NCBI GenBank assembly: GCA_017439965.1
Contig: JAFSID010000051.1
Span: forward strand, 33,232 to 97,231
DNA length: 64,000 nt
Direction of reading: 5' to 3'
Origin: Clostridia bacterium
Lineage (GTDB): Bacteria; Bacillota; Clostridia; Oscillospirales; SIG627
Under the pieces are notes generated by a model. That model was not told the origin of the DNA. It was given only the letters and a program-made list of their open reading frames with translations, and ran no database searches. Shown here in pieces: positions 1 to 64,000 of this stretch (its first letter is position 1; the number at the start of each line of letters is the position of its first letter). The position numbers and the translations under genes were made by a program.

Positions 1-34
1 TGATAAGCTATTTATATCAAGAGGAGAGACGGAA

Positions 35-1393
35 GTGTTTAAGCTGAAAAACAGAGAGCGAGGGTCCGTAACCGTTGAGGCAGCAATCTCTTTGACAACG
101 TTTATGTTTGCAATCGTAACGATTCTTACCATAATGAATATTTGTATCGTTCAGGCTAAAATCAGCGTTGCTATTAATTCGGCTGCCAAGGAGCTTTCAC
201 AGTACAGCTACCTTTATGCAATTACGGGGCTTAATGAAAGCCATTCCGCAATAAGCAAATCGGCTGAAGAAACAAAAAAAGATATCGACTCAACCGTTTC
301 GGACGTCAATGCGGTATTTACCGAGATTCAGAATCTTGGTAACTCTACCGAGAAGCTTGAGGCTCAGGATTACTCGGGCTTTCTGAATGACGTAGAAGCG
401 AGTGCCGCTAACGTAAAGGATTCTGCGGGCTCGTTAAAGAATACCGTTACGAAAATGGCGGAGGACCCGAAGGGAGTTGCCTTTGGAATTGCAAAAATTG
501 CGGCAAACGACGGCTTGAATTTTGCTATGTCCAAGCTTGTTGCAGAGCCCTTGTCCAAGGTTCTATGCAAAAAGAATCTCGTTTCCACAAAGGGCGGTGA
601 GGTCGAGGAGTATCTGAAGGGCTTGGGAGTCGTACCCTCCGCAACGGGCTCCTATATGGACGGACTTGATTTTTCGGGCTCAACCATATTCCCTGACGGC
701 TCAAACGAAATAAAAGTACACGTTGAATATAAGGTCAAGGCTATTTCGCTGTTGCCGATAGATGCAACCTTTACCTTCAGCCAAACCGCTATAACACACG
801 GATGGCTCGCGGGAGAAAACAGCTACCGTACCTTAAAAGAGGTTTTGGGAGAGGAAAGCAACGTCAATATCTGGACGAAGGGCACTCTCAGTGAGCGTAC
901 CGACCTCATCCGACATCAAGGCGTAAAGGAGCTTGAGAAGGAGGGCTACTCCAAGGTAACGGGAGCAAGCTATCAGGATATACAGCTTTATAACGCTACC
1001 ACAAACGAGTTTGCCGCGGTTCATTCCATGAATCCGCTTTACAGTGCAGAGGGAGCCCCGTCGCTCACTCTTGACGACATAAACGAAAGCGTTATACAGT
1101 CTCAGATTGAGACGCTTTGCTCGGGGATATCGGATACCGCAGCCTCACTCACCTCGGTTCAGGTAAAGAAATCCGACGGCTCCAAGGACCCGAATGCCAA
1201 GCCCTGCGCAAACGCTACCTCACGAATAGTGCTTGTCATTCCTCAGGACGAGGGCCTTCAGGAGAAAATACAGACAATTATTGATAAGTCCAATACCCAA
1301 GGGGTGACCGTTGAGCTTGTGTCAAACTACGGTAACGGTGCAAGAACCACCGAGGTTAAGGATGATTCAAAGAGTGAGGAGGGAGAAGGATGA
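35..1393 (+). CDS. TadE/TadG-like pseudopilin with large C-terminal domain (452 aa)
   Basis: GTG start behind a GAGGAG RBS. N-terminus RERG/SVTVEAAISL plus a hydrophobic helix is a Flp/TadE-type class III signal. The stop overlaps the next start (ATGA). Confidence 0.7.
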   Translation: MFKLKNRERGSVTVEAAISLTTFMFAIVTILTIMNICIVQAKISVAINSAAKELSQYSYLYAITGLNESHSAISKSAEETKKDIDSTVSDVNAVFTEIQNLGNSTEKLEAQDYSGFLNDVEASAANVKDSAGSLKNTVTKMAEDPKGVAFGIAKIAANDGLNFAMSKLVAEPLSKVLCKKNLVSTKGGEVEEYLKGLGVVPSATGSYMDGLDFSGSTIFPDGSNEIKVHVEYKVKAISLLPIDATFTFSQTAITHGWLAGENSYRTLKEVLGEESNVNIWTKGTLSERTDLIRHQGVKELEKEGYSKVTGASYQDIQLYNATTNEFAAVHSMNPLYSAEGAPSLTLDDINESVIQSQIETLCSGISDTAASLTSVQVKKSDGSKDPNAKPCANATSRIVLVIPQDEGLQEKIQTIIDKSNTQGVTVELVSNYGNGARTTEVKDDSKSEEGEG

Positions 1394-2055
1394 GCGTTAC
1401 AGTTGATATTCTTCTTTCACTCATTCTCGGATTTATCGGATACGTCGCAGTATGCTACTACTTTAACGGCATAAGATGGAATTCGGGAAATACGGCAGCC
1501 TTAAAGCTGACTAAGAATAAAATATTATATTTAACCGTTGCACTTGCTACGGCTGTTGTGATGATAGCTATGCTTACTTATTATTATAAGCTTGCTTTAC
1601 TTACACGTATCAGGCTGGTTTCTTTGGTTTTTATAATATTACCGTGTGCGGCGGTTGATTTCCGATTGCAAAAAATACCTAACGAGTTCATTCTCTCGGC
1701 ACTTGTAATAAGATGTATTATTTACACAGTCGAGCTTTTGGTCTCTCCTGAAAATACCTGGCTTGCATTCAAGAGCCAGATTATAGGAGCGATCGTTATT
1801 GCAGGATTTTTTATGGTTTTACTGCTTGCCTTTAAAAACAGTATCGGTATGGGCGACATTAAGCTGTTTGCCGTAATGGGCTTATACCAGGGCTTGTGGG
1901 GAGTTATAAATTCCGTATTCTTCTCACTGGCGGCATCTTTTGTTATTTCAATTGCTTTTTTGATTACCAAAAAGAAGGGCAGAAAAGATTCAATAGCCTT
2001 TGCACCAAGCATTTTCGTAGGTACAGTCGTTGCAATTTGCTTGGCGGGAATGTAA
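1390..2055 (+). CDS. A24-family prepilin peptidase (CpaA/TadV-like)
   Basis: Polytopic membrane protein with the two conserved Asp motifs (AAVDFRLQKIPNE and GMGDIKLF). Translationally coupled to the TadE-like gene. Confidence 0.75.
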   Translation: MSVTVDILLSLILGFIGYVAVCYYFNGIRWNSGNTAALKLTKNKILYLTVALATAVVMIAMLTYYYKLALLTRIRLVSLVFIILPCAAVDFRLQKIPNEFILSALVIRCIIYTVELLVSPENTWLAFKSQIIGAIVIAGFFMVLLLAFKNSIGMGDIKLFAVMGLYQGLWGVINSVFFSLAASFVISIAFLITKKKGRKDSIAFAPSIFVGTVVAICLAGM

Positions 2056-2068
2056 GAGAGGATTAAAA

Positions 2069-3379
2069 ATGAAGAATTATAAATTTATTGTTCCTGTTGC
2101 CTTGTTGGCTCTCTTGGCCGTTTCGTGGTATATGCTTATATCGGGAGCGACCGAAACGAAAAATACATATGATTATTATTTGGAGGAAGCCAGAGGGTAT
2201 GCGGAGGTGAGCATCACTCAGTACGCTATTCAGAATTATTTGAAGGCCATTGAGGTTAACAATAATCCCGACGTGTACGTTGAGGTTGCGGAATACTATA
2301 AAACTCACGATTCCCGCGAGCATATTGATTGGTGTGAGGATTTTCTGGATGCGTTCCCGACCGATGCGAGAGCGTATAACTGTATGCTCGAGGCATATTT
2401 GCTGGATGAGGACTATGAGGCGTGCTTCGATATTATCGAGACGGCAAGAAGACGTCAGGTGTCGAGCGAGTATATAGATAAAATAAATAACGATTTAAAA
2501 TACGTTTACGGCTTTGAATTTGGTTCCTTTGATGACGTTTCCTCATACGGAAATAATTACTGTGCAGTGCTTGAGGATGACAGATGGGGCTTCGTTGACA
2601 GATACGGAGCACTTCGTATCGGACATTCATACGTTGAGGTCGGAGCCTTTTCTTCCGCTAATTGCGCGCCCGTTGTAAATTCCAAGGGCGAGGTTTATTT
2701 CGTCGATAAGGCTGGACTCAGAGTAAAGGCTACGAAGGATAAATATCTCAAATTCGGCATGCTCGTAAGCGACGTAATGACAGCTCAGAAGGAAGACGGA
2801 AAATATACTTATCTCAACGGAAGCTTCGAGGTGCTTTTCGGCAATTACGATTACGCTTCAACAATGAATTACGGAATTGCTGCCGTTAAGAATGCTGATA
2901 AGTGGAGCCTTATAAACTATGAGGGCAAGAAGGTTGGGGACAAGGAATACCTTGATATCGTTCTCGACGAAAAGGAGATTGCTTTCCGTTCGGACCGTGT
3001 CTTCGTTTCATCCTCCGACGGTAAGTATATTATGCTTGACGGTAAGGCTAAACAGGTTGGCAAGCTCGTTTTTGAAGAGGCAATGACGTTCTTGAGCGAT
3101 GCTCCGACCGCTGTTAAGGTCGACGGTAAATGGTGCTTCGTCGGAACCGACGGAAAGCTTATATCCGACAAGAAATACGACGGTGCAAGACCGTTTCTTA
3201 ATGGATTGGCGGCTGTTTGCATTGACGGTAAATGGGGCTTTGTGGATGAAAAAGAAAACGTTGTAATTGAGCCTCAGTTTGACGGCGCTAAGGATTTCAC
3301 CGAAAAAGGAAGCTGCTTTATAAAAATCGAGGATGATTGGAAGCTGCTTAAAATATATCGTTTGAATAGGGAGAGCTGA
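2069..3379 (+). CDS. membrane-anchored TPR plus WG (KWG)-repeat protein
   Basis: N-terminal TM helix. Repeated DRWGFVD, DKWSLIN, GKWCFVG and GKWGFVD motifs. Start taken at ATG 2069 (RBS GAGAGG) rather than ORF-track position 2030, which overlaps the peptidase gene. Confidence 0.6.
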   Translation: MKNYKFIVPVALLALLAVSWYMLISGATETKNTYDYYLEEARGYAEVSITQYAIQNYLKAIEVNNNPDVYVEVAEYYKTHDSREHIDWCEDFLDAFPTDARAYNCMLEAYLLDEDYEACFDIIETARRRQVSSEYIDKINNDLKYVYGFEFGSFDDVSSYGNNYCAVLEDDRWGFVDRYGALRIGHSYVEVGAFSSANCAPVVNSKGEVYFVDKAGLRVKATKDKYLKFGMLVSDVMTAQKEDGKYTYLNGSFEVLFGNYDYASTMNYGIAAVKNADKWSLINYEGKKVGDKEYLDIVLDEKEIAFRSDRVFVSSSDGKYIMLDGKAKQVGKLVFEEAMTFLSDAPTAVKVDGKWCFVGTDGKLISDKKYDGARPFLNGLAAVCIDGKWGFVDEKENVVIEPQFDGAKDFTEKGSCFIKIEDDWKLLKIYRLNRES

Positions 3380-3380
3380 A

Positions 3381-5006
3381 ATGAATTTTACGTTTGAAAA
3401 TCAAGGAAATAATACATATTTGGTATACGAAATTGCAGAGGATGACTGCATTGACACAATGAGTCTCGGAATGCTCACGAACAACAAGATTCCGGGTCTT
3501 GCACCTGCAATTTTTACGCAGATGGATACGACGAAGTTTATAAAGTACAACGTATCCTCGCATATTTCAGTCAGACAGTTTTTTACGGGTCCCGTTAACA
3601 AAAAGCGTCTTATCGGCGTTTGCAACGGTATTGTTGACGCTATGCTTTCCGCAGAGGATTATATGATAGACGAAGGCTCGATTTTGCTCGACCTTGACTA
3701 TATTTTTGCTGACGTGGCATCCTGCGAGACTATTCTTATTTGCCTGCCCTTGCTCGATATGTCATCAGCCCCCGTTGATCTCGGTCTTTTCTTTAAGAAT
3801 ATTATATTCAGCACACAGTTCGACCAGACCGAAAATTGCGATCACGTTGCAAAGCTTATGAATTATCTCAACAGCACTCCCGCCTTTTCTCTTACGGCGT
3901 TCAAGGAATTGCTGATGAGCATTGATACTGCGTCAACCCCTGCCGTTAAGGTACAGCCCGTTGTACAGAACGTTAGCCAGCAGCCCGTTGTAAATCAGGC
4001 TAAGGTACAGCAGAATAATGCAGGCGTTCAGGCGGCGGCTCCTAAGCCCGAGGCGGTCAAGCCTCAGGTTCAGGTCAACGTACCCGTGAGCAATCCAGTT
4101 GCAGCTCATACCGAGAAGAAGGCGGTTGAAGCTCCCGTGCAGAAGCCCGAGGCGACAGCGGAGACGGGCGAAAAGAAAATGACGATGTTCGATCTGCTCA
4201 GAAATTACAGCAAGGACAACGCGGCAAAATACAAGGCTCAAAAAGAGGCAAGCAAGGTGGCTTCAGCTACGGCTCCAAAGCCCGAGAAGCAGAATGGAGT
4301 ACCCACCCCCAACGGTGTGCCCAGACCTCAGGGAGTACCTACTCCCAACGGTGTTCCTAATCCTCACAGAGCTTCTGCAGGTAATAACGGCTTTGCAGTT
4401 CCGGGAAAAGACGGTAATCACGGCTTTGCGGTTCCGGGAAAGTCCGATACGAACGTAGGCTTTGCAGTTCCGGGAAGACCTGAGCCTGCTGCGACACGCG
4501 TTGAGGTAAAGGCTGAGAACGGAGTGGAGGTTAACAACACTCCTGCTCCCGTCGAGCAAACGGCAAACAACACGGTTTCGGTGTCCTCGGGCTATACAGC
4601 GCCCGTTGCTCAGCAGAAGGCTATGAACTTCGGTGAGACTACCGTTCTCAGCGGTGCACCTATGGGTGAAACCAGCGTTTTAAGTGTTGATCCTGTGGCA
4701 AAGCAGATGCCTAAGCCCATTCTTATCAGAATCAAGAATAACGAGAAGATTAATGTCGACAAGCCCGTGTTCAGAATCGGCAAGGAAAAGAGCTACGTTG
4801 ATTATTTCATTGCGGATAATTCTACCATAAGCCGAAGCCACGCCAACATAATGACAAAGGACGGCGCTTATTATATCGTTGATACAAACTCGACGAACCA
4901 CGTTTACGTTAACGGTCAGATGATACAGAGCAATGCCGAGGTCAGAATCAACAGCGGTGACAGAATAAAGCTTTCAAACGAGGAATTTGAATTTAAGATT
5001 CTGTAA
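3381..5006 (+). CDS. FHA-domain protein with Pro/Gln-rich linker
   Basis: C-terminal FRIGKEKSYVDYFI..ISRSHANI..YYIVDTNSTNHVYVNG..GDRIKLSNEEFEF is a canonical FHA fold signature. Long low-complexity linker with GVPxP and GFAVPG repeats. Confidence 0.85.
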   Translation: MNFTFENQGNNTYLVYEIAEDDCIDTMSLGMLTNNKIPGLAPAIFTQMDTTKFIKYNVSSHISVRQFFTGPVNKKRLIGVCNGIVDAMLSAEDYMIDEGSILLDLDYIFADVASCETILICLPLLDMSSAPVDLGLFFKNIIFSTQFDQTENCDHVAKLMNYLNSTPAFSLTAFKELLMSIDTASTPAVKVQPVVQNVSQQPVVNQAKVQQNNAGVQAAAPKPEAVKPQVQVNVPVSNPVAAHTEKKAVEAPVQKPEATAETGEKKMTMFDLLRNYSKDNAAKYKAQKEASKVASATAPKPEKQNGVPTPNGVPRPQGVPTPNGVPNPHRASAGNNGFAVPGKDGNHGFAVPGKSDTNVGFAVPGRPEPAATRVEVKAENGVEVNNTPAPVEQTANNTVSVSSGYTAPVAQQKAMNFGETTVLSGAPMGETSVLSVDPVAKQMPKPILIRIKNNEKINVDKPVFRIGKEKSYVDYFIADNSTISRSHANIMTKDGAYYIVDTNSTNHVYVNGQMIQSNAEVRINSGDRIKLSNEEFEFKIL

Positions 5007-5121
5007 TAAGGCTCGACGTATGAGCTGTTCGTGAAAACACAGCGTTTTAATTATATCTTGAGATTGTTATAAAACATCAAAAAAACAATTAAAAAAACAT
5101 TAAATTATAGCAAGGAAGGTA

Positions 5122-5895
5122 ATGGCAGTGAATTTTATTATTTCCGCTAATACGGATGTAGGTATCGTAAAATCCACCAATCAGGACGGTATGTCCGTTA
5201 AGGTGCTGAATACTCCTCAGGGACGAATGGTGTTTGCTTGCTTATGCGACGGTATGGGCGGTCTTGACAAGGGAGAGGTGGCAAGCACGTCTGTAGTCAA
5301 GGCATTTGACAAATGGGTGGTTGAAAGACTTCCCGAGCTTTGCGCGGAGCCTCTTGAGGATTCAATCATTCGTGAAAGCTGGAATCATATTATCACCGAA
5401 ATGAATACTGCCATAAAAAAATACGGCGCTCAGCAGGGGGTAAAGCTTGGCACGACTGCTGTGGTTATGCTTTTGACACAAACCAGATACTATATCTTAA
5501 ACGTAGGTGATTCCCGCGTTTATGAGATTTGCGATTTTGTCAAGCAGATAACCGCAGACCAGACGTTTGTGGCAAGGGAGGTTGCACTTGGAAATATGAC
5601 TCCCGAGGAGGCTCTTGTTGATGAGCGTCGCAACGTTTTGTTACAGTGCGTCGGTGCATCCGAGGATGTATATCCTGAGATGTTTTTCGGAGACGTTCTT
5701 CAAAATGCGGTATATATGATGTGCTCGGACGGCTTCAGACACGAGATTTCCGAGCAGGAGATATTTGAAAAACTTCAGCCGTCGGTGCTTTTTGACGATT
5801 ACACAATGAATAAGCATTCGGTTGAGCTGATAGAGCTTAACAAGTCACGCAAGGAAAGAGACAATATTTCCGTTGTGCTGGTAAGAACTTTTTAA
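5122..5895 (+). CDS. PP2C-family Ser/Thr phosphatase
   Basis: Motifs NQDG, CDGMGG, NVGDSRVY, MCSDGF and NISVVLV. Confidence 0.85.
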   Translation: MAVNFIISANTDVGIVKSTNQDGMSVKVLNTPQGRMVFACLCDGMGGLDKGEVASTSVVKAFDKWVVERLPELCAEPLEDSIIRESWNHIITEMNTAIKKYGAQQGVKLGTTAVVMLLTQTRYYILNVGDSRVYEICDFVKQITADQTFVAREVALGNMTPEEALVDERRNVLLQCVGASEDVYPEMFFGDVLQNAVYMMCSDGFRHEISEQEIFEKLQPSVLFDDYTMNKHSVELIELNKSRKERDNISVVLVRTF

Positions 5896-5907
5896 GGAGG
5901 GATAAGC

Positions 5908-7587
5908 ATGCTTGAGATTGGTACTCTTGTAGACGGTAAGTATAAGATACTTAACAAGGTTGGTCAGGGCGGTATGAGCGTTGTTTATCTCGCCATGAAT
6001 GAAAAGGCAAATAAGCAATGGGCTGTCAAGGAGGTCCGTAAGGACGGTATAAAGGATTTTGAGGTAGTCAAGCAGGGACTGGTTGCGGAAACCGATATTT
6101 TGAAGAAGCTTAATCATCCGCACCTTCCCAGTATCATCGACGTAATAGACACGGATGATTCATTTATTATAATAATGGATTACATCCAGGGTAACTCACT
6201 TAATAAAGCACTTGATGAATACGGTGCTCAGCCTCAGGAATACGTAATTGATTGGGCAAAGCAGCTTTGCGACGTTCTCGGCTATCTTCACACCAGAACT
6301 CCCGCTATTATTTACAGAGATATGAAGCCTGCAAATATTATGCTCAAGCCCGACGGAAACGTTACGCTTATAGACTTTGGTACGGCAAGAGAGTTCAAGG
6401 AAAAGAACCTTGCGGATACCACCTGTCTCGGAACGGTAGGCTATGCCGCTCCCGAGCAGTTCGGCGGAATGGGTCAGACGGACGCAAGAACTGATATTTA
6501 CTGTCTCGGCGCAACGCTTTATCATCTTGTAACGGGTATGAATCCTTGTGAGCCTCCTTATGAGATAAAGCCGATACGCGAGATTAACCCCTCGCTCTCG
6601 GGCGGTCTTGAGAGAATAATACTTAAGTGTACTCAAAGAGACCCTAACGACAGATATCAGTCGGCGGCGGAGCTTATGTACGCCCTTGAGCATTATGAGG
6701 AAATCGACGATATATACAGAAAAAAGCAAAAGAGAAAGCTTGGTGCGTTTATAACCACAACGTCTCTTGCGGTGCTTTTTGGAATTACCTCCGTTTTCGG
6801 ATACGCTTCCTCGATAAGCAAGCGAAGTGAGAATTACGATATCATTCTTAAGGGTGCTGACAGTGTCGAGCAGTATTATGAAGCGATTCTTACGGACACG
6901 TCAAGAACTGAAGCGTATACGGGGCTTAACGAGTTTATCATTTCCGATTATACCGTGACCAAGGAAGAGGGACAACAGCTTTTAAGACTCAGAGCAGGAC
7001 TTGAGAGAGAGCTTTCATCAGGCTTCTTGGAGACGGTTGACGTTATGAAGGAGCTACGCGAAAGCAACAAGGAAGGATATGACAAGGTATGCTTTGATAT
7101 CGGATGGTCGTTCCTTTCATATTACGATACAGATATTGACCGTGACAGATATTCCAATGCGGCAAAATGGTTTGAGGATATAAAGGAAAACTCGGATGAA
7201 AACGGCGCAATTGCCGAAATTTTCTGCGATATTTACGAGTGCACCAACAAGCTCAACCAGCTAAGAGGCGGTAAGGTAATTCAAACTCAGGAGTTAAACG
7301 TTCAGCGTGAAAAGCTTTGGACAATGATTCAGGATCTGAAAACTAAGTCTGACGGCTACGAAATAGACTACAAGCTTCAGGTCTGGATGGAGATAGACGG
7401 TCTTGTAAACAATAATATTGCGGATTTTCTTGAGGTTGCACAGCCGGATGAGCTTATTGAAATGCTCAAAACCATCAAGGACGGTGTTTCTGACGCCGAT
7501 GATTCAAATCCCGATATATTGAATCTTAAAAACAGACTTAAAGAGTCGGTTGTACATACTATACAGAGAATTGAAACTGCAAAGTAA
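5908..7587 (+). CDS. Hanks-type Ser/Thr protein kinase, one TM helix, non-PASTA C-terminal domain
   Basis: GQGGMSVVY, AVKE, YRDMKPANIM, DFGTARE and GTVGYAAPEQ. TM helix LGAFITTTSLAVLFGITSVFGYA followed by about 270 aa of unknown fold. Confidence 0.9.
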   Translation: MLEIGTLVDGKYKILNKVGQGGMSVVYLAMNEKANKQWAVKEVRKDGIKDFEVVKQGLVAETDILKKLNHPHLPSIIDVIDTDDSFIIIMDYIQGNSLNKALDEYGAQPQEYVIDWAKQLCDVLGYLHTRTPAIIYRDMKPANIMLKPDGNVTLIDFGTAREFKEKNLADTTCLGTVGYAAPEQFGGMGQTDARTDIYCLGATLYHLVTGMNPCEPPYEIKPIREINPSLSGGLERIILKCTQRDPNDRYQSAAELMYALEHYEEIDDIYRKKQKRKLGAFITTTSLAVLFGITSVFGYASSISKRSENYDIILKGADSVEQYYEAILTDTSRTEAYTGLNEFIISDYTVTKEEGQQLLRLRAGLERELSSGFLETVDVMKELRESNKEGYDKVCFDIGWSFLSYYDTDIDRDRYSNAAKWFEDIKENSDENGAIAEIFCDIYECTNKLNQLRGGKVIQTQELNVQREKLWTMIQDLKTKSDGYEIDYKLQVWMEIDGLVNNNIADFLEVAQPDELIEMLKTIKDGVSDADDSNPDILNLKNRLKESVVHTIQRIETAK

Positions 7588-7602
7588 AGGAGGGCACTTG
7601 AT

Positions 7603-8142
7603 ATGACATATGAGATATACCGTTATATATTTTTAGGCAGTGCCGTTCTTTGCGGAATAATGGTTGCCGTATCAATCGTTCTGTTTTTCGTTTTAAGGAT
7701 ACCGAGTGTCATCGGTGACCTGACGGGTCTTACTGCAAAAAAAGGAATTGAAAACATCAGAAACAAAAACGAAAGCACCGGAGAAAAGGTGTATAAAAGC
7801 AGTACGGTTAATAGAGAGAGAGGAAGAATTACCGACAAAATATCTCCCTCGGGACGAATTGACAGAGCTTATACCGATTCTATCGGAGGGGCGATGTCAA
7901 CGGAGAAGCTTTCAACCGAACAGCTCTCGGGCGATACCGATGTGCTGGGCGGAAATGAGACCTCCGTGCTGACAGAGGAGCTTGCCTCAGGCGGCGAAAC
8001 CGCTCTGCTGTCGGAGCTTGACGCTACGGGAAATACCGAACAGCTTTCGCAACAAGCAACGGTCGGCGCGAGCGTTTTTGAGATTGAATATGAAATCGAA
8101 TACGTTCATTCCGACGAGATAGTATCAGCGGAGGTGCTGTAA
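7603..8142 (+). CDS. N-terminally anchored protein with TxxL repeats (hypothetical)
   Basis: AGGAGG RBS, one TM helix, and an acidic tail carrying GDTDVLGG, NETSVLT and GGETALLS. Confidence 0.55.
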   Translation: MTYEIYRYIFLGSAVLCGIMVAVSIVLFFVLRIPSVIGDLTGLTAKKGIENIRNKNESTGEKVYKSSTVNRERGRITDKISPSGRIDRAYTDSIGGAMSTEKLSTEQLSGDTDVLGGNETSVLTEELASGGETALLSELDATGNTEQLSQQATVGASVFEIEYEIEYVHSDEIVSAEVL

Positions 8143-8606
8143 TGGGAACAAAGCTTAATTACTCACTGTTTATCACATCAATGATTGGTTATTTTTTGAT
8201 GTCTGTAACATTTCTGTTTATGCCACTTGAGACCCTTGAGGAGAGTATAGACAATTACAGCAACATTCTCGGAATACTTTTTTGGGTATTTCTTGCAATA
8301 GGAGTTATAACCCAGTTCGTTTTATCCTACCGACTCAAGCTATGGTGCAGGACGGATAAGAATGCTTTGTTAAAAAGCAAAAGAATGAGCTACGGTGTTA
8401 TTGCTTTTTGGAAAAATCCTCCCGCAAGGATATCCGACGCGGTAATGCTTATCAGCATAGTAGGACTTGTTATATCAATCCTTGCCACTGATGCAACCGG
8501 ATATATGTGTTATGTTTTTGTATCGTTGCTTGTGTTTGCGTTTTGCTCGCATTGCATATTCAACGGAAAAATATATTATTATCTTACAAATAAAACGTAC
8601 AAATAA
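8142..8606 (+). CDS. small polytopic membrane protein (hypothetical)
   Basis: TAATG one-nt overlap with the upstream gene. About four hydrophobic helices. Confidence 0.5.
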   Translation: MGTKLNYSLFITSMIGYFLMSVTFLFMPLETLEESIDNYSNILGILFWVFLAIGVITQFVLSYRLKLWCRTDKNALLKSKRMSYGVIAFWKNPPARISDAVMLISIVGLVISILATDATGYMCYVFVSLLVFAFCSHCIFNGKIYYYLTNKTYK

Positions 8607-8620
8607 TAAGGAGTATCAAA

Positions 8621-11600
8621 ATGATTACTAAAGAAGGTACAGCTTCATTTATCACCAGAGTATCAGCATTGTTTCTTTGCTTGGCGATGCTCTTGGGTGT
8701 TGTTCCTACAAGTCTGTTTAGCGTAATGGCAATGGACGTTGTGGAGAAATTGGCTACCGTATCCACGATTACTGACGGAGGAGTAGTTAATAATCCCGAC
8801 GGAGCAGACGTTAACGTTACCTACAACGGTGTAACGCTCGAATGGGCAGAGGCAGATCTGTCAATCGGAAGACCTATTGACGGCTGGTGGGTAGGCGTTA
8901 AGGTTACCGCCCCCGATAATCTCGTCAAGGAAACGGATTTCGTTGAGGAGGGTGTGGATAAGGTTACTTATCGACGTATCGACGAAAACGGTGACGGCGC
9001 TGACAGAAGCTTCTGGTATCAGCAGAGCTCGGATAAGTCCGTTGAGGAGACCGAGAGATACGTTGATATGTGGCTTCACGTAAACGAAGAAAAGCTCAAC
9101 AACGCCCGTCATAACGGCGGATACGTTACCTACAAGTATGAGTTTAACTGGAACAACGACAGTGAGTATGAGCAGACTCTTACAATCAATATTGCTCCTA
9201 ATCTTGTGCTTGAAAAGGAGGGCGAGTCAAAATATCCTTCCTCTGATATAGGAACGGTTGAGACTATAAGCGACGGTCTTTCCGTTAGCGGTGATTCAAC
9301 TGCACATTACGTTCAGGTATCCAATACTGCACCCGTTGTGCTTGATTGGATGGAGAAGGACACCTCTTTAAATATTAATGCTGACGGCTGGTGGATGGGT
9401 ATTAAGGTTATCGCCCCCACGAATGATTTGGATGTACTCAAGGAGTCCAGGTATCAGGTTGCAAGTGATGAGAGCTGGTCCGCAGCCAAGAGTTTTTACG
9501 ATTCTAAAAGCTCAGCTGATGACGATTCGTCTCAGTACATAAGCCTTTGGGGACTTCTCAGCGAGGATGCAGTTGATAACGCTGTGCTCAATAACGAAAA
9601 ATTGAGTTATACCTGGCGTTTTGACTGGGATAACGACGGTGTATACGAGCAGCTTGTTACGCTTGTCGTAGACCCTGAGGAAGTTACTCTTGTAAGAGGA
9701 AGTAACGAGGAATTTGGCGGTGTCGAGGCTATTACCGAGGCTCAGATAAGAGGCTCGGGTACGGCAAGCGTTACCGTAAAGAGCGGAAATCTTAATCTTA
9801 ATTGGGATGAAGCAGACGAAAGCATCGGACGTTATAAGAGAAGCTGGTGGGTAGGCGCAATGGTATACGCACCGACCGGCATAGACTTGACGGAAGAAAA
9901 CGACGTTAAATATCAGAGCAAGAAGCACGGCGGCGAATGGTCTGCCGATAAGTCCTTCTGGGCGAATCAGGATTCTCCCGTCAGCGCAGATACGCATTAT
10001 ATGGGCGTTTGGGCAGGTCTTGACAGAGACGTTGTTGAGGCTGCGGCTGAAGCGGGCGAGGATATAGTTTACGAGTGGCGCTTTGACTGGAACCGCGACG
10101 GCGTATTTGAGCAGACGGTAAGCTATGTTGTTGATGCTGATACCGTTGTACTTAACAGATACGACAGAGAAGATATTGTGTTTACAAAGCCTGCAGAGAG
10201 CTTTTCAATATGGTCGGGCGAGGGTACTTATACGGTAGCCGCTTCTTGCACTTCAGAGGGAGATATCGTTTACTCAATAGATTCCGATAAGTGTCCCGAG
10301 GGCACGTCGATAGACAGCAACGGTGTAGTGACCTTCTCTAAGCCCGGTAAGATTACTGTAAGGGCTGAGATACCTGCGGACGATTTTTATAATTCGGTAA
10401 GCGAAGAGATTACCTTTGAGGTTGTAAGAAATAAGTTTGAGGGACTTGCATTTGTAAAACCCGAATCAAAGCTAACTACAACTTACGAGAAAGGACTTAC
10501 CTTTACCAACGTTATCGACGAAGCGACGAGCGGTGGCGGAAGCTTCACTTATAGTATTGCAGAACAAGCAGACCTTAGCGGAGCGACCGACAAGACTGTG
10601 GCAATCATTGACGCTGCTACCGGTGTGCTTACTATTTACCGTACCGGCAACGTTTACGTTGTAGCCACAAGACAGCAGGACGACAAATACGATGCGGCAT
10701 CGGTAACGTATTCCTTGGAGATTTGCAAGGGTACCCAGAGCCTTGAATTTGAAAATAAGCCGGTTGAAGAAGGTAAGCCGATTGAAATTACTTATAAGCC
10801 CGGTTTAAAGTATACGAATGTCATAAAGAACAATAAAACGAAGGCTACCTACGCTATTACGGAGACTTGTGACATTAATAATAACAAGTTGGTGGACGGC
10901 GACGTTGCTGTAATTGATACAAAAACGGGTGAGCTTACAGTTTCGCGCTCGGGTATTATAACGGTTACCGCTACCTGTCCGTCTGATGATAACTATCAAG
11001 ATGCAACAGCATATTATAAACTCGCTATTAATAAGGCCGATCAGACGAATTTTGGATTTTCGTCCGAGCTTGACGTTGACGGAGACGGAAAGGTTGATGA
11101 GAAGGATATCTCAGAAACGAACGGCAATGCTGAATATGTAATCACCTATAATGATTTTGATAATTCGTTTGTAAAGCTTGCAGCAGGCGGACAGATCTCG
11201 GGTAATATCACCTATGAGATAGCCGACCAGAAGTATCTCGATAATAGTCCCGCCACCTCTGACTCTCTTGTTGCGGAGATTAATGAGGACAGCGGTCTTC
11301 TCACGGTATACCGCTCAGGTAAGATATTGGTACGCGCAACGAAAAAGGGTGACGACTGTTATAATGACGTTACCGCGGAGTATACGCTTACTGTTAATAA
11401 ATGCGCTCAGACGATAGAGTTTTGGGACAACGAAGCTTCCGTATCGAGCATAACGAGGCTTTACGGCATCAGGGAGTATACTCCTGTAATCAAGTTTAGC
11501 GGAAGCGGTGCTGTTACTTATTCTATATCCCCCAATAAAATCGGTGCCGATATTGACGAAGCAACGGGCGTTGTAACGTTTAAGAATTCGGATGAGAAGG

Positions 11601-14600
11601 TTGGTACGGCGAGAATCAGTGTCAGCATAGAGCCCGATGAGCGTTATCTGGGCAATTCCAACTGGCTTGATATTAACGTTGAATATCATCAGCTTCCCAG
11701 CGGAGTTACTTATACCGTAAGTGATAGAAATAAAAACGGATGGTACCGTGATGAAATGAGAATAGAGGCTCCGGCTGGTTATCTTATCAGCTATCATAAC
11801 GAGCTTGATACTAACGATTGGTCAGAGGTGATAAAAAGAGACATAGAGGGTACAGAGAAGCCTGAAATATTCTTTAAGCATGAAACAACAGGTGCTATTA
11901 CAGATAGTGTTGTTGTTGAAGAATATCAAATGGATAAAACTGATCCCGAGGTTATCGATGTTAAATATGAAACTCCGATAATGAAAACTATTGCAGAAAA
12001 GCTTTTTGGCTTTTCTGCTGATGGTAAAGTAACTGTGACCGTAACCGCAAAGGATGAGCTTTCGGGTATTGAACGTATTGAATATTCGCTTGACGGTATC
12101 GAATATGTGACACTCATTGACGATTTATCCGATACAGAAGGCGTATTCAGCAGTGAGTTTGTAATTGATTCACAGTACAGAAACGAAATTATTTACAGAA
12201 CCATTGATAAGGCGGGTAGGTATTCTAATAATTATAAGGACGGAAGCACCATAATAATTGATAAGATTTCTCCCGAATTGGAGATTTCATATCTTTACAG
12301 CTATTCCGATAAAGATGAAAGCGAAGCCTTTAACAGAAAGGATAGCAACGGTATTGTTTATACCAATGCCGATAAAGTTCTTGTTCAGCTTAAATTAACC
12401 GCAGACAATTTTGATCTTCTTGAGTCGGTTGACAATCTTCCTGTTGTAAATCTTTGTAAGATTGGCGAGGCGTCAGAAGGGGTTAAGCTTACATGGAATA
12501 CCGAAGAATCCACAAACATTAATATTGCATCCTTTGAAATTGAGGAAGAAGGAGATTATGTAATAACCGTTGATGAGTTTACAGATTTTCTTGACAGGAA
12601 GATTGATGCTTACAGCCAAGAAATACATGTAGACAGAAATGAAGCTGAGTTTAGCGAATTTGTGTTCAGCGGTGAAGTTAAGTACGATGACCAAAACACC
12701 GGTCGCAAGTATTATGAGGATTCTCAAACCGTAACAGTTGAAATTGATGAGCATAGCTTTGATGCAAACGGCTTTGAGGTTTCTTTAGTGGCGAAGGATT
12801 ATGCGGGTAATGACATTGTCGTTTCCGACTACACCGAGCTTTTCAAAAATGCTGCTTGGGAAAAGGAAGGCGATAAGTATACAGCAAGCTTTGTATTTGA
12901 CAAAGAAGCAAATTATACACTTCAAGTAAAATATACCGACCTTGCAGGTAACGAGTCAAGTTCCTCTGAATATAAGTTTACTGTTGACGGAACCAAGCCT
13001 GCTCAGCCTCGTATATATCTCGATAGGACACCCTTTGTAACAAAGGTTCTTTCCCAAATAACCTTTGGCTTCTTCAAGAGCCCTTTGAGTTTTACGGTTG
13101 AGTCAAGCGACCTTGTTGCAGGCGTAAAATCTATAAGGTACGCCTACGTTGGTACAACAGGTGTTCTCGAGACGGGTGAAGTTAATGTTTCAGAAGAAAT
13201 TACTGCAAAAACAGATAGCAGCGGCGTTGTAAAGATAACATTTGAAATTCCTGGAATCACTGATGATCCTGCAAACTCAGAGTTTCACGGTAAGGTTAGT
13301 GCGGTTGCATACGACTATTCGGGCAATGACGAATCCTCCGACGGATGCGTATATTATTATGATGGTGAAAGCAGTGTGCCTAAAAAGCTTAATACTGTTG
13401 TAACCGATAATATAGAGCCTGAGAGAACAGTTGCCTTTTCTGAGCCTAACAGAATACTCACGGCAGACCTTTCAGACGACGTTGACAAATATGAAGAGAC
13501 TGACAATGTTATTCTTTACTATAATAGGACAGGTGAGAATAACAATAATGCTACCGTAACAATCACAATTACCGAAGCCAATTTCGATGAAAATGATGTA
13601 AGCGTAAAGGTAAATTCAGAAGAATATAACAAGATTGATAAAAGCAATGTCAACTGGAGTGTTCAGGGCAACGTGGCAACGGGAAGCTTCACTCTTGAAG
13701 AACAGGGCGATTATACTGTAACCGTTGAGTATACCGATGCTTCCAGAAATGATATGCCAACGTATATTTCACAGAAAATTGCCATAGACCGCACAAAGCC
13801 CGAGATTGAAATATTCTTTGATCCTGCGGACGTTACGAGCGAAGAGCCCGAGAAAGCAGTATACGACAAGTATTTCGACGAAAGCCGTACGGCAAAAATT
13901 GTGGTTACCGAGCATAATTTCCGTCCCAACGAGATTGTTGCGACTGTTGACGTGACTGATTATTACGGCAATGTGCTCAATCCCGCGGACCACCAATACG
14001 AGACCTATTCCCAGCTCTTCACTGAAGCGTTGAAAAATGCGGAATGGGCGGTTTGCGATAATAATCCCGATAAGCATTATGCTGAGATTGACTTCGTGGA
14101 TGAAGGCTGGTACAATCTCAAGGTTGATTATACAGACATTCTCGGAAATGAAGCAGAGCAGGCTGTTGCAAAGGAATTTGTAATTGATGGGTCTGTGCCT
14201 GAGGTTTCAATCTCGCAAGATGAAAGCTTCATAAATAAGATTGGCTCAACCATCTTGTTCTATAACGCAAGTCCTACCGTGACAATTAAAGTTCAGGATA
14301 ATATTTCGGGTATTGACAGTATTCACATTGATGCGGAAAGAAAGGGTAACGTTAATGCCAATAGCGTTGTATACCCGTCAGGGCTTGTGCTGGAAGCAAA
14401 CGGCGTAAAGAGAAGCGGAGACGAGGGCTTCATTGACCTTGAAAAGCTTACTGTAAAGGCTCCTGAAAATACGGAGGAGTATCTTGAAATCTCCTTCAAG
14501 ATACCTCCGCAGTTCAACGGCACGGTTAAGGCTACCGCTGTAAATATGTCAGGTGGTCAGGGAAGCAGCGCTGGTGAGCATACTGAGTATACTGTCGTGG

Positions 14601-17600
14601 TCGATACCTTATCCCCAAAGATTGAGGTTAAATATACGGGCGATTACGTAGGCAAGGTAAGATACGACGGAGACCTCGGAGAGCGCTTCGTATATTCTGA
14701 TACCGTAACCGCAAATCTGTACGTAAATGAGGCAAACTTCCAGTACGATATAAACGACATCACGGTTATAAAGAACGGTAAGGCTGCACAGGCAGGAGTA
14801 GATTATACCACAAGCATATGGGGTACGGGCAGATACTTAAGCGAGTATGCCAAGGTATTTAAGTTTATAGAGGACGGAGATTACAAGCTCTCCTTCTCCT
14901 ATATCGACTACGCGGGTAACTCTATGAGCTATACCGACTCGTTCAATTCAACGGGAAAACGTTCGTACGTTTCCAAGACCGTTACCGTAGATAAATCCAA
15001 CCCCGTTTACACGGTAACCTACGACAACAACAAGGTTATAAACACGATTGACGGTGTTGAGTATTACGATGACGTGCGTACGGCAACCATCGAGATACTT
15101 GAGCACAACTTCAATCCCACCGCAGTTGACTTTAAGGTGACTGCAAAGGATTCGGGCGGTAAGACCGTTACAGAATACAAGTATCCCACGCTTAAGACTA
15201 TGAGTGAATGGAAGCGTTCGGGCGATACCTGGACTGCTACCGTTGCATTTGATTGCGACGCAAATTATACCGTAGAGCTTGCATACAAGGACATTGCGGG
15301 AAATGAGCTCGTAAATTCCGAAAACGGCGAAAAGGGTAACTATATCAAGACGTTTGCGGTAGACCGCTCGGCTCCGTACGATCTTAAGATTGAGTACCTT
15401 GAGCCCTCGGCACTTGAAAGGCTTATTGATACGGTATCCTTCAGATTCTTCAATTCTACCGCAAAGGTCAGAATATCCGCTGAGGATATAACCTCGGGTA
15501 TTCAGCGCTTCGAATACAGCTATAAGCTTAGCAACGGCGTCAGCGACATAAACGCGGAGCTTATCGATAAGGCTATTGAAAAGGCTGAGATAACCCAGGA
15601 CGGAAACAGATCCTACGCTACCTTCGAGATTCCCGCAGAGCTTCTTGGAGAAAACAATCAGTTCAGAGGCAACGTATGCTTTACGGCGTATGACTATTGC
15701 CTGAACGGAGTAGATAAGAATGATGAAGCTGTTACCGTTGTTGACTCGGTAACGCCTAAGCTCAACGTAGCGTATGCTCCTGCTGATGCGGGTGTTTCCG
15801 TAAGATACGTGGATGCTTCGCTCAAGGATACCAACAGCTTTGCAAACGCTGTTCAGGCATTCTACGGCGGCAAGGTCAAGGTTACCTTGAGCCTTAACGA
15901 AGCAAACTTCTTTGAGGGCGCCAAGGATGGCAACGAAATCGTTCACGAGCTTGGTATTCTTTTGACGGAAACCGATAACGAGGGCAACACCGTTAAGCTT
16001 GAATATCTTCCCAAGGGTGCAGAGCAGATGTTCTCTGATGAGACCTCTGAAACAAGAAGCATTGTATGGAGCAGTGACAAGGATATGCACACCGCAGTTC
16101 TTGAGCTTTCTCACGATGCCGATTATAAGCTTGAGATTAAGTATACCGACTATTCCGACAACGATGCGGAAATATCCTCCGACGATAATTCGTCAAAGAC
16201 CGCAGGAGTTTATACCTCAAAGCTTATAACCGTTGATAACACCGATCCCGTTGTTGAAATCACGTATTCCAACAACGACGTCAGCAAGACCGTTGACGGC
16301 AGAAGGTATTATGACGCTGAGCAGATTGCAACCGTAACCGTTAAGGAGCACAATTTCCGCGCGGCTGACGTTAACGTTGACTTAATCGCCAAGAATATTC
16401 TCGGCGATAACGTGGAGGTTGCGGATTTCGATTCTCAGCTTCGTGATGACGCAAGCTGGAAGCATTATAACAGCAAGGGCGAGCTTGTCGCAAAGGCTGT
16501 GGACGGAAACGTTCACGTTGCAGAGCTCAAGCTTACCGAGGATGCAAATTATTCTCTCGACGTTGAGTATGATGACCTGTCAAAGCGAGTATCCGTTGAC
16601 AAGGCTCCCGAGCTGTTTACGGTTGATACTACCGCTCCCGTAAAACTCAGCGTTGAGTACAACGAGCCTAATATGTGGAACAAAATACTTGAGAACATCA
16701 CTCTCGGCTTCTATAACGCTCACGTTACCGTTACGGTTTCCGCAGAGGATATCACCTCGGGTATTGATCACTTCATTTACAGCTACATAAACGTTGAAGG
16801 CGCAAGTGCGGTCAACGCTCAGCTTATCGAGCAGGCTATCGAGAGTGCCGATATAGTATATAACGGTGCGACTGCCGTTGCTGAATTTGCTATTCCCAAG
16901 GACGCTATCGAGCAGCACAATCAGTTTAACGGTACCATTGAGTTTACCGCATACGACCGAAGCCTTAACTCAGGCAAGCTTGTAAATAACGAGGTAATAA
17001 TCGTCGATAACATCAAGCCCGAGGCTAACGTAACCTTTAATGAGCCGGTACAGACTGTAAACGGCATTCGTTACTACAATTCGAATATAAACGCAAGCAT
17101 AATCGTAAACGAAGCAAACTTCTACAGTGAGGACGTTGTTGTCAGCATTACGAGAAACGGTGCATATTATGCACCTAATATCTCATGGACCGATACCAGC
17201 GCCGACGTTCACAGAGGTGCGTTTACTCTTACCGAGGAAGGCAGCTATACCATACGTATTGACTATACCGACCGTTCCTCCAATAAGATGGATACTTACG
17301 TTTCCGAGCGTATTGTCATTGATAAGGTTATGCCTGAGGTCCATATTTCAAACGTAAAGGCAAATTCGGCAAACAAGGACGAGATTTACGGATTTACCGT
17401 AACCGTCAGAGACGATAACGCAGATATTAACGCTATCAATACCGTTCTTACCGCTGTTATGAGAGCTGAAGACGGTACCTACGAGACCAAGGACATCCCC
17501 TTGGGTGACGTGAGAACAGTTTCTGTCGGAACCTCTTATTCATACGTTGTAGAGAATCTTGAGGCAGATGCGGTATATACCATAACCTCAAGTGTTAAGG

Positions 17601-18475
17601 ATATGTCCGGCAACGAGAATACGAAAATCCTTCTCGACGACGGAAACGAATACGACGAGGTTAAATTCTCTATTAACCGAAATGGCTCTACCTTCTCAGT
17701 AAACGGCGAGATTGAAAGAATCGTTGACGCATATTACGTTTACAGTGTTGATGAGGATATCGTGATTGAGGAGATTAACGTTGACCCCATTGAAAACTAT
17801 ATCGTAAGAATTAACGGCAACGACCTTGTTGAAAATACCGATTACACCAGCGTCGTGACAAGCAACGAGGGTGAGTGGAGTAAGAGAAGCTATATCGTAA
17901 GCAAGGATAAGTTCGCGGGTGAAGGCGAGTATGACGTTATGATTGAGTCTGTTGATAAGACCGAAACCACAGCGTACAGTGATATCAAGAAACTTAAGGT
18001 TGCTTTTGTTGTAGACAGAACGGCTCCCGTCGTTACAATAAGCGGTCTTGAAAGCGGCGGAAGATATCAGGTCGAGGAACAGACTGTAACCGCAATTCCT
18101 ACTGACGAGGGAGGAAAGCTTGATAGCTTCAAGGCAGTGCTTCTCGATGATGACGGCAAGGAGGTCAAAACCTTCTTTGAGGCATCGGGAACCGAGCTTG
18201 TTGAATATCTTGAGGCTAACGAAGGAAAGATAACCTTTAACGTTCCTGAAGGAATTGAGCATAGCGTTCGTATTATCTGTAACGATAGCTCTGTAAATTC
18301 CGAAAATTCAGCTAACGTATACGACGTAGTATTTGACAAGGTTACCGTATCACAGAATCGACTGGTTATGTACTATGCTAACAAGCCCTTGCTTTACGGC
18401 AGTATAGGTACTTTGGCAGTGGCGGCAGGCGTTGCAGTCCTTGTCATAATCAAAAAGAAAAAGAAAGTGGCATAA
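8621..18475 (+). CDS. giant (3,284 aa) Ig-like-repeat cell-surface protein / putative adhesin
   Basis: AAGGAG RBS and a signal peptide. More than 15 modules begin with D-x-[TS]-x-P-x(3-5)-[IV]-x-[YF] and carry E[HA]NF and YTD..GN motifs. C-terminal TM helix plus KKKKK tail. Confidence 0.85.
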   Translation: MITKEGTASFITRVSALFLCLAMLLGVVPTSLFSVMAMDVVEKLATVSTITDGGVVNNPDGADVNVTYNGVTLEWAEADLSIGRPIDGWWVGVKVTAPDNLVKETDFVEEGVDKVTYRRIDENGDGADRSFWYQQSSDKSVEETERYVDMWLHVNEEKLNNARHNGGYVTYKYEFNWNNDSEYEQTLTINIAPNLVLEKEGESKYPSSDIGTVETISDGLSVSGDSTAHYVQVSNTAPVVLDWMEKDTSLNINADGWWMGIKVIAPTNDLDVLKESRYQVASDESWSAAKSFYDSKSSADDDSSQYISLWGLLSEDAVDNAVLNNEKLSYTWRFDWDNDGVYEQLVTLVVDPEEVTLVRGSNEEFGGVEAITEAQIRGSGTASVTVKSGNLNLNWDEADESIGRYKRSWWVGAMVYAPTGIDLTEENDVKYQSKKHGGEWSADKSFWANQDSPVSADTHYMGVWAGLDRDVVEAAAEAGEDIVYEWRFDWNRDGVFEQTVSYVVDADTVVLNRYDREDIVFTKPAESFSIWSGEGTYTVAASCTSEGDIVYSIDSDKCPEGTSIDSNGVVTFSKPGKITVRAEIPADDFYNSVSEEITFEVVRNKFEGLAFVKPESKLTTTYEKGLTFTNVIDEATSGGGSFTYSIAEQADLSGATDKTVAIIDAATGVLTIYRTGNVYVVATRQQDDKYDAASVTYSLEICKGTQSLEFENKPVEEGKPIEITYKPGLKYTNVIKNNKTKATYAITETCDINNNKLVDGDVAVIDTKTGELTVSRSGIITVTATCPSDDNYQDATAYYKLAINKADQTNFGFSSELDVDGDGKVDEKDISETNGNAEYVITYNDFDNSFVKLAAGGQISGNITYEIADQKYLDNSPATSDSLVAEINEDSGLLTVYRSGKILVRATKKGDDCYNDVTAEYTLTVNKCAQTIEFWDNEASVSSITRLYGIREYTPVIKFSGSGAVTYSISPNKIGADIDEATGVVTFKNSDEKVGTARISVSIEPDERYLGNSNWLDINVEYHQLPSGVTYTVSDRNKNGWYRDEMRIEAPAGYLISYHNELDTNDWSEVIKRDIEGTEKPEIFFKHETTGAITDSVVVEEYQMDKTDPEVIDVKYETPIMKTIAEKLFGFSADGKVTVTVTAKDELSGIERIEYSLDGIEYVTLIDDLSDTEGVFSSEFVIDSQYRNEIIYRTIDKAGRYSNNYKDGSTIIIDKISPELEISYLYSYSDKDESEAFNRKDSNGIVYTNADKVLVQLKLTADNFDLLESVDNLPVVNLCKIGEASEGVKLTWNTEESTNINIASFEIEEEGDYVITVDEFTDFLDRKIDAYSQEIHVDRNEAEFSEFVFSGEVKYDDQNTGRKYYEDSQTVTVEIDEHSFDANGFEVSLVAKDYAGNDIVVSDYTELFKNAAWEKEGDKYTASFVFDKEANYTLQVKYTDLAGNESSSSEYKFTVDGTKPAQPRIYLDRTPFVTKVLSQITFGFFKSPLSFTVESSDLVAGVKSIRYAYVGTTGVLETGEVNVSEEITAKTDSSGVVKITFEIPGITDDPANSEFHGKVSAVAYDYSGNDESSDGCVYYYDGESSVPKKLNTVVTDNIEPERTVAFSEPNRILTADLSDDVDKYEETDNVILYYNRTGENNNNATVTITITEANFDENDVSVKVNSEEYNKIDKSNVNWSVQGNVATGSFTLEEQGDYTVTVEYTDASRNDMPTYISQKIAIDRTKPEIEIFFDPADVTSEEPEKAVYDKYFDESRTAKIVVTEHNFRPNEIVATVDVTDYYGNVLNPADHQYETYSQLFTEALKNAEWAVCDNNPDKHYAEIDFVDEGWYNLKVDYTDILGNEAEQAVAKEFVIDGSVPEVSISQDESFINKIGSTILFYNASPTVTIKVQDNISGIDSIHIDAERKGNVNANSVVYPSGLVLEANGVKRSGDEGFIDLEKLTVKAPENTEEYLEISFKIPPQFNGTVKATAVNMSGGQGSSAGEHTEYTVVVDTLSPKIEVKYTGDYVGKVRYDGDLGERFVYSDTVTANLYVNEANFQYDINDITVIKNGKAAQAGVDYTTSIWGTGRYLSEYAKVFKFIEDGDYKLSFSYIDYAGNSMSYTDSFNSTGKRSYVSKTVTVDKSNPVYTVTYDNNKVINTIDGVEYYDDVRTATIEILEHNFNPTAVDFKVTAKDSGGKTVTEYKYPTLKTMSEWKRSGDTWTATVAFDCDANYTVELAYKDIAGNELVNSENGEKGNYIKTFAVDRSAPYDLKIEYLEPSALERLIDTVSFRFFNSTAKVRISAEDITSGIQRFEYSYKLSNGVSDINAELIDKAIEKAEITQDGNRSYATFEIPAELLGENNQFRGNVCFTAYDYCLNGVDKNDEAVTVVDSVTPKLNVAYAPADAGVSVRYVDASLKDTNSFANAVQAFYGGKVKVTLSLNEANFFEGAKDGNEIVHELGILLTETDNEGNTVKLEYLPKGAEQMFSDETSETRSIVWSSDKDMHTAVLELSHDADYKLEIKYTDYSDNDAEISSDDNSSKTAGVYTSKLITVDNTDPVVEITYSNNDVSKTVDGRRYYDAEQIATVTVKEHNFRAADVNVDLIAKNILGDNVEVADFDSQLRDDASWKHYNSKGELVAKAVDGNVHVAELKLTEDANYSLDVEYDDLSKRVSVDKAPELFTVDTTAPVKLSVEYNEPNMWNKILENITLGFYNAHVTVTVSAEDITSGIDHFIYSYINVEGASAVNAQLIEQAIESADIVYNGATAVAEFAIPKDAIEQHNQFNGTIEFTAYDRSLNSGKLVNNEVIIVDNIKPEANVTFNEPVQTVNGIRYYNSNINASIIVNEANFYSEDVVVSITRNGAYYAPNISWTDTSADVHRGAFTLTEEGSYTIRIDYTDRSSNKMDTYVSERIVIDKVMPEVHISNVKANSANKDEIYGFTVTVRDDNADINAINTVLTAVMRAEDGTYETKDIPLGDVRTVSVGTSYSYVVENLEADAVYTITSSVKDMSGNENTKILLDDGNEYDEVKFSINRNGSTFSVNGEIERIVDAYYVYSVDEDIVIEEINVDPIENYIVRINGNDLVENTDYTSVVTSNEGEWSKRSYIVSKDKFAGEGEYDVMIESVDKTETTAYSDIKKLKVAFVVDRTAPVVTISGLESGGRYQVEEQTVTAIPTDEGGKLDSFKAVLLDDDGKEVKTFFEASGTELVEYLEANEGKITFNVPEGIEHSVRIICNDSSVNSENSANVYDVVFDKVTVSQNRLVMYYANKPLLYGSIGTLAVAAGVAVLVIIKKKKKVA

Positions 18476-18506
18476 ACCAATAACATCAGATAGGAGATAA
18501 CAGCAT

Positions 18507-19043
18507 ATGAATTGTAAAAATTGCGGTGCAGCTATGAATCAGGGCGATTCTTTCTGCACGATATGTGGCACAGACCAGAATGCGACTGAGGTTTTGACAG
18601 CGGAGAGCTATAACGCTTATACTTCTCAGCCCGCGTATACCGCTCCCGCTCTTAAGCATGCTACGAACAGAAGTCTGCTTAAGATGATATTCCTCACTAT
18701 GATTACCTTTGGAATTTACTCAATGGTAATCTGGTCAAGAATTGCAGACGAATTGAATATTGTTGCTTGCCGTTATGACGGTAAAAAAACGTGTCCCTTC
18801 TTCTCAATGCTTTATTTGACGATGATAACCTTCGGCGTTTACGGAATAGTTTGGCAGCATAAGTTCTGCAACCGTTTAGGTGCAGAGGTTACTCGCCGAG
18901 GCTATAATTACAAGTTCAGCGCTTCTGATTTCTGGCTATGGAACGTGCTTGGCTCGTTTATTGTAGTTGGTCCGTTCATATATTTACATAAGCTTATGAA
19001 GTGTATGAATATGATTAATGAAAGCTATAATATTTACGGCTGA
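18507..19043 (+). CDS. zinc-ribbon plus DUF4234-like membrane protein
   Basis: N-terminal CKNCG..CTICG zinc ribbon, followed by paired hydrophobic helices with a repeated TMITFG[IV]Y motif. Confidence 0.55.
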   Translation: MNCKNCGAAMNQGDSFCTICGTDQNATEVLTAESYNAYTSQPAYTAPALKHATNRSLLKMIFLTMITFGIYSMVIWSRIADELNIVACRYDGKKTCPFFSMLYLTMITFGVYGIVWQHKFCNRLGAEVTRRGYNYKFSASDFWLWNVLGSFIVVGPFIYLHKLMKCMNMINESYNIYG

Positions 19044-19052
19044 TAAAAAAGG

Positions 19053-19084
19053 CGGTCTCGGTTTTTCCGAGACCGTCTTTTGTA
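19053..19084 (+). terminator. intrinsic terminator ending the 19-kb plus-strand cluster
   Basis: cggtctcgg-ttttt-ccgagaccg stem-loop followed by tcttttgt. Confidence 0.65.
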
Positions 19085-19180
19085 TGAAATCAGCTTTTGA
19101 GCAATATTGTCCAAGCAATAGTCAAATAAAGTCATTGATTTTTTCGTTTTCATAATATATTATATTATTGAGGTGAAACT

Positions 19181-19969
19181 ATGAAGCTTTTTATTATGAC
19201 GGATATTGAGGGAATATCGGGTCTCGACAGAATAGAAATGTTGGGAGCCGACCCCGAGGGCTATGAAAGGGCAAGAAAATATCTTATGGCTGACATAAAT
19301 GCAGCCGTTTCGGGTGCGTTTGATGGAGGTGCCGACGAGGTTTGTATTCTTGACGGACACGGCACGGGACTTAACTTCATTAAAGAAGAGCTTGACCCTC
19401 GCGTGCATCAGCTTACCGTCGAGGAATATTTCAAGACCGCTCCTGAGAGCTGGGATATAGATGCGTTTATCTCTATCGGCGCTCACGCTATGGCAGGTAC
19501 GGAAAAAGCCTTCCTTGACCACACGCAAAGCTCTGTTGCCTGGTTTGACTATAAAATTAACGGAAAAAGCTACGGCGAAATAGGTCAGCAGGCGGTGTTC
19601 TTCGGACTATCCGATATACCACTTATTATGGTCTCGGGAGACGAGGCGGCGTGTCACGAAGCCAAGACGTTTGTGTCAGGTGTTGTAACCGCCTCCGTAA
19701 AGAAGGCTTGCGGAAGAAACCACGCTGAATGTATACCGCTTGAAGAGGCACACGCGCTTATTTATAACGCAGTTAAAAAGGCTGTTTTGGGCTGGCGTGA
19801 CGTTAAGCCCGTAAAGGTTTTTCCACCTTACGAGCTTGAGGTTGTATTCACCCGCAACGATTATTGTGACAGTGCAATCGGGCGTGACCCGTCTCTTGAA
19901 AGGGAGGGCAGAAGGGTTGTACGCCGACTCGATAAGATTACCTGCTCGCTCGATATGGAATGGTTTTAA
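19181..19969 (+). CDS. M55-family D-aminopeptidase (DppA-like)
   Basis: MKLFIMTDIEGISG N-terminus and overall length typical of peptidase M55. GAGGTG RBS. Confidence 0.7.
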   Translation: MKLFIMTDIEGISGLDRIEMLGADPEGYERARKYLMADINAAVSGAFDGGADEVCILDGHGTGLNFIKEELDPRVHQLTVEEYFKTAPESWDIDAFISIGAHAMAGTEKAFLDHTQSSVAWFDYKINGKSYGEIGQQAVFFGLSDIPLIMVSGDEAACHEAKTFVSGVVTASVKKACGRNHAECIPLEEAHALIYNAVKKAVLGWRDVKPVKVFPPYELEVVFTRNDYCDSAIGRDPSLEREGRRVVRRLDKITCSLDMEWF

Positions 19970-19980
19970 CGGAGGACGGA

Positions 19981-21009
19981 ATGAAAAGGCTTATTATAAC
20001 GGGGGACAGTATATCCTATAACCGACACGGCTTTGATGATACTCCGAGGGCAGATGCCTCCGACTGTCATATTGGTATGGATTCCTGGAGCTTCCGCTTA
20101 AGAAAGGATTTTATTACCTCTTCGGTTGATTTTGAGTACGCCGACGGGCTTGAGTTTTCCGAAAGGACCGTTTCGGGTCTCGGAGACAAAACTGATATTG
20201 CCGATGCGATTTTCGGGTCTCGTGTTGTGACTGTTACTCCCGAGAATGACAGCGTGCATTTTACTGCCCGTTCGTCAACGGGTAAGCTTGCGCTGTATTT
20301 TCAGTGCCGTCCGCATAATTATTGCTCCTTTACCGTTACGGTTGACGGTAATTCAAAAAGGGCAGATACCTACGGAGATCCCGACTTTTATTTCGGATAC
20401 GCTCTTTTGACCGTGGAAATTGATTGTGATAAGAATAAGCTGTCTCACGAGGTCGTTTTGTCCGACTTTGAGTATACCGAGCTCACGCCTCTTGTAACCC
20501 TCGCGGGAGTCAGCGGAGAGGCTAAATACGCCCATATAACAGGGCAGGGAAGCCGTACCGTAAAATTTCTTCTTTATCATTTTGAAAAGAGGGTTGCCGA
20601 CCTTTCGCCCGACGCTCTCGTTCTGACTCTTGGCGGAAACGATTTCGTTTTCTATTCGGCTGAGGATTACCGCCTTTATCTCGGTAGATTTTTTGAGCTG
20701 ATGAGAGAGCGCTTTCCTGATTGCCGTATCGTTACCGCCACCGTTCCGCCATCCGCTAAGCCCTCTTATCCCATTCGCAATATGACCTTTGAGAGCGATG
20801 CTGAATTTAATACGGAGCTTGAGAAATACAACGTCGTTATGAAGGAGCTGTCTCTGAAATATAACGCAAAATGTATCGACCTTACAAGGCTTTTCGACGG
20901 AATTTCACCGTCCGTCTGGCGTTACGATTCCGTCCACCTTTCTCCAAAGGGGAACGAAATGCTTTACGGAGCGGTAGTAAATGAATTATTCAACAAAAAG
21001 GAGCTGTGA
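19981..21009 (+). CDS. SGNH/GDSL-family hydrolase
   Basis: LIITGDSIS (block I), LTLGGND (block III), DSVHLS (block V). Start at ATG 19981 behind GGAGGA. Confidence 0.75.
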   Translation: MKRLIITGDSISYNRHGFDDTPRADASDCHIGMDSWSFRLRKDFITSSVDFEYADGLEFSERTVSGLGDKTDIADAIFGSRVVTVTPENDSVHFTARSSTGKLALYFQCRPHNYCSFTVTVDGNSKRADTYGDPDFYFGYALLTVEIDCDKNKLSHEVVLSDFEYTELTPLVTLAGVSGEAKYAHITGQGSRTVKFLLYHFEKRVADLSPDALVLTLGGNDFVFYSAEDYRLYLGRFFELMRERFPDCRIVTATVPPSAKPSYPIRNMTFESDAEFNTELEKYNVVMKELSLKYNAKCIDLTRLFDGISPSVWRYDSVHLSPKGNEMLYGAVVNELFNKKEL

Positions 21010-21043
21010 AAACTCAAACCGGAGTTTTTACAGCTCTTTTTTT
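21001..21043. terminator. bidirectional terminator between convergent genes
   Basis: 15-bp stem gagctgtgaaaactc / gagtttttacagctc (one G:U pair) followed by a T7 run. Confidence 0.55.
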
Positions 21044-21046
21044 GTT

Positions 21047-22402
21047 TTATTCGTCTGTGTACCACGGTAGGTCCTTTTCGGAATCGGCATAATTTACCGT
21101 GAGTTTTTTATTTTTTAGAAATGGAATAATTTCCTTTTCGGTAAATTCAACGGACGCATAGCCGTCTAAATCAAGAGAGCTTTTATCACCGAAAAGAATA
21201 ACGTATGATGGACGCTCTATTCTTTCACCGTAAACGTTGTATCTTGCATCAATGAGATAAACGCTGTCAATTTGAGCATAGGTATAGGTTGCTTTGTCAA
21301 ATTTGACGCTCTCTTCATAAAATCTGACGTTTGACTTGACTGTCATAACGGCAAATAATCCTGAGATTGCAACGGAAATGAGGAACAATATGACGAGAAA
21401 TATTTTGAGAGGCTTTGGTATCAGAATGTCAGTAATGCGTTTTCTTTCTGCCTTATGAATGCTTTTGCTGGGGAGATATGCAAAAAAGAGCATTCCGCCG
21501 ACTACCGAGCAAAGACCCGAGAATAAAAAGCCTGAGTACCACGGCGCAGCTAAATAAATTACAGTACCGATTGAAGCAATTGAATTGTAAACGGCAAAAA
21601 AACCGCAAAACAATGCCGAAAAAACAACAAAGCATAATGCAAACGCCTTTAAAAGAGAGGTGTGCGAGATAACAGCGTTTGCCGTTGATGTGTCGCAAGA
21701 AGGGTCAAAGGCGTTAAACTCTTGGTCTTTTGAGTTGACAATGTGATCAATCAAGTCTTTTTCGTATTCCGTAAGCTTATTTTGCTTTCTTAATTTTTCA
21801 TATTTTACCAAAGCCTTGTCCGTGTCTTTTTTTAGTAGCAGTGCATACGGTGTAAAATAGGAATATCTTGAAAAAACGTATTCATCACGTGCTTTTTGAA
21901 GAGCCAAAAAGTATGAATGGGAAAAATCGTTGGGATTATCAATTTTTTTGAAATCAATATCCTTGGGCTTAAGCTTATAAATGCTTCTGTAATTCTGAAA
22001 CAGAGAATCGGACAAAACGGTATCGTCTGATAGAAACGGCTCTATTTGTGAAAGAATCAATTCAAGAGCTTCAACAAGGCTCACAAAACAGTTTTTCAGC
22101 CTTTCGGGACTTTCAATATGCCAAAAATAACAGGATTTAAAGGATTTATCCTTCAGAAAAGGTATTATGTCTGTCAGGTGATAGTAGACAACGCTGTTTT
22201 TTCTCAGCTTTATAACGCAGTAAAGTGAGCTTGCCTTAAAGCCGCCGTACTCTTTTTTTACGTATCTGAATTCCACAACGTAGCCGTACAGCTCGATTTT
22301 GTATTTGCAAAGCTTTTTGGAATCCTCTACGGTGTCACATATAGTGTTGCTTTTGGTTTCGGAATACTTTTTGCAAAGAATAATAAATTCGTTTGCGAGC
22401 AT
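21047..22402 (-). CDS. hypothetical membrane protein (soluble N-domain, about 4 TM helices, C-terminal domain)
   Basis: Low-GC ORF. Start placed at MLANEF (AAGGAGAAG RBS). The ORF track extends it to 22516. Confidence 0.5.
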   Translation of the reverse strand: MLANEFIILCKKYSETKSNTICDTVEDSKKLCKYKIELYGYVVEFRYVKKEYGGFKASSLYCVIKLRKNSVVYYHLTDIIPFLKDKSFKSCYFWHIESPERLKNCFVSLVEALELILSQIEPFLSDDTVLSDSLFQNYRSIYKLKPKDIDFKKIDNPNDFSHSYFLALQKARDEYVFSRYSYFTPYALLLKKDTDKALVKYEKLRKQNKLTEYEKDLIDHIVNSKDQEFNAFDPSCDTSTANAVISHTSLLKAFALCFVVFSALFCGFFAVYNSIASIGTVIYLAAPWYSGFLFSGLCSVVGGMLFFAYLPSKSIHKAERKRITDILIPKPLKIFLVILFLISVAISGLFAVMTVKSNVRFYEESVKFDKATYTYAQIDSVYLIDARYNVYGERIERPSYVILFGDKSSLDLDGYASVEFTEKEIIPFLKNKKLTVNYADSEKDLPWYTDE

Positions 22403-22524
22403 CGGTTTGCTTCTCCTTGATATACTATTTGAACTAACAAATATATTATCACAATACAGCTTGTATTTCAAGAGATACAGTGATAAAAAGCGTATATCTG
22501 ACGTCACCGCATTCAAGCCTTGTT

Positions 22525-23529
22525 TTACGGACCCATAAAGGATATTAAATCGTAGCCCTTTTCCTCGCCGACTTTCATCATATATTCCATTCTGTATATG
22601 AATCTGTTATAGAAATCAATCAGAAGCTCAGGCTCCGTATGTTTTTTCAATTCATCGGAAAACTCATTTTCCGTTCCCGAGGATAAGACCTTTACGGTTT
22701 CCTTTACGTCGTTTAAAACGCTTTTCATTGATTCAAAGGTGAAAAAGTTATCTGTTAAATACCATTCAAAGCCACTTATTCTTGATACCTGCTCGTTGCC
22801 GTCATCGTCTATATATTTATACTCTATTCGGTTTTTATTGGCTTCAAGCTCGTCGTCAAAGTACTTGTATAGAAAAGGAGTGAGATATTTGGAAACGTCA
22901 TACTCCTCAATTGATATTTCCGAGCTTCTCATTTTGGCTACGTTGGATGTGTTGCCCGTATCCGAGCTGTCAATGATTCTTACGGGCATTATCCAAAAAT
23001 ACGACGAGCCGTCGTGACCGTCAACTATTTTAATTTCTTTTTTGAAAATATCTCTACCCATTATCGACAAGCAAAGCCTTTTGATTTGCGCAATCACTCG
23101 GGGGTTAGACGTCGCATTCGCCGTTGCGTTGTCAAGTAGCTCCCTGATTCTCTCAAAAGACTTATGAGGTATATCCGAATCCCGTAATAATCTGTGGATT
23201 GCGTTTCTTATTTCATAGTCCGAAAAGTACCTGGGGTAATCCTCCTCGAGTAAAGCCATCATATCTCCGATGTCTAATTGACTGGTAGGACATAATCTCA
23301 TAAAAGCGGTTGCTTTTTTGGGGAATATACCGTTCATTACGCCCATAAGCTCTTCCCGAGTGACCTCATCATAATTTTGTATTGTAATGTGGTCGTTTCC
23401 ACAATTCCGGTACTTTATCCAATAGCCCCCTGAGTAGCTGTAAACGTAATAAATGTATCCGTTGTGAGTTATGAGAATCATATTCTCCTGAAAAAATTTT
23501 ACCGCTTCAAAACCGTCAAACAGCTTCAT
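22525..23529 (-). CDS. hypothetical cytoplasmic protein (about 334 aa)
   Basis: Low-GC ORF with no motif I recognise. ATG 23529 lies behind a GGGTGA RBS. Confidence 0.5.
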   Translation of the reverse strand: MKLFDGFEAVKFFQENMILITHNGYIYYVYSYSGGYWIKYRNCGNDHITIQNYDEVTREELMGVMNGIFPKKATAFMRLCPTSQLDIGDMMALLEEDYPRYFSDYEIRNAIHRLLRDSDIPHKSFERIRELLDNATANATSNPRVIAQIKRLCLSIMGRDIFKKEIKIVDGHDGSSYFWIMPVRIIDSSDTGNTSNVAKMRSSEISIEEYDVSKYLTPFLYKYFDDELEANKNRIEYKYIDDDGNEQVSRISGFEWYLTDNFFTFESMKSVLNDVKETVKVLSSGTENEFSDELKKHTEPELLIDFYNRFIYRMEYMMKVGEEKGYDLISFMGP

Positions 23530-23545
23530 TACAATCACCCTTTCG

Positions 23546-23926
23546 TTAAGTTACGCTCAAGACGTTTTTTAAGTCTTCGGCAAATTCCTTTGTTGCTCTT
23601 CTGTCCGATGAGGTCCGTCCCCACCATTCCCAACCCTCCGCAATTTCCTCGTAGCTAATAATCTTCAATATACTTGGCTTGAAAATCCGTTGAGCTCTGA
23701 TGTTTTCAAGACAGTTAACGGGAATCCATTCAACCACGATTCTGCCAAATCTGTTTCGGCCGATTACGCCGATAGAATCACTTTCGCCGTCCCAAGCCTT
23801 GCCTCCTAAATAGACCTTTGTACCCGGCGTAAACGGCTTCGTTCCGCGATACACGTTTCCGTCCTCACCGATGTGGTATTCGGTTATGTTTGCAACCACG
23901 CCAAATCTCCAGTCTTTGTTTTCCAT
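23546..23926 (-). CDS. hypothetical protein (126 aa)
   Basis: First gene of the three-gene minus-strand operon. The next gene begins 16 nt (ATG 23529) or 7 nt (ORF-track GTG 23538) after its stop. Confidence 0.5.
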   Translation of the reverse strand: MENKDWRFGVVANITEYHIGEDGNVYRGTKPFTPGTKVYLGGKAWDGESDSIGVIGRNRFGRIVVEWIPVNCLENIRAQRIFKPSILKIISYEEIAEGWEWWGRTSSDRRATKEFAEDLKNVLSVT

Positions 23927-24046
23927 ATTTTCACCCCGCTTTTGCTTTTTCTTGAGTTAATTCTAACACGGAATGTGTACTAAAAACTGTACAGTAAACG
24001 GCAAAAGCCTCCCCGAGCTTCAAATCCTTGCGATAAAAATAACGAG

Positions 24047-24093
24047 GATAGGATTTGAAGCTACGACATCCTGCTTCAAAGCAGGCACGCTTA
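24047..24093 (-). pseudogene. degenerate tRNA-Pro-like fragment (anticodon arm to T arm only)
   Basis: About 85 percent identical to 58651-58697 of the intact tRNA-Pro. It lacks the D arm and acceptor stem, and its anticodon loop is shortened. Confidence 0.55.
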
Positions 24094-24114
24094 AGATTGT
24101 TTTAACAAAAAAAT

Positions 24115-24148
24115 AAAGAGTCCGTAGTCAAGCATCTACGAACTCTTT
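24115..24148 (-). terminator. intrinsic terminator of the tRNA-Pro/tRNA-Val operon (pre-integration context)
   Basis: 13-bp stem aaagagtccgtag / ctacgaactcttt with one mismatch, followed on the minus strand by a U-run (plus-strand A-run 24105-24113). Confidence 0.55.
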
Positions 24149-24149
24149 A

Positions 24150-24194
24150 TGGTGGAGACAACTGGAATCGAACCAGTGACCTCTTGCATGTCAA
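24150..24194. repeat. attL: 45-bp copy of the tRNA-Val 3' end
   Basis: Identical to 58563-58607. Confidence 0.9.
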
Positions 24195-24257
24195 CTGTGA
24201 GGTGTATTTTTAGGATACACCCTAAAATATAGCGTTTTTTTAAGATATTTTAAAATC

Positions 24258-24280
24258 AAATTACCGACTTTTTACCGACT
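24258..24280. repeat. arm-type site pair (TTACCGAC x2), attL arm
   Basis: The 23-mer aaattaccgactttttaccgact is identical to 58425-58447. Confidence 0.6.
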
Positions 24281-24380
24281 AATATGATGCAAAATAATTG
24301 TAAAAACAAGCCTCCGAGGGAAGAACTACCCGTTGCGAGCTGCCAGAGAACAGCTTTACCTTCCTTAGCCACGCTAAAAA

Positions 24381-24403
24381 AACGGTAGGAAGCTCCTACC
24401 GTT
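24381..24403 (-). terminator. intrinsic terminator of the prophage late operon
   Basis: Hairpin aacggtagga-agc-tcctaccgtt flanked by A7 and T7 runs, directly after the TAG stop of the 2,477-aa ORF. Confidence 0.75.
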
Positions 24404-24408
24404 TTTTT

Positions 24409-27400
24409 CTATTGCCTTGTTGGAAAATTGTATTCTCTTTTAGGCAGATTAAATTTTCTCTCGGGGAGATTGTATTTCGGCTGTGTGCCGCTCTCCGAGG
24501 CTTTGCCGTCATTGAAGGCTTGAGCGATTCCCGAGGCATAATCGCCGTAGGGATTATTTTTCACCGAGCTTGAGCCCGTGGCTATCTGCCACAGAGCCGC
24601 CTTCTGCTGAACCGTTAGTGATATTTCGTTATCCCCTCCCGGCAAGACAAAGCCGTAGTCCGTCGGAAACAGACCGTCAATGGCTTTCTGGTATTCGGCG
24701 GCGGAATAGCTGCCGTTACCGTTCGTATCGTACTCGCTCATATTAAGCTTGAGAGCGGTAAACGCCTTCAAGGGAACGTTATTATCGTAGCAGAGGTCGA
24801 GCTTCTTGCTTTGAGCTTCCTCAGTGACAAGAGCCTTGAGAGCCTCAAGAGTCGTTTCCTCGGGATAGCCTGCCTGAGCTACCGCATCCCACTTCTGAGC
24901 CTGCGACACACTCGTTTTATCACCGAGAGGCTCAAGGCTTACTATCGCGCGGGTAAGAGAGGTACACACGCTGTCCGAAAGACCTGCGCCCGCAAGCTTA
25001 TCGTAGGTCGTTTTTGCCGAGCCCTTTGAGGTCAGCTCAGGATTTACAGCCTCAGCCGCCATCGTATAGGCAAAGTCAAGGCGGTCAGCATCATCGGATA
25101 TACTGTCAGCCTCACCGTAAAAGCCCTCTCCCTCTCTTCTGAAAGTATCCTGACCGTCGAGAGCCTTTTTATAAAGCTCGTTTCTCAATGCATATTGAGC
25201 CTCAAGCATTTCCTTTTTCTCCTTGTCGGAAACGGAGCCGTCCGCCTCGATGCGACGGATCTCCCTGTTAATCTCCTTGAGGAGTGTATCCTGCTTTGAC
25301 CAATAGCGAGACATAAGCTCGTAGGTCGGCGTTGCATCGGTACCGTTGGCTGAGTATTCAGCATCCTTTTTAGCCTCGTAATACCTGTCGGTATAAGCAT
25401 TCGACGGCAAGGTATTAAGCGTGAAATTAGCCGAGAAAATATTATTTTCCGCCGCAGGAGTCATCATAGGAAGAACAACGTCTGCAAGCACACCGCCGTA
25501 CTGGTTAAGCAAATAGTTAATCTTTTTCGGGCTCAGCCTGAGAGTCCGTCCGAGCCATTTGCTTACCTCGTCGGTTCTTGCGTCGTACCTCTCGGCAACG
25601 GGCAAGCTCTGTAAGGACTGCGACTCAATATCCGAGCCGTACCAGGTCTCACCGGGGTTCTCGTCATCAAACAGCTTTGCCTGTACCAAGGGCATAAAGA
25701 AGTTATTCGTCAAGGGATTTGCGGGGCCTATCTGATTCACAATGTGAGAGGCGACGCCCTTAACGTCAAAGCCCTCTCCCCCAAAGGCATCCGCTACCTC
25801 GTCGGCAGTATAGCCGAGTGCGGAGTAGAATCTGCCTCGCGGTATCTTTATCCACTTTCCGTCATCGTACTTGAAAAGGAAGTAATTTGCCTTATCCTCC
25901 TCACGCACCGCCTCCCAGTCCTCGTCATCCGAGTAAAGAAGTGCGTTAAGTGCAAACGGCGCAAGTCCTAAAATTGCGGTTTTTGTGATAAGCCTGAACC
26001 AATCCTTATACCCCTTCGTCTCGGAAAGATTTCGGATTATCTTGTCAAAGCCCTGTATACTCGGATTCCAGAACGGAACGGCATAGGTATTAAGCGCCTT
26101 GCTCCACTGACCGCTTCTGCCGAAATTGGTTGTAATTTCGGCGGCGTTATACATAGCCTCGGCAAGAACGTCGGTCGAGGCGTTTTCCAAGCCTCCGTTT
26201 TTATTGACGGTAGCGATAAATTCGGCAAGTCGGGGAAGCTGCTCGATAAAGCTGCTTACCGCCTCAACCTTATCAAGACCTTTTTTGATAAGACCCGTAT
26301 TTTCGTCTATCATCCCCGTCGAATAGTCGTAATTGGAATTGTGAAGTCCGCCGAGTGCCTGATACCTTTTCCAGTATTCTCCGTTATTGGCAATTTCCGA
26401 AATTGCGGTAGGATAGGCTTTTGCAAACTCCGAAAGGTCCTTGGAATTGATTCCCGCATCCTGAATATCCTTTACGCCGTTTCGTATCCAGAAGGCAGGG
26501 TTATAGCCCGTGATAAGACGTTTGTACACGTTGTTTGCGGCTGCAAGTCCGCGCAGTCCCAAATTGCTTGAGTTGGGCTTGGGCGTAAGCGCCGACACCG
26601 CCTCAAACAGCGAATCGTTGACCTCAAGCTCCCATTTCTTGCCCTTGTTATAGACGGAGAAAACGTTCGCCGTGTTAAGCTCCTCGATTCCCGCTTCTTC
26701 ATCAATATAGCTGCTCGGGTTAAAATCCGCTCCCGCCTCGGCGATGCTCGTGATATACCTCTTGGTCTCGGGCATATTGGCATAGCGGAAGAGCCTCATA
26801 CCGAAGCGGTTCTTCGTTCCCTCTCGGACTACCTTCTCAGTGAGCTTGGATAGTGCCTGCTCAAGCTCCATCAGAGTTGACGTGCCTCCCGTTGCCCTGC
26901 CGATAGCCGTGCTTGTGTCGGCTCTGTTGAGCTGTCTGCGCGAGCCCGTGTGTTCGGTGACGCGGTAGGTCGGAACGTAATGAGGGTAAACCGATTTAAG
27001 ATAATCGGCGTCCTCCTGTGTTATAAGTCCCGAATCAACACGGTACTTCATCAGATTGTCAATGTATCCGTATACCTCTTGTGCAAGAGCCTCAAATTCG
27101 GGATGCTCGTCAAGCAGGTCTTGTACTGCCTGCTCGCTTCTTTCTGCCGTTATGAGCTCGCCGTTTTCATCGGCACCGAAAACAGACTTGTTCTGTCTGC
27201 CCGACAAGGTGTCTCGGTTATTGAGAAGCTCTACGTATTCCGCCGCAATATCTGACAATACATCATTGGGATTATACGCCATATTGCGAAGCGTTGCATC
27301 GTCGAGCATGCTTATTTCGGGGTGCCTTATCCTGAAGTCTCTGACCGCCTCCGCCGCCTCTTGTATTGCCCTCTCGTTGCGGTATGACATTCGGGATATG

Positions 27401-30400
27401 TTGTGCTTATGGAACAGATAATCCTGAAAGTCGGTGTAATACTGCTTGCCACGGCTTTTTATGGGAGCAAAAATATCCTTGAGGCTTTTGCCCGTAGCGT
27501 TGCCGTTAACGTCGGTCGCCACCTTGGACATCATATGAGTGGCGATATTGTGCGAGCTTCTCGCCTCGTTGTAGTAGGCGTACAGATATTTGTCCTTAAC
27601 GGTCTTGGCTATATCCGATATCGCCTTGCCCGAATCGACAAGCTTTCTGTACAGCAGATCTCCCGTATCGGCAATACGGCTTCTGAGCCCTTGCTTATTC
27701 CTTTTGGGGTCGGCACTTATTCGCCTCTGCGGCTCGGTCGCAACACGCTCTTTTTGCCCTAACTCCATTAACCCCGAAAGATTCATTTCGGGCGAGTCGA
27801 AAAAGCTGTCTGCTACGCTCACATCGGAATCGGTCTCAGCCGTATCCGCCTCTCCGTCGCCATTATAGTAAAGGTCAATGAGCGGTGTACCCTGATTATC
27901 TGCTGACGTATAGCTTTGCTCAGAAAGGGAAAAATTGTTATTGACATTTCCGTCAGGAGATGTTATCATATTTTCAGACATAGAGTTGATGTATGGATCC
28001 ACCGTAGCATTATTGCTACGACCCATAGAAAAACTGATTTTTTCAGTTCTAGACTCTGTGTCTTTTGTTTTTAGCAATTCAAATGCTTTCCCTTTAGGTG
28101 ATAATACTCGTAGCGAGTGAACTCTACCTTTACCAAACATTACAGATACAACAATATTTCCCTTTTCGCCATTAAGAATTGCAGGTGCTGCAAATGTTAT
28201 TGATACCGTTCCTTGTCCTTTGTGATTTTTATGACCGGAAATTATTTTTCCTTTTTTTATTACATAAGGCGAAGCAATAGCCGCTGCACGTTCCGGATCT
28301 GTTTTTGCATAATTTTCAATTGATGAGATTGCATCTTCGTCAAAAAGGATGCTACCCAAGCCTTGTACATCAATCTTGTTTCCGAAAGATTTTTTTAACG
28401 TATCTTCAAGAACTTTATAATACGGTCTTTTATCCTGCTTGCTATAAGTCACGTCTACGACCGGTTGCATTGAATTAACTTCGTCAAGGTGTGCAATCAA
28501 TTGTTCTTTTAACGTACTGAAATTGTCAGGATCCCAGTTTATATCTAAGTCACGAACGTCTTTTTGAGTGAGACTATATCTAACCTCCCCCGAATTATTC
28601 TTAAGCTTAGAGTTCAAAGCCCTCTCGAGTCTATGCTGAGCTGTTAAAAGCTTACGAGCCTCGGGGGTATTTGCTTTTATAAGGGAAATTACGTGCTTTA
28701 TTTCGCTCAGGATACGCTGTGCGACGTTGGGATGCTTTGCGGCAAGGCTATTGACAAAGCCCTCATCGGAAAAGAGGTATTCTCCGACAAGCTCGGCGGT
28801 AAGCTCACCGTTGATATCGGCATTTTCGACGGCGCTGTACGTATCGGTTATTTCCTGAAGCTTAGCTTCGTAAGTGCCGATCTGCTTTGCGTAACCGATA
28901 ACAGCCTTTTGTAAGCTGTCATAATGCTGGGAGCCCTCGAGCACGTGGGTTATTTCGTGACCGATAACCGACTGCCACGCCTTGCGGGATTCGGCGTTTA
29001 TAAGGACAGTTTTGCCCGTATACACACCGTTAACGAAGCGATTGCCGACAGAAAAGCCCGATTCCTTGAGCCTTGCATTATCGACAAACTCAAATTCAAC
29101 ACCCGTTCTTGCGTAAAGCTTGGCGGCAAGGTCTACAAGCCGATGAGACGCCTCGGTGTCATTGAGCACACCACTTGCAATTGCCCTCTCGACAATATAT
29201 CGCTCCTTACCCTCATATTTTGTCGGGTCATCGGTAAAGGCTCTGTTGGACGCCGTCTTTTCCCGATACTCCTCCGTGACGTATTCCTCGGCTGTCACAA
29301 ACGGAAGCGGGTCATTCTGAACAGTGTATGGAAGCTGTGACGAGCTTTCATCCGTTTGTATGTAATAATCAGCATTGTCAGACTTGACAGATGCATCGGG
29401 TTGTGTTATAGTTTTATTAGAGTGTGGTTGATACACGTCTTGAACGTACACCTGGGGGATTTTGTTTAAATCATTCAGAAATTCAACTACACTCTGTTTT
29501 TTTGCAATACTTTCAGGCAACTCAGGTAAATCTGGGATATCAAACATCCCGGTTTTTATCATTTGCTTATTTACCAGCAAGGATTCATTACCGTACTTTT
29601 GAGTTACTTGTTCTAAATAATATACAAGATTGTCTTCCATTTTTTTGACATAAACAAGCCCTGTCTTTCCATCTTTGCGATTTACTACAATTACCTTATC
29701 GTAATTTTCCACTAACCAAGGAATTAATTTTATATCATCAGCGGCGATTGGATATTTTTCGGATGTGTTTTCTCCGTGCGAGTTCTTTATATGACGAATG
29801 TCATTATCTCTAAGTGCATGGGAGTATCCTTCCAAAGATATTTCATCTGACACATCCGATATTAATCTTTCAGAAGGTATAGCATATTTTTTGTATTCCT
29901 GTGTGTTTTGATTTTCAAAAGCCGCATCAACATAATCATTAATGTTTTTTTGTGTTACGCCAAATTTATAATTAACATTGTTAAAATTAGCATTTATTAT
30001 TGCATTAGATACAGATTTAACAGCAACAGGCACACCAGACATTAAACCTGCAGACAACAACGTCACGCCGCCGACGTCAACTACGTATTTTTTAGCATAA
30101 TCGAACAGCGTTGCTTTAGTCGCTTCTGTTCTATCCATGCCTTCGGCAACGTAGCGGTCAATCGACAATTGAAAATCACTTAAATCACCCGATATTATTC
30201 CGTCTGCAATATCGTTTGCGGCTTCGGTACCGAGTTCACCTATCAGTTCGGTTTTTAAATTGTTTTTGAGGTATTTCCAGCCGCTCTGCTTTAAAGTATC
30301 ACCGTCAAACAATGCATCAAAAGATTTACTTTCAAAGAATATTTCGGCAGCAGCGTTTACAATACCGAGACCAAAGGCTTCGTCATCAGACAAGCCTTTT

Positions 30401-31842
30401 TTCTTTGCGTCAATAACTGTACTTCCGAACCCGCCTGCAACCTGTGTACCCAAGGTTATATATTTATTACCGCCGCCGATAAGCATAGCCATACCCTGCT
30501 CACCGATATTTATGCCTGCGTTATATAAAAACTGTCCTACGGGGCTGTCAATTTGTTCTCTTACGGCGCCGTATGTCGTATCTTTCCTGTTTTTATGAGT
30601 ATATAAAGCGTCGTTTTCGTCAATAGTACCGTCGTCAACATAGTCCGCGATTGTTCCAATACCTGTCGCCATATTTGTCAGAGGACTTTTTATAATTTCA
30701 CCAAATGTAGATTTGACGGGATGTGATTTCGCATATTCTTCATCTTTTACCCTTTGCTGTTCATTTCGGCGCATCTGAAGATTATCGCTGAGATAATTGG
30801 CATATTCAATAGCCGCATTTTCCCCTTTGGTTGCCCACAAATAATTAAAAATGGCTTTTTCATCATCGGTAAAATACAGATTCTTGTCATCGTCTAACGT
30901 ATTAAAAACAGCAGTATCGTTTACAGTTATATGTTCGTAGGCATCTTTGTCACCGTTTACGAGGTTGTAAATATGCTGGTTTTCTGTGCCATTTGTAATA
31001 ACAGACGTTGTAATCGGTGTACCGTTATAAGATCCGTTTACAATTCTATATGAAACGTCTTTCTTTTTATAAGTGCTCTTTTCTTTAAAATCGGAATTAC
31101 TTATAAGGTTATAATAAGAAAAATATTTGTTCCAGTCCTTCTCTTCATCAAGAAGATCTGACTTGTTTTTCAACTCTTGAATTTGATTTTCAAGAGTTTT
31201 CTTTTGCTCGGCTTGAGATTCGTATTTTTTCAGCTCATCCGGATTACCGGAAGGATATTTTTTATATGCTTCGATTGCCGTTTCAGGTTCTCCGAGCTTG
31301 TTTTTTTCGTTCTCAAGAGTCTCAATTTGCGAGGTAATTTGCTTTTTTTCTTTGTCAAAATCAGCATCGGTACGTATAGTGCTTCTCCAATTGTTGAAAT
31401 TCGTGTTATAAGAATTGATTCCGCTGACGGTCGCTATATCTAACGTGTTTTCAAGGCTTTTTATTCCTGTTGCAGAAGCTTCGCGTCCTATCATTTCCAT
31501 TACGTCTGATTGACGCTTCGGGGTGCTGTACAATGCGCCCATAGTTCTTCCAAATGCACGATTCTCGTCATCCTCCCATTTTTGAAAATTGGGAGAATAA
31601 TACGGTTCTTTAGCTTTTGATGCAGTTTTCAAAGCATCAAGGCGTGCAAGACCTCTTTTTTTAATTCCCGTGGGGTTGAATTCTGCAGTTTTGGTTGTAT
31701 CGTTTAACTTTTTTAACTCTTCCAAACGGGCGAGCCCCCTCACCACAGATTTAGTACCTGTGGTAGAAGGAGTTGTTTTTATCGTGTTATTTTTTGCGGT
31801 GTTTTTTGTAGAAAGTGCTTTAAGTCTTTCGAGTCCTTTCAT
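24409..31842 (-). CDS. polyvalent-type giant protein (2,477 aa) with PBECR-like nuclease motif, zincin HExxH peptidase motif, LPD-like modules and an EF-hand loop
   Basis: Uninterrupted ORF with a GGAGG RBS. Motifs DIRHIKNSHGEN, VIGHEITHVLEG, GHKNHKGQGTVSITFAAP and DTNGNGSYSAAE. Confidence 0.8.
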   Translation of the reverse strand: MKGLERLKALSTKNTAKNNTIKTTPSTTGTKSVVRGLARLEELKKLNDTTKTAEFNPTGIKKRGLARLDALKTASKAKEPYYSPNFQKWEDDENRAFGRTMGALYSTPKRQSDVMEMIGREASATGIKSLENTLDIATVSGINSYNTNFNNWRSTIRTDADFDKEKKQITSQIETLENEKNKLGEPETAIEAYKKYPSGNPDELKKYESQAEQKKTLENQIQELKNKSDLLDEEKDWNKYFSYYNLISNSDFKEKSTYKKKDVSYRIVNGSYNGTPITTSVITNGTENQHIYNLVNGDKDAYEHITVNDTAVFNTLDDDKNLYFTDDEKAIFNYLWATKGENAAIEYANYLSDNLQMRRNEQQRVKDEEYAKSHPVKSTFGEIIKSPLTNMATGIGTIADYVDDGTIDENDALYTHKNRKDTTYGAVREQIDSPVGQFLYNAGINIGEQGMAMLIGGGNKYITLGTQVAGGFGSTVIDAKKKGLSDDEAFGLGIVNAAAEIFFESKSFDALFDGDTLKQSGWKYLKNNLKTELIGELGTEAANDIADGIISGDLSDFQLSIDRYVAEGMDRTEATKATLFDYAKKYVVDVGGVTLLSAGLMSGVPVAVKSVSNAIINANFNNVNYKFGVTQKNINDYVDAAFENQNTQEYKKYAIPSERLISDVSDEISLEGYSHALRDNDIRHIKNSHGENTSEKYPIAADDIKLIPWLVENYDKVIVVNRKDGKTGLVYVKKMEDNLVYYLEQVTQKYGNESLLVNKQMIKTGMFDIPDLPELPESIAKKQSVVEFLNDLNKIPQVYVQDVYQPHSNKTITQPDASVKSDNADYYIQTDESSSQLPYTVQNDPLPFVTAEEYVTEEYREKTASNRAFTDDPTKYEGKERYIVERAIASGVLNDTEASHRLVDLAAKLYARTGVEFEFVDNARLKESGFSVGNRFVNGVYTGKTVLINAESRKAWQSVIGHEITHVLEGSQHYDSLQKAVIGYAKQIGTYEAKLQEITDTYSAVENADINGELTAELVGEYLFSDEGFVNSLAAKHPNVAQRILSEIKHVISLIKANTPEARKLLTAQHRLERALNSKLKNNSGEVRYSLTQKDVRDLDINWDPDNFSTLKEQLIAHLDEVNSMQPVVDVTYSKQDKRPYYKVLEDTLKKSFGNKIDVQGLGSILFDEDAISSIENYAKTDPERAAAIASPYVIKKGKIISGHKNHKGQGTVSITFAAPAILNGEKGNIVVSVMFGKGRVHSLRVLSPKGKAFELLKTKDTESRTEKISFSMGRSNNATVDPYINSMSENMITSPDGNVNNNFSLSEQSYTSADNQGTPLIDLYYNGDGEADTAETDSDVSVADSFFDSPEMNLSGLMELGQKERVATEPQRRISADPKRNKQGLRSRIADTGDLLYRKLVDSGKAISDIAKTVKDKYLYAYYNEARSSHNIATHMMSKVATDVNGNATGKSLKDIFAPIKSRGKQYYTDFQDYLFHKHNISRMSYRNERAIQEAAEAVRDFRIRHPEISMLDDATLRNMAYNPNDVLSDIAAEYVELLNNRDTLSGRQNKSVFGADENGELITAERSEQAVQDLLDEHPEFEALAQEVYGYIDNLMKYRVDSGLITQEDADYLKSVYPHYVPTYRVTEHTGSRRQLNRADTSTAIGRATGGTSTLMELEQALSKLTEKVVREGTKNRFGMRLFRYANMPETKRYITSIAEAGADFNPSSYIDEEAGIEELNTANVFSVYNKGKKWELEVNDSLFEAVSALTPKPNSSNLGLRGLAAANNVYKRLITGYNPAFWIRNGVKDIQDAGINSKDLSEFAKAYPTAISEIANNGEYWKRYQALGGLHNSNYDYSTGMIDENTGLIKKGLDKVEAVSSFIEQLPRLAEFIATVNKNGGLENASTDVLAEAMYNAAEITTNFGRSGQWSKALNTYAVPFWNPSIQGFDKIIRNLSETKGYKDWFRLITKTAILGLAPFALNALLYSDDEDWEAVREEDKANYFLFKYDDGKWIKIPRGRFYSALGYTADEVADAFGGEGFDVKGVASHIVNQIGPANPLTNNFFMPLVQAKLFDDENPGETWYGSDIESQSLQSLPVAERYDARTDEVSKWLGRTLRLSPKKINYLLNQYGGVLADVVLPMMTPAAENNIFSANFTLNTLPSNAYTDRYYEAKKDAEYSANGTDATPTYELMSRYWSKQDTLLKEINREIRRIEADGSVSDKEKKEMLEAQYALRNELYKKALDGQDTFRREGEGFYGEADSISDDADRLDFAYTMAAEAVNPELTSKGSAKTTYDKLAGAGLSDSVCTSLTRAIVSLEPLGDKTSVSQAQKWDAVAQAGYPEETTLEALKALVTEEAQSKKLDLCYDNNVPLKAFTALKLNMSEYDTNGNGSYSAAEYQKAIDGLFPTDYGFVLPGGDNEISLTVQQKAALWQIATGSSSVKNNPYGDYASGIAQAFNDGKASESGTQPKYNLPERKFNLPKREYNFPTRQ

Positions 31843-31851
31843 TTTGCCTCC

Positions 31852-33495
31852 TTATGCAGCACCTAACATATCAAGTATCATGTCAAGTTCTTCTTCGGTA
31901 ATCTGTTTTTTCTCAACGTACCACTCTAAATTAGCAATTTGCTGAGGAGAAAGTGTTCCACCGTTTGTTTGTACATCCCGAAGAGTTTGATTCAACACCG
32001 CTTGAGCGTATTGTCCAAGATGAGGTTTTATCGTATATCCAAAATCTCTTAAGGTGCTCTCGTCTGCGCCGTTATCTATAAGTTCCTGCCATATCTCGGG
32101 AGATATCTGTCCGTTTGCATCGGCAAGACCGTTGTTTATGATATAGAAATTCCAGCCGTCGGGAGTTCCCGCCGCTATTGCTCCGTCCTCGTAAAGCTTC
32201 TGAATATATTCGTTTGAATATCCTGCATTGAGAAGCGCGGAGATGATGCTGTCGTCTATATACCCGCCCTTTACTGCCGAGAGAGCGTTGGATGCGCTCA
32301 TTGTGGGAGTTGACGCCTTATTCTGTGACTCTTTCACCGCGGCAAGCAAGGAATCCGCGTCAGCCTGCGATATTCCCGCAACCTCAAGCAGCTCGGGGCT
32401 TACCGCACCGCCGTTTTGCATGATTGTAAATGCCATTTCGCGTGCGGCAGCTTTTTCGCTTGCCGTCTGCTCGCGCTCAAGAGCGGCTTTGTTATATTCA
32501 AGAGTGTCATTCCGGTTAAGAAGTGCCTGAAGAATTCCAGCATAACTGTCAGCGCTTTTAATCGCGTAATCAAGAGCACTCTGTGCTTTGGCAGTATCAC
32601 CCGTCAGTCGAGTGTCGGTAATTGCTTTGTCAAGTTCTGACAGCGTGTTGATTCTTTCCTGCTCTCCTTGTCTTAACGCATCAGCGTAGCTTGTTTCGAG
32701 TCCGAGCTGTGAGGATTCGGACATACCTCCCGTTATACCCTGAGATGCAAGTCGCTGATTTATATTCTTTTGTGACATCATCTTGTCGCGGTACAACTGA
32801 CGGAATAAATCCGCGTAGCTCTGATTGGTAGACCCCTTTTGTGCTGCGAGATCATTTATTGCTCTCTCGACGGAAGCGTCTGTTATCTTATTTGCCTGCG
32901 CCAATGCTTGAGCATACGTGGAATTGTTACCCGAATATATTCCCTTAAGGTTATCAATAAGGGTATTGCTGTCGTTCTGATGTTCGGCAATATACTTTTC
33001 TGCCGCCTGCGTTATTGAATCGTTTGCATATTCTGCAAGCGACGGATTGGCAGCTATCATCTGATTTCTCAATTTAAGATAGGTTTGAATTTCACCGGCA
33101 GACGCGCCACTCAAAATACCGTTTGATATAAGCTTAGAATAATCGACGCGGCTTCCATCGTCGGTCATTGTATTTTCATAATATTTTAAGCCGTCTCCAG
33201 CTGATGAGCTTACACCCACAGTCGGAGTTCTTGGAGCTGTAACGGTTGTCGTTTGCGACGTCGAGGAAAAGGCAGGAGTCGCATCCTTTTTCTGTCCGGT
33301 AGTAACGTCGTAAGCCTGCGAATAGGTCATTGTAGAGCCTGCAAGCGTAGGCTCTACACCTCCGTACATTTTATTGATTTTGGCGGCGCGTTCTTTTTCC
33401 GCTTGCGCTCTTTCTGCCGTTGAAATGTTAGTGTTCGACAATATTGCGCTGTAATCCTTATCGGGGTCGAACCCGAGTGCTGCATTATATGCCAT
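31852..33495 (-). CDS. hypothetical late protein (547 aa), candidate internal virion/ejection protein
   Basis: Start abuts the amidase stop (TAAATG) with a GGAGGTG RBS. Ala/Gln-rich helical composition and no recognisable motif. Confidence 0.55.
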   Translation of the reverse strand: MAYNAALGFDPDKDYSAILSNTNISTAERAQAEKERAAKINKMYGGVEPTLAGSTMTYSQAYDVTTGQKKDATPAFSSTSQTTTVTAPRTPTVGVSSSAGDGLKYYENTMTDDGSRVDYSKLISNGILSGASAGEIQTYLKLRNQMIAANPSLAEYANDSITQAAEKYIAEHQNDSNTLIDNLKGIYSGNNSTYAQALAQANKITDASVERAINDLAAQKGSTNQSYADLFRQLYRDKMMSQKNINQRLASQGITGGMSESSQLGLETSYADALRQGEQERINTLSELDKAITDTRLTGDTAKAQSALDYAIKSADSYAGILQALLNRNDTLEYNKAALEREQTASEKAAAREMAFTIMQNGGAVSPELLEVAGISQADADSLLAAVKESQNKASTPTMSASNALSAVKGGYIDDSIISALLNAGYSNEYIQKLYEDGAIAAGTPDGWNFYIINNGLADANGQISPEIWQELIDNGADESTLRDFGYTIKPHLGQYAQAVLNQTLRDVQTNGGTLSPQQIANLEWYVEKKQITEEELDMILDMLGAA

Positions 33496-34245
33496 TTATT
33501 TCACCTCCGTTTTATTTGCGAGACGCTGAAGCATGGTCCACACTTCTGCTCTCGTTGCGGGTTCATTTGGACGTGTACCGTCTGCAATACCGTTTTCCAC
33601 CGCCCACCTTTGAGCGTCGGCGTACCACTCCTCGTTTTTCTTCAAGCCAAAGAACTCGGCTATAACCTTGGCTTCAGCCTTTGCGAGCTCTTCGAGGTTG
33701 CTGTCAACAGAGAGCCACCTTGCACACTTGAGGTTGGTGTGGAAGCCGTGCTCAACTATAATGCCGGGAGTACCTACCCTTCGGGCGCCGTAGAGAACAC
33801 CGTAGTACTCGTCGTCAAGCTTCCCGTTGCCGTCTCGGTCATTGTCTGATTTTTTCTGATATACCTGATAGCCGGACAGAACCATCGTATCTTTTATACA
33901 CTCACCAAGCTTTTCGGCAAGTGTTTTTGATACATCATCAATATCGGTCCAGTCAACGTCCTGATATGTAACGACAACCGCTCTATCAACACTCTCTGTG
34001 TTGCAAGCGTTAGAATGAAGCGAGATAAACAGGTCACAGCCTTGTGATTTCATTCCTCTTTCGTGGAGCGGTAAATCAACATCCTTGTTATCTCTTGTTG
34101 TTATAACTCTGATGTTGTAGGCTTCGAGTTCTTTCTTGAGGGAATTTTGCAGTTTCCACATCATATCGCTTTCGTAATAAGACGGAAACACGTTGCTTCG
34201 GTTGTATTTGCCAAAGTGACCTGCATCAATACATACCTTGGGCAT
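33496..34245 (-). CDS. N-acetylmuramoyl-L-alanine amidase endolysin (Amidase_3-like) with single SLH-like C-terminal repeat
   Basis: CIDAGHFG and SLHSNA motifs. C-terminus WYADAQRWAVENGIADG..P.TRAEVWTMLQRL. Confidence 0.8.
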   Translation of the reverse strand: MPKVCIDAGHFGKYNRSNVFPSYYESDMMWKLQNSLKKELEAYNIRVITTRDNKDVDLPLHERGMKSQGCDLFISLHSNACNTESVDRAVVVTYQDVDWTDIDDVSKTLAEKLGECIKDTMVLSGYQVYQKKSDNDRDGNGKLDDEYYGVLYGARRVGTPGIIVEHGFHTNLKCARWLSVDSNLEELAKAEAKVIAEFFGLKKNEEWYADAQRWAVENGIADGTRPNEPATRAEVWTMLQRLANKTEVK

Positions 34246-34664
34246 TATTCGTCACCGTCCTTTTTGTTTTTAAGGATATCAATAGCGTTTGTTATTACTG
34301 CCGGCATAGGTATTCCCATCAATCCCGCATTTTCGATAATACTGAAGGATTCGTTTATGATATAAGCGATAATTGTGCCGTCACGAATAAGAGTGGTTCC
34401 GGTAAGTATATCAAGCCTGTGTGCAATAACTATAACAAGCAAACTTGTTCCTTTACGGCATAATCCTTTCCATCCTGCTTTTGATTCGTAGGCGCCGTTT
34501 TTGCTTTTGGGACTTTTGTGGAATATTAAAGCAACGGCTAAGCCTGTGAAATAATCAATGCACATAAATATAAAAAGCGTTGTGAGCGCGGCATCCCAAC
34601 CGCCAAAAAGCATGGCGATGACTCCACCTATAGTTCCGAATATTGTTAATAGAATTTCTTTCAT
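34245..34664 (-). CDS. phage holin (holin_4-like, 3 TM helices)
   Basis: MKEILLTIFGTIGGVIAMLFGGWD..CIDYFTG. AAGGAGA RBS. TAATG overlap with the amidase start. The ORF track extends it to 34736. Confidence 0.75.
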   Translation of the reverse strand: MKEILLTIFGTIGGVIAMLFGGWDAALTTLFIFMCIDYFTGLAVALIFHKSPKSKNGAYESKAGWKGLCRKGTSLLVIVIAHRLDILTGTTLIRDGTIIAYIINESFSIIENAGLMGIPMPAVITNAIDILKNKKDGDE

Positions 34665-34677
34665 TTTAAGTCTCCTT

Positions 34678-35130
34678 TTAATTAACTTTTTCCCATCCGT
34701 CAGGATAGGCTGAGGGGGAATGTACGTTGTTATCAATTTTCGAGCAGTAAACCTCGCCGTTTTCGGTGCAACAGTTACCCTTCATATATGGTGAGGTAGA
34801 TATTGCGACAAAGGGGAGAGCGTGAGCAGGGGCGTTTGACCATACAAATCCCCACTGCGACGGGAGTGTTTCGGGTTCTCCCGTGAACGTGTCAGAGTTG
34901 TATACCTGCAGAAGTTTTACTATTCTTCCGGCAGATGACTTACACACAAAACCGACTGGACGCTCAAGCATATTCATCTTTTTACAAGCAGAAGTAAAAG
35001 ATGGAATATAATCTGCCTCGGCATTTAGTTCAGATCCCGTCATTTCGGAGGATTTTTGCTGAACTGATTGTGCTATAAGCTTGCCTGACCGCCTTAAGGT
35101 TTCAAGAACAAGCTTGTCGTTACTCATCAT
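34678..35130 (-). CDS. hypothetical tail-associated protein (150 aa)
   Basis: Sits between the fibre and the holin. The C-terminal Cys/Trp-rich segment is reminiscent of small carbohydrate-binding modules. Weak call. Confidence 0.4.
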   Translation of the reverse strand: MMSNDKLVLETLRRSGKLIAQSVQQKSSEMTGSELNAEADYIPSFTSACKKMNMLERPVGFVCKSSAGRIVKLLQVYNSDTFTGEPETLPSQWGFVWSNAPAHALPFVAISTSPYMKGNCCTENGEVYCSKIDNNVHSPSAYPDGWEKVN

Positions 35131-35486
35131 ATATCGTTCACTCCTTCCAATATTGCATTTGCCATATCATCAACCGTTAATTCTTTCCCTGTCGATTCGG
35201 GTATCGGTGCAGGCTCAGGCATAACACCTGCCGTCATGCTCGTTACCACCACAACGGTATACGGAATACGCTCAACGGTCTCCTCGTCCGTTTCCTCGTT
35301 GGAATGCTTGACTTCGTTGTATCTTGTCTCCTCGGCTACCTCAATATTGACGAAAGGGAAGGTGTCGGGAATGGGCATATCATCGGGTATCTGTGCATAT
35401 CCTTTGGGAATTTTGCTGATGTCGGATGTTTGATTAAAATGTGCTCCGTTTGGGAGTGCTTCAATTGCAATTATTCTCATTTTCAT
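35127..35486 (-). CDS. hypothetical tail-associated protein (119 aa)
   Basis: ATGA-type overlaps on both sides. Assigned by position only. Confidence 0.4.
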   Translation of the reverse strand: MKMRIIAIEALPNGAHFNQTSDISKIPKGYAQIPDDMPIPDTFPFVNIEVAEETRYNEVKHSNEETDEETVERIPYTVVVVTSMTAGVMPEPAPIPESTGKELTVDDMANAILEGVNDI

Positions 35487-37006
35487 TTCCCCTTGCCTAT
35501 TGCAATATAGTAATACGTTTTGTTTTGCAAAGAATAATTAAAGATGTCCCCTAAATTTGCGCTGAATGTATTCGCAAAATTCAAATTGATTGCCCGTTCT
35601 TTTGAAATGCTATCGTTAGCAAAATTCCAATAGGTTCCTCCGAGCTGTCTGAAGAAAATCGCAAACGAAGAAAAACCGCTACCTTCTGTTTCGGGGCAAA
35701 TTAACAATACGATATCAGGAGAAAATCCCAACACAAATTGTACGATTCCCTCAGCTCCGCCTACACCCTCATAATCTCCCGTAGCTATCCTGCAACTGCC
35801 AAGCCAATTTGCTATCGTGTTTTTTTCCTCGTCGGTCAAAGTATAGGCGTTAGTGGTAAGACCTGCCTTTACGGCAAGGTCAAGCTTTGAAGGTATCAAC
35901 GGTCTGTAAATACCAGTTGTTTTATTTGAAATTTCTTCATCACTGGCGGGACTGATACTGAGCTTGTTGTTATTATTAACAACGAGACCTGAGCTTGAAC
36001 TCCATAATTCTACAAGACCCGCTTTTCCCTTTGCTACGGCAACATCTGTAAACTTGGCATATAGTGAAGGGTCAAAGCCGGCTATTTCAACCGCTCCATC
36101 GCGGGCAGTCTTGGCTTCTTCGGCGGCTTCTTCGGCGGCTTTCCGAGCATCCTCGGCGGCTTTCTTAGAGCTGAGTGCACTTGAAGCGCTATCGGATGCC
36201 GCTTGTTTTTCATACTCTGCAATCGACGCGGCATCACTTGCATCCCGCGCTGAAGCTGAAGCGTTTTCGGCATATGTCTCCGCAAGCATTTTGCTTTGCT
36301 CTGCGTCAGTAGCGGAGTTTTTTGCGTCGTTTTGAGAATTTGCCGCCGCGACAGCGTAGTTTTGAGCTTCGGATACATAAGATATAAGAGTCTCGCGAAG
36401 TGTCGATGAAAGATGCTCGTCGGTAATACTGTTATACTTAACGACCGCGCTCACCTTGTGGTCGGAAACGTTAAATTTGACAGTCGCGCTTTCATTCCAT
36501 TCATTTTCGGATATGAGGCTCGACAAGGGTACCGTTTGCGTTGTTCCGTCAAGAAGGGTTATAATAAGGCTTTCAGTTTCAGGGGAATAGGCAAAATTAA
36601 TTGATATTTTCTCGAGTGCGGTATCAACCGTTATTTCCTCTCCGTTTTCGCGGATGAATTTAAACGTTCCCGTTTCTTCGTTGTATTCAACGTTTTTCAG
36701 ATGGGTGTTGGTTACGGTCTTATCGGTCTTATCGGAATCGACCTTAAGACGCATTTTATTTACGGCGGTAAATACGTTCAAGCCGTCCTGCTCACCGTAT
36801 AAGTCCTGCATACCTATTGACTGCGCGCCCGAGGACGACGTAAGAATGTTAATAATTTTGTTTATACTGTTTGCAACAATGGTTTTAACCAGATTGTCAA
36901 AAACCGCTTTGTTATCGGCCGCACTGCCGGTCAGCTTATCGGGAGCTGAAGAAACGCCGTTCTTGACAACTTGGGATTGTGTAATTTTTAAGCTTTCAAG
37001 GGACAT
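35483..37006 (-). CDS. tail fibre / receptor-binding protein (507 aa)
   Basis: N-terminal LTGSAADNKAVFDNL motif and a long Ala/Ser/Glu coiled coil, typical of Firmicutes phage fibres. Confidence 0.6.
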   Translation of the reverse strand: MSLESLKITQSQVVKNGVSSAPDKLTGSAADNKAVFDNLVKTIVANSINKIINILTSSSGAQSIGMQDLYGEQDGLNVFTAVNKMRLKVDSDKTDKTVTNTHLKNVEYNEETGTFKFIRENGEEITVDTALEKISINFAYSPETESLIITLLDGTTQTVPLSSLISENEWNESATVKFNVSDHKVSAVVKYNSITDEHLSSTLRETLISYVSEAQNYAVAAANSQNDAKNSATDAEQSKMLAETYAENASASARDASDAASIAEYEKQAASDSASSALSSKKAAEDARKAAEEAAEEAKTARDGAVEIAGFDPSLYAKFTDVAVAKGKAGLVELWSSSSGLVVNNNNKLSISPASDEEISNKTTGIYRPLIPSKLDLAVKAGLTTNAYTLTDEEKNTIANWLGSCRIATGDYEGVGGAEGIVQFVLGFSPDIVLLICPETEGSGFSSFAIFFRQLGGTYWNFANDSISKERAINLNFANTFSANLGDIFNYSLQNKTYYYIAIGKGK

Positions 37007-37018
37007 TTTGTACCTCCT

Positions 37019-38878
37019 TTAAGTTTTAGCAAAATTGCCCGTGACAAAGTGCTTAGTGATTCCGTATACACCGAAGCCTTCGTTTGCGACGTCGTTTACA
37101 ACGACAAATTGCAAGCGCTTATAGTTTTTAACCTTGCGGTTGAATGGTATCTCGCTTGGTGCATCGTTAGAATTGAATGTAAATCGCTCAAAATCGATAT
37201 CCTCCCAGTCGAATATATCCATTGTTCCGTATGCGACCTGCTGCGCCTCAGCATCTTTATCCGTGCGAAAGCATATCTTTGCACTCGAACGGTTATAAGG
37301 CTTTATCGTGACGGCATTTCCTTTTTTGAGAAGCGTTTTAAGAATCATCGGGTCGCCGTCATCGTCTGCCTTTGTGCTCCATACGGCTCTGATGGGGGCT
37401 CCGCCGTCATTGAACTTCGTAAGCCCGTCGATATCGGTATTGAGCTTACATATTCTGCCGTCTTTTGTACCGAAATAGAGATATTCCTTTCCGTTTTCGA
37501 CGAGCTTCATCACCACTCTCGCGGGGACGTTATCCCAATAGAAGCACTCATATAAATAAGAGGTATCAGCACGTGAGGGATAGCTCCTTTGCTGTTTGCC
37601 GTCAAGACCGTAAACACGATCGTCGATAAAAACCATATACGCACCGTCAAAGCTGATGCTCACAGCGTCCGCAAGGTTCTCCTTTATGAGCTTAGGGTCA
37701 ATCCTTGCGCTGCGGTTCTGTACAATCCTTTCGCTCGTCAGGCTGTTTGTAGTGAGGGCATATATTCCCGAGCCTGTTATAAAAAGCTGTTCATCGTCGA
37801 TATTACCGAAGCCAAAGCGACTGACGGCACCCGCACCTGATAAGCAAGGCTTTGTACTCCACACCGCGCCTCCGTATTCATCCAATCCTGAGGAACGAAT
37901 AAAAACGGTTGAATCCTGCCCGTTATCCTCTTTTATTATTGCGAGGTTTTCGCCGAGACGTCTATATCCCATTATTTTGGTTTGAGCCGTTCCGACAACT
38001 TGATAATCGGTATCAGACCAATATGTACCGTCGTTAAAGGCGCATGTAAAATCAAAATTGGGATAGTCAGAATTTCCTGAAGCAATAATTCTATCCGAGG
38101 CACCGCCGACGCCCCAAACGGTAGCTATACGGCATTTGTTAATTTTATCGGCCGCGCCGGGAACTGTCTTAGTCAAGGTTATAACGACGTTATCAGCAGC
38201 ACCGGCAAGCGGTTTGGGTGGAGCTTCAGTGAACTTAACAGTACCTTTTGCTAAGTCTACCGCGTATTTATCTTTGGAAAGTTCTTCTCCGTTTACGGTG
38301 ATAAAATCTACACTGTCAAGCTCGGTATAGGGAAGTTTGTAATCTGTGTTACCGTCAGCGACATATCCTATTTTTTGTTTTCCGGTGAGATAGTTTACTC
38401 CTTCGTAAGCCATACCTCCGCCGTCTGTCGGAGATGCTGAAATAACAGTCATAGGAACGTATGCGCCGACACTCGCCCTCTCGACGTCAAGACCGTTGTA
38501 TCGCAAAAGTTCTGCCCCAGTGAATATCCACAGATAACCTCCCATATATACAGCCATGGAGCGCTCATCAGGAAGCCCCGTTCTAAGTTCAGTTGTATTT
38601 TTGGTTTCTTCATACCAACGCAAAAGTTTCGTGCCTCTGTGACATAAAAGATGCCGTACCCCTCCGAACTCAACGCTATACAACCCGTTAACTCTTATAC
38701 CGTTGCCCTCGATAATAATTCTCCAGCCGGGGCGTTTTTCGGGCATCCCTCCGGCATCTGATATCATATTCGGTGCCCACGGTGAACGGAAATCGTCTAC
38801 CAGTGACGGGTCACTCGAAAAGTCAACGCCACGGAACTTTGAATAAGTTTTTGTTCTTATACTTGCTTTGCTTGACAT
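37019..38878 (-). CDS. virion structural protein (619 aa), putative tail/nozzle component
   Basis: Assigned by position between the adaptor and the fibre. Beta-rich, repetitive Gly/Trp pattern. Confidence 0.45.
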   Translation of the reverse strand: MSSKASIRTKTYSKFRGVDFSSDPSLVDDFRSPWAPNMISDAGGMPEKRPGWRIIIEGNGIRVNGLYSVEFGGVRHLLCHRGTKLLRWYEETKNTTELRTGLPDERSMAVYMGGYLWIFTGAELLRYNGLDVERASVGAYVPMTVISASPTDGGGMAYEGVNYLTGKQKIGYVADGNTDYKLPYTELDSVDFITVNGEELSKDKYAVDLAKGTVKFTEAPPKPLAGAADNVVITLTKTVPGAADKINKCRIATVWGVGGASDRIIASGNSDYPNFDFTCAFNDGTYWSDTDYQVVGTAQTKIMGYRRLGENLAIIKEDNGQDSTVFIRSSGLDEYGGAVWSTKPCLSGAGAVSRFGFGNIDDEQLFITGSGIYALTTNSLTSERIVQNRSARIDPKLIKENLADAVSISFDGAYMVFIDDRVYGLDGKQQRSYPSRADTSYLYECFYWDNVPARVVMKLVENGKEYLYFGTKDGRICKLNTDIDGLTKFNDGGAPIRAVWSTKADDDGDPMILKTLLKKGNAVTIKPYNRSSAKICFRTDKDAEAQQVAYGTMDIFDWEDIDFERFTFNSNDAPSEIPFNRKVKNYKRLQFVVVNDVANEGFGVYGITKHFVTGNFAKT

Positions 38879-38881
38879 TAT

Positions 38882-39451
38882 TTACCTCCGAAAAAGACGC
38901 TGTGCGACAAATCCTCTGCCCCCAGAAGACGGAAGTGACGTATCGAGAGCGGCACGCATATTGAGATACATCGACCAGAATGCGGAATAATCAACGACAA
39001 GGTCTGCCATAAGCTGTTGAGCGGCAACGTAGAACGGCAGGCAGTTCGCCGCCTCCTCCGACACCTCAAATTCATAGCTGTCGGGAGTTTCGGAGGTTAT
39101 TGCTTGCGGTCGGGCAAAGTATTCGAGTATTATCCTTCCGTACTCATCACCTGGTACGGCAAGCTTATTTGATATGATCGGATAACCTGTAACAACCTTT
39201 CCTTCTTTCCACACACGAAACGTTTTGACAAAGCCTTCAGGCAGGCTGTAATATACAAAATCACCCTCTCCGGGGGTTAACGTATACTCTTCGCGGCGAA
39301 TAATCCTTTGATAATTTGCAATTTCCTTTTGCGCAATATCAAAAAAGTCTGCCATTTTGTTCATTATATCACGATCCTCGGTTACGGTACCGCCTGAAGA
39401 ATATTCATCAAGAAGCATCAATACACGTCTTTTTGCATCTCCGAGTGTCAT
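38882..39451 (-). CDS. putative head-tail adaptor (190 aa)
   Basis: Start at MTLGDAKRRV behind AGGAGG. The ORF track extends it to 39523. Confidence 0.45.
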   Translation of the reverse strand: MTLGDAKRRVLMLLDEYSSGGTVTEDRDIMNKMADFFDIAQKEIANYQRIIRREEYTLTPGEGDFVYYSLPEGFVKTFRVWKEGKVVTGYPIISNKLAVPGDEYGRIILEYFARPQAITSETPDSYEFEVSEEAANCLPFYVAAQQLMADLVVDYSAFWSMYLNMRAALDTSLPSSGGRGFVAQRLFRR

Positions 39452-39452
39452 A

Positions 39453-39728
39453 TCAATCCTCCTGGCCGTAAAGAAAATATACGTCACATTCGGCGCTTGA
39501 TACGATTGACAAGCGAGAGGCATTTAAAACACACGCAGAAGACTGTCCGGGCAGAATGATAAAGCCGTTATCCGGTGTGCAGGCAACGTTATCGGTTGAA
39601 TTATCACGAATATACACCTTTGCGTTATCCGATGCGTTCGTAATGATAAAGGTGCGGCAGGCCGTGTTGACGTTCTTGGCGTTTATGCTTACGGTTACTT
39701 TTTCCGTTGAGTTAATAATAAGAGCCAT
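39453..39728 (-). CDS. small head-associated protein (91 aa)
   Basis: Lies immediately downstream of the major capsid gene. Beta-rich. Confidence 0.4.
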   Translation of the reverse strand: MALIINSTEKVTVSINAKNVNTACRTFIITNASDNAKVYIRDNSTDNVACTPDNGFIILPGQSSACVLNASRLSIVSSAECDVYFLYGQED

Positions 39729-39818
39729 TTTGTGTTTTCCTTTCGATTCGATTTAATAAAAATTCGGACAGCGGCAATATATACCGCCGCCCGAATTTTG
39801 TTTTAACGATTTATGGGC

Positions 39819-40751
39819 TTATGCAGGATTAGAGAAGATGATCTGACGAGCATCGCCCCAACCGACGCCGAAATCGGCATAACCTGTATAACGGTCGAGA
39901 AGAGGATTGTCAAGCTCGGTCTGATATACGGTGGGCTTGGTTATATATACGATGTTGAAGAGCTCCTTCATAAGCCTTCTGTCGCATACAGCCCACTGCT
40001 TCGCTGAAAATCCGTCGTTACCGCCACCGAGGACGATATATTTCATACCGTAAACGGGGTTAGCTGAGTGGTTGGAGGATTCGGGATCGAGACGGGCATC
40101 GTCTCCGCATATCTTCTTTGCCATCGCCTCAAGCTCGGGCGACACGAGAAGAGTATCCATATCGCAAAGGAAGGGCATACCGTCAGGAGTGACGAAACGG
40201 TTAGCCATGGTCTGCGCCTTGGTGATTGCCGAGACAGAGAGCGAGTCTGTAATGAGGTTGGAATAGGTTCCCGCATCAGGATCTGCAATGAACTTTCTTC
40301 CTTCGCTGCGAATTGATGCAATGGGATGATCTGCGGCAGCCCACGCTTTTTCGTCACCACCGAGATACTCATCGTCAAAAGCGTTGCCAAAGCAACGGAT
40401 ACCGTGCATATATACCGTCATTGCGGCAGATTCGGCAAGACGCGTACCAACCTTACGGCATTCACCGCTCTTGTCAACCTTTGCCTGCTTCAGACCGATA
40501 TCAATGGTGTTGGAGTATTCCTGAGGCGTGATGATGGTCTTGAAGCCTCTTTTCATTGTGCCCTTATTCAGCGTATCGTTTTCATAAAGCTGCATTTCTC
40601 CGTAGCCGCCGGAGCCCGTCAGCTCGTAATCTATGCTGTTGGAGGTTCTTGTACCCATAATAACGCTGAGCTTGTTCATTCGGTTGGCGTAATGAAAGTC
40701 AAACGCCTTACCGACGAACTTATAGTTGTCTGTTTTCCAAGCTGTGTTCAT
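39819..40751 (-). CDS. major capsid protein (310 aa)
   Basis: Assigned from its position after the scaffold gene, its size, and the highly expressed look of the gene (strong RBS). Confidence 0.7.
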   Translation of the reverse strand: MNTAWKTDNYKFVGKAFDFHYANRMNKLSVIMGTRTSNSIDYELTGSGGYGEMQLYENDTLNKGTMKRGFKTIITPQEYSNTIDIGLKQAKVDKSGECRKVGTRLAESAAMTVYMHGIRCFGNAFDDEYLGGDEKAWAAADHPIASIRSEGRKFIADPDAGTYSNLITDSLSVSAITKAQTMANRFVTPDGMPFLCDMDTLLVSPELEAMAKKICGDDARLDPESSNHSANPVYGMKYIVLGGGNDGFSAKQWAVCDRRLMKELFNIVYITKPTVYQTELDNPLLDRYTGYADFGVGWGDARQIIFSNPA

Positions 40752-40765
40752 ATTTTAAATTCCTT

Positions 40766-41644
40766 TCATCGTCTTGATAAAAATTCCTTCGGGGTCATTT
40801 GCATATCAGGGTTATCCGCGTTCCATCTGTCAAGGGAACGCTTCTGCTCGGGAGAAAGCCTTTCGCCTCCGTCATTGCCTGACCCCGTACTTCTCGCACT
40901 GCGAGAGGTATTTTTAGCAACGGCGGCATCACCTGCACGTCCAACGAGAGACACGTACGAATCGTACAGCTCTGCAAGAGGCTCACGTCCGAAACGGCTT
41001 CCGCAAAACTCACGGAATGCCTTATTGTTCTCGAGTGCTTCAAGCTTTTCCGCATTGTCAAATTCGGGATGCTTCTCAACAAAATCAAGAACGTCCCTTC
41101 TCAGAAAATCCTCTGAAGGTGTTGAGACCTCTGACGCTTCAGATCTCTTACGCATTTTGGTGATGTATTCACGGTTGAGGATTTCCTCCTCAACCTCCTC
41201 GGGGCTTCTGCCCTCTCTTTTTGCACGGTCCTCAATCTGACGACGCTTAACCTTTTCACCGTACTCACGGAGCTCACGTGTACTCTTGAAGGGCTGCTTC
41301 GTATAAGGATTGATTATTCCGCTTGCGGCAATGTCACTGTTTGCCTGAGCCTCCGCCCTCTCGCGTGCTTCTCTTTCGGCACGAAGGCGAGCGGAGCGGA
41401 TTGCCGCATTTTCCTTGCGGGATTGATTTGCGCTGTTCCGACCGGCGCCGTCGGAATCGGAGTCCTCCGCATCTTCGCCAATGTCAGCCGAACCATCCTC
41501 GTCGGAATCGTTTTGAAAATCTACGAAATCTTCACGGCCGTCGTCAGCTTCGTAATCACTGTCACGGCTTTCATCTGTTGGAAGGTCTACGACTCCCTCC
41601 TGTGCGCCGCTTTCTTCATATTCTGTCGCATTAAATTCGTTCAT
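40766..41644 (-). CDS. scaffolding protein (292 aa)
   Basis: Very acidic N-terminus and a charged helical body, located between the portal and capsid genes. Confidence 0.65.
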   Translation of the reverse strand: MNEFNATEYEESGAQEGVVDLPTDESRDSDYEADDGREDFVDFQNDSDEDGSADIGEDAEDSDSDGAGRNSANQSRKENAAIRSARLRAEREARERAEAQANSDIAASGIINPYTKQPFKSTRELREYGEKVKRRQIEDRAKREGRSPEEVEEEILNREYITKMRKRSEASEVSTPSEDFLRRDVLDFVEKHPEFDNAEKLEALENNKAFREFCGSRFGREPLAELYDSYVSLVGRAGDAAVAKNTSRSARSTGSGNDGGERLSPEQKRSLDRWNADNPDMQMTPKEFLSRR

Positions 41645-41675
41645 TTATTTTTCCTTTCCACCCTCTCGGGCTATG

Positions 41676-43613
41676 TTATATCGGCAAATCGGATACTGTC
41701 GGTACAGATATTGGCATATCCTGCACTTGTGACACGGGAATATCCAGCGGTACTCCACCGGGAATAATTTCGGGAGCCTGATTTATCGAGCTTTGGGCAA
41801 CGATTTCCTCAAGAGCCGCTTTCAATTCGGGATTTGTTTTCAATGCATCTATTATTTCTGGTGATAGCTCGTTTTCGTCAGGCTCAAATTTCTTTTTCCA
41901 GCTCGCTATAATATCCTGCTTTTGAGGAATGTCAAGATACTCAAGCTCAGCCGCAAGGATCTTCCAGTTATCCTCCGTCACCGTGATGGCGGCAAGCTTA
42001 TCGAGCACCTCAACCGTTGTTGCGGGATTTTTGGAAAGTCCGTTACCCGTGGTTATGGTAACGTCAATAACGGGATAATACACAATATCCTCTGTTATAA
42101 CCTCTTCGGTAACAAGATCGGTATGCCCGGGGATAATGCGTGCGATATTATTGGAATTATACAGCCCCTCCTGAGGCTCTTCGTTTGCGCTTTTTGCACC
42201 GATAAAGATATACGTATCCTCATCCCAGAACTCAAGGGCAAGCCAATCAAGAAGCTCGTAAAGACGGCGGAAGCCTGAATCACGGTCAGACTTCTTAATG
42301 TTGCCCTGTCTATCTGCGTCACTGCGTAGCTGAAGAAGTCCCGATGCAGTTGTTACACGGGAGGTCTCTCGACCGTTGTTGGTATCATAATTTCGACTGG
42401 CACGCTGCATTTGATTCTGTGCCCATTCCACCATACCGATGCTCTTAACACCGCTTCCGAGACCTCCGAGGCGTGCAATACTGTTGAGACGTCCTTGCTT
42501 CACGTTGTTGACTGCTCCGGGAACGTTGCTGAATCTTTCACCCTCGACAAGAGCACCCTCCTCAACAAGAACAACGTCGTTTGCCGTCATTGCGTCATTA
42601 AGAAGCCCCGTTGCAAGCTCTCTGTCCGCCGTATCAACCAGCGGTATTATCGGTTCAAGCTCGGAACGGTTATAAAAGGAATTTTCATCTCGGATGCACC
42701 AATACTGCACAAAGGGGTACAAATTGCATTGACGCCAGGTGTTTTCCCAGTAATTCGGAATGTACTTGACCTCGATACCGCTTACCTGTATCGAGCAAGC
42801 GATAGCACCGGCAGGAGCGTCGGTGGTATCGTAAGGCTGTCTGAACCAATGCTCAAGGATTTGCACGGTGTCGTCAAACACCGTTGTCGCATGGCTCTCG
42901 ATATCCAAAACACCTTCCGTCTCGGTATAATATGCACTCGTAATATCGTCAAGAGTCAAGCCCTGAGCCTTTAGCTCCTTGTAAAAGGTTCTCCAGAATT
43001 TATTCTTGTGCATTGAATATACATGGTCGATATATTCGCAATCGTCCAAGCTTCGTGCAGTAGGGTCAGGATAAATATCCGCAGGAGAAATATCCTTAAT
43101 ACGGATATTGCCGTTCTTATGACCGAAGGGCATCGTATCATCGTAATACGCCTTCCACCAAGCATCACCAAGCTTGCGGAGACGTCTTTCGTTTGCGGTA
43201 TTCATTTCCCCGAGCCTGTTGGTTTCGATGATGTATTTTACCGCCAATTCACGTATTTTGGCTTTAAGCGAATCTCTGTCGTCGTCCCGACCGTGAAACT
43301 CGGGCTGAGGAATGTCGGGAATAATCTGACTCTCAACCATAATGTACGGATCGGGTACGCAGGTCGGAGTCCACGGAACTCCCATTTCCTCCCGTGCATC
43401 CTTTATTTCTAAGGCGGTATCGTGTGCATTATTATAATAGTCTTCGTGCTTTTTCCACTCGGCTTCCTTAACGCTTCGCTCGGATTTTGCCTGGTTAAAA
43501 AGCCATTCGGCAGTGGCAATTCTACCCTCTCGGGAAGAATAATCATATATTCGTCCGTCTTCGTACTCCTTTGGCGTGGGTATTTTAGCCTTTTTCGAGG
43601 TAAATAACGGCAT
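41676..43613 (-). CDS. portal protein (645 aa)
   Basis: Lies immediately downstream of the large terminase. Size and acidic C-terminus fit a portal. Confidence 0.7.
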   Translation of the reverse strand: MPLFTSKKAKIPTPKEYEDGRIYDYSSREGRIATAEWLFNQAKSERSVKEAEWKKHEDYYNNAHDTALEIKDAREEMGVPWTPTCVPDPYIMVESQIIPDIPQPEFHGRDDDRDSLKAKIRELAVKYIIETNRLGEMNTANERRLRKLGDAWWKAYYDDTMPFGHKNGNIRIKDISPADIYPDPTARSLDDCEYIDHVYSMHKNKFWRTFYKELKAQGLTLDDITSAYYTETEGVLDIESHATTVFDDTVQILEHWFRQPYDTTDAPAGAIACSIQVSGIEVKYIPNYWENTWRQCNLYPFVQYWCIRDENSFYNRSELEPIIPLVDTADRELATGLLNDAMTANDVVLVEEGALVEGERFSNVPGAVNNVKQGRLNSIARLGGLGSGVKSIGMVEWAQNQMQRASRNYDTNNGRETSRVTTASGLLQLRSDADRQGNIKKSDRDSGFRRLYELLDWLALEFWDEDTYIFIGAKSANEEPQEGLYNSNNIARIIPGHTDLVTEEVITEDIVYYPVIDVTITTGNGLSKNPATTVEVLDKLAAITVTEDNWKILAAELEYLDIPQKQDIIASWKKKFEPDENELSPEIIDALKTNPELKAALEEIVAQSSINQAPEIIPGGVPLDIPVSQVQDMPISVPTVSDLPI

Positions 43614-43615
43614 TT

Positions 43616-45271
43616 TTATCTCCTTTTATGTTTTTCAAGCTGATTAATGAGCTTTTGCGGTGCTTTTTGAATTTCATCATGAATTGTGAAGCTCTGTTGC
43701 GGTCGTATAAAATGAGCAATAGCAGCGGCTATAACGAGGTCATCGTGTGCTCCCGGAGCTGCTTCCGGACGCATATCCTCGTTGCGTATAAACGTAAGCA
43801 TCTCATTGAGAAGCGCTTCGGAATTAATAACCTCGGGGGTTTGCAACACGACCGCATGAAGATTGGCAAGAATAAGGGGTCTTGTTCTCGGGTCCGTTCT
43901 CCACCCGAATTTTTTAACGTTAAGCTCACGTGTAACGTCGTCCGTCTTTTCACGGATATATAGCTTCGGGTATCCCCATTCCTCAAGCTTTCGCTCGGGA
44001 TATGTTGAGTAATTTATTTCGACACCTATCAAAGCGTTGTTAAAGTATTTTCCGAGGCAATAAAGCTGTTGGGCATACCATATTTCCGAGCCTCCCGAAT
44101 ATACAAGCTCCACCACCTGCTCGGAGGTTACGTTGTCAATCACGACGGCAGTAAATCTGTCGCTCCCGTCACCAGCGGTATCACCGCCCGCAACGAACGG
44201 AACGCCTTTTTCAACGTCCTGCCAGATGCATATTTCACCGTCGTCAGCCTCTTGCCAGGCTATATTTTCGGGACGCAGATTTTCTCCCTCCGAATAGATA
44301 AATCTCCCTCTTCTGAGTATCTCCTTTGTCCTTTCAATGCGGAGAATTATCGGGCGAAGCTCGAAATAAGGATTGCCTGAGAGTAAGAAGGCTTCCTCGG
44401 GACAGGAGGGATATTCCTGCTTGAATTTTTCAGCATCTCCTCGAAGATTGGATGCAATACACCAACGTCGCCAGGCTAACTGCTCGTCATCAAGCTTGTA
44501 CGCTTCCTTGAGCTCAAGCTCCTCATCCGTCCACTCTGTGCCGGGAGGCACAGGCTTTCGGTAATCGGGGTCCTCAAACCACGGAAAGAACACGGGAACG
44601 AATCCCGTCTTACCTGCAACGGTATCATCCCAAAAAAGCTTGAACGAGTTGAAGCCGTTCGGTGTCGTTTCAATCACGACTGCTGTGTCGGGGCTGTCGG
44701 GTACTGCTTGCAGAAGTGCATCAAGAGTATCGTTCATATTGCTCCAGAAAGCCGCCTCAGAAGCGTGCACGTTGGTAAGCGTATCGCTTCGTCCTACGCC
44801 CTCTCCCGTTGCGGGAACGCATCGTATAGATGACATAAGCCCCGGATGTAACGCTTTTTCTTCGGTGTCACGGGTAGGATTCTCAAAAACTATTTCTTGA
44901 GCGTTCGAGGCTCGACGCATTGGCTTGAGAGCGGAAGGTAACTTGTCGTAGAAAAGCTTATTCATCTTGAACAGATTAGCCGTAGCATCCGCAGAATGAG
45001 CCACAATGAGCGTTTTGACAAGCTCACGGGTTGCGGCATCCTGAAAGAAGAGTGCCTCAATAACGGTCGAAAAACCGAGCTGGCGAGCTTTAAGAATTAC
45101 TATTCTCACGGGCTTTCCCGCCTCGTGCTCACGCTTCATAATATCGTACAGCTTGATTTGTGCGGGCTTGAGCTTCAAGGGAATAAGCTTGCCCTTTTTA
45201 TTGCGGATTTTAATAAAATTCTCGATATAAAAACGAGGATTTTTAAGGAGCCTTATAAAGTCGGTCGTCAA
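43616..45271 (-). CDS. terL: terminase large subunit (551 aa)
   Basis: ATPase motif VILKARQLGFST and a C-terminal nuclease-like region with GDTAGDGSD and HDDLVIA. Confidence 0.85.
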   Translation of the reverse strand: MTTDFIRLLKNPRFYIENFIKIRNKKGKLIPLKLKPAQIKLYDIMKREHEAGKPVRIVILKARQLGFSTVIEALFFQDAATRELVKTLIVAHSADATANLFKMNKLFYDKLPSALKPMRRASNAQEIVFENPTRDTEEKALHPGLMSSIRCVPATGEGVGRSDTLTNVHASEAAFWSNMNDTLDALLQAVPDSPDTAVVIETTPNGFNSFKLFWDDTVAGKTGFVPVFFPWFEDPDYRKPVPPGTEWTDEELELKEAYKLDDEQLAWRRWCIASNLRGDAEKFKQEYPSCPEEAFLLSGNPYFELRPIILRIERTKEILRRGRFIYSEGENLRPENIAWQEADDGEICIWQDVEKGVPFVAGGDTAGDGSDRFTAVVIDNVTSEQVVELVYSGGSEIWYAQQLYCLGKYFNNALIGVEINYSTYPERKLEEWGYPKLYIREKTDDVTRELNVKKFGWRTDPRTRPLILANLHAVVLQTPEVINSEALLNEMLTFIRNEDMRPEAAPGAHDDLVIAAAIAHFIRPQQSFTIHDEIQKAPQKLINQLEKHKRR

Positions 45272-45849
45272 TATTGCCGACCTCCGAACTCTCTCATAAC
45301 ATCTTCAATGCTTTGACCTCCTCCGTCGTTCTTTCCGGGAGCTTCAAAACCGAGTAGCTTTGCAAGCTGTTCAAGTGCCTTGGTCGCACCCTTTGCATCA
45401 AACCTCCACACACCCGACTCCACCCACTCGTGAGCCTCGCTGTCCCATTCCATTACAGGAACCGCCGCCATACAACGTCGGTATATCTCGATGAGACTGC
45501 ACACTATTCCGTTACGGGTTATGTCTCCCGCTCCTTCCCGAAGGAGAGCGTCACGGTAGGCGATAATTCTCTCGTCATTCTTGAGGCGAGAGGCTTGCAC
45601 GGAAGCGGAGGCGTTATTCTTGCCCGCCTTATAGCCTGCTCTGATGGCGGCTTGTGTGCCGTTGAGGTCGTTGAGGTATTCCTCGACGAATCTCGCTTCA
45701 CGGTCGTCGAGATACTGCTTGATGTCAGCAGAGCTCATTTTTTGAGCCGCCGAAAAATCAAACTCGGCTTTATCTCTCTTGGACTTCATTCCCTCTCCCC
45801 CTTCGTTCTTATTCCCGCCCTTTCCTCCCTCCTTGGGAAACTCCATCAT
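45268..45849 (-). CDS. terS: terminase small subunit (Terminase_2-like)
   Basis: REARFVEEYLNDLNGTQAAIRAGYKA signature. The true start may be ATG 45789 (MKSKRDK). Confidence 0.8.
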   Translation of the reverse strand: MMEFPKEGGKGGNKNEGGEGMKSKRDKAEFDFSAAQKMSSADIKQYLDDREARFVEEYLNDLNGTQAAIRAGYKAGKNNASASVQASRLKNDERIIAYRDALLREGAGDITRNGIVCSLIEIYRRCMAAVPVMEWDSEAHEWVESGVWRFDAKGATKALEQLAKLLGFEAPGKNDGGGQSIEDVMREFGGRQY

Positions 45850-46079
45850 TCGTTTTTGTGTTGACTAACCCTACAAGCATCCAAAAACGCCTATTTTTCC
45901 CTTTGCATATACATTTTATCACTTCTGCCGTGCAGTTAACACGGACTTAAAAATGCCATTTTGACACTATACGGTAGAGGTTTTTCGACTTTTTACCAAA
46001 GGTGAAAACAAAAAAGACGCCCAAATTTTGAGCGTCATAAAAAATATTGCTTTTTTTCAAAAAACTTTTCAAAAAGGTA

Positions 46080-46108
46080 TTGACACAACACGCAATGCGT
46101 GGTATAAT
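46080..46108 (+). promoter_or_regulatory. consensus sigma-70-type promoter of the moron
   Basis: TTGACA, 17-nt spacer, TATAAT, with a TGn extended -10. Confidence 0.7.
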
Positions 46109-46134
46109 ATAATCACAGAAAGGAGGTGAGTCCA

Positions 46135-46260
46135 ATGGAGAGTAAAATAAAAAAGCTCATCAAGCTGGTGCAACAACTTGAAGAGCTTATTAAAGCAATC
46201 ATATCAATCCTCGGCTGGATATACATATTGATTGCAGTCTTTAAGGGCGGAGGGGCTTAG
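46135..46260 (+). CDS. 41-aa amphipathic/TM mini-protein
   Basis: AGGAGGTGA RBS 5 nt upstream. Sequence MESKIKKLIKLVQQLEELIKAIISILGWIYILIAVFKGGGA. Below the ORF-track size cut-off. Confidence 0.55.
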   Translation: MESKIKKLIKLVQQLEELIKAIISILGWIYILIAVFKGGGA

Positions 46261-46312
46261 CCCTTCCTCCTTAGAGCATCTTTATTATAAACTATAAAAA
46301 GGAGTATGTCAA

Positions 46313-46414
46313 GTGAAAAAGGATATTTTTACTCTTGCGTTAGAAATAACCAAGCTTATAGGCAGTATAGGCGTTATCGCCGTTTTAGTTATGCTTATCG
46401 TTAACGCACTGTAA
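46313..46414 (+). CDS. 33-aa TM mini-protein
   Basis: AAGGAG RBS 8 nt before the GTG start. Sequence VKKDIFTLALEITKLIGSIGVIAVLVMLIVNAL. Confidence 0.5.
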   Translation: MKKDIFTLALEITKLIGSIGVIAVLVMLIVNAL

Positions 46415-46426
46415 AGGAGGCATCTT

Positions 46427-46597
46427 ATGACGACAAAGGAATTGCGTAATCTTACGGGTATGCCGCAGGGTGCATTCGGCGAATACTTCGGTATACCGCT
46501 CCGCACTATTCAAAACTGGGAGGGCGGACAGAGACAGTGCCCCGAATACCTTCTCAGACTGATTGAATATAAGCTTAAATCAGAGGTGCTTATTTAA
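46427..46597 (+). CDS. 56-aa HTH protein (RTIQNWE motif)
   Basis: AAGGAGG RBS. Sequence MTTKELRNLTGMPQGAFGEYFGIPLRTIQNWEGGQRQCPEYLLRLIEYKL. Confidence 0.65.
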   Translation: MTTKELRNLTGMPQGAFGEYFGIPLRTIQNWEGGQRQCPEYLLRLIEYKLKSEVLI

Positions 46598-46621
46598 TTT
46601 TTTCAAAAAGAGGTGTAAAGA

Positions 46622-46810
46622 ATGACATCAAAAACCATAAAGGAGATATGCGAGGAATACGGTCTCAAGCAGATAGAATTATCCCGACGCTTCAATATCC
46701 CGATACGCACTGTTCAGGATTGGTGCAGAGGCATACGTATTCCGCCCGATTACGTTGTATCAATGATTGACGAGCTGTTGCAGTACGATAAATCGAGTCA
46801 AAGCAAATAA
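46622..46810 (+). CDS. 62-aa HTH protein, paralogue of the 46427 gene
   Basis: FNIPIRTVQDWCRGIRIPPDYVVSMI aligns with the upstream gene product. AGAGGTG RBS. Confidence 0.65.
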   Translation: MTSKTIKEICEEYGLKQIELSRRFNIPIRTVQDWCRGIRIPPDYVVSMIDELLQYDKSSQSK

Positions 46811-46821
46811 AAGCAATCTGG

Positions 46822-46853
46822 GAAGCAAGGCACAACGCCTTGCTTCTTTCATT
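46822..46853. terminator. bidirectional terminator after the moron
   Basis: Hairpin gaagcaaggc-acaac-gccttgcttc followed by a T-rich tract. Confidence 0.65.
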
Positions 46854-47049
46854 TGTACCAATCCTCGTAAAACGCCTTACGGCGAGCTTGCAAAACAGAC
46901 TCGGAAACGTTGTGCTTGATGCCCATCGCTACCGTCGTCGTTCGGGTTGTCAGAAGCTCAAAAAGAGCAGCACGATAAGAGCCTCCGTGTTTTTCGCACA
47001 GACGCTCGATTTTTTGTTGTGTTCGTTTACTTTGCTTGCGATAATTCAA
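46849..47049 (-). CDS. ArpU/sigma region-4-like late regulator fragment (66-85 aa)
   Basis: C-terminal HTH-like TTTVAMGIKHNVSESVLQARRKAFYE. No ATG or GTG in the open frame upstream, only a TTG. Possibly truncated. Confidence 0.3.
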   Translation of the reverse strand: MNYRKQSKRTQQKIERLCEKHGGSYRAALFELLTTRTTTVAMGIKHNVSESVLQARRKAFYEDWYK

Positions 47050-47181
47050 GCAGGTGTAGAATATAATTCCCTGCTGAACCTCACTTAGATTGATGCCTCG
47101 GTATTTGCGGAATCCCGTGTTTTCTCACCTTCCTTTGCGTGCGTGTACGTACGGTCCTGCACGCGAGGACCTTAACATTTC

Positions 47182-47937
47182 TTAACATTTTTTCTTTTGC
47201 GGAGTTCTGACGAGGTGTATTGCAAGATATACGCCTCCGTTAACGTCGTTTATGTACGGCGAGCAGTCTACAAGACGGTACCCGGGATATCTCGCCTCTA
47301 TCTGAATACGGTTATCGTTGCCCGATAGAGCCCATTCCTGAACTCTGTGTGCCGATATCTTGCCATCCCGACTCTTTACCTCGGGACGCTCAAGGTTACG
47401 GCTGCAACTCCAGAGCTTTGTCAGAGCAGAACTCTTGGTGAGATAGGTCGCAAGATCCACAAGTCCGTAATCGTCGAACTGCAAGGGCTTTGCGGTTGTA
47501 TAACCCATTCCCCACAGCTCCGCAAGCTCGGTGATATCCATTCCCCCCGACATTATAACGTGATGGTGAATACGGCCGTGCTCCTCTCCGTACTCGGTAA
47601 CCATAACGTACCTGAGCTCCGAAAGTCCGTATTTTTGACGTCGGCGCTTGATACGACGGAAGAAGTTCTGCACGATGCGGAGTGCCTTCTTGGGAGTCTC
47701 TGGCAAAAATTCGTCCGAATAGGTCAGGTCAAAGCGAATATCACGACGTGTGAAATTCGTGTTCAGAAGTCTCACGAGCTTTTTGCGGGAGTTGCGTTCA
47801 TTAAGGCTCTTTTGTACCTCACTCGTAGGGTTACGCTTGGGCCCGCGTCCTCTCTGCTTATCATATACGGGGTATACGTCAACGTCGAGGTAGGTTTCCC
47901 CGCACTTATGCATTGTCTCTCTATATAAACTTTTCAT
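47182..47937 (-). CDS. HUH-superfamily rolling-circle replication initiator (251 aa)
   Basis: Motif I IRFDLTY, motif II GRIHHHVIM, motif III DLATYLTKS. Confidence 0.65.
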   Translation of the reverse strand: MKSLYRETMHKCGETYLDVDVYPVYDKQRGRGPKRNPTSEVQKSLNERNSRKKLVRLLNTNFTRRDIRFDLTYSDEFLPETPKKALRIVQNFFRRIKRRRQKYGLSELRYVMVTEYGEEHGRIHHHVIMSGGMDITELAELWGMGYTTAKPLQFDDYGLVDLATYLTKSSALTKLWSCSRNLERPEVKSRDGKISAHRVQEWALSGNDNRIQIEARYPGYRLVDCSPYINDVNGGVYLAIHLVRTPQKKKC

Positions 47938-47954
47938 TGTTTTCTACCTCTGAG

Positions 47955-48026
47955 AAGGGGAGAGAGGAGCAAGAGAGCGACGGGCAGAGCCCGTCTTAAA
48001 GAGAGAGTCACCTCCTCTCTCCCCTT
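47955..48026. repeat. nested palindrome (15-bp perfect arms plus inner 6-bp hairpin) upstream of rep
   Basis: aaggggagagaggag (47955-47969) pairs with ctcctctctcccctt (48012-48026). Inner hairpin gacggg-cagag-cccgtc (47979-47995). Confidence 0.8.
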
Positions 48027-48190
48027 TGACCCCTCACTTCTCCGACTCTCTCCCTATCCTGTTATTTTTCTTTTTTGGATTATGGTCGTTAAGATATTAT
48101 TATTTACGAGCCCGAAAAAGAGAGCGCCTCTCTTCGGGACTTATTTTGTTGTGTAAGTTGGGACATATATAATAAGGATATTACTCATCG

Positions 48191-48670
48191 TTATACTGAT
48201 ACGGCTTGTCCTTTGTTTTCCTCCGTCAGTTCTTTTACGAGGTCATTTATTGCCCTTATTGTTACTGCATTTTCAACACCGATTGCACACGGGAAAGGAT
48301 ATGTTCTCTCTTTCAACCTCTCGGCAAACTCTTTTATTGCTTCGTTATGGCATTCGTGATAATCGTGAGTGAAATAGTATTTTTTCATTCTCCGATTTTC
48401 TTCTTCCAACCTCTCAATCTCCGCTTTCTGTGTGTCGACTTGTTTTTTTAACACATCTCTTTGCTTATATACCATCTCGGCTTCCATTTTGAGTTCGTGT
48501 AATGTTTTTTTAAGACTCTCAATCTCCGCTTTCTGTCGGCTGATGAGGTCGGCAATATCATTATTGGTTATCCTGAAATATTCATCTTCTTTGGGGAATA
48601 CTCCTGATATCCAATTTTGTTTGCGAAGAAATTCAATAATTTCCTCGTCTGTGAATTTACGCTCGGTCAT
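48191..48670 (-). CDS. coiled-coil early protein (159 aa)
   Basis: Start MTERKF behind GGAGGGTGA. The sequence QKAEIE[SR]L is duplicated. Confidence 0.5.
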   Translation of the reverse strand: MTERKFTDEEIIEFLRKQNWISGVFPKEDEYFRITNNDIADLISRQKAEIESLKKTLHELKMEAEMVYKQRDVLKKQVDTQKAEIERLEEENRRMKKYYFTHDYHECHNEAIKEFAERLKERTYPFPCAIGVENAVTIRAINDLVKELTEENKGQAVSV

Positions 48671-48672
48671 TT

Positions 48673-49038
48673 TCACCCTCCGTGTCGCACTATATTTGGA
48701 CGGTGTGCGGGAACAGGAAACCAACATTCAACCCGGCAATTCGTTATATCAAAATCCTCTGAATCCCAACAGTTTTTTTCAAAATCGTAAGATAGGAATA
48801 TCAAACCGTTTTTGAAATTAATATTTTTATTACGCCCGTTTACAATACCGACAATTCCGTTTTCCTCTTCTTCTTTTGTGGGCAATCGGTCATAAATCCA
48901 CCCATTATTTGCATCGGGCTGTGCATCAACCAAGATTGCAAATTCGCTTTCGGGTCTCCATCTTTCGTCGGGCGTGCCGAAATCTTCTTGGTGCAGATCT
49001 TGCTTCAACTTTTCCGCATCAATATATCTTGGCATCAC
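48673..49038 (-). CDS. hypothetical early protein (121 aa)
   Basis: ORF within an operon of overlapping genes. Confidence 0.45.
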   Translation of the reverse strand: MMPRYIDAEKLKQDLHQEDFGTPDERWRPESEFAILVDAQPDANNGWIYDRLPTKEEEENGIVGIVNGRNKNINFKNGLIFLSYDFEKNCWDSEDFDITNCRVECWFPVPAHRPNIVRHGG

Positions 49039-49361
49039 TCATCACCTCCAAATGAAAGATATGTATTCCGGTCAACCTGTTTCCATTCCTCGCGGGAACT
49101 TCCGTCATCATATTTAACTAAATACAGAATCTCGTATTTTTCGGGACGATATTCTGTGTGAGTATCGGGAACCAACATAAAATCACCGTGATACCATGAA
49201 TATTTGTGTTTATAGTCGGTAACAACTTCTGTATGTGCTTCTGTATACCTACAATCTATTGCAGTTCGCTCAACCTCTTCGGGAAGTTTACAAGAGCACA
49301 GAAGCATAAGTAATATTGTGCAAAATATAATAAACATAACAAAAGATAAGGTCTTTTTCAT
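49035..49361 (-). CDS. putative lipoprotein (108 aa)
   Basis: Signal peptide ending in LLCSC (lipobox-like). Confidence 0.5.
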   Translation of the reverse strand: MKKTLSFVMFIIFCTILLMLLCSCKLPEEVERTAIDCRYTEAHTEVVTDYKHKYSWYHGDFMLVPDTHTEYRPEKYEILYLVKYDDGSSREEWKQVDRNTYLSFGGDE

Positions 49362-49373
49362 TTTTATCTCCTT

Positions 49374-49622
49374 TTAGTCTTTAGGTGGCGGCTGCTCCGA
49401 AAGTGCCCTCTCGCAGAATGAGTAATAAAATAGTATTGAAGTTTTTTCGGATAACCGCAAAAGCTTTTTGAGCGTAGTAGCATCTATTAAGAACTTGAGC
49501 GAATTTTCAAGCTTGGTTTTTAGTCCGTCGGTAAATATTTCCACAGACAAGCCCGCTTCCTTCTCGCTAAAATCCCGAAGAGTGTTTATAGCACTCATAT
49601 ATTCAATAGTAGCACTGTTCAT
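49374..49622 (-). CDS. hypothetical early protein (82 aa)
   Basis: ORF in the operon, behind an AAGGAGA RBS. Confidence 0.4.
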   Translation of the reverse strand: MNSATIEYMSAINTLRDFSEKEAGLSVEIFTDGLKTKLENSLKFLIDATTLKKLLRLSEKTSILFYYSFCERALSEQPPPKD

Positions 49623-49623
49623 T

Positions 49624-49908
49624 TTATCTTCCTTTCGGATCTAAGTATTTTTCGCAAATCCAGGCAATGCGCTTTTCGGGCTTTGCATAGTCAAAAAGCT
49701 CCTTTGCTTCCTTGAGGGCAATGTCACGCATTTCCTCTGAGCGATAAAACAGATATTGTATACGGTGAGTGTTTTTTATTCCGCTGCAGAAGGTCTTATT
49801 ATATAATTTGAGAAGCTTTTCCTTCTTCTCCCAAGCCTCCTTGGTGCGAAGCTTGACGGCATAGCAAGGGATTTCCTTTTCACTCGGTAAAGGCGGATAA
49901 CGGGTCAT
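49624..49908 (-). CDS. hypothetical early protein (94 aa)
   Basis: ORF in the operon. Confidence 0.4.
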   Translation of the reverse strand: MTRYPPLPSEKEIPCYAVKLRTKEAWEKKEKLLKLYNKTFCSGIKNTHRIQYLFYRSEEMRDIALKEAKELFDYAKPEKRIAWICEKYLDPKGR

Positions 49909-50167
49909 CTCGAATCACCTCCGTTTTTGTTTTTATAAGCTCCTCCGGTGTGGCAAGCCGCAACGCTGACGGATCTACCAAGGCGCAGGAATTTGTTTTT
50001 GTGTCTATAACTTCTGCTTGAGCAAAGGTTTTATCGGTTAATCGGTCATAACGTTCAACAAGAGCTGAAACGTAAGTATAATGATAGTCTCCTCTATTCA
50101 CTCCCCGAAGCTCAAGAACTACGGGAAGATGCTTATTGAATGCATTACGAACTTCTGCTTCAGTCAC
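49880..50167 (-). CDS. hypothetical early protein (95 aa)
   Basis: ORF in the operon. Confidence 0.4.
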   Translation of the reverse strand: MTEAEVRNAFNKHLPVVLELRGVNRGDYHYTYVSALVERYDRLTDKTFAQAEVIDTKTNSCALVDPSALRLATPEELIKTKTEVIRDDPLSAFTE

Positions 50168-50544
50168 AGCTTTAACCCCTCCTTGATATTTTCGAATAAT
50201 AAAATTTGATTCTCAAGACGGCTTATTTTATCTGTGAGAGCGGATTTAGCCCTCTCGATATCCGCAAGCTCGTCGGATATAAGCTTCTTATAGTATTTGA
50301 TCGCCTCGATTATAATCTCTCTGTCGGGAGAAGGCGGAGCGGATTCCACCTTCTTCTTTTTATTCTTTTTCCCAGTCGGAAGCTTTACCTCTTCCCCTTC
50401 CGCTCTTAAAAGCTCGATTATATCCTTGACGTCACAGCAGTTGCGATCGGCAAGAACCCGAAGCATATCCTCTTTGTTTTTCGCCCTCTGATAGTCCTGA
50501 ACGATTTCCCACGTTTCCATGTAAAGCTTAGCCATTAGCATCAC
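50164..50544 (-). CDS. hypothetical early protein (126 aa)
   Basis: ORF in the operon with a Lys-rich centre and a C-terminal coiled coil. Confidence 0.4.
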   Translation of the reverse strand: MMLMAKLYMETWEIVQDYQRAKNKEDMLRVLADRNCCDVKDIIELLRAEGEEVKLPTGKKNKKKKVESAPPSPDREIIIEAIKYYKKLISDELADIERAKSALTDKISRLENQILLFENIKEGLKL

Positions 50545-50565
50545 CGCCGATGCTTTTATGTATCA

Positions 50566-50817
50566 TCATATTACAATCCTCACGTTTCCGTTTTTATCTC
50601 TGACGAGTTTAGTGGTGCATAATGTTTCTTTTTTTGTCGGGGTTCGTTCCTCTTCATACTTCTTAACCGCAGACAGCGGTATCCTCCAGGCTCCCATTAC
50701 TCGAAAGCCTTGAAGATCTCCGCGACGAAGAAGTATATTTATGGTGTTATACGAGACTTTCCAGTATTCGGCGAGTTCTTCGGTAGTAAATATTTTTTCT
50801 TCGAGAGATTTATCCAT
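50566..50817 (-). CDS. excisionase-family (MerR-like) HTH DNA-binding protein
   Basis: FTTEELAEYWKVSYNTINILLRRGDLQGFRVMGAWRIPLSAVKKYEE. Start at MDKSLEE. Confidence 0.6.
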   Translation of the reverse strand: MDKSLEEKIFTTEELAEYWKVSYNTINILLRRGDLQGFRVMGAWRIPLSAVKKYEEERTPTKKETLCTTKLVRDKNGNVRIVI

Positions 50818-51775
50818 TGTTTCCTCCCAGTTGTTTTCCGAGTGCGGATAGTGCCGCCTGAAGTCTTGGTGCAACCTCGGGTGAAGCACTCTTGATAATA
50901 GTTTGAAGCTTGACTACCATAGCAGACGCCTGCTCGAATACGCCCTTAAATTCTGCTGTGACGGGGTCTGACATCTGAAGCTGTCGGCGCAGGTTATCGG
51001 CTTCCGCTTTAGCCCTTTCCGCTTCTCTCTTATATTCCTCCGAGCCTGCTGAGGCATTCTTTTCGGCATCTGAAGCCTTCTGCTCGGCATTTTTGACTTC
51101 AAATTCGAGCTTAGAGTTCTTTTTTACCTCGCGGTCGAGCTTCTTCTGAAGCTCTTCCATTTCTCTCTTATGCTGTTCGGCGGCATCACGGAGAGCCTCG
51201 TCCACAGCCTTTTCGATATCACCCTTGTCGGTTGCGGTGACAATTGCATCAACAGGACGGCTTGACAGTTCTTTGTTTTCCGCTTTCAAACGGTCACGTT
51301 CGGCAGTAACGTCGGTGAGTGCGGACGCTATATCGTCCCTCACGCCCTCGAGTTCTGAGACCTTTTCGAGAGCTTCGTCACGTTCCTTTATCGCCTTCTT
51401 GAGTTCGGCGTTTGACATTTCCACAACATTGTTTTCCTCAACGAATTCTTCGCGCTCTTCAGAGGGGACGGAAAGCAGCAAAAGTGCCTTTGTATAAGGT
51501 AAATTTCCAATCGTTTGGGAATTTACCGAGGCTCCAAAAATGCTGAATTGCTGGTCTGCTTATTCCTTATAAAGCTTCATAAAATTGTTAGCTGTTGACG
51601 AAGAATATCCGGTCTGCTCGGATATCCATTTTCCGAATTCTCCATGAGGAAGGATTTCCTTCGCCTCACACATTCTTCTGCCTATCTCCACGATATTGGT
51701 GAGCATTGTTGCGGTTAATGCTCTTATTTCGCCCGCAATTACTTCGGGCGTTCTGGTGGTCTGTAATTCATTCAT
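50810..51775 (-). pseudogene. DUF3102-like gene interrupted by one in-frame TAA (51560-51562)
   Basis: The N-terminal part ..HGEFGKWISEQTGYSSSTANNFMKLYKE* continues in the same frame as ADQQFSIFGASVNSQTIGNLPYTKALLLLSVPSEEREEF. Confidence 0.65.
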
Positions 51776-53426
51776 ATTATTTTTTCGCTCCTTAATTTTT
51801 GAAGATGTTTTATAAACTCCGCTTCGAAGATTACAACCTCGTCCGTTCTGTCGCAATTGTGGTTACCTCTGTTTTGGCGTACCGCAATATGCTTTTCGTC
51901 AAGTTCAAGCGTAAAGAACGATTTCTCAACGTTGTCTTTATGGCGAATAAATAAAATAGCCGTATCGCCCCTGGCGTGCTTTTCGGCGTAAGTACCGACA
52001 CAATGATGAAGGCTCTTTCCCTCTCTCCGAAGCTCCGCTTCACTTTTGGGCGGGAATATAATCAGAGTATCATTTTCAAAGGTGTATTTTTCGAGTTCTT
52101 TATATCGCTTTTTAAATTCTTTTTTGCGAAGTTCTGTTTTTTGTGAATTAACACGCTCTGTTACGCCATCGTGAGCGTTCTTTATCCTTTGAGGATATAT
52201 TTCGTCCTCGGTGACAAGACTGTCACCGAGACGGCGGGACATATCCCAATAGTCCGTCAAGGTATGAGCACTTACGAAGTCGGACGGATTCTTCTTTTTT
52301 TGACGGTTAATGTATCTTACGGTTTTCATAAAGCCTACGTTTTGTGGGCGCTCGAAGTTCAGAATCCTCTCTGTATCCCACGCTCCGAGCTTGAAGCATT
52401 CGTCAAGATCTTCGTCCGTTAAAAGAATACCTGCAGACTTAGTTTTTTATAAAACTCAAGTCTTTCAAAGCTCCATTTGTGCTCTTTTGCGCGTCTGAAT
52501 TCCTCACGCGTAAGACCGAGCATCTGAGCGGGTCTTTTTTCTTTCCAGTTGATGCTGCCGACAGCGGTCTTCCCGACGTAAGATTTTCCCCAATAGCCTT
52601 GAGGGTTACAGCATTCTTGGCTTATCATATCGTTAAGCAAATTTGTACATCCCTGCATTATGAGGTTTTCAACGTTCGGATGCTTTTGATATATACGTAA
52701 ATAGGTTATCGGATATACTTTTTTTGATTTTTTACAATACTCGTAAAACTTACTGTTTTCGAGCACGGTGCCGTCGCAGATTTTTTTGCTAAAAGGTAAA
52801 ATTAGGTCAAGTGCGCCAACATTGTCTTCACAGCGCTTACGACGTTCCCACTCGTTAAGCCAAGAGAACGAAGTGAAGTATTTATAATATCCGCAATACT
52901 TTGCACACCTCTTGCCCTCAAAGACGTATGCTTCATATGGATGCGTTACAACCTTAACGCGAGCCTGTTTGTCTACTGTTCGATATATGCACCACATAAT
53001 AAGGTGTATTTGACCGTTTATCTTGTGAACAGTCAACGGCCAGTGCTCTCTTTCATCAAAGGTGTATTTGAACGATCCGACATGGCGGACTTTGACTTGA
53101 GCCCCACAATACGGGCAAAGGGTCGAGTCTCCGCTTATAACGTGCTCTTTTGTAGCTTCGTTGAAGAAGCCAAACGGAGCGGAACTGTATGTGTTATGAC
53201 AAGAATCATTTGAAGAGTATTGCATATGATAAGTACGCTCACATGCCGTGCAGATACATTCAACAACTTTTTCACGGTGGCGTTCTCCTGCCTCGAATAC
53301 CGTTTCATATTCAGCGCGGTAAATTATGTATTCGGTGTTGAAGCAGCCTTGCTCACGCATCCAAGGAATGAGTTCTTCGGGTGGAGTTCGGGGGATGAAG
53401 CTTGTATCTTCTTTTATTTCTGACAT
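51772..53426 (-). pseudogene. PcfJ-like gene split by a -1 frameshift at an A6 run (52443-52448)
   Basis: The Cys-rich N-terminal ORF ends at 52419. The -1 frame is open from 52446 and carries the PcfJ-type SLHHCVGTYAEKHARGDTAILFIRH core. Confidence 0.6.
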
Positions 53427-53441
53427 TGTGAAGCCCTCCGT

Positions 53442-53768
53442 TTACCCAAAGAAGCTTTCAAGAGTAAGCGGTGATGTGCTCGGTGCTGAGGTTGACGGTG
53501 CTTCGCTCAAGCCGTAGAATTCACGAATTATTTTCTCCGCTTCAAGTGGGGTTACACAAGCGAAGCTTCCGGTACGGTGCTTGTCGGCGTATGCTTTTAT
53601 TTGCTCCTCGCACTTCGCAAGAGACATTTCCGCGACGTCAAGATCCTGCGATACAATTTCTTGTGCACGAGTATCGTTGCGGATAATATCCTTCAATTGT
53701 TCTCCCACCATCCATGCGGGACTTCTTTTCTCACCCTGCAGGGCGGTTATTTTATCAAATACAGTCAT
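53442..53768 (-). CDS. PcfK-like protein (AcrIIA9-type family candidate)
   Basis: Pattern MSLAKCEEQIKAYADKHRTGSFACVTPLEAEKIIREFYGL and adjacency to the PcfJ-like gene. Start at MTVFDK behind AAGGAGA. Confidence 0.45.
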   Translation of the reverse strand: MTVFDKITALQGEKRSPAWMVGEQLKDIIRNDTRAQEIVSQDLDVAEMSLAKCEEQIKAYADKHRTGSFACVTPLEAEKIIREFYGLSEAPSTSAPSTSPLTLESFFG

Positions 53769-53782
53769 TTGAATTCTCCTTT

Positions 53783-53977
53783 TTATATCATAGGCATCCA
53801 TCCGACGGCATGCTCAATGTTCTCATCGTCAGTTGCTGTGCAGTATTCATCCTTGCCATATCTCTTGCCCGCATAATATCCGACGATACGCTTGCCGTCT
53901 TCAGTGATAATAAGAATGTCCTCCCACTGAGGAGGTTCATTGTCTTTTAAACTTTTAAAGCCTTCCGGAAGATTCAT
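53783..53977 (-). CDS. DUF551-like small phage protein
   Basis: Ends ..HAVGWMPMI, with W..ILIITEDGK in the centre. Confidence 0.4.
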   Translation of the reverse strand: MNLPEGFKSLKDNEPPQWEDILIITEDGKRIVGYYAGKRYGKDEYCTATDDENIEHAVGWMPMI

Positions 53978-53978
53978 A

Positions 53979-54221
53979 TCACCCCTCCAGAAGTGACTCA
54001 AGGACCTCGTAGCCCTCGCTCAGTTTCTCAGACACGTCCTCGATGCATCCGATCACAAGCTCCTTGCCGCTGTATCGAGGGCTATCCTCAGACATTGCCT
54101 CAAGAAGCTCAAGCTCGTCGGCGCATATCTCGTCGAGGTCGTTTATGATATTGCCGAGAGCCTCCTTGATGGCAATAAGCTTCTCGGAATTCTTCTTTGC
54201 TCTTTCGTTCTTAGTGCTCAT
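53979..54221 (-). CDS. acidic hypothetical protein (80 aa)
   Basis: ORF in the operon. Confidence 0.4.
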   Translation of the reverse strand: MSTKNERAKKNSEKLIAIKEALGNIINDLDEICADELELLEAMSEDSPRYSGKELVIGCIEDVSEKLSEGYEVLESLLEG

Positions 54222-54483
54222 ACAGTCCCTCCAGCTCTACGTTCTCAAGCTCGGCGCGGAGCTCAAGGATATGTAAGTATTCACCCATAACACTCTGCTG
54301 ACGGCGAAGAAGCGAAAGCGGACAGTCGTGTTTTACTTCATCCCCGATAAGCTCCGCCGCCTCAATGGTGTTATTAAATCTTTTGAGACGTTCATAACGC
54401 TCCTTTGTCTGAAGGTATTCAGCCTGAAACCTTTCGCGGTAGTCTGAGCTGTTCATCAGCTCCACAGTCTTATTCAAGTCCAT
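54211..54483 (-). CDS. conserved phage protein of unknown function (90 aa)
   Basis: The SSDYRERFQAEYLQTKERYERLK..CPLSLLRRQ..MGEYLHILELRA pattern recurs in many phages. Confidence 0.45.
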   Translation of the reverse strand: MDLNKTVELMNSSDYRERFQAEYLQTKERYERLKRFNNTIEAAELIGDEVKHDCPLSLLRRQQSVMGEYLHILELRAELENVELEGLYEH

Positions 54484-54832
54484 AGTATATATCCTCCGTA
54501 AATATTTTTAGGTCTTCGCCGTTCACCGACGTTGGATTGATGAGCTGTATCACGCACCCCTTCGCTCCTGCTACGTATACGAGAATACTATCGGCAACCG
54601 CTTCAAAGGAGAGCGACGCATCGTCGTAGATTCTCACCCAGTGACGACCTGCGTACAGAAGCTTATAATGCTCGCCGATTTCTGCGTTTTCGTCAACGAC
54701 GTATGCGTGATATACGCCGTCCTCTCCGAAGTGAAGCATCCTGGCTGAATCGGGGAAGCGGACCGTGAGACTCGCTCCGTCGCTTGCTCCGATGCACTGC
54801 TTCGGATACTCCTTGTAATGATTTTTTTCCAT
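54470..54832 (-). CDS. hypothetical early protein (120 aa)
   Basis: Start MEKNHY behind AAGGAGG. Confidence 0.45.
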   Translation of the reverse strand: MEKNHYKEYPKQCIGASDGASLTVRFPDSARMLHFGEDGVYHAYVVDENAEIGEHYKLLYAGRHWVRIYDDASLSFEAVADSILVYVAGAKGCVIQLINPTSVNGEDLKIFTEDIYYGLE

Positions 54833-54845
54833 TTTAAAAACCTCC

Positions 54846-55007
54846 TTATTTTCTCCGCTCTCGGCGGTTATTTTGCATGTTTGCTTCAACAGAACCGTCG
54901 ATAAGTCCCCGACGAAGCTCTGCCCTCTCGATTTTTCGAAATTCCTCGTCTGACGTGAACAGACGGCCGACGGCGGTAACGATAAGAATAAATAATGCCT
55001 CTAACAT
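54846..55007 (-). CDS. 53-aa hypothetical protein (N-terminal TM helix)
   Basis: AGGAGGTG RBS. Below the ORF-track size cut-off. Confidence 0.4.
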   Translation of the reverse strand: MLEALFILIVTAVGRLFTSDEEFRKIERAELRRGLIDGSVEANMQNNRRERRK

Positions 55008-55021
55008 TTTTTCACCTCCTG

Positions 55022-55201
55022 TTAAGTTGCAACAGTGAGATTCTGTGTTTCAAACTTTTCAAGGTCTTCTTTTCTCACTTTGTAGATTTTGCCGATTTTT
55101 ATTGCAGGAAGCTTCTTTTCTCTCACCCATGCCCATACAGTTGAAATCTTTACACCGTATCTGTCGGCGACTTCCTGACACGAATAAAACGTTCTTTCCA
55201 C
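55022..55201 (-). CDS. Cro/excisionase-family HTH protein (59 aa)
   Basis: GTG start behind AAGGAGAG. Sequence FYSCQEVADRYGVKISTVWAWVREKKLPAIKIGKIYKVRKEDLEKF. Divergent from the repressor gene. Confidence 0.65.
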   Translation of the reverse strand: MERTFYSCQEVADRYGVKISTVWAWVREKKLPAIKIGKIYKVRKEDLEKFETQNLTVAT

Positions 55202-55221
55202 TTTGTTTCACTCTCCTTTTA

Positions 55222-55250
55222 TTGACTTTTGTTTTGTTTAGTGCTATAAT
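55222..55250 (+). promoter_or_regulatory. rightward promoter toward the repressor gene
   Basis: TTGACT, 17-nt spacer, TATAAT. Confidence 0.55.
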
Positions 55251-55258
55251 AGAACTAC

Positions 55259-55354
55259 AATTAAACTAAAGTATAATTATGCTCAATTAAGTTTAATTAA
55301 ATATAGCACACAAATTAAACTTTGTCAACACTTTTGCTCAATTTTGTTTAATTA
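55259..55354. promoter_or_regulatory. operator region: four GTTTAATT/AATTAAAC half-sites and two 20-mers
   Basis: Half-sites at 55259-66, 55291-98, 55313-20 and 55346-53. The 20-mers tgctcaatt(aa/tt)gtttaatta sit at 55280-99 and 55335-54 and match at 18 of 20 positions. Confidence 0.6.
55300..55328 (-). promoter_or_regulatory. leftward promoter toward cro and the early operon
   Basis: TTGACA, 17-nt spacer, TATATT on the minus strand. Confidence 0.55.
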
Positions 55355-55377
55355 TTTTTTAAAGGGGTTTAATAAAA

Positions 55378-56025
55378 ATGTGTTTTTATGATAAAATAAG
55401 TGAACTATGTTCAAAAAAAGGTATATCAATTACCGCACTTGCTGTTGAGTTAGGATTATCTAAGGGAACTCCAACTAATTGGAAAAAAATGATAAAGCCA
55501 CCTCGTGCCAATACAGTTAAAGCAATAGCTGATTATTTCGGTGTATCAGTCGAATATCTCACATCGGATTCCGAGGAAAACAAAAAAACAGCACTCGATA
55601 TAAAAACGAATGCTGTATTTCTGGATAATACAAAAATAAGGGCACTTCCTTTGTTTGAGAGCGTTTCGGCAGGTTTCGGTGTAACTGCCCTTGAGGAAAT
55701 TGACGGTTACGTTCCTTGCTACATTGAAAGTGATTACGAAGCTGAAAACTCTATATGCCTTAAGGTATGGGGAGATAGTATGTCTCCCAAAATCGAAAGC
55801 GGAGATATAATACAAGTATTAAAACAATCAAGTGTTGACAGCGGAAGTATAGCCGTTGTGCTCATCGACGGAGAAGAAGGTCTCGTCAAGAAGGTTGTTT
55901 ACGGTAAATCGTGGATTGAACTCCATAGTATTAATCCCGCTTATCCTGTACAACGATTTAAAGGTATAGACGTAACAAGGGTTAGCGTTGTCGGACTTGT
56001 TAAAAGAGTTATAAAGGAATTATAA
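55378..56025 (+). CDS. cI/LexA-like repressor (XRE HTH plus S24 peptidase)
   Basis: HTH ISITALAVELGLSKGTPTNWKK. Catalytic Ser in GDSMSP and Lys in LVKKVVY. Confidence 0.85.
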   Translation: MCFYDKISELCSKKGISITALAVELGLSKGTPTNWKKMIKPPRANTVKAIADYFGVSVEYLTSDSEENKKTALDIKTNAVFLDNTKIRALPLFESVSAGFGVTALEEIDGYVPCYIESDYEAENSICLKVWGDSMSPKIESGDIIQVLKQSSVDSGSIAVVLIDGEEGLVKKVVYGKSWIELHSINPAYPVQRFKGIDVTRVSVVGLVKRVIKEL

Positions 56026-56039
56026 AGGAAAGTTTAAAT

Positions 56040-56567
56040 ATGTTTGATTTTTTAAAAAAGAAAAAAGCACAAAATGTTATAACCAAAGAACTGTTTGGAG
56101 AAAGAATTTTAAGTCGTTTTATTTTACAAAGCGGAACTAATTGTACAGATATTTTTGAAGCCCTTGGTGAAGAACCTACTTTTGCACATTATTTGATATA
56201 TTTGCAATATTTGTTGTATTTATCCTCAAAAATTCTGGAGCAAAAATATTCTGAATGTGAGGTTGATACAATAATAGATTCAGCGATTGATGGATTGTTT
56301 GATTTTATGGATTGTGTGCCTACACACAAGAAGCCAGAAGCCAAAAAAACAACTAAAGAACACTACTTCGATTTTAAGGAAACTTTAGAGTTGCTATGCA
56401 GTAACATTAATGATGAAAACACAATACATAAAATATCAGATGATTTTATTGAATATTTTCAAATCAATCACACATCGCAAAACCATTTTTTGATTTTTAC
56501 CGAATTTTCTTTGTTTGTGATTCATCACACACAAGATATTCTTAATGATAATATACAATTAGTTTAA
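56040..56567 (+). CDS. hypothetical lysogeny-region cargo protein (175 aa)
   Basis: AT-rich ORF between the repressor and the integrase, with no recognisable motif. Confidence 0.45.
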   Translation: MFDFLKKKKAQNVITKELFGERILSRFILQSGTNCTDIFEALGEEPTFAHYLIYLQYLLYLSSKILEQKYSECEVDTIIDSAIDGLFDFMDCVPTHKKPEAKKTTKEHYFDFKETLELLCSNINDENTIHKISDDFIEYFQINHTSQNHFLIFTEFSLFVIHHTQDILNDNIQLV

Positions 56568-56574
56568 GAGCAAC

Positions 56575-56838
56575 TTGACGAAATTCGCATTCTCGGAAAA
56601 GCAGTTGCTTTCCAAAGTATGTTATGAGGGACTTGTAAAACGTGTAGTTTACGGAAGAAGTTGGATCGAGCTTCACAGCATCAACCCTGCTTACCCGGTA
56701 CAACGTTTTGACGGCGAGGAATTACTTAACATGCAAATTGTTGGGGCAGAAATCCAATTTGTTATAAATCAACCCAAATATGTCCGCATTGTAGTTTTGC
56801 GGTCCGTGAATATTTTGATAAAACCAAAGTGTAACTAA
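56575..56838 (+). pseudogene. remnant of a second S24-repressor C-terminus
   Basis: LVKRVVYGRSWIELHSINPAYPVQRFDG versus LVKKVVYGKSWIELHSINPAYPVQRFKG in the intact repressor. It lacks the HTH and the catalytic Ser. Confidence 0.6.
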
Positions 56839-56850
56839 GGAGAGTCGTTT

Positions 56851-57141
56851 ATGGCCACGATAATTGGCGTTTCAGTTTTAATTGTAATATTTATTGTTTT
56901 TACATACGTTGCAATGAGCACGGAACGTAAAGAAGTCGATACGTTTCCTCTAAAGATAAAAATATTTTTTCACAAAAAAGTTCTCCCGGTCTTGCTAATC
57001 GTTGGATGGGTAATGGGGACGGTTCATTTTTGCGATATCCTAAACCATTTCGGTATTAGAGGTGTTTTAGAAGTTATTTATGCAATTGCGTTTTTTGGTA
57101 TTATGGTATATGCTTTCTACTATGTATCAAAAGATAAGTAA
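56851..57141 (+). CDS. small membrane protein (96 aa, 3 TM helices)
   Basis: AAGGAGAG RBS and three hydrophobic helices. Confidence 0.5.
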   Translation: MATIIGVSVLIVIFIVFTYVAMSTERKEVDTFPLKIKIFFHKKVLPVLLIVGWVMGTVHFCDILNHFGIRGVLEVIYAIAFFGIMVYAFYYVSKDK

Positions 57142-57289
57142 AATAGTAAAAAGCTCTTTGTAAACAGTGTGGTAAAAAAACAAAAAATGAAACCCAAGAG
57201 GAAGTTTGATTGTATAGAATTACAAGGTGAATTATGACACGACGTTCGGACGGTCTCTGGCAGGAGTCTATTACCATAAGAGGTGCAAT

Positions 57290-58387
57290 ATGGCAGATAA
57301 ACGTTATTACAGAAAAACATTAACGCTTCCTGATGGCAAGAAAAAAGATATATACGCAAAATCTAAAGCCGAGCTTGAAGAAAAAGTCCTTGAGGCTAAA
57401 ATGGCACTTCGAATCGGTGTTGACCTCGGCGACGGAACGACATTTGCCGAATATGCTTCTATGTGGTTTAGAACATACAAGCAGCCTTATTTACGGCCGA
57501 GTTCTCAAGAATTGACCTTATCTGTTCTAAATAATCACATATTGCCTTATATTGGATACCTGCCCATTAAATCTATTGTTGCTATTCACATTCAAGACGT
57601 TATGAATAGGGCAGGAGATAAAAGCAAATCGTTAAATATTAAAATTTTAAACACCCTGAGAGCAATATTTGATTCAGCTGTAGATAATAACCTTATTATA
57701 AAATCTCCCGTGCCGAAACGTCAACGTTTAAGTGGAACCGATACAAAAGAAAAAGAAGCCTTGTCGCATGAACAGGAAAATGTTCTGCTTGAGGCTCTTA
57801 AGGATACCGGTGCTACGTATTTATTTGTTTTGATGGGGCTGAAGACGGGGTTGCGCCGCGGAGAATTACTTGGTCTTATGTGGGATGCAATAGACCTTGA
57901 TAAAGGCGAAATAAAGGTTTTTCGAAATCTTGTAATTGTGAACGGACATACTCAGCTCGAGGACACAACCAAAACGAAAGCAGGCGTTCGCACCGTTCCT
58001 GTCCCGGACAGTCTTCTTGAATTGCTTAAGGCGGAAAAGGCAAAAACTACATCGTTTTTTGTTTTTCACAAACGTGACGGCTCTATGATGTCGCAAACAG
58101 CATATAAGAACTTGTGGCATAAGGTACAAATACGTCATAAAAATATTTCATTTACACCGAAGAAGAACAATCATCTCGAAGTGAAACGCATTATAGATTT
58201 TGACGTCACCCCTCACATTCTCAGACACACATATATTACACGGCTGTTTGAGGCGGGGCTGGATATAAAAGAAGTTCAATATCTCGCAGGACACGCAGAC
58301 GTTACGGTTACTATGAAGATTTATACCCATTATTCTGAATCTCGTAAGCCGGATACGTTCGCAAAGGTACGTGCCGCTTTGGGATAA
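57290..58387 (+). CDS. int: tyrosine recombinase / phage integrase
   Basis: MADKRYYRKTLTLPDGKKK N-terminus. C-terminal HILRHTYITRL and LAGHADVTVTMKIYTHY (R-H-R-Y catalytic set). Start at ATG 57290 behind AAGAGGTG. Confidence 0.9.
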   Translation: MADKRYYRKTLTLPDGKKKDIYAKSKAELEEKVLEAKMALRIGVDLGDGTTFAEYASMWFRTYKQPYLRPSSQELTLSVLNNHILPYIGYLPIKSIVAIHIQDVMNRAGDKSKSLNIKILNTLRAIFDSAVDNNLIIKSPVPKRQRLSGTDTKEKEALSHEQENVLLEALKDTGATYLFVLMGLKTGLRRGELLGLMWDAIDLDKGEIKVFRNLVIVNGHTQLEDTTKTKAGVRTVPVPDSLLELLKAEKAKTTSFFVFHKRDGSMMSQTAYKNLWHKVQIRHKNISFTPKKNNHLEVKRIIDFDVTPHILRHTYITRLFEAGLDIKEVQYLAGHADVTVTMKIYTHYSESRKPDTFAKVRAALG

Positions 58388-58389
58388 TT

Positions 58390-58417
58390 AAAAGCCTCCG
58401 TTAACGGAGGCTTTTTG
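58390..58417 (+). terminator. intrinsic terminator after int
   Basis: Hairpin agcctccg-ttaa-cggaggct followed by T5. Confidence 0.7.
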
Positions 58418-58424
58418 TTCAAAA

Positions 58425-58470
58425 AAATTACCGACTTTTTACCGACTTTTTTACGGTAAACCACGGTAAA
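58425..58470. repeat. arm-type sites in the attR arm (2 direct TTACCGAC plus 2 inverted TTACCG)
   Basis: The 23-mer is identical to 24258-24280 and is followed by acggtaaaccacggtaaa. Confidence 0.6.
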
Positions 58471-58513
58471 ATGAATGAAAATACGGGAATTAATTTCAAT
58501 AAAAGCAAAAAAC

Positions 58514-58558
58514 AAAACACCCGATTATCCCTAATATATAAGGACTTTCGGGTGTTTT
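58514..58558 (+). terminator. hairpin plus T-run insulating the tRNA from prophage read-out
   Basis: 11-bp arms aaaacacccga / tcgggtgtttt with a 23-nt loop. Confidence 0.4.
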
Positions 58559-58562
58559 TGTG

Positions 58563-58607
58563 TGGTGGAGACAACTGGAATCGAACCAGTGACCTCTTGC
58601 ATGTCAA
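58563..58607. repeat. attR core (within the intact tRNA-Val)
   Basis: Identical to 24150-24194. Confidence 0.9.
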
Positions 58608-58639
58608 GCAAGCACTCTAACCAGCTGAGCTATGCCTCC
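58563..58639 (-). tRNA. tRNA-Val: tRNA-Val (anticodon GAC), CCA encoded
   Basis: A manual cloverleaf fold of GGAGGCATAGCTCAGCTGGTTAGAGTGCTTGCTTGACATGCAAGAGGTCACTGGTTCGATTCCAGTTGTCTCCACCA pairs all four stems. Confidence 0.9.
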
Positions 58640-58715
58640 TGGTCGGAATGACAGGATTTGAACCTGCGACATCCTGCTCCCAAAGCAGGCGCGCTACCAT
58701 CTGCGCTACATCCCG
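58640..58715 (-). tRNA. tRNA-Pro: tRNA-Pro (anticodon TGG), CCA encoded
   Basis: CGGGATGTAGCGCAGATGGTAGCGCGCCTGCTTTGGGAGCAGGATGTCGCAGGTTCAAATCCTGTCATTCCGACCA folds as a cloverleaf. Confidence 0.9.
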
Positions 58716-58746
58716 ATAGTGAAGCTTATCATTTGACATCTACAAA

Positions 58747-58775
58747 AGTATATCACATAACATTCAAAAAATCAA
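58747..58775 (-). promoter_or_regulatory. candidate promoter of the tRNA operon
   Basis: TTGATT, 17-nt spacer, TATACT on the minus strand, about 30 nt upstream of the tRNA-Pro 5' end. Confidence 0.45.
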
Positions 58776-58887
58776 GGCTTTTTCAAATTTTATATATATA
58801 CAATTTTCCGCTTGAAATAGCATAGTAAATATGATAAAATTACTTTGGTTATTGACGAAGAATAATTATGACGAGGATGATAGAATT

Positions 58888-59721
58888 ATGAAGCTTCAGT
58901 ATTTAGGAACTGCGGCGGCAGAGGGAATTCCCGCAGTATTTTGCGAATGTGAAAACTGCAAAAAATCAAGAGCTGCAGGAGGTAAAAATATAAGGACACG
59001 CAGTCAGGCTTTGATTGACGACAGATTGCTTATAGATTTTCCTGCGGATACTTATATGCATTTTTTGACGTATGATTTTCCGTTGGCTAAAATCAAAAGC
59101 TGTCTTATCACGCATTCACATACGGATCATCTGTATCCGGAAGAAATGCTGATGAGAAAAAATGGCTTTTCGCATATTAATGAAAAATCGCCGTTGACCT
59201 TTTATTCCGATGAGTCGGGCTTTAATTCAATAAGTAAATTCAAAGCCGAAAGAGGAATTTCGGACGATGACGTTTTGGTTAACAGAATAAAGCTATACGA
59301 GACGTTTGAGGTGGAAGAATATAAAATAACGGCACTGAGAGCGGCTCACGACGTTTATTCAACACCAGTGGTGTATCTGATTGAAAAGGACGGTAAAACC
59401 GTTTTTTATTCAAACGATACCAGTGAGTATCCCGACGAAAGCCAAGAATATCTCAAACGCCTTCAAAAGCCAATCGATTTGATTTCACTTGATTGTACGG
59501 AGGCTTGTAACGATATAACGTACGTAGGTCATATGTCACTTGACAGATGTATTGCTCTTCGCTCAAGGCTTGTTGAAATCGGTGCGGCAGATAGCAATAC
59601 GGTGTTCGTTTTAAATCACTTCTCTCACAACGGAAAGAGTGTTGTGTACGATGAATTTGTAAAAATTGCAGAGGGATACGGCTTTAAGGTATCCTTTGAC
59701 GGTATGGTTATTGAAATCTGA
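58888..59721 (+). CDS. MBL-fold metallo-hydrolase (PhnP-like)
   Basis: HSHTDH motif and an N-terminal CxxC pair. Start at MKLQYLG. Confidence 0.7.
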   Translation: MKLQYLGTAAAEGIPAVFCECENCKKSRAAGGKNIRTRSQALIDDRLLIDFPADTYMHFLTYDFPLAKIKSCLITHSHTDHLYPEEMLMRKNGFSHINEKSPLTFYSDESGFNSISKFKAERGISDDDVLVNRIKLYETFEVEEYKITALRAAHDVYSTPVVYLIEKDGKTVFYSNDTSEYPDESQEYLKRLQKPIDLISLDCTEACNDITYVGHMSLDRCIALRSRLVEIGAADSNTVFVLNHFSHNGKSVVYDEFVKIAEGYGFKVSFDGMVIEI

Positions 59722-59732
59722 GGGAGTATATT

Positions 59733-60623
59733 ATGAAAATAGGGATGAGACCCACGTCATACATCAAGGCATACGGTGACAAGGGCTTTTATAAAATGGC
59801 GGAGCACGGCTTTGAGTGTATAGATTATCAGAGCTTTATAGCGACGTCAACCGACTTCTTCAAGCTTGATATGACGGCTTTTGAAAAGGCTCTTCTAAAG
59901 GAAAGAGGGAAAATTGAGCGTGAGGGACTCTTCGTGCATCAGGCTCACGCGCCCTTCGGCTTTCCCATCAAGGACGGTACAGTCGAGGAGCGTGCCGAGA
60001 GATTTGAGGAAATGCGTAAGTCGGTTTACGGCACTGCGGTGCTTGGAGCTAAGACTCTCGTAATGCATCCGCTGTCCCCCTTCACCCTTGAGTGCCCCGA
60101 CCCTGCCGAAGAGACCGCCAAAATAAACGCCGATTTTATCACTCGCCTTGCAGAATATGCGAGGGATTTCGGTATAACCGTCTGCGTTGAAAATCTTCCG
60201 TTCCCGTTTTATTCTCTTTCACATTGCGAGGCGGTAAATAAATTCGTCAGGTCTCTTGATATCGACAACGTTAAGATATGTCTTGATATCGGTCACACTC
60301 ATTATTTAAGCTACGTCAAGACCCAACTCGGTGTAGGACGGGACGAGTACGTACCCTGCTCGGCAGAGAAGGCGGTAAGGCTTTTCGCAGATATGCTTCA
60401 TACCTGCCACATTCATCAGAATTACGGCGATACCGATGCTCACGCGCCTCTTGACGAGGGTAATATTGATATCAAGGCTTTCTCTGACGCACTCCTTGAT
60501 ATTGGCTACAAGGGTGTGTATTCACTTGAGATAGCCCTTCATTTTGATAAGCATCCAGAGTCCGAGTGGGACGCTTACGGCAGGCACGTTGCCGATACGG
60601 CTCGCAAATACGCAAAAAAATAA
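59733..60623 (+). CDS. sugar-phosphate isomerase/epimerase (xylose-isomerase-like TIM barrel)
   Basis: VCVENLPFP and CLDIGHTH motifs. Confidence 0.65.
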   Translation: MKIGMRPTSYIKAYGDKGFYKMAEHGFECIDYQSFIATSTDFFKLDMTAFEKALLKERGKIEREGLFVHQAHAPFGFPIKDGTVEERAERFEEMRKSVYGTAVLGAKTLVMHPLSPFTLECPDPAEETAKINADFITRLAEYARDFGITVCVENLPFPFYSLSHCEAVNKFVRSLDIDNVKICLDIGHTHYLSYVKTQLGVGRDEYVPCSAEKAVRLFADMLHTCHIHQNYGDTDAHAPLDEGNIDIKAFSDALLDIGYKGVYSLEIALHFDKHPESEWDAYGRHVADTARKYAKK

Positions 60624-60634
60624 AAAGCTCAAAC

Positions 60635-60668
60635 AAAAAGCGTGATGCAATAATGCAACACGCTTTTT
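60635..60668. terminator. bidirectional terminator
   Basis: Arms aaaaagcgtg / cacgcttttt with an inner tgca-ataa-tgca hairpin. Confidence 0.6.
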
Positions 60669-60752
60669 GTGTTAAATTATATAAATTGGAGGGAGAAAGG
60701 GAATTTCCTGTTCAAAAAAGTCTTCCTTAAAAACATTGCCGAAGGCGACCTT

Positions 60753-60926
60753 TTATTTCTTTTCCTCGCTGTTATGACAGCAGGAGCAGGAGCCTTCCTT
60801 TGAGCTGCAGGAGCAGCCTTCGGGACAGCCGATACACTTTTTACCGCTTTTCTTAGCGCGGTATACGTAAAAGCCTGCAAGACCTACGATAACAACGACT
60901 ACTGCAATAATAATTAAGTCTGTCAT
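60753..60926 (-). CDS. FeoB-associated Cys-rich membrane peptide (57 aa)
   Basis: MTDLIIIAVVVVIVGLAGFYVYRAKKSGKKCIGCPEGCSCSSKEGSCSCCHN, directly downstream of feoB. Replaces the out-of-frame track ORF 60677-60880. Confidence 0.7.
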   Translation of the reverse strand: MTDLIIIAVVVVIVGLAGFYVYRAKKSGKKCIGCPEGCSCSSKEGSCSCCHNSEEKK

Positions 60927-60944
60927 AAAAATCTCCGTTGGAAA

Positions 60945-62942
60945 TTATTTTGCCTTTTTAAGAGCGCATTCCTTTTCAAGTCTCTTCTCGGCGGTCATAC
61001 AGAGGTAAACGAGAATTGCTACCATAACGGCAACTGCGATAAGACCCGGAAGGAATGCCGTGCCAAATGAACCGCTTACGATAAGAGTGCCTATCTGGTA
61101 TACGAGGAAGCCGACGGTGAAGCCCGTGCCGAGCTGGAATGCGATAGCACCCCAAAGCCACTTTGCACTCTTCATTTCGGAGTTCATAGCTCCGATTGCC
61201 GCAAAGCAGGGAGGAGTGAAGAGGTTGAACATAAGGTATGCGAGAGCCGCAACCTTGGTAATGCCGAATGCCGCCATAACCTCAGCGCCTGCGCCCTCAA
61301 CCATTTCAAGCTCCTCGGTATTGATGAAGTTTGTAATGCCGAAGCATACGGCGAGAGTGCCGACTACGTTCTCCTTGGCAATAAAGCCCGTTACAGCCGC
61401 AGCGGCAAGCTGCCAGGAAAGAATACCTACGACGGGCACGAGCACGTAAGCAAATGGACCTGCAATTGATGCGAGAATAGAGGTGTCAGCGCTTTCAGCC
61501 TCGGTAAAGCTCCAGTTGAAGCTTTCCATAATCTGTACCGCTGTGTTACAGAGAAGAATGATGGTAGCCGCCTTTACGATGTACGCCCATCCGCGAGAGC
61601 ACATTGACTTGAAGGCTCTCCAAAGGCTTGGTATCTTGTATTCGGGAAGCTCTATGATAAAGAAGGATTTTCTTGCCTTATAAGCGGTAAGCTTGTTGAT
61701 GATAAGTGCGCCGAAGAAGATAATCACGATGCCCGCAAAGTACATAAGAGGACCTACCCATGTTGCATCCGAGAAGAATGCGCCTGCAAAAAGGGAGATA
61801 ACGGGAAGCTTTGCACCGCAGGGCATAAAGGGAGCGAGCATTGCTGTTGCACGGCGCTCACGCTCGTTACGGATGGTACGGCAAGCCATAACGCCGGGGA
61901 TTGCACAGCCCGTTCCGATTACGAAGGGGATAACCGATTTACCCGAAAGTCCAACCTTCTTGAAGATGGGGTCAAGCACGACGGATGCACGAGCCATATA
62001 TCCGCAGTCCTCAAGGAGTGCGATAAGGAAATACATTACCATTACGAGAGGGAGGAAGCCGATTACGGCAATAACACCGCCTATAACGCCGTCAATAAGA
62101 AGCGCGTAAACAAGGGGGCTTGCGTTTTCCATAAGAGAGCCGAGAGCCTCCTGACCTGCCTCAAGCCAGCCGACAAAAAGGTCTGCTATCCATACACCCG
62201 GACCTGCCTGAGAAATCCAGAAAACGAGGAACATAACGACTGCAAAAATCGGGATACCGAGCCATTTGTTAGTAAGTACTGCGTCAATCTTATCCTGGAA
62301 GTTGCGATTTTTGGTAAGTACCTTTCTCGTTTCAACCTCCTTGACTATTCCGTTAACGAAGGCAAAGCGACGCTTGTCTGCCTCAATAACCGCCTCCTTG
62401 CTTGAAAGGTCAACGCCACCCTGCTCGTAGGGAGCTACCTGACCCTTTCCGCAAGCCTCAAGGGCTGCCTTTACAAGCTGAGTGAGACCGTCCGCCGAGC
62501 TTGCAACCGTATCAACGACGGGGCATCCGAGCTTTGCGGAAAGCTTAGCGGTGTCAATTTTCGTGTCCTTCTTCTTGTTGATGTCCGCCTTGTTAAGCGC
62601 AACTACAACGGGTACGCCAAGCTCAAGAAGCTGTGTTGTGAAGAAAAGGCTTCTGCTGAGGTTGGTTGCATCTACGATGTTGATGATGGCATCGGGATGC
62701 TCATTCTGAACGTAGGAGCTTGTAATACTCTCCTCAGAGGTGAAGGGAGACATTGAATAAGCTCCCGGGAGGTCAACTGCAATAACGTTTTCCCGACCGT
62801 TGCAGTACGCCTTTTTGATAGCGTGCTCTTTTCTTTCAACGGTAACGCCTGCCCAGTTTCCGACCTTTTCGTTTTTACCCGTCAGGGCGTTGAACATAGT
62901 CGTTTTACCGCTGTTAGGATTGCCTGCTAAAGCAATTCTCAT
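60945..62942 (-). CDS. feoB: ferrous iron transporter FeoB
   Basis: G-domain AGNPNSGKTTMFNALTG and DLPG, followed by a polytopic permease domain. Confidence 0.95.
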   Translation of the reverse strand: MRIALAGNPNSGKTTMFNALTGKNEKVGNWAGVTVERKEHAIKKAYCNGRENVIAVDLPGAYSMSPFTSEESITSSYVQNEHPDAIINIVDATNLSRSLFFTTQLLELGVPVVVALNKADINKKKDTKIDTAKLSAKLGCPVVDTVASSADGLTQLVKAALEACGKGQVAPYEQGGVDLSSKEAVIEADKRRFAFVNGIVKEVETRKVLTKNRNFQDKIDAVLTNKWLGIPIFAVVMFLVFWISQAGPGVWIADLFVGWLEAGQEALGSLMENASPLVYALLIDGVIGGVIAVIGFLPLVMVMYFLIALLEDCGYMARASVVLDPIFKKVGLSGKSVIPFVIGTGCAIPGVMACRTIRNERERRATAMLAPFMPCGAKLPVISLFAGAFFSDATWVGPLMYFAGIVIIFFGALIINKLTAYKARKSFFIIELPEYKIPSLWRAFKSMCSRGWAYIVKAATIILLCNTAVQIMESFNWSFTEAESADTSILASIAGPFAYVLVPVVGILSWQLAAAAVTGFIAKENVVGTLAVCFGITNFINTEELEMVEGAGAEVMAAFGITKVAALAYLMFNLFTPPCFAAIGAMNSEMKSAKWLWGAIAFQLGTGFTVGFLVYQIGTLIVSGSFGTAFLPGLIAVAVMVAILVYLCMTAEKRLEKECALKKAK

Positions 62943-63019
62943 GTGTTTAATCCTCCTGATACGATATATATGTTTGGTTTATTTAACGGCGTTTGCCGTG
63001 TAAATACTTTTTAAAAGTG

Positions 63020-63035
63020 GTTAGCCACGGCTAAC
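63020..63035. promoter_or_regulatory. GTTAGCC-N3-GCTAAC palindrome (candidate DtxR-family operator) upstream of feoB
   Basis: Same 6+6 arms as the palindrome at 63312-63327. Confidence 0.5.
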
Positions 63036-63042
63036 TGTTTCT

Positions 63043-63068
63043 CAAAAAAATAATCCGCAACGGATTAT
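63043..63068 (-). terminator. hairpin plus U-run overlapping the feoA stop (attenuator/terminator)
   Basis: ataatccg-caa-cggattat, followed on the minus strand by U7. Confidence 0.4.
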
Positions 63069-63286
63069 TTTATTATAATTGCTTCTGCAAGCTGGTTGTC
63101 AATGGTATATCTGCCGTCCTTTATGGATACGATAGAACAGCCCTTAAGGTGTGATATTACCGTAATCGGCTCTCCTGCATAGCATCCGAGAGAGAAAAGA
63201 AATGCGTCAAGCTCCTCGTCATCAGTCTCGATGGCTTGGATTATATATTCGATTCCTTCTTCTGCGGATTTAAGATTCATAAGCAC
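63065..63286 (-). CDS. feoA: FeoA
   Basis: 73-aa SH3-like protein upstream of feoB. Confidence 0.85.
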   Translation of the reverse strand: MLMNLKSAEEGIEYIIQAIETDDEELDAFLFSLGCYAGEPITVISHLKGCSIVSIKDGRYTIDNQLAEAIIIK

Positions 63287-63311
63287 AACTCCAAAAAAAT
63301 GAATAGTGAAT

Positions 63312-63364
63312 GTTAGCCTCTGCTAACTCGATACAAGTGTAACACCAAAAGCACGTTTTGTCAA
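63312..63364 (-). promoter_or_regulatory. feoA promoter (TTGACA-17-TACACT) with GTTAGCC-N3-GCTAAC operator over the start region
   Basis: -35 at 63359-64, -10 at 63336-41, palindrome at 63312-27. Confidence 0.55.
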
Positions 63365-63412
63365 TATTTTTTTAAGGATTTTTTCTTATTTATGAAATTT
63401 TGGTGATTTTAC

Positions 63413-63441
63413 TTGAAACTTATTAAATAATATGTTATACT
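63413..63441 (+). promoter_or_regulatory. promoter of the DtxR-family gene
   Basis: TTGAAA, 17-nt spacer, TATACT. Confidence 0.5.
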
Positions 63442-63473
63442 TATGTGAAAAATGATAATAGGGAGGGATTGTA

Positions 63474-63842
63474 GTGCGTCTTGAGGAATCGGGCGAAATG
63501 TATCTTGAAGCAATACACGTGCTTTCGCGCAAAAACGGATACGTGCGAAGCGTTGACGTTGCCGAGTACCGAGGCTATTCAAAGCCGAGCGTCAGCAGGG
63601 CGGTAGGGCTTTTGAAAAACGGTGGCTTTATAACTGTTGACCACGACGGCGCGATCCACCTGACCGACGAGGGAAGGGCGGTTGCCGAAAAGATTTACGA
63701 GCGCCATTCCGTTCTTTCGCAATTTCTTATAAGCCTTGGCGTTGACGAGAGGGTAGCCCTTGACGATGCCTGCAAAATGGAGCACGATATATCCGACGAA
63801 TCGTTTGAAGCAATAAAGAAATATAACGAATCAAAAAAATAA
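63474..63842 (+). CDS. DtxR/MntR-family metal-dependent repressor (two-domain, 122 aa)
   Basis: EMYLEAI..VRSVDVAEYRGYSKPSVSRAV..L..GFI, followed by the ERHSVLSQFL..E.DACKMEH dimerisation/metal-binding part. Confidence 0.85.
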   Translation: MRLEESGEMYLEAIHVLSRKNGYVRSVDVAEYRGYSKPSVSRAVGLLKNGGFITVDHDGAIHLTDEGRAVAEKIYERHSVLSQFLISLGVDERVALDDACKMEHDISDESFEAIKKYNESKK

Positions 63843-63896
63843 TTGAGACACTTTTCCAAGTGCCTCAATATTTTTTGTAACATAGGAAATTGCATT

Positions 63897-64000
63897 TTAT
63901 ACAACCTCGCCGTTAGTGTCGGCGGGCTTTTCTTCCTTCACAGCCTCCTTCGGCTTTTCGGCAACGGGCTTGGGAGCACGCTTGTTGAGGTCGTGGCGGA
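63897..64000 (-). CDS. 3' end of an unidentified gene (partial)
   Basis: The open frame ..RHDLNKRAPKPVAEKPKEAVKEEKPADTNGEVV* runs off the window. Confidence 0.3.
   Translation of the reverse strand, partial: RHDLNKRAPKPVAEKPKEAVKEEKPADTNGEVV

Follow-up and report, generated by a model that had tools for sequence, protein, structure and literature searches.

A mosaic polyvalent protein at the edge of a tRNA-Val prophage in a gut Clostridia genome: a probable head-packaged protein with exchangeable middle cassettes

The terminal gene of a prophage integrated in the genome of a gut Clostridia bacterium encodes a 2,477-residue protein that is a mosaic, comprising a conserved frame (N-terminal repeats, module A, the C-core, and the C-tail) and a set of swappable cassettes in its middle. 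The protein probably travels in the phage head and enters the host along with the DNA. The explanation favored here, which on balance we consider likely, is that it acts as an ejection protein packaged in the head of a temperate short-tailed phage of Pagevirus-like type, with effector cassettes borne on the frame. Coordinates given below are those of the window, the whole 64,000-nucleotide stretch of contig JAFSID010000051.1 that was analyzed, and the features are collected in Table 1.

Table 1. Features of the polyvalent-protein gene and its surroundings, with positions in the window.
Feature	Position	Strand	Basis or remark
Intrinsic terminator hairpin, A7-CGGTAGGA-GCT-TCCTACCG-T7	24376..24408	-	Starts 1 nt past the stop codon
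Complete polyvalent-protein gene, 2,477 aa	24409..31842	-	Single unbroken reading frame; TAG stop at 24409-24411
C-tail (module T), aa 2263-2434, short helical repeats	24541..25056	-	Homolog module maps
C-core, aa 1360-2235, conserved helical module of ~880 aa	25138..27765	-	Pfam LPD38, family HMM, AF2
LPD38 (Pfam PF18857), aa 1973-2131	25450-25926	-	86.6 bits versus gathering cut-off 27, E 3e-24
LPD3-like cassette, aa 1103-1348	27799..28536	-	Alignment to P0051 1719-1949
Zincin-like metallopeptidase domain, aa ~878-1082	28597..29211	-	Conserved HExxH and downstream Glu
PBECR3 predicted RNase domain, aa 667-749, with DIRH686 and H690-G	29596..29844	-	Pfam PF18812
Module A, aa ~150-620, all-helical, Gly-rich helices	29983..31395	-	PHROG 22978; BLAST and HMM maps
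Three N-terminal [KR]GL[AE]RL-x2-LK repeats, aa 2-10, 35-46, 63-72	31627..31839	-	Basic leader, probably disordered
GGAGG ribosome-binding site	31847..31851	-	4 nt upstream of ATG; adjoins TAA stop of upstream ORF
Upstream 547-aa ORF	31852..33495	-	Conserved partner between endolysin and polyvalent gene in related prophages
att core copy, 45-bp duplicate of the 3' part of tRNA-Val(gac)	24150..24194	-	Partner copy at 58563-58607

The Gene and Its Prophage

The sequence-only reading of this DNA, made without database searches, had described one uninterrupted ORF of 2,477 codons, preceded by a GGAGG ribosome-binding site and followed by a strong terminator, and all three are confirmed. Chance is ruled out as the origin of a frame with 2,477 stop-free codons, and a public protein collection contains a near-identical entry (P0001; 99.96% by BLASTP, listed as 100%). 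The terminator hairpin has a free energy of -21 kcal/mol (z = -4.3 versus shuffles). No promoter belonging to the gene itself is evident, and its ribosome-binding site abuts the stop codon of the late gene upstream.

The tRNA-Val prophage is 34 kb long and is flanked by copies of a 45-bp direct repeat, for which 0 matches are expected from shuffles; the gene is its terminal one and accounts for ~22% of its length. It lies ~180 bp inside one att copy, at the end of the prophage opposite the tyrosine integrase (57227-58387). The earlier placement of a terminal gene just inside attL thus holds for the terminal position but not for the name of the site, the int-distal end being attR under the lambda convention. 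The late operon runs from TerS and TerL through a P22/SU10-like portal, an SU10-like adaptor, a Pagevirus-like virion protein, a tail-fibre-like protein, holin, amidase, and ORF X to the polyvalent gene, the terminator, and att, and an identical late gene order is found in related Oscillospiraceae prophages. An exact search of GTDB genomes for the tRNA-Pro/tRNA-Val junction gave no match, and the host is taken to be a gut Bacillota, probably Oscillospirales-like. The edge of a prophage beyond the lysis cassette is the typical site of accessory 'moron' genes. The location of the gene at this edge counts against reading its product as an ejection protein; the position is nonetheless conserved in relatives.

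Two other identities for so large a late gene were considered. A tape-measure protein is ruled out by the matches to P22/SU10-type portal and adaptor proteins, which point to a module of podophage-like type; the Pfam/PHROG matches, moreover, include no family of tape-measure or tail-tube proteins. A polyvalent protein of a conjugative element is ruled out by the full phage morphogenesis module together with LPD38, a domain restricted to phage-type polyvalent proteins according to Iyer et al. (2017; J Bacteriol 199:e00245-17).

Assignment to the Polyvalent Proteins

The protein had been called polyvalent from its letters alone, and curated HMMs for PBECR3 and LPD38 bear this out. In its 2,477 residues PBECR3, zincin-like, LPD3-like, and LPD38 domains are fused, against a class definition of at least two unrelated effector-type domains, and the gene is encoded among phage virion and late genes. 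In both respects, and in the combination of a PBECR domain with a zincin-type peptidase and LPD modules, it resembles the proteins of Iyer et al. (2017). It differs in its frame: the duplicated tag, module A, the part of the C-core beyond LPD38, and the C-tail have no mention in the available text of that study. Among the families that the sequence-only reading had named, HMM searches recovered PBECR3 and LPD38 but neither MPTase-PolyVal nor a direct match to LPD3. The protein is a well-dissected example of an already known protein kind, not a new system.

The Conserved Frame

Across 283 homologs the modules follow one order: module A opens the protein, variable B/Z/L cassettes come next, and C followed by T close it. 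At the extreme N-terminus the three repeats reported earlier are found, with a chance expectation of ~0.006. The motif sequence itself is unique to the 2,477-residue protein; duplication of an N-terminal 9-mer is a trait of the family, seen in 46/200 homologs versus 2-3/200 in control windows. Module A, always the first module in homologs, is modeled by AF2 at a pLDDT of ~85-97 and contains a TM-like segment by hydropathy (aa 590-608). Foldseek comparison of the N-terminal AF2 model with the PDB gave no fold match for it (best E = 1.1).

The C-core is considerably larger than its Pfam domain, the LPD38 model spanning just part of it (aa 1973-2131 of 1360-2235). It includes a second TM-like helix by hydropathy (aa 1951-1969) and a region with invariant residues (aa 1622-1937). 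The C-core family comprises 5,774 representative clusters at E <= 1e-3, and in the best 150 of these 5,774 matches the module is situated in the C-terminal part of the protein. The C-core of the closest genome relatives is just ~44% identical. Its AF2 model (pLDDT 76) matches C-terminal pieces of ~1,000 residues from viral polyvalent proteins in BFVD, with TM scores of ~0.5-0.6. In homologs the C-tail ends close to the C-terminus, and it is likewise present in giant proteins that lack a C-core.

Searches of the PDB returned no counterpart for these modules. The C-terminal AF2 model had no Foldseek match better than E = 0.15, and searches of PDB sequences with the whole protein (phmmer) or with C-core and module A/zincin profiles gave nothing meaningful. 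In these comparisons neither the C-core nor module A resembles a solved ejection protein or another PDB fold, including such T7- and N4-type ejection or virion proteins as the PDB contains, and a conduit role for them is accordingly based on context. Fold comparison likewise linked the models neither to ejection proteins of T7, P22, or N4 nor to known zincins. The earlier suggestion that the C-terminal ~1,100 residues may serve in virion incorporation or channel formation, taken here as a delivery role, fits the conservation of this region as the C-terminal module of thousands of giant phage proteins and the presence of homologs in virions.

The Middle Cassettes

Between module A and the C-core lie the PBECR3, zincin-like, and LPD3-like cassettes. 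The PBECR3 match has an E-value of 2.6e-12 (47.1 bits versus a gathering cut-off of 30; 49 bits on the sub-sequence). A PBECR nuclease signature had been noted before; the domain stands, but the coordinates 29767-29799 span just the last 11 residues of the motif HALRDNDIRHIKNSHGEN, which occupies aa 675-692 (nt 29767-29820). Of 29 PBECR3 domains, at least 80% retain H686 of DIRH and H690 of HG. A position that carries Thr or Ser in most homologs is Gln (QMIK) in the subfamily to which this protein belongs, making RNase activity uncertain. MAFFT multi-module alignments misplaced PBECR3 and LPD3 fragments, so that both lacked alignment depth, and the AF2 model of the PBECR3 segment (pLDDT 25-45) is unreliable.

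The zincin-like domain bears the motif HEITH (aa 962-966) at 28945-28959, exactly where an HExxH had been placed. The motif is present in 95/96 zincin-like domains, and no positions in the domain are better conserved than the metal-site residues: H962, E963, and H966 at 99% and E1013 at 100% among the 96 domains. E1013 (nt 28804-28806) is the predicted third zinc ligand. In the AF2 model (pLDDT 75-95) a helix (896-913) is followed by strands at 916-920, 939-941, and 945-949, then by a helix containing HEITH (955-968) and a helix containing E1013 (1010-1025). This agrees with the order of a zincin core, namely an N-terminal helix, a three-stranded sheet, the HExxH helix, and the Glu helix. The Pfam MPTase-PolyVal model matched neither the protein nor 16 homologous zincin-like domains at E <= 1. 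Weak Peptidase_M48 matches were obtained for 6 members (best E 0.0048), and a 976-aa multi-domain model including the domain had no Foldseek match in the PDB at E < 1.

The third cassette contains the GHKNHKGQG... block (aa 1203-1247), which had been likened to LPD-type modules. Pfam LPD3 (PF18798) has no direct match in the protein at E <= 1, but aa 1103-1348 align to residues 1719-1949 of an intermediate protein, P0051 (E 2e-19), in which Pfam LPD3 matches residues 1755-1853. The block is thus a divergent LPD3 reached through an intermediate, and LPD38 lies elsewhere.

Base composition alternates along the gene, and GC3, at 0.30-0.34 in module A and PBECR3, rises to 0.54 in the zincin-like domain, drops back to 0.32 in the LPD3-like cassette, and reaches 0.60 in the C-core. 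In one relative (P0079) the C-terminal 1,178 residues are 97.5% identical, yet the LPD3-like segment has been replaced by a different one.

Homologs and Analogs in Other Phages

Four named phages carry proteins whose C-termini are matched by the C-core HMM. For phi24B the deposited protein vb_24B_48 (2,807 aa) is assumed to be the gp47 (2,811 aa) of the phi24B preprint, in which mass spectrometry detects gp47 in abundance in virions, and the cryo-EM shell lacks it. Like the present protein it is a giant protein encoded at the end of the late genes of a temperate short-tailed phage, beside att (933W-type). It carries LPD38, and homology to the C-core extends over its C-terminal ~730 residues (HMM E 3e-46). 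It differs in its N-terminal and middle modules, the preprint giving LPD5, LPD1, and MuF-C but neither PBECR3 nor LPD3, and phi24B itself differs in its Gram-negative host and in its capsid and tail lineage (T=9, GP4-like). The Bcep22-like 'DarB-like' protein gp69 of JC1 (4,515 aa) is virion-associated, having been detected by 51 unique peptides in mass spectrometry of CsCl-purified virions, and its C-terminal 820 residues are homologous (8e-59). Unlike the present protein it is about twice as long and has methylase-like (YtxK) and helicase-like (HepA) entries in its conserved-domain table. In both vb_24B_48 and JC1 gp69 the C-core was the sole module profile to match.

Functional data come from Escherichia phage PTXU04, in which knock-down of gp25 by CRISPRi-ART causes a large fall in plating efficiency, so that the protein is needed for plaque formation on the laboratory host. 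This putative polyvalent protein of 2,198 aa is encoded by the last of the large genes in the structural block and shares the C-terminal module by HMM (5e-68) and by structure (BFVD match E 5e-22, TM 0.54). PTXU04 is, in contrast, a virulent coliphage whose protein has other N-terminal content, and the infection requirement was demonstrated for PTXU04 gp25. With these proteomic results for two homologs and the gp25 knock-down, the earlier statement that experimental data on the class are scarce is partly outdated. The closest cultured lineage is Pagevirus of Bacillus megaterium, a podophage with a Gram-positive host that has in common a 619-aa virion protein and, in gp20 (1,679 aa), a homologous C-core (1e-77). 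Pagevirus gp20 is shorter, lies upstream of the lysis cassette instead of downstream, and carries another cassette set.

The virion RNA polymerase gp50 of N4 and DarB of P1 are likewise giant, head-packaged, and injected with the DNA, a likeness that is a functional analogy only. A link to N4 gp50 is ruled out by hmmsearch and hhalign with six module profiles (probabilities < 5%), and Pfam identifies no RNA polymerase domain in the 2,477-residue protein. Pfam and NCBIfam scans likewise found neither a methyltransferase nor a helicase domain of the P1 DarB type.

Core Ejection Protein or Dispensable Cargo?

Several roles other than that of an ejection protein can be envisioned for such a protein. 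It might be a purely accessory counter-defence cargo like DarB of P1, packaged and injected but dispensable when no matching defence is encountered, and with no part in genome delivery. The effector-type PBECR3 and zincin-like domains and the fast exchange of cassettes do resemble an arms race, homologs are often labelled 'DarB-like antirestriction', and a counter-defence role for polyvalent proteins is proposed by Iyer et al. (2017). It is nonetheless rather unlikely as the whole explanation: the homologous PTXU04 gp25 is required for plaques on a laboratory host, the frame is conserved across thousands of phages and within a conserved gene order, with variation limited to the middle cassettes, and the domains that define DarB are absent by Pfam. 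The PTXU04 phenotype in particular argues for the conserved frame as a core part of the infection machinery and not only a counter-defence accessory. Of the two readings of the frame, a core ejection protein is likelier than an accessory that the phage can do without.

Roles outside the head or outside the virion altogether fare less well. An external tail-associated or wall-breaching protein, whose zincin-like domain would cleave the peptidoglycan or surface layer at adsorption, might be expected from a gene that adjoins tail and lysis genes; the B. megaterium phage Page homolog comes after a 'lytic tail protein', and the phi24B authors propose a peptidoglycan role for the peptidase domain of gp47. 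Yet gp47, abundant by mass spectrometry, is unseen in external cryo-EM density, Pfam and NCBIfam scans of the present protein reveal no cell-wall-binding or known peptidoglycan-hydrolase domain, and an RNase domain acting in the cytoplasm makes little sense outside the particle, all of which renders this role improbable. It is more improbable still that the protein is a late toxin freed at lysis, akin to the polymorphic toxins with which it shares nuclease and protease modules, or a lysogenic-conversion or superinfection-exclusion factor. Such a factor could well adjoin att past the lysis genes, but the coupling of the gene to a late upstream gene and the presence of phi24B gp47 and JC1 gp69 in virions speak against it, as does a plain reading of the sequence, in which neither a signal peptide nor a secretion domain nor a neighboring immunity gene was seen.

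A Model for Packaging and Ejection

Virion presence (phi24B gp47, JC1 gp69) and a requirement for plaques (PTXU04 gp25) have been demonstrated for homologs; for the 2,477-residue protein we infer packaging, ejection, a conduit role, and enzyme activities. In the ejection-protein model a phage that resides at tRNA-Val in the genome of a gut Bacillota host would transcribe the polyvalent gene together with its late genes, and the product would be built into the procapsid. Its frame would consist of the short duplicated N-terminal peptide tag, module A, the C-core of ~880 residues including LPD38, and the C-tail, and would carry the PBECR3 RNase, the zincin-like metallopeptidase, and the LPD3 module as cassettes. 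Upon infection the protein may leave through the portal and tail before or along with the DNA, the frame, with its two TM-like helices, aiding genome passage across the envelope. Within the new host the RNase cassette may cut host or defence RNAs, and the metallopeptidase cassette may either process the polyprotein into functional parts or target proteins of the host. The host is of the Gram-positive type (amidase_3, holin_4_1), so that the 'trans-periplasmic conduit' model derived from coliphages may not transfer.

A broader proposal, put forward only tentatively, is that the frame is a general plug-and-play chassis for protein delivery by short-tailed phages. The frame would then be an essential ejection protein, its duplicated N-terminal tag a capsid-targeting signal, and its middle a slot for effector cassettes that are swapped by recombination between phages of different hosts. 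Recent exchange would be visible here in the alternating GC3 blocks and in the different cassette of P0079.

Implications

The genes for polyvalent proteins rank with the largest of phage genes and with those that are understood least. The class, its Pfam domains, and terminal ORFs of 8 kb in Clostridia prophages have all been reported before; the split into frame and cassettes separates a conserved delivery part from exchangeable enzymes. Were the frame a general carrier, engineered phages could be loaded with chosen effectors for injection into bacteria, and it would help explain how prophages of gut Clostridia overcome the defences of their hosts.

Prophage boundaries and gene order

The giant gene, encoding a predicted polyvalent protein, is the terminal gene of a prophage of ~34.4 kb (24195-58562), as indicated by a 45-bp att repeat, for which shuffled sequences give 0 expected matches, together with the integrase and repressor genes at the far end. 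The uninterrupted ORF, GGAGG ribosome-binding site and strong terminator (-21 kcal/mol; z = -4.3 against shuffles) of the sequence-only reading were all located in the window. The att-adjacent terminal position also stands; the name attL does not, as the integrase-distal junction would be attR by the lambda convention. Just outside this att copy lies a decayed tRNA-Pro-like fragment (24045-24092, minus strand); aligned to positions 20-68 of the complete tRNA-Pro (58640-58715), it has 41 of 48 matches. An earlier integration or rearrangement at the tRNA-Pro/tRNA-Val locus may have left it behind. Two tandem copies of the 11-mer AAAGTCGGTAA are found near the integrase end (58428-58449, minus strand), and one copy plus the near-copy TTAGTCGGTAA near the polyvalent-gene end (24261-24271, minus strand). 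All fall within the prophage and are candidate arm-type binding sites of the integrase.

Features of the prophage and modules of the giant protein (window nucleotides unless marked aa; GC3 ranges are shared by the modules bearing them)
Feature	Position	Strand	GC3	Remarks
att copy, 45 bp	24150-24194	-		~180 bp beyond terminator; identical to tRNA-Val(gac) 3' end
Terminator hairpin	24376-24408	-		A7-CGGTAGGA-GCT-TCCTACCG-T7; 15-bp stem; starts 1 nt past TAG
Giant ORF	24409-31842	-		2,477 codons, single unbroken frame, TAG stop
Duplicated N-terminal peptide	31627-31839			
GGAGG ribosome-binding site	31847-31851	-		4 nt 5' of ATG, directly after TAA of upstream ORF
ORF X, 547 aa	31852-33495	-		between endolysin and polyvalent gene
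CI/LexA-type repressor	55378-56025			prophage end opposite giant gene
Tyrosine integrase	57227-58387			prophage end opposite giant gene
Partner of att copy	58563-58607			3' end of tRNA-Val(gac) gene
Leader with three repeats	aa 1-80		0.30-0.34	
Module A	aa ~150-620		0.30-0.34	
PBECR3 (B)	aa 667-749		0.30-0.34	Pfam
Zincin-like domain (Z)	aa ~850-1100		0.54	
LPD3-like module (L)	aa 1103-1348		0.32	
C-core (C)	aa 1360-2235		0.57-0.60	
C-tail (T)	aa 2263-2434		0.57-0.60	

The late operon, on the minus strand, begins with the small terminase, large terminase and a P22/SU10-like portal, followed by two unassigned ORFs of 292 and 310 aa at the expected scaffold and capsid positions. The 310-aa protein shares 66% identity with the product of the gene at locus L008 that has a weak Phage_capsid_4 match (Pfam). 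The operon continues with an SU10-type adaptor, a 619-aa virion protein (with homologs on human-faecal phage contigs and, annotated 'virion structural protein', in Pagevirus podophages of Bacillus megaterium), a tail-fibre-like protein and two small ORFs, and ends with holin_4_1, amidase_3, ORF X and the giant gene. The gene order recurs in related prophages on metagenome contigs of Oscillospiraceae, which run capsid, adaptor, ~615-aa protein, fibre, holin, endolysin, X, giant protein and host DNA. At 12 further genome loci a homolog of X precedes the giant gene. Location of the giant gene behind the lysis genes is therefore characteristic of the lineage and no accident. Neither Pfam nor PHROG has a family matching ORF X. 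The middle of its product (aa 194-387) is 31-45% identical to proteins at the equivalent position in related prophages; a role as second internal protein or assembly partner is possible.

Also in the prophage, a 251-aa protein (47182-47937, minus strand) matches REP_ORF2-G2P (PF23343, E 4e-12), a family named after the replication-associated protein ORF2/G2P. A gene in the host flank (8621-18475, plus strand) specifies a 3,284-aa product carrying bacterial Ig-like domains (Big_3_3, Big_13), probably a surface protein; WG-repeat, DUF6382-FHA and Ser/Thr kinase genes lie upstream (2030-7587).

A conserved frame

In the giant protein Pfam recognizes PBECR3 (47 bits against a cut-off of 30) and, at aa 1973-2131, LPD38 (86.6 bits against 27), with a weak Peptidase_M48 match over HExxH, and the sole PHROG match is an unannotated family (aa 161-651). 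Comparison with 283 homologs by BLAST and HMM yields the module division tabulated here and a single order: A (median start residue 275), variable combinations of B, Z and L, then C, then T (median end 36 residues before the C-terminus). The complete set is seen once among the homologs mapped, in the giant protein itself. The C-tail contains an EF-hand-like loop, DTNGNGSYSAAE (aa 2372-2383; 24694-24729), without Pfam support; 18 of the 283 homologs have similar loops (D-x-[DNS]-x-[DNS]-G) among their final 300 residues, versus 1 in a control window, and many relatives carry DKD-x-x-GK-x-x-SGSKK repeats in this region.

Members of the C-core family are frequent in genomes of gut Bacillota. Cluster representatives include 5,774 relatives at E <= 1e-3, of which 1,374 reach E <= 1e-30. 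The best 150 of the 5,774 matches place it in the C-terminal part of proteins mostly of 1,500-4,400 aa; shorter proteins among the matches listed are probably fragments. Its AF2 model (63 sequences; pLDDT 76, pTM 0.69) is mainly helical and has no counterpart in the PDB (best E-value 0.15). In BFVD it matches (TM 0.5-0.6) C-terminal pieces, ~1,000 residues long, of viral entries named 'large polyvalent protein', whose N-terminal partners include methylase, RelA/SpoT and lytic transglycosylase domains. Invariant residues include Y1622, P1624, N1788, D1792, E1867, N1926, Q1930 and R1937, and the invariant polar residues (aa ~1622-1937; window 25900-27000) include the motif [DE][VI]T[VT]NF[GK]R, hinting at an unrecognized binding or catalytic site. 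Because these residues lie upstream of the LPD38 segment, the Pfam model covers just one fifth of the real unit. Module A is predicted to be all-helical with Gly-rich helices (pLDDT ~85-97) and has no PDB match. Hydropathy marks TM-like segments at aa 590-608 and 1951-1969. Kinship with N4 gp50 was rejected, as no giant-protein module is related to it. Two 40,887-bp contigs (L079, L080), from MAGs labelled Clostridia and Methanobrevibacter, each match query residues 200-870 at 32%; if they are the same contig, as the shared length and match suggest, one bin is probably contaminated.

The RGLARL motif of the leader is found in this giant protein alone, and the tag motif varies between lineages. 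Duplication itself is a family trait: 46 of 200 non-redundant homologs (including P0005, P0015, P0018, P0033 and P0115) carry a 9-mer pair (at least 7/9 identical residues) within their N-terminal 150 residues, compared with 2-3 of 200 for each of three internal control windows. Often the first copy begins right at the N-terminus, at residues 1-10. Such tags may serve capsid targeting or multivalent docking.

Exchangeable cassettes

Every motif quoted in the sequence-only reading is present in the translation. The proposed PBECR signature corresponds to the PBECR3 match, its peptide spanning nt 29767-29820 rather than the shorter interval first assigned. H686 (DIRH) and H690 (HG) are conserved, and the Ser/Thr position of most homologs is Gln in this subfamily. 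Since the PBECR active site, as defined by Iyer et al. (2017), consists of His and Ser/Thr, activity is plausible, not assured. For the proposed zincin motif, the most conserved residues across 96 non-identical copies are H962, E963, H966 (99%) and E1013 (100%), the predicted gluzincin metal site. The AF2 model of aa 882-1082 (pLDDT 75-95) runs helix, three strands, HExxH helix, Glu helix, the element order of the zincin core in Iyer et al. (2017). The domain does not match Pfam MPTase-PolyVal, and Foldseek with a multi-domain AF2 model found no PDB zincin; a zincin-like peptidase of a family without an existing model is probable. The GHKNHKGQG... block, read earlier as LPD-type, aligns with GGHANHKAREKQTVTFAAPVELNG... 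of proteins where Pfam calls LPD3, which identifies the module, by alignment, as a divergent LPD3.

GC3 alternates along the ORF. The homolog P0079 shares 97.5% identity with the giant protein over aa 1300-2477 and 89% over the zincin-like domain. An unrelated ~212-aa segment stands in place of aa 1095-1299, which is direct evidence that a cassette was replaced where the composition changes.

Role of the giant protein

The C-core HMM matches the C-termini of several phage giant proteins: phi24B vb_24B_48 and Stx1-phage ORF B31 (both E 3e-46), Burkholderia phage JC1 gp69 (E 8e-59), PTXU04 gp25 (E 5e-68), the giant ORFs of Vibrio phage 41E34.2 (E 4e-73) and Thalassomonas phage BA3 (E 5e-76), and Page gp20 (E 1e-77). 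The phi24B protein (gp47, taken here as vb_24B_48), with LPD5, LPD1, LPD38 and MuF-C domains listed, was detected by mass spectrometry as an abundant component of purified virions but is absent from cryo-EM density, and was proposed to be an encapsidated ejection protein (bioRxiv 10.64898/2026.04.10.717836). In virions purified on CsCl, 51 unique peptides were assigned to JC1 gp69 (PMC9144972). An 8-kb terminal ORF resembling LPD3 is already on record for prophages of Clostridium clostridioforme (PMC11318856).

We infer packaging, ejection, a conduit role and both enzyme activities. The giant protein is probably a head-packaged ejection protein, its frame serving incorporation and delivery and its middle carrying exchangeable effectors. 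The chief alternative, that it is a dispensable anti-defence cargo of the DarB kind, is unlikely: knock-down of PTXU04 gp25, a 'Fit' gene, strongly reduces plating efficiency (PMC11879866), and the strong conservation of the frame also speaks against cargo only. An external tail role is improbable, and that of a non-virion toxin more improbable still.

The reading of a packaged and injected polyvalent protein thus proves essentially right. Its class, defined in 2017 (Iyer et al.), is recognized by curated HMMs and now has proteomic and genetic support from homologs. The present analysis adds the division into frame and cassettes, compositional evidence of recent cassette exchange, duplicated N-terminal tags across the family, and a conserved C-terminal unit about five times the size of the LPD38 model.
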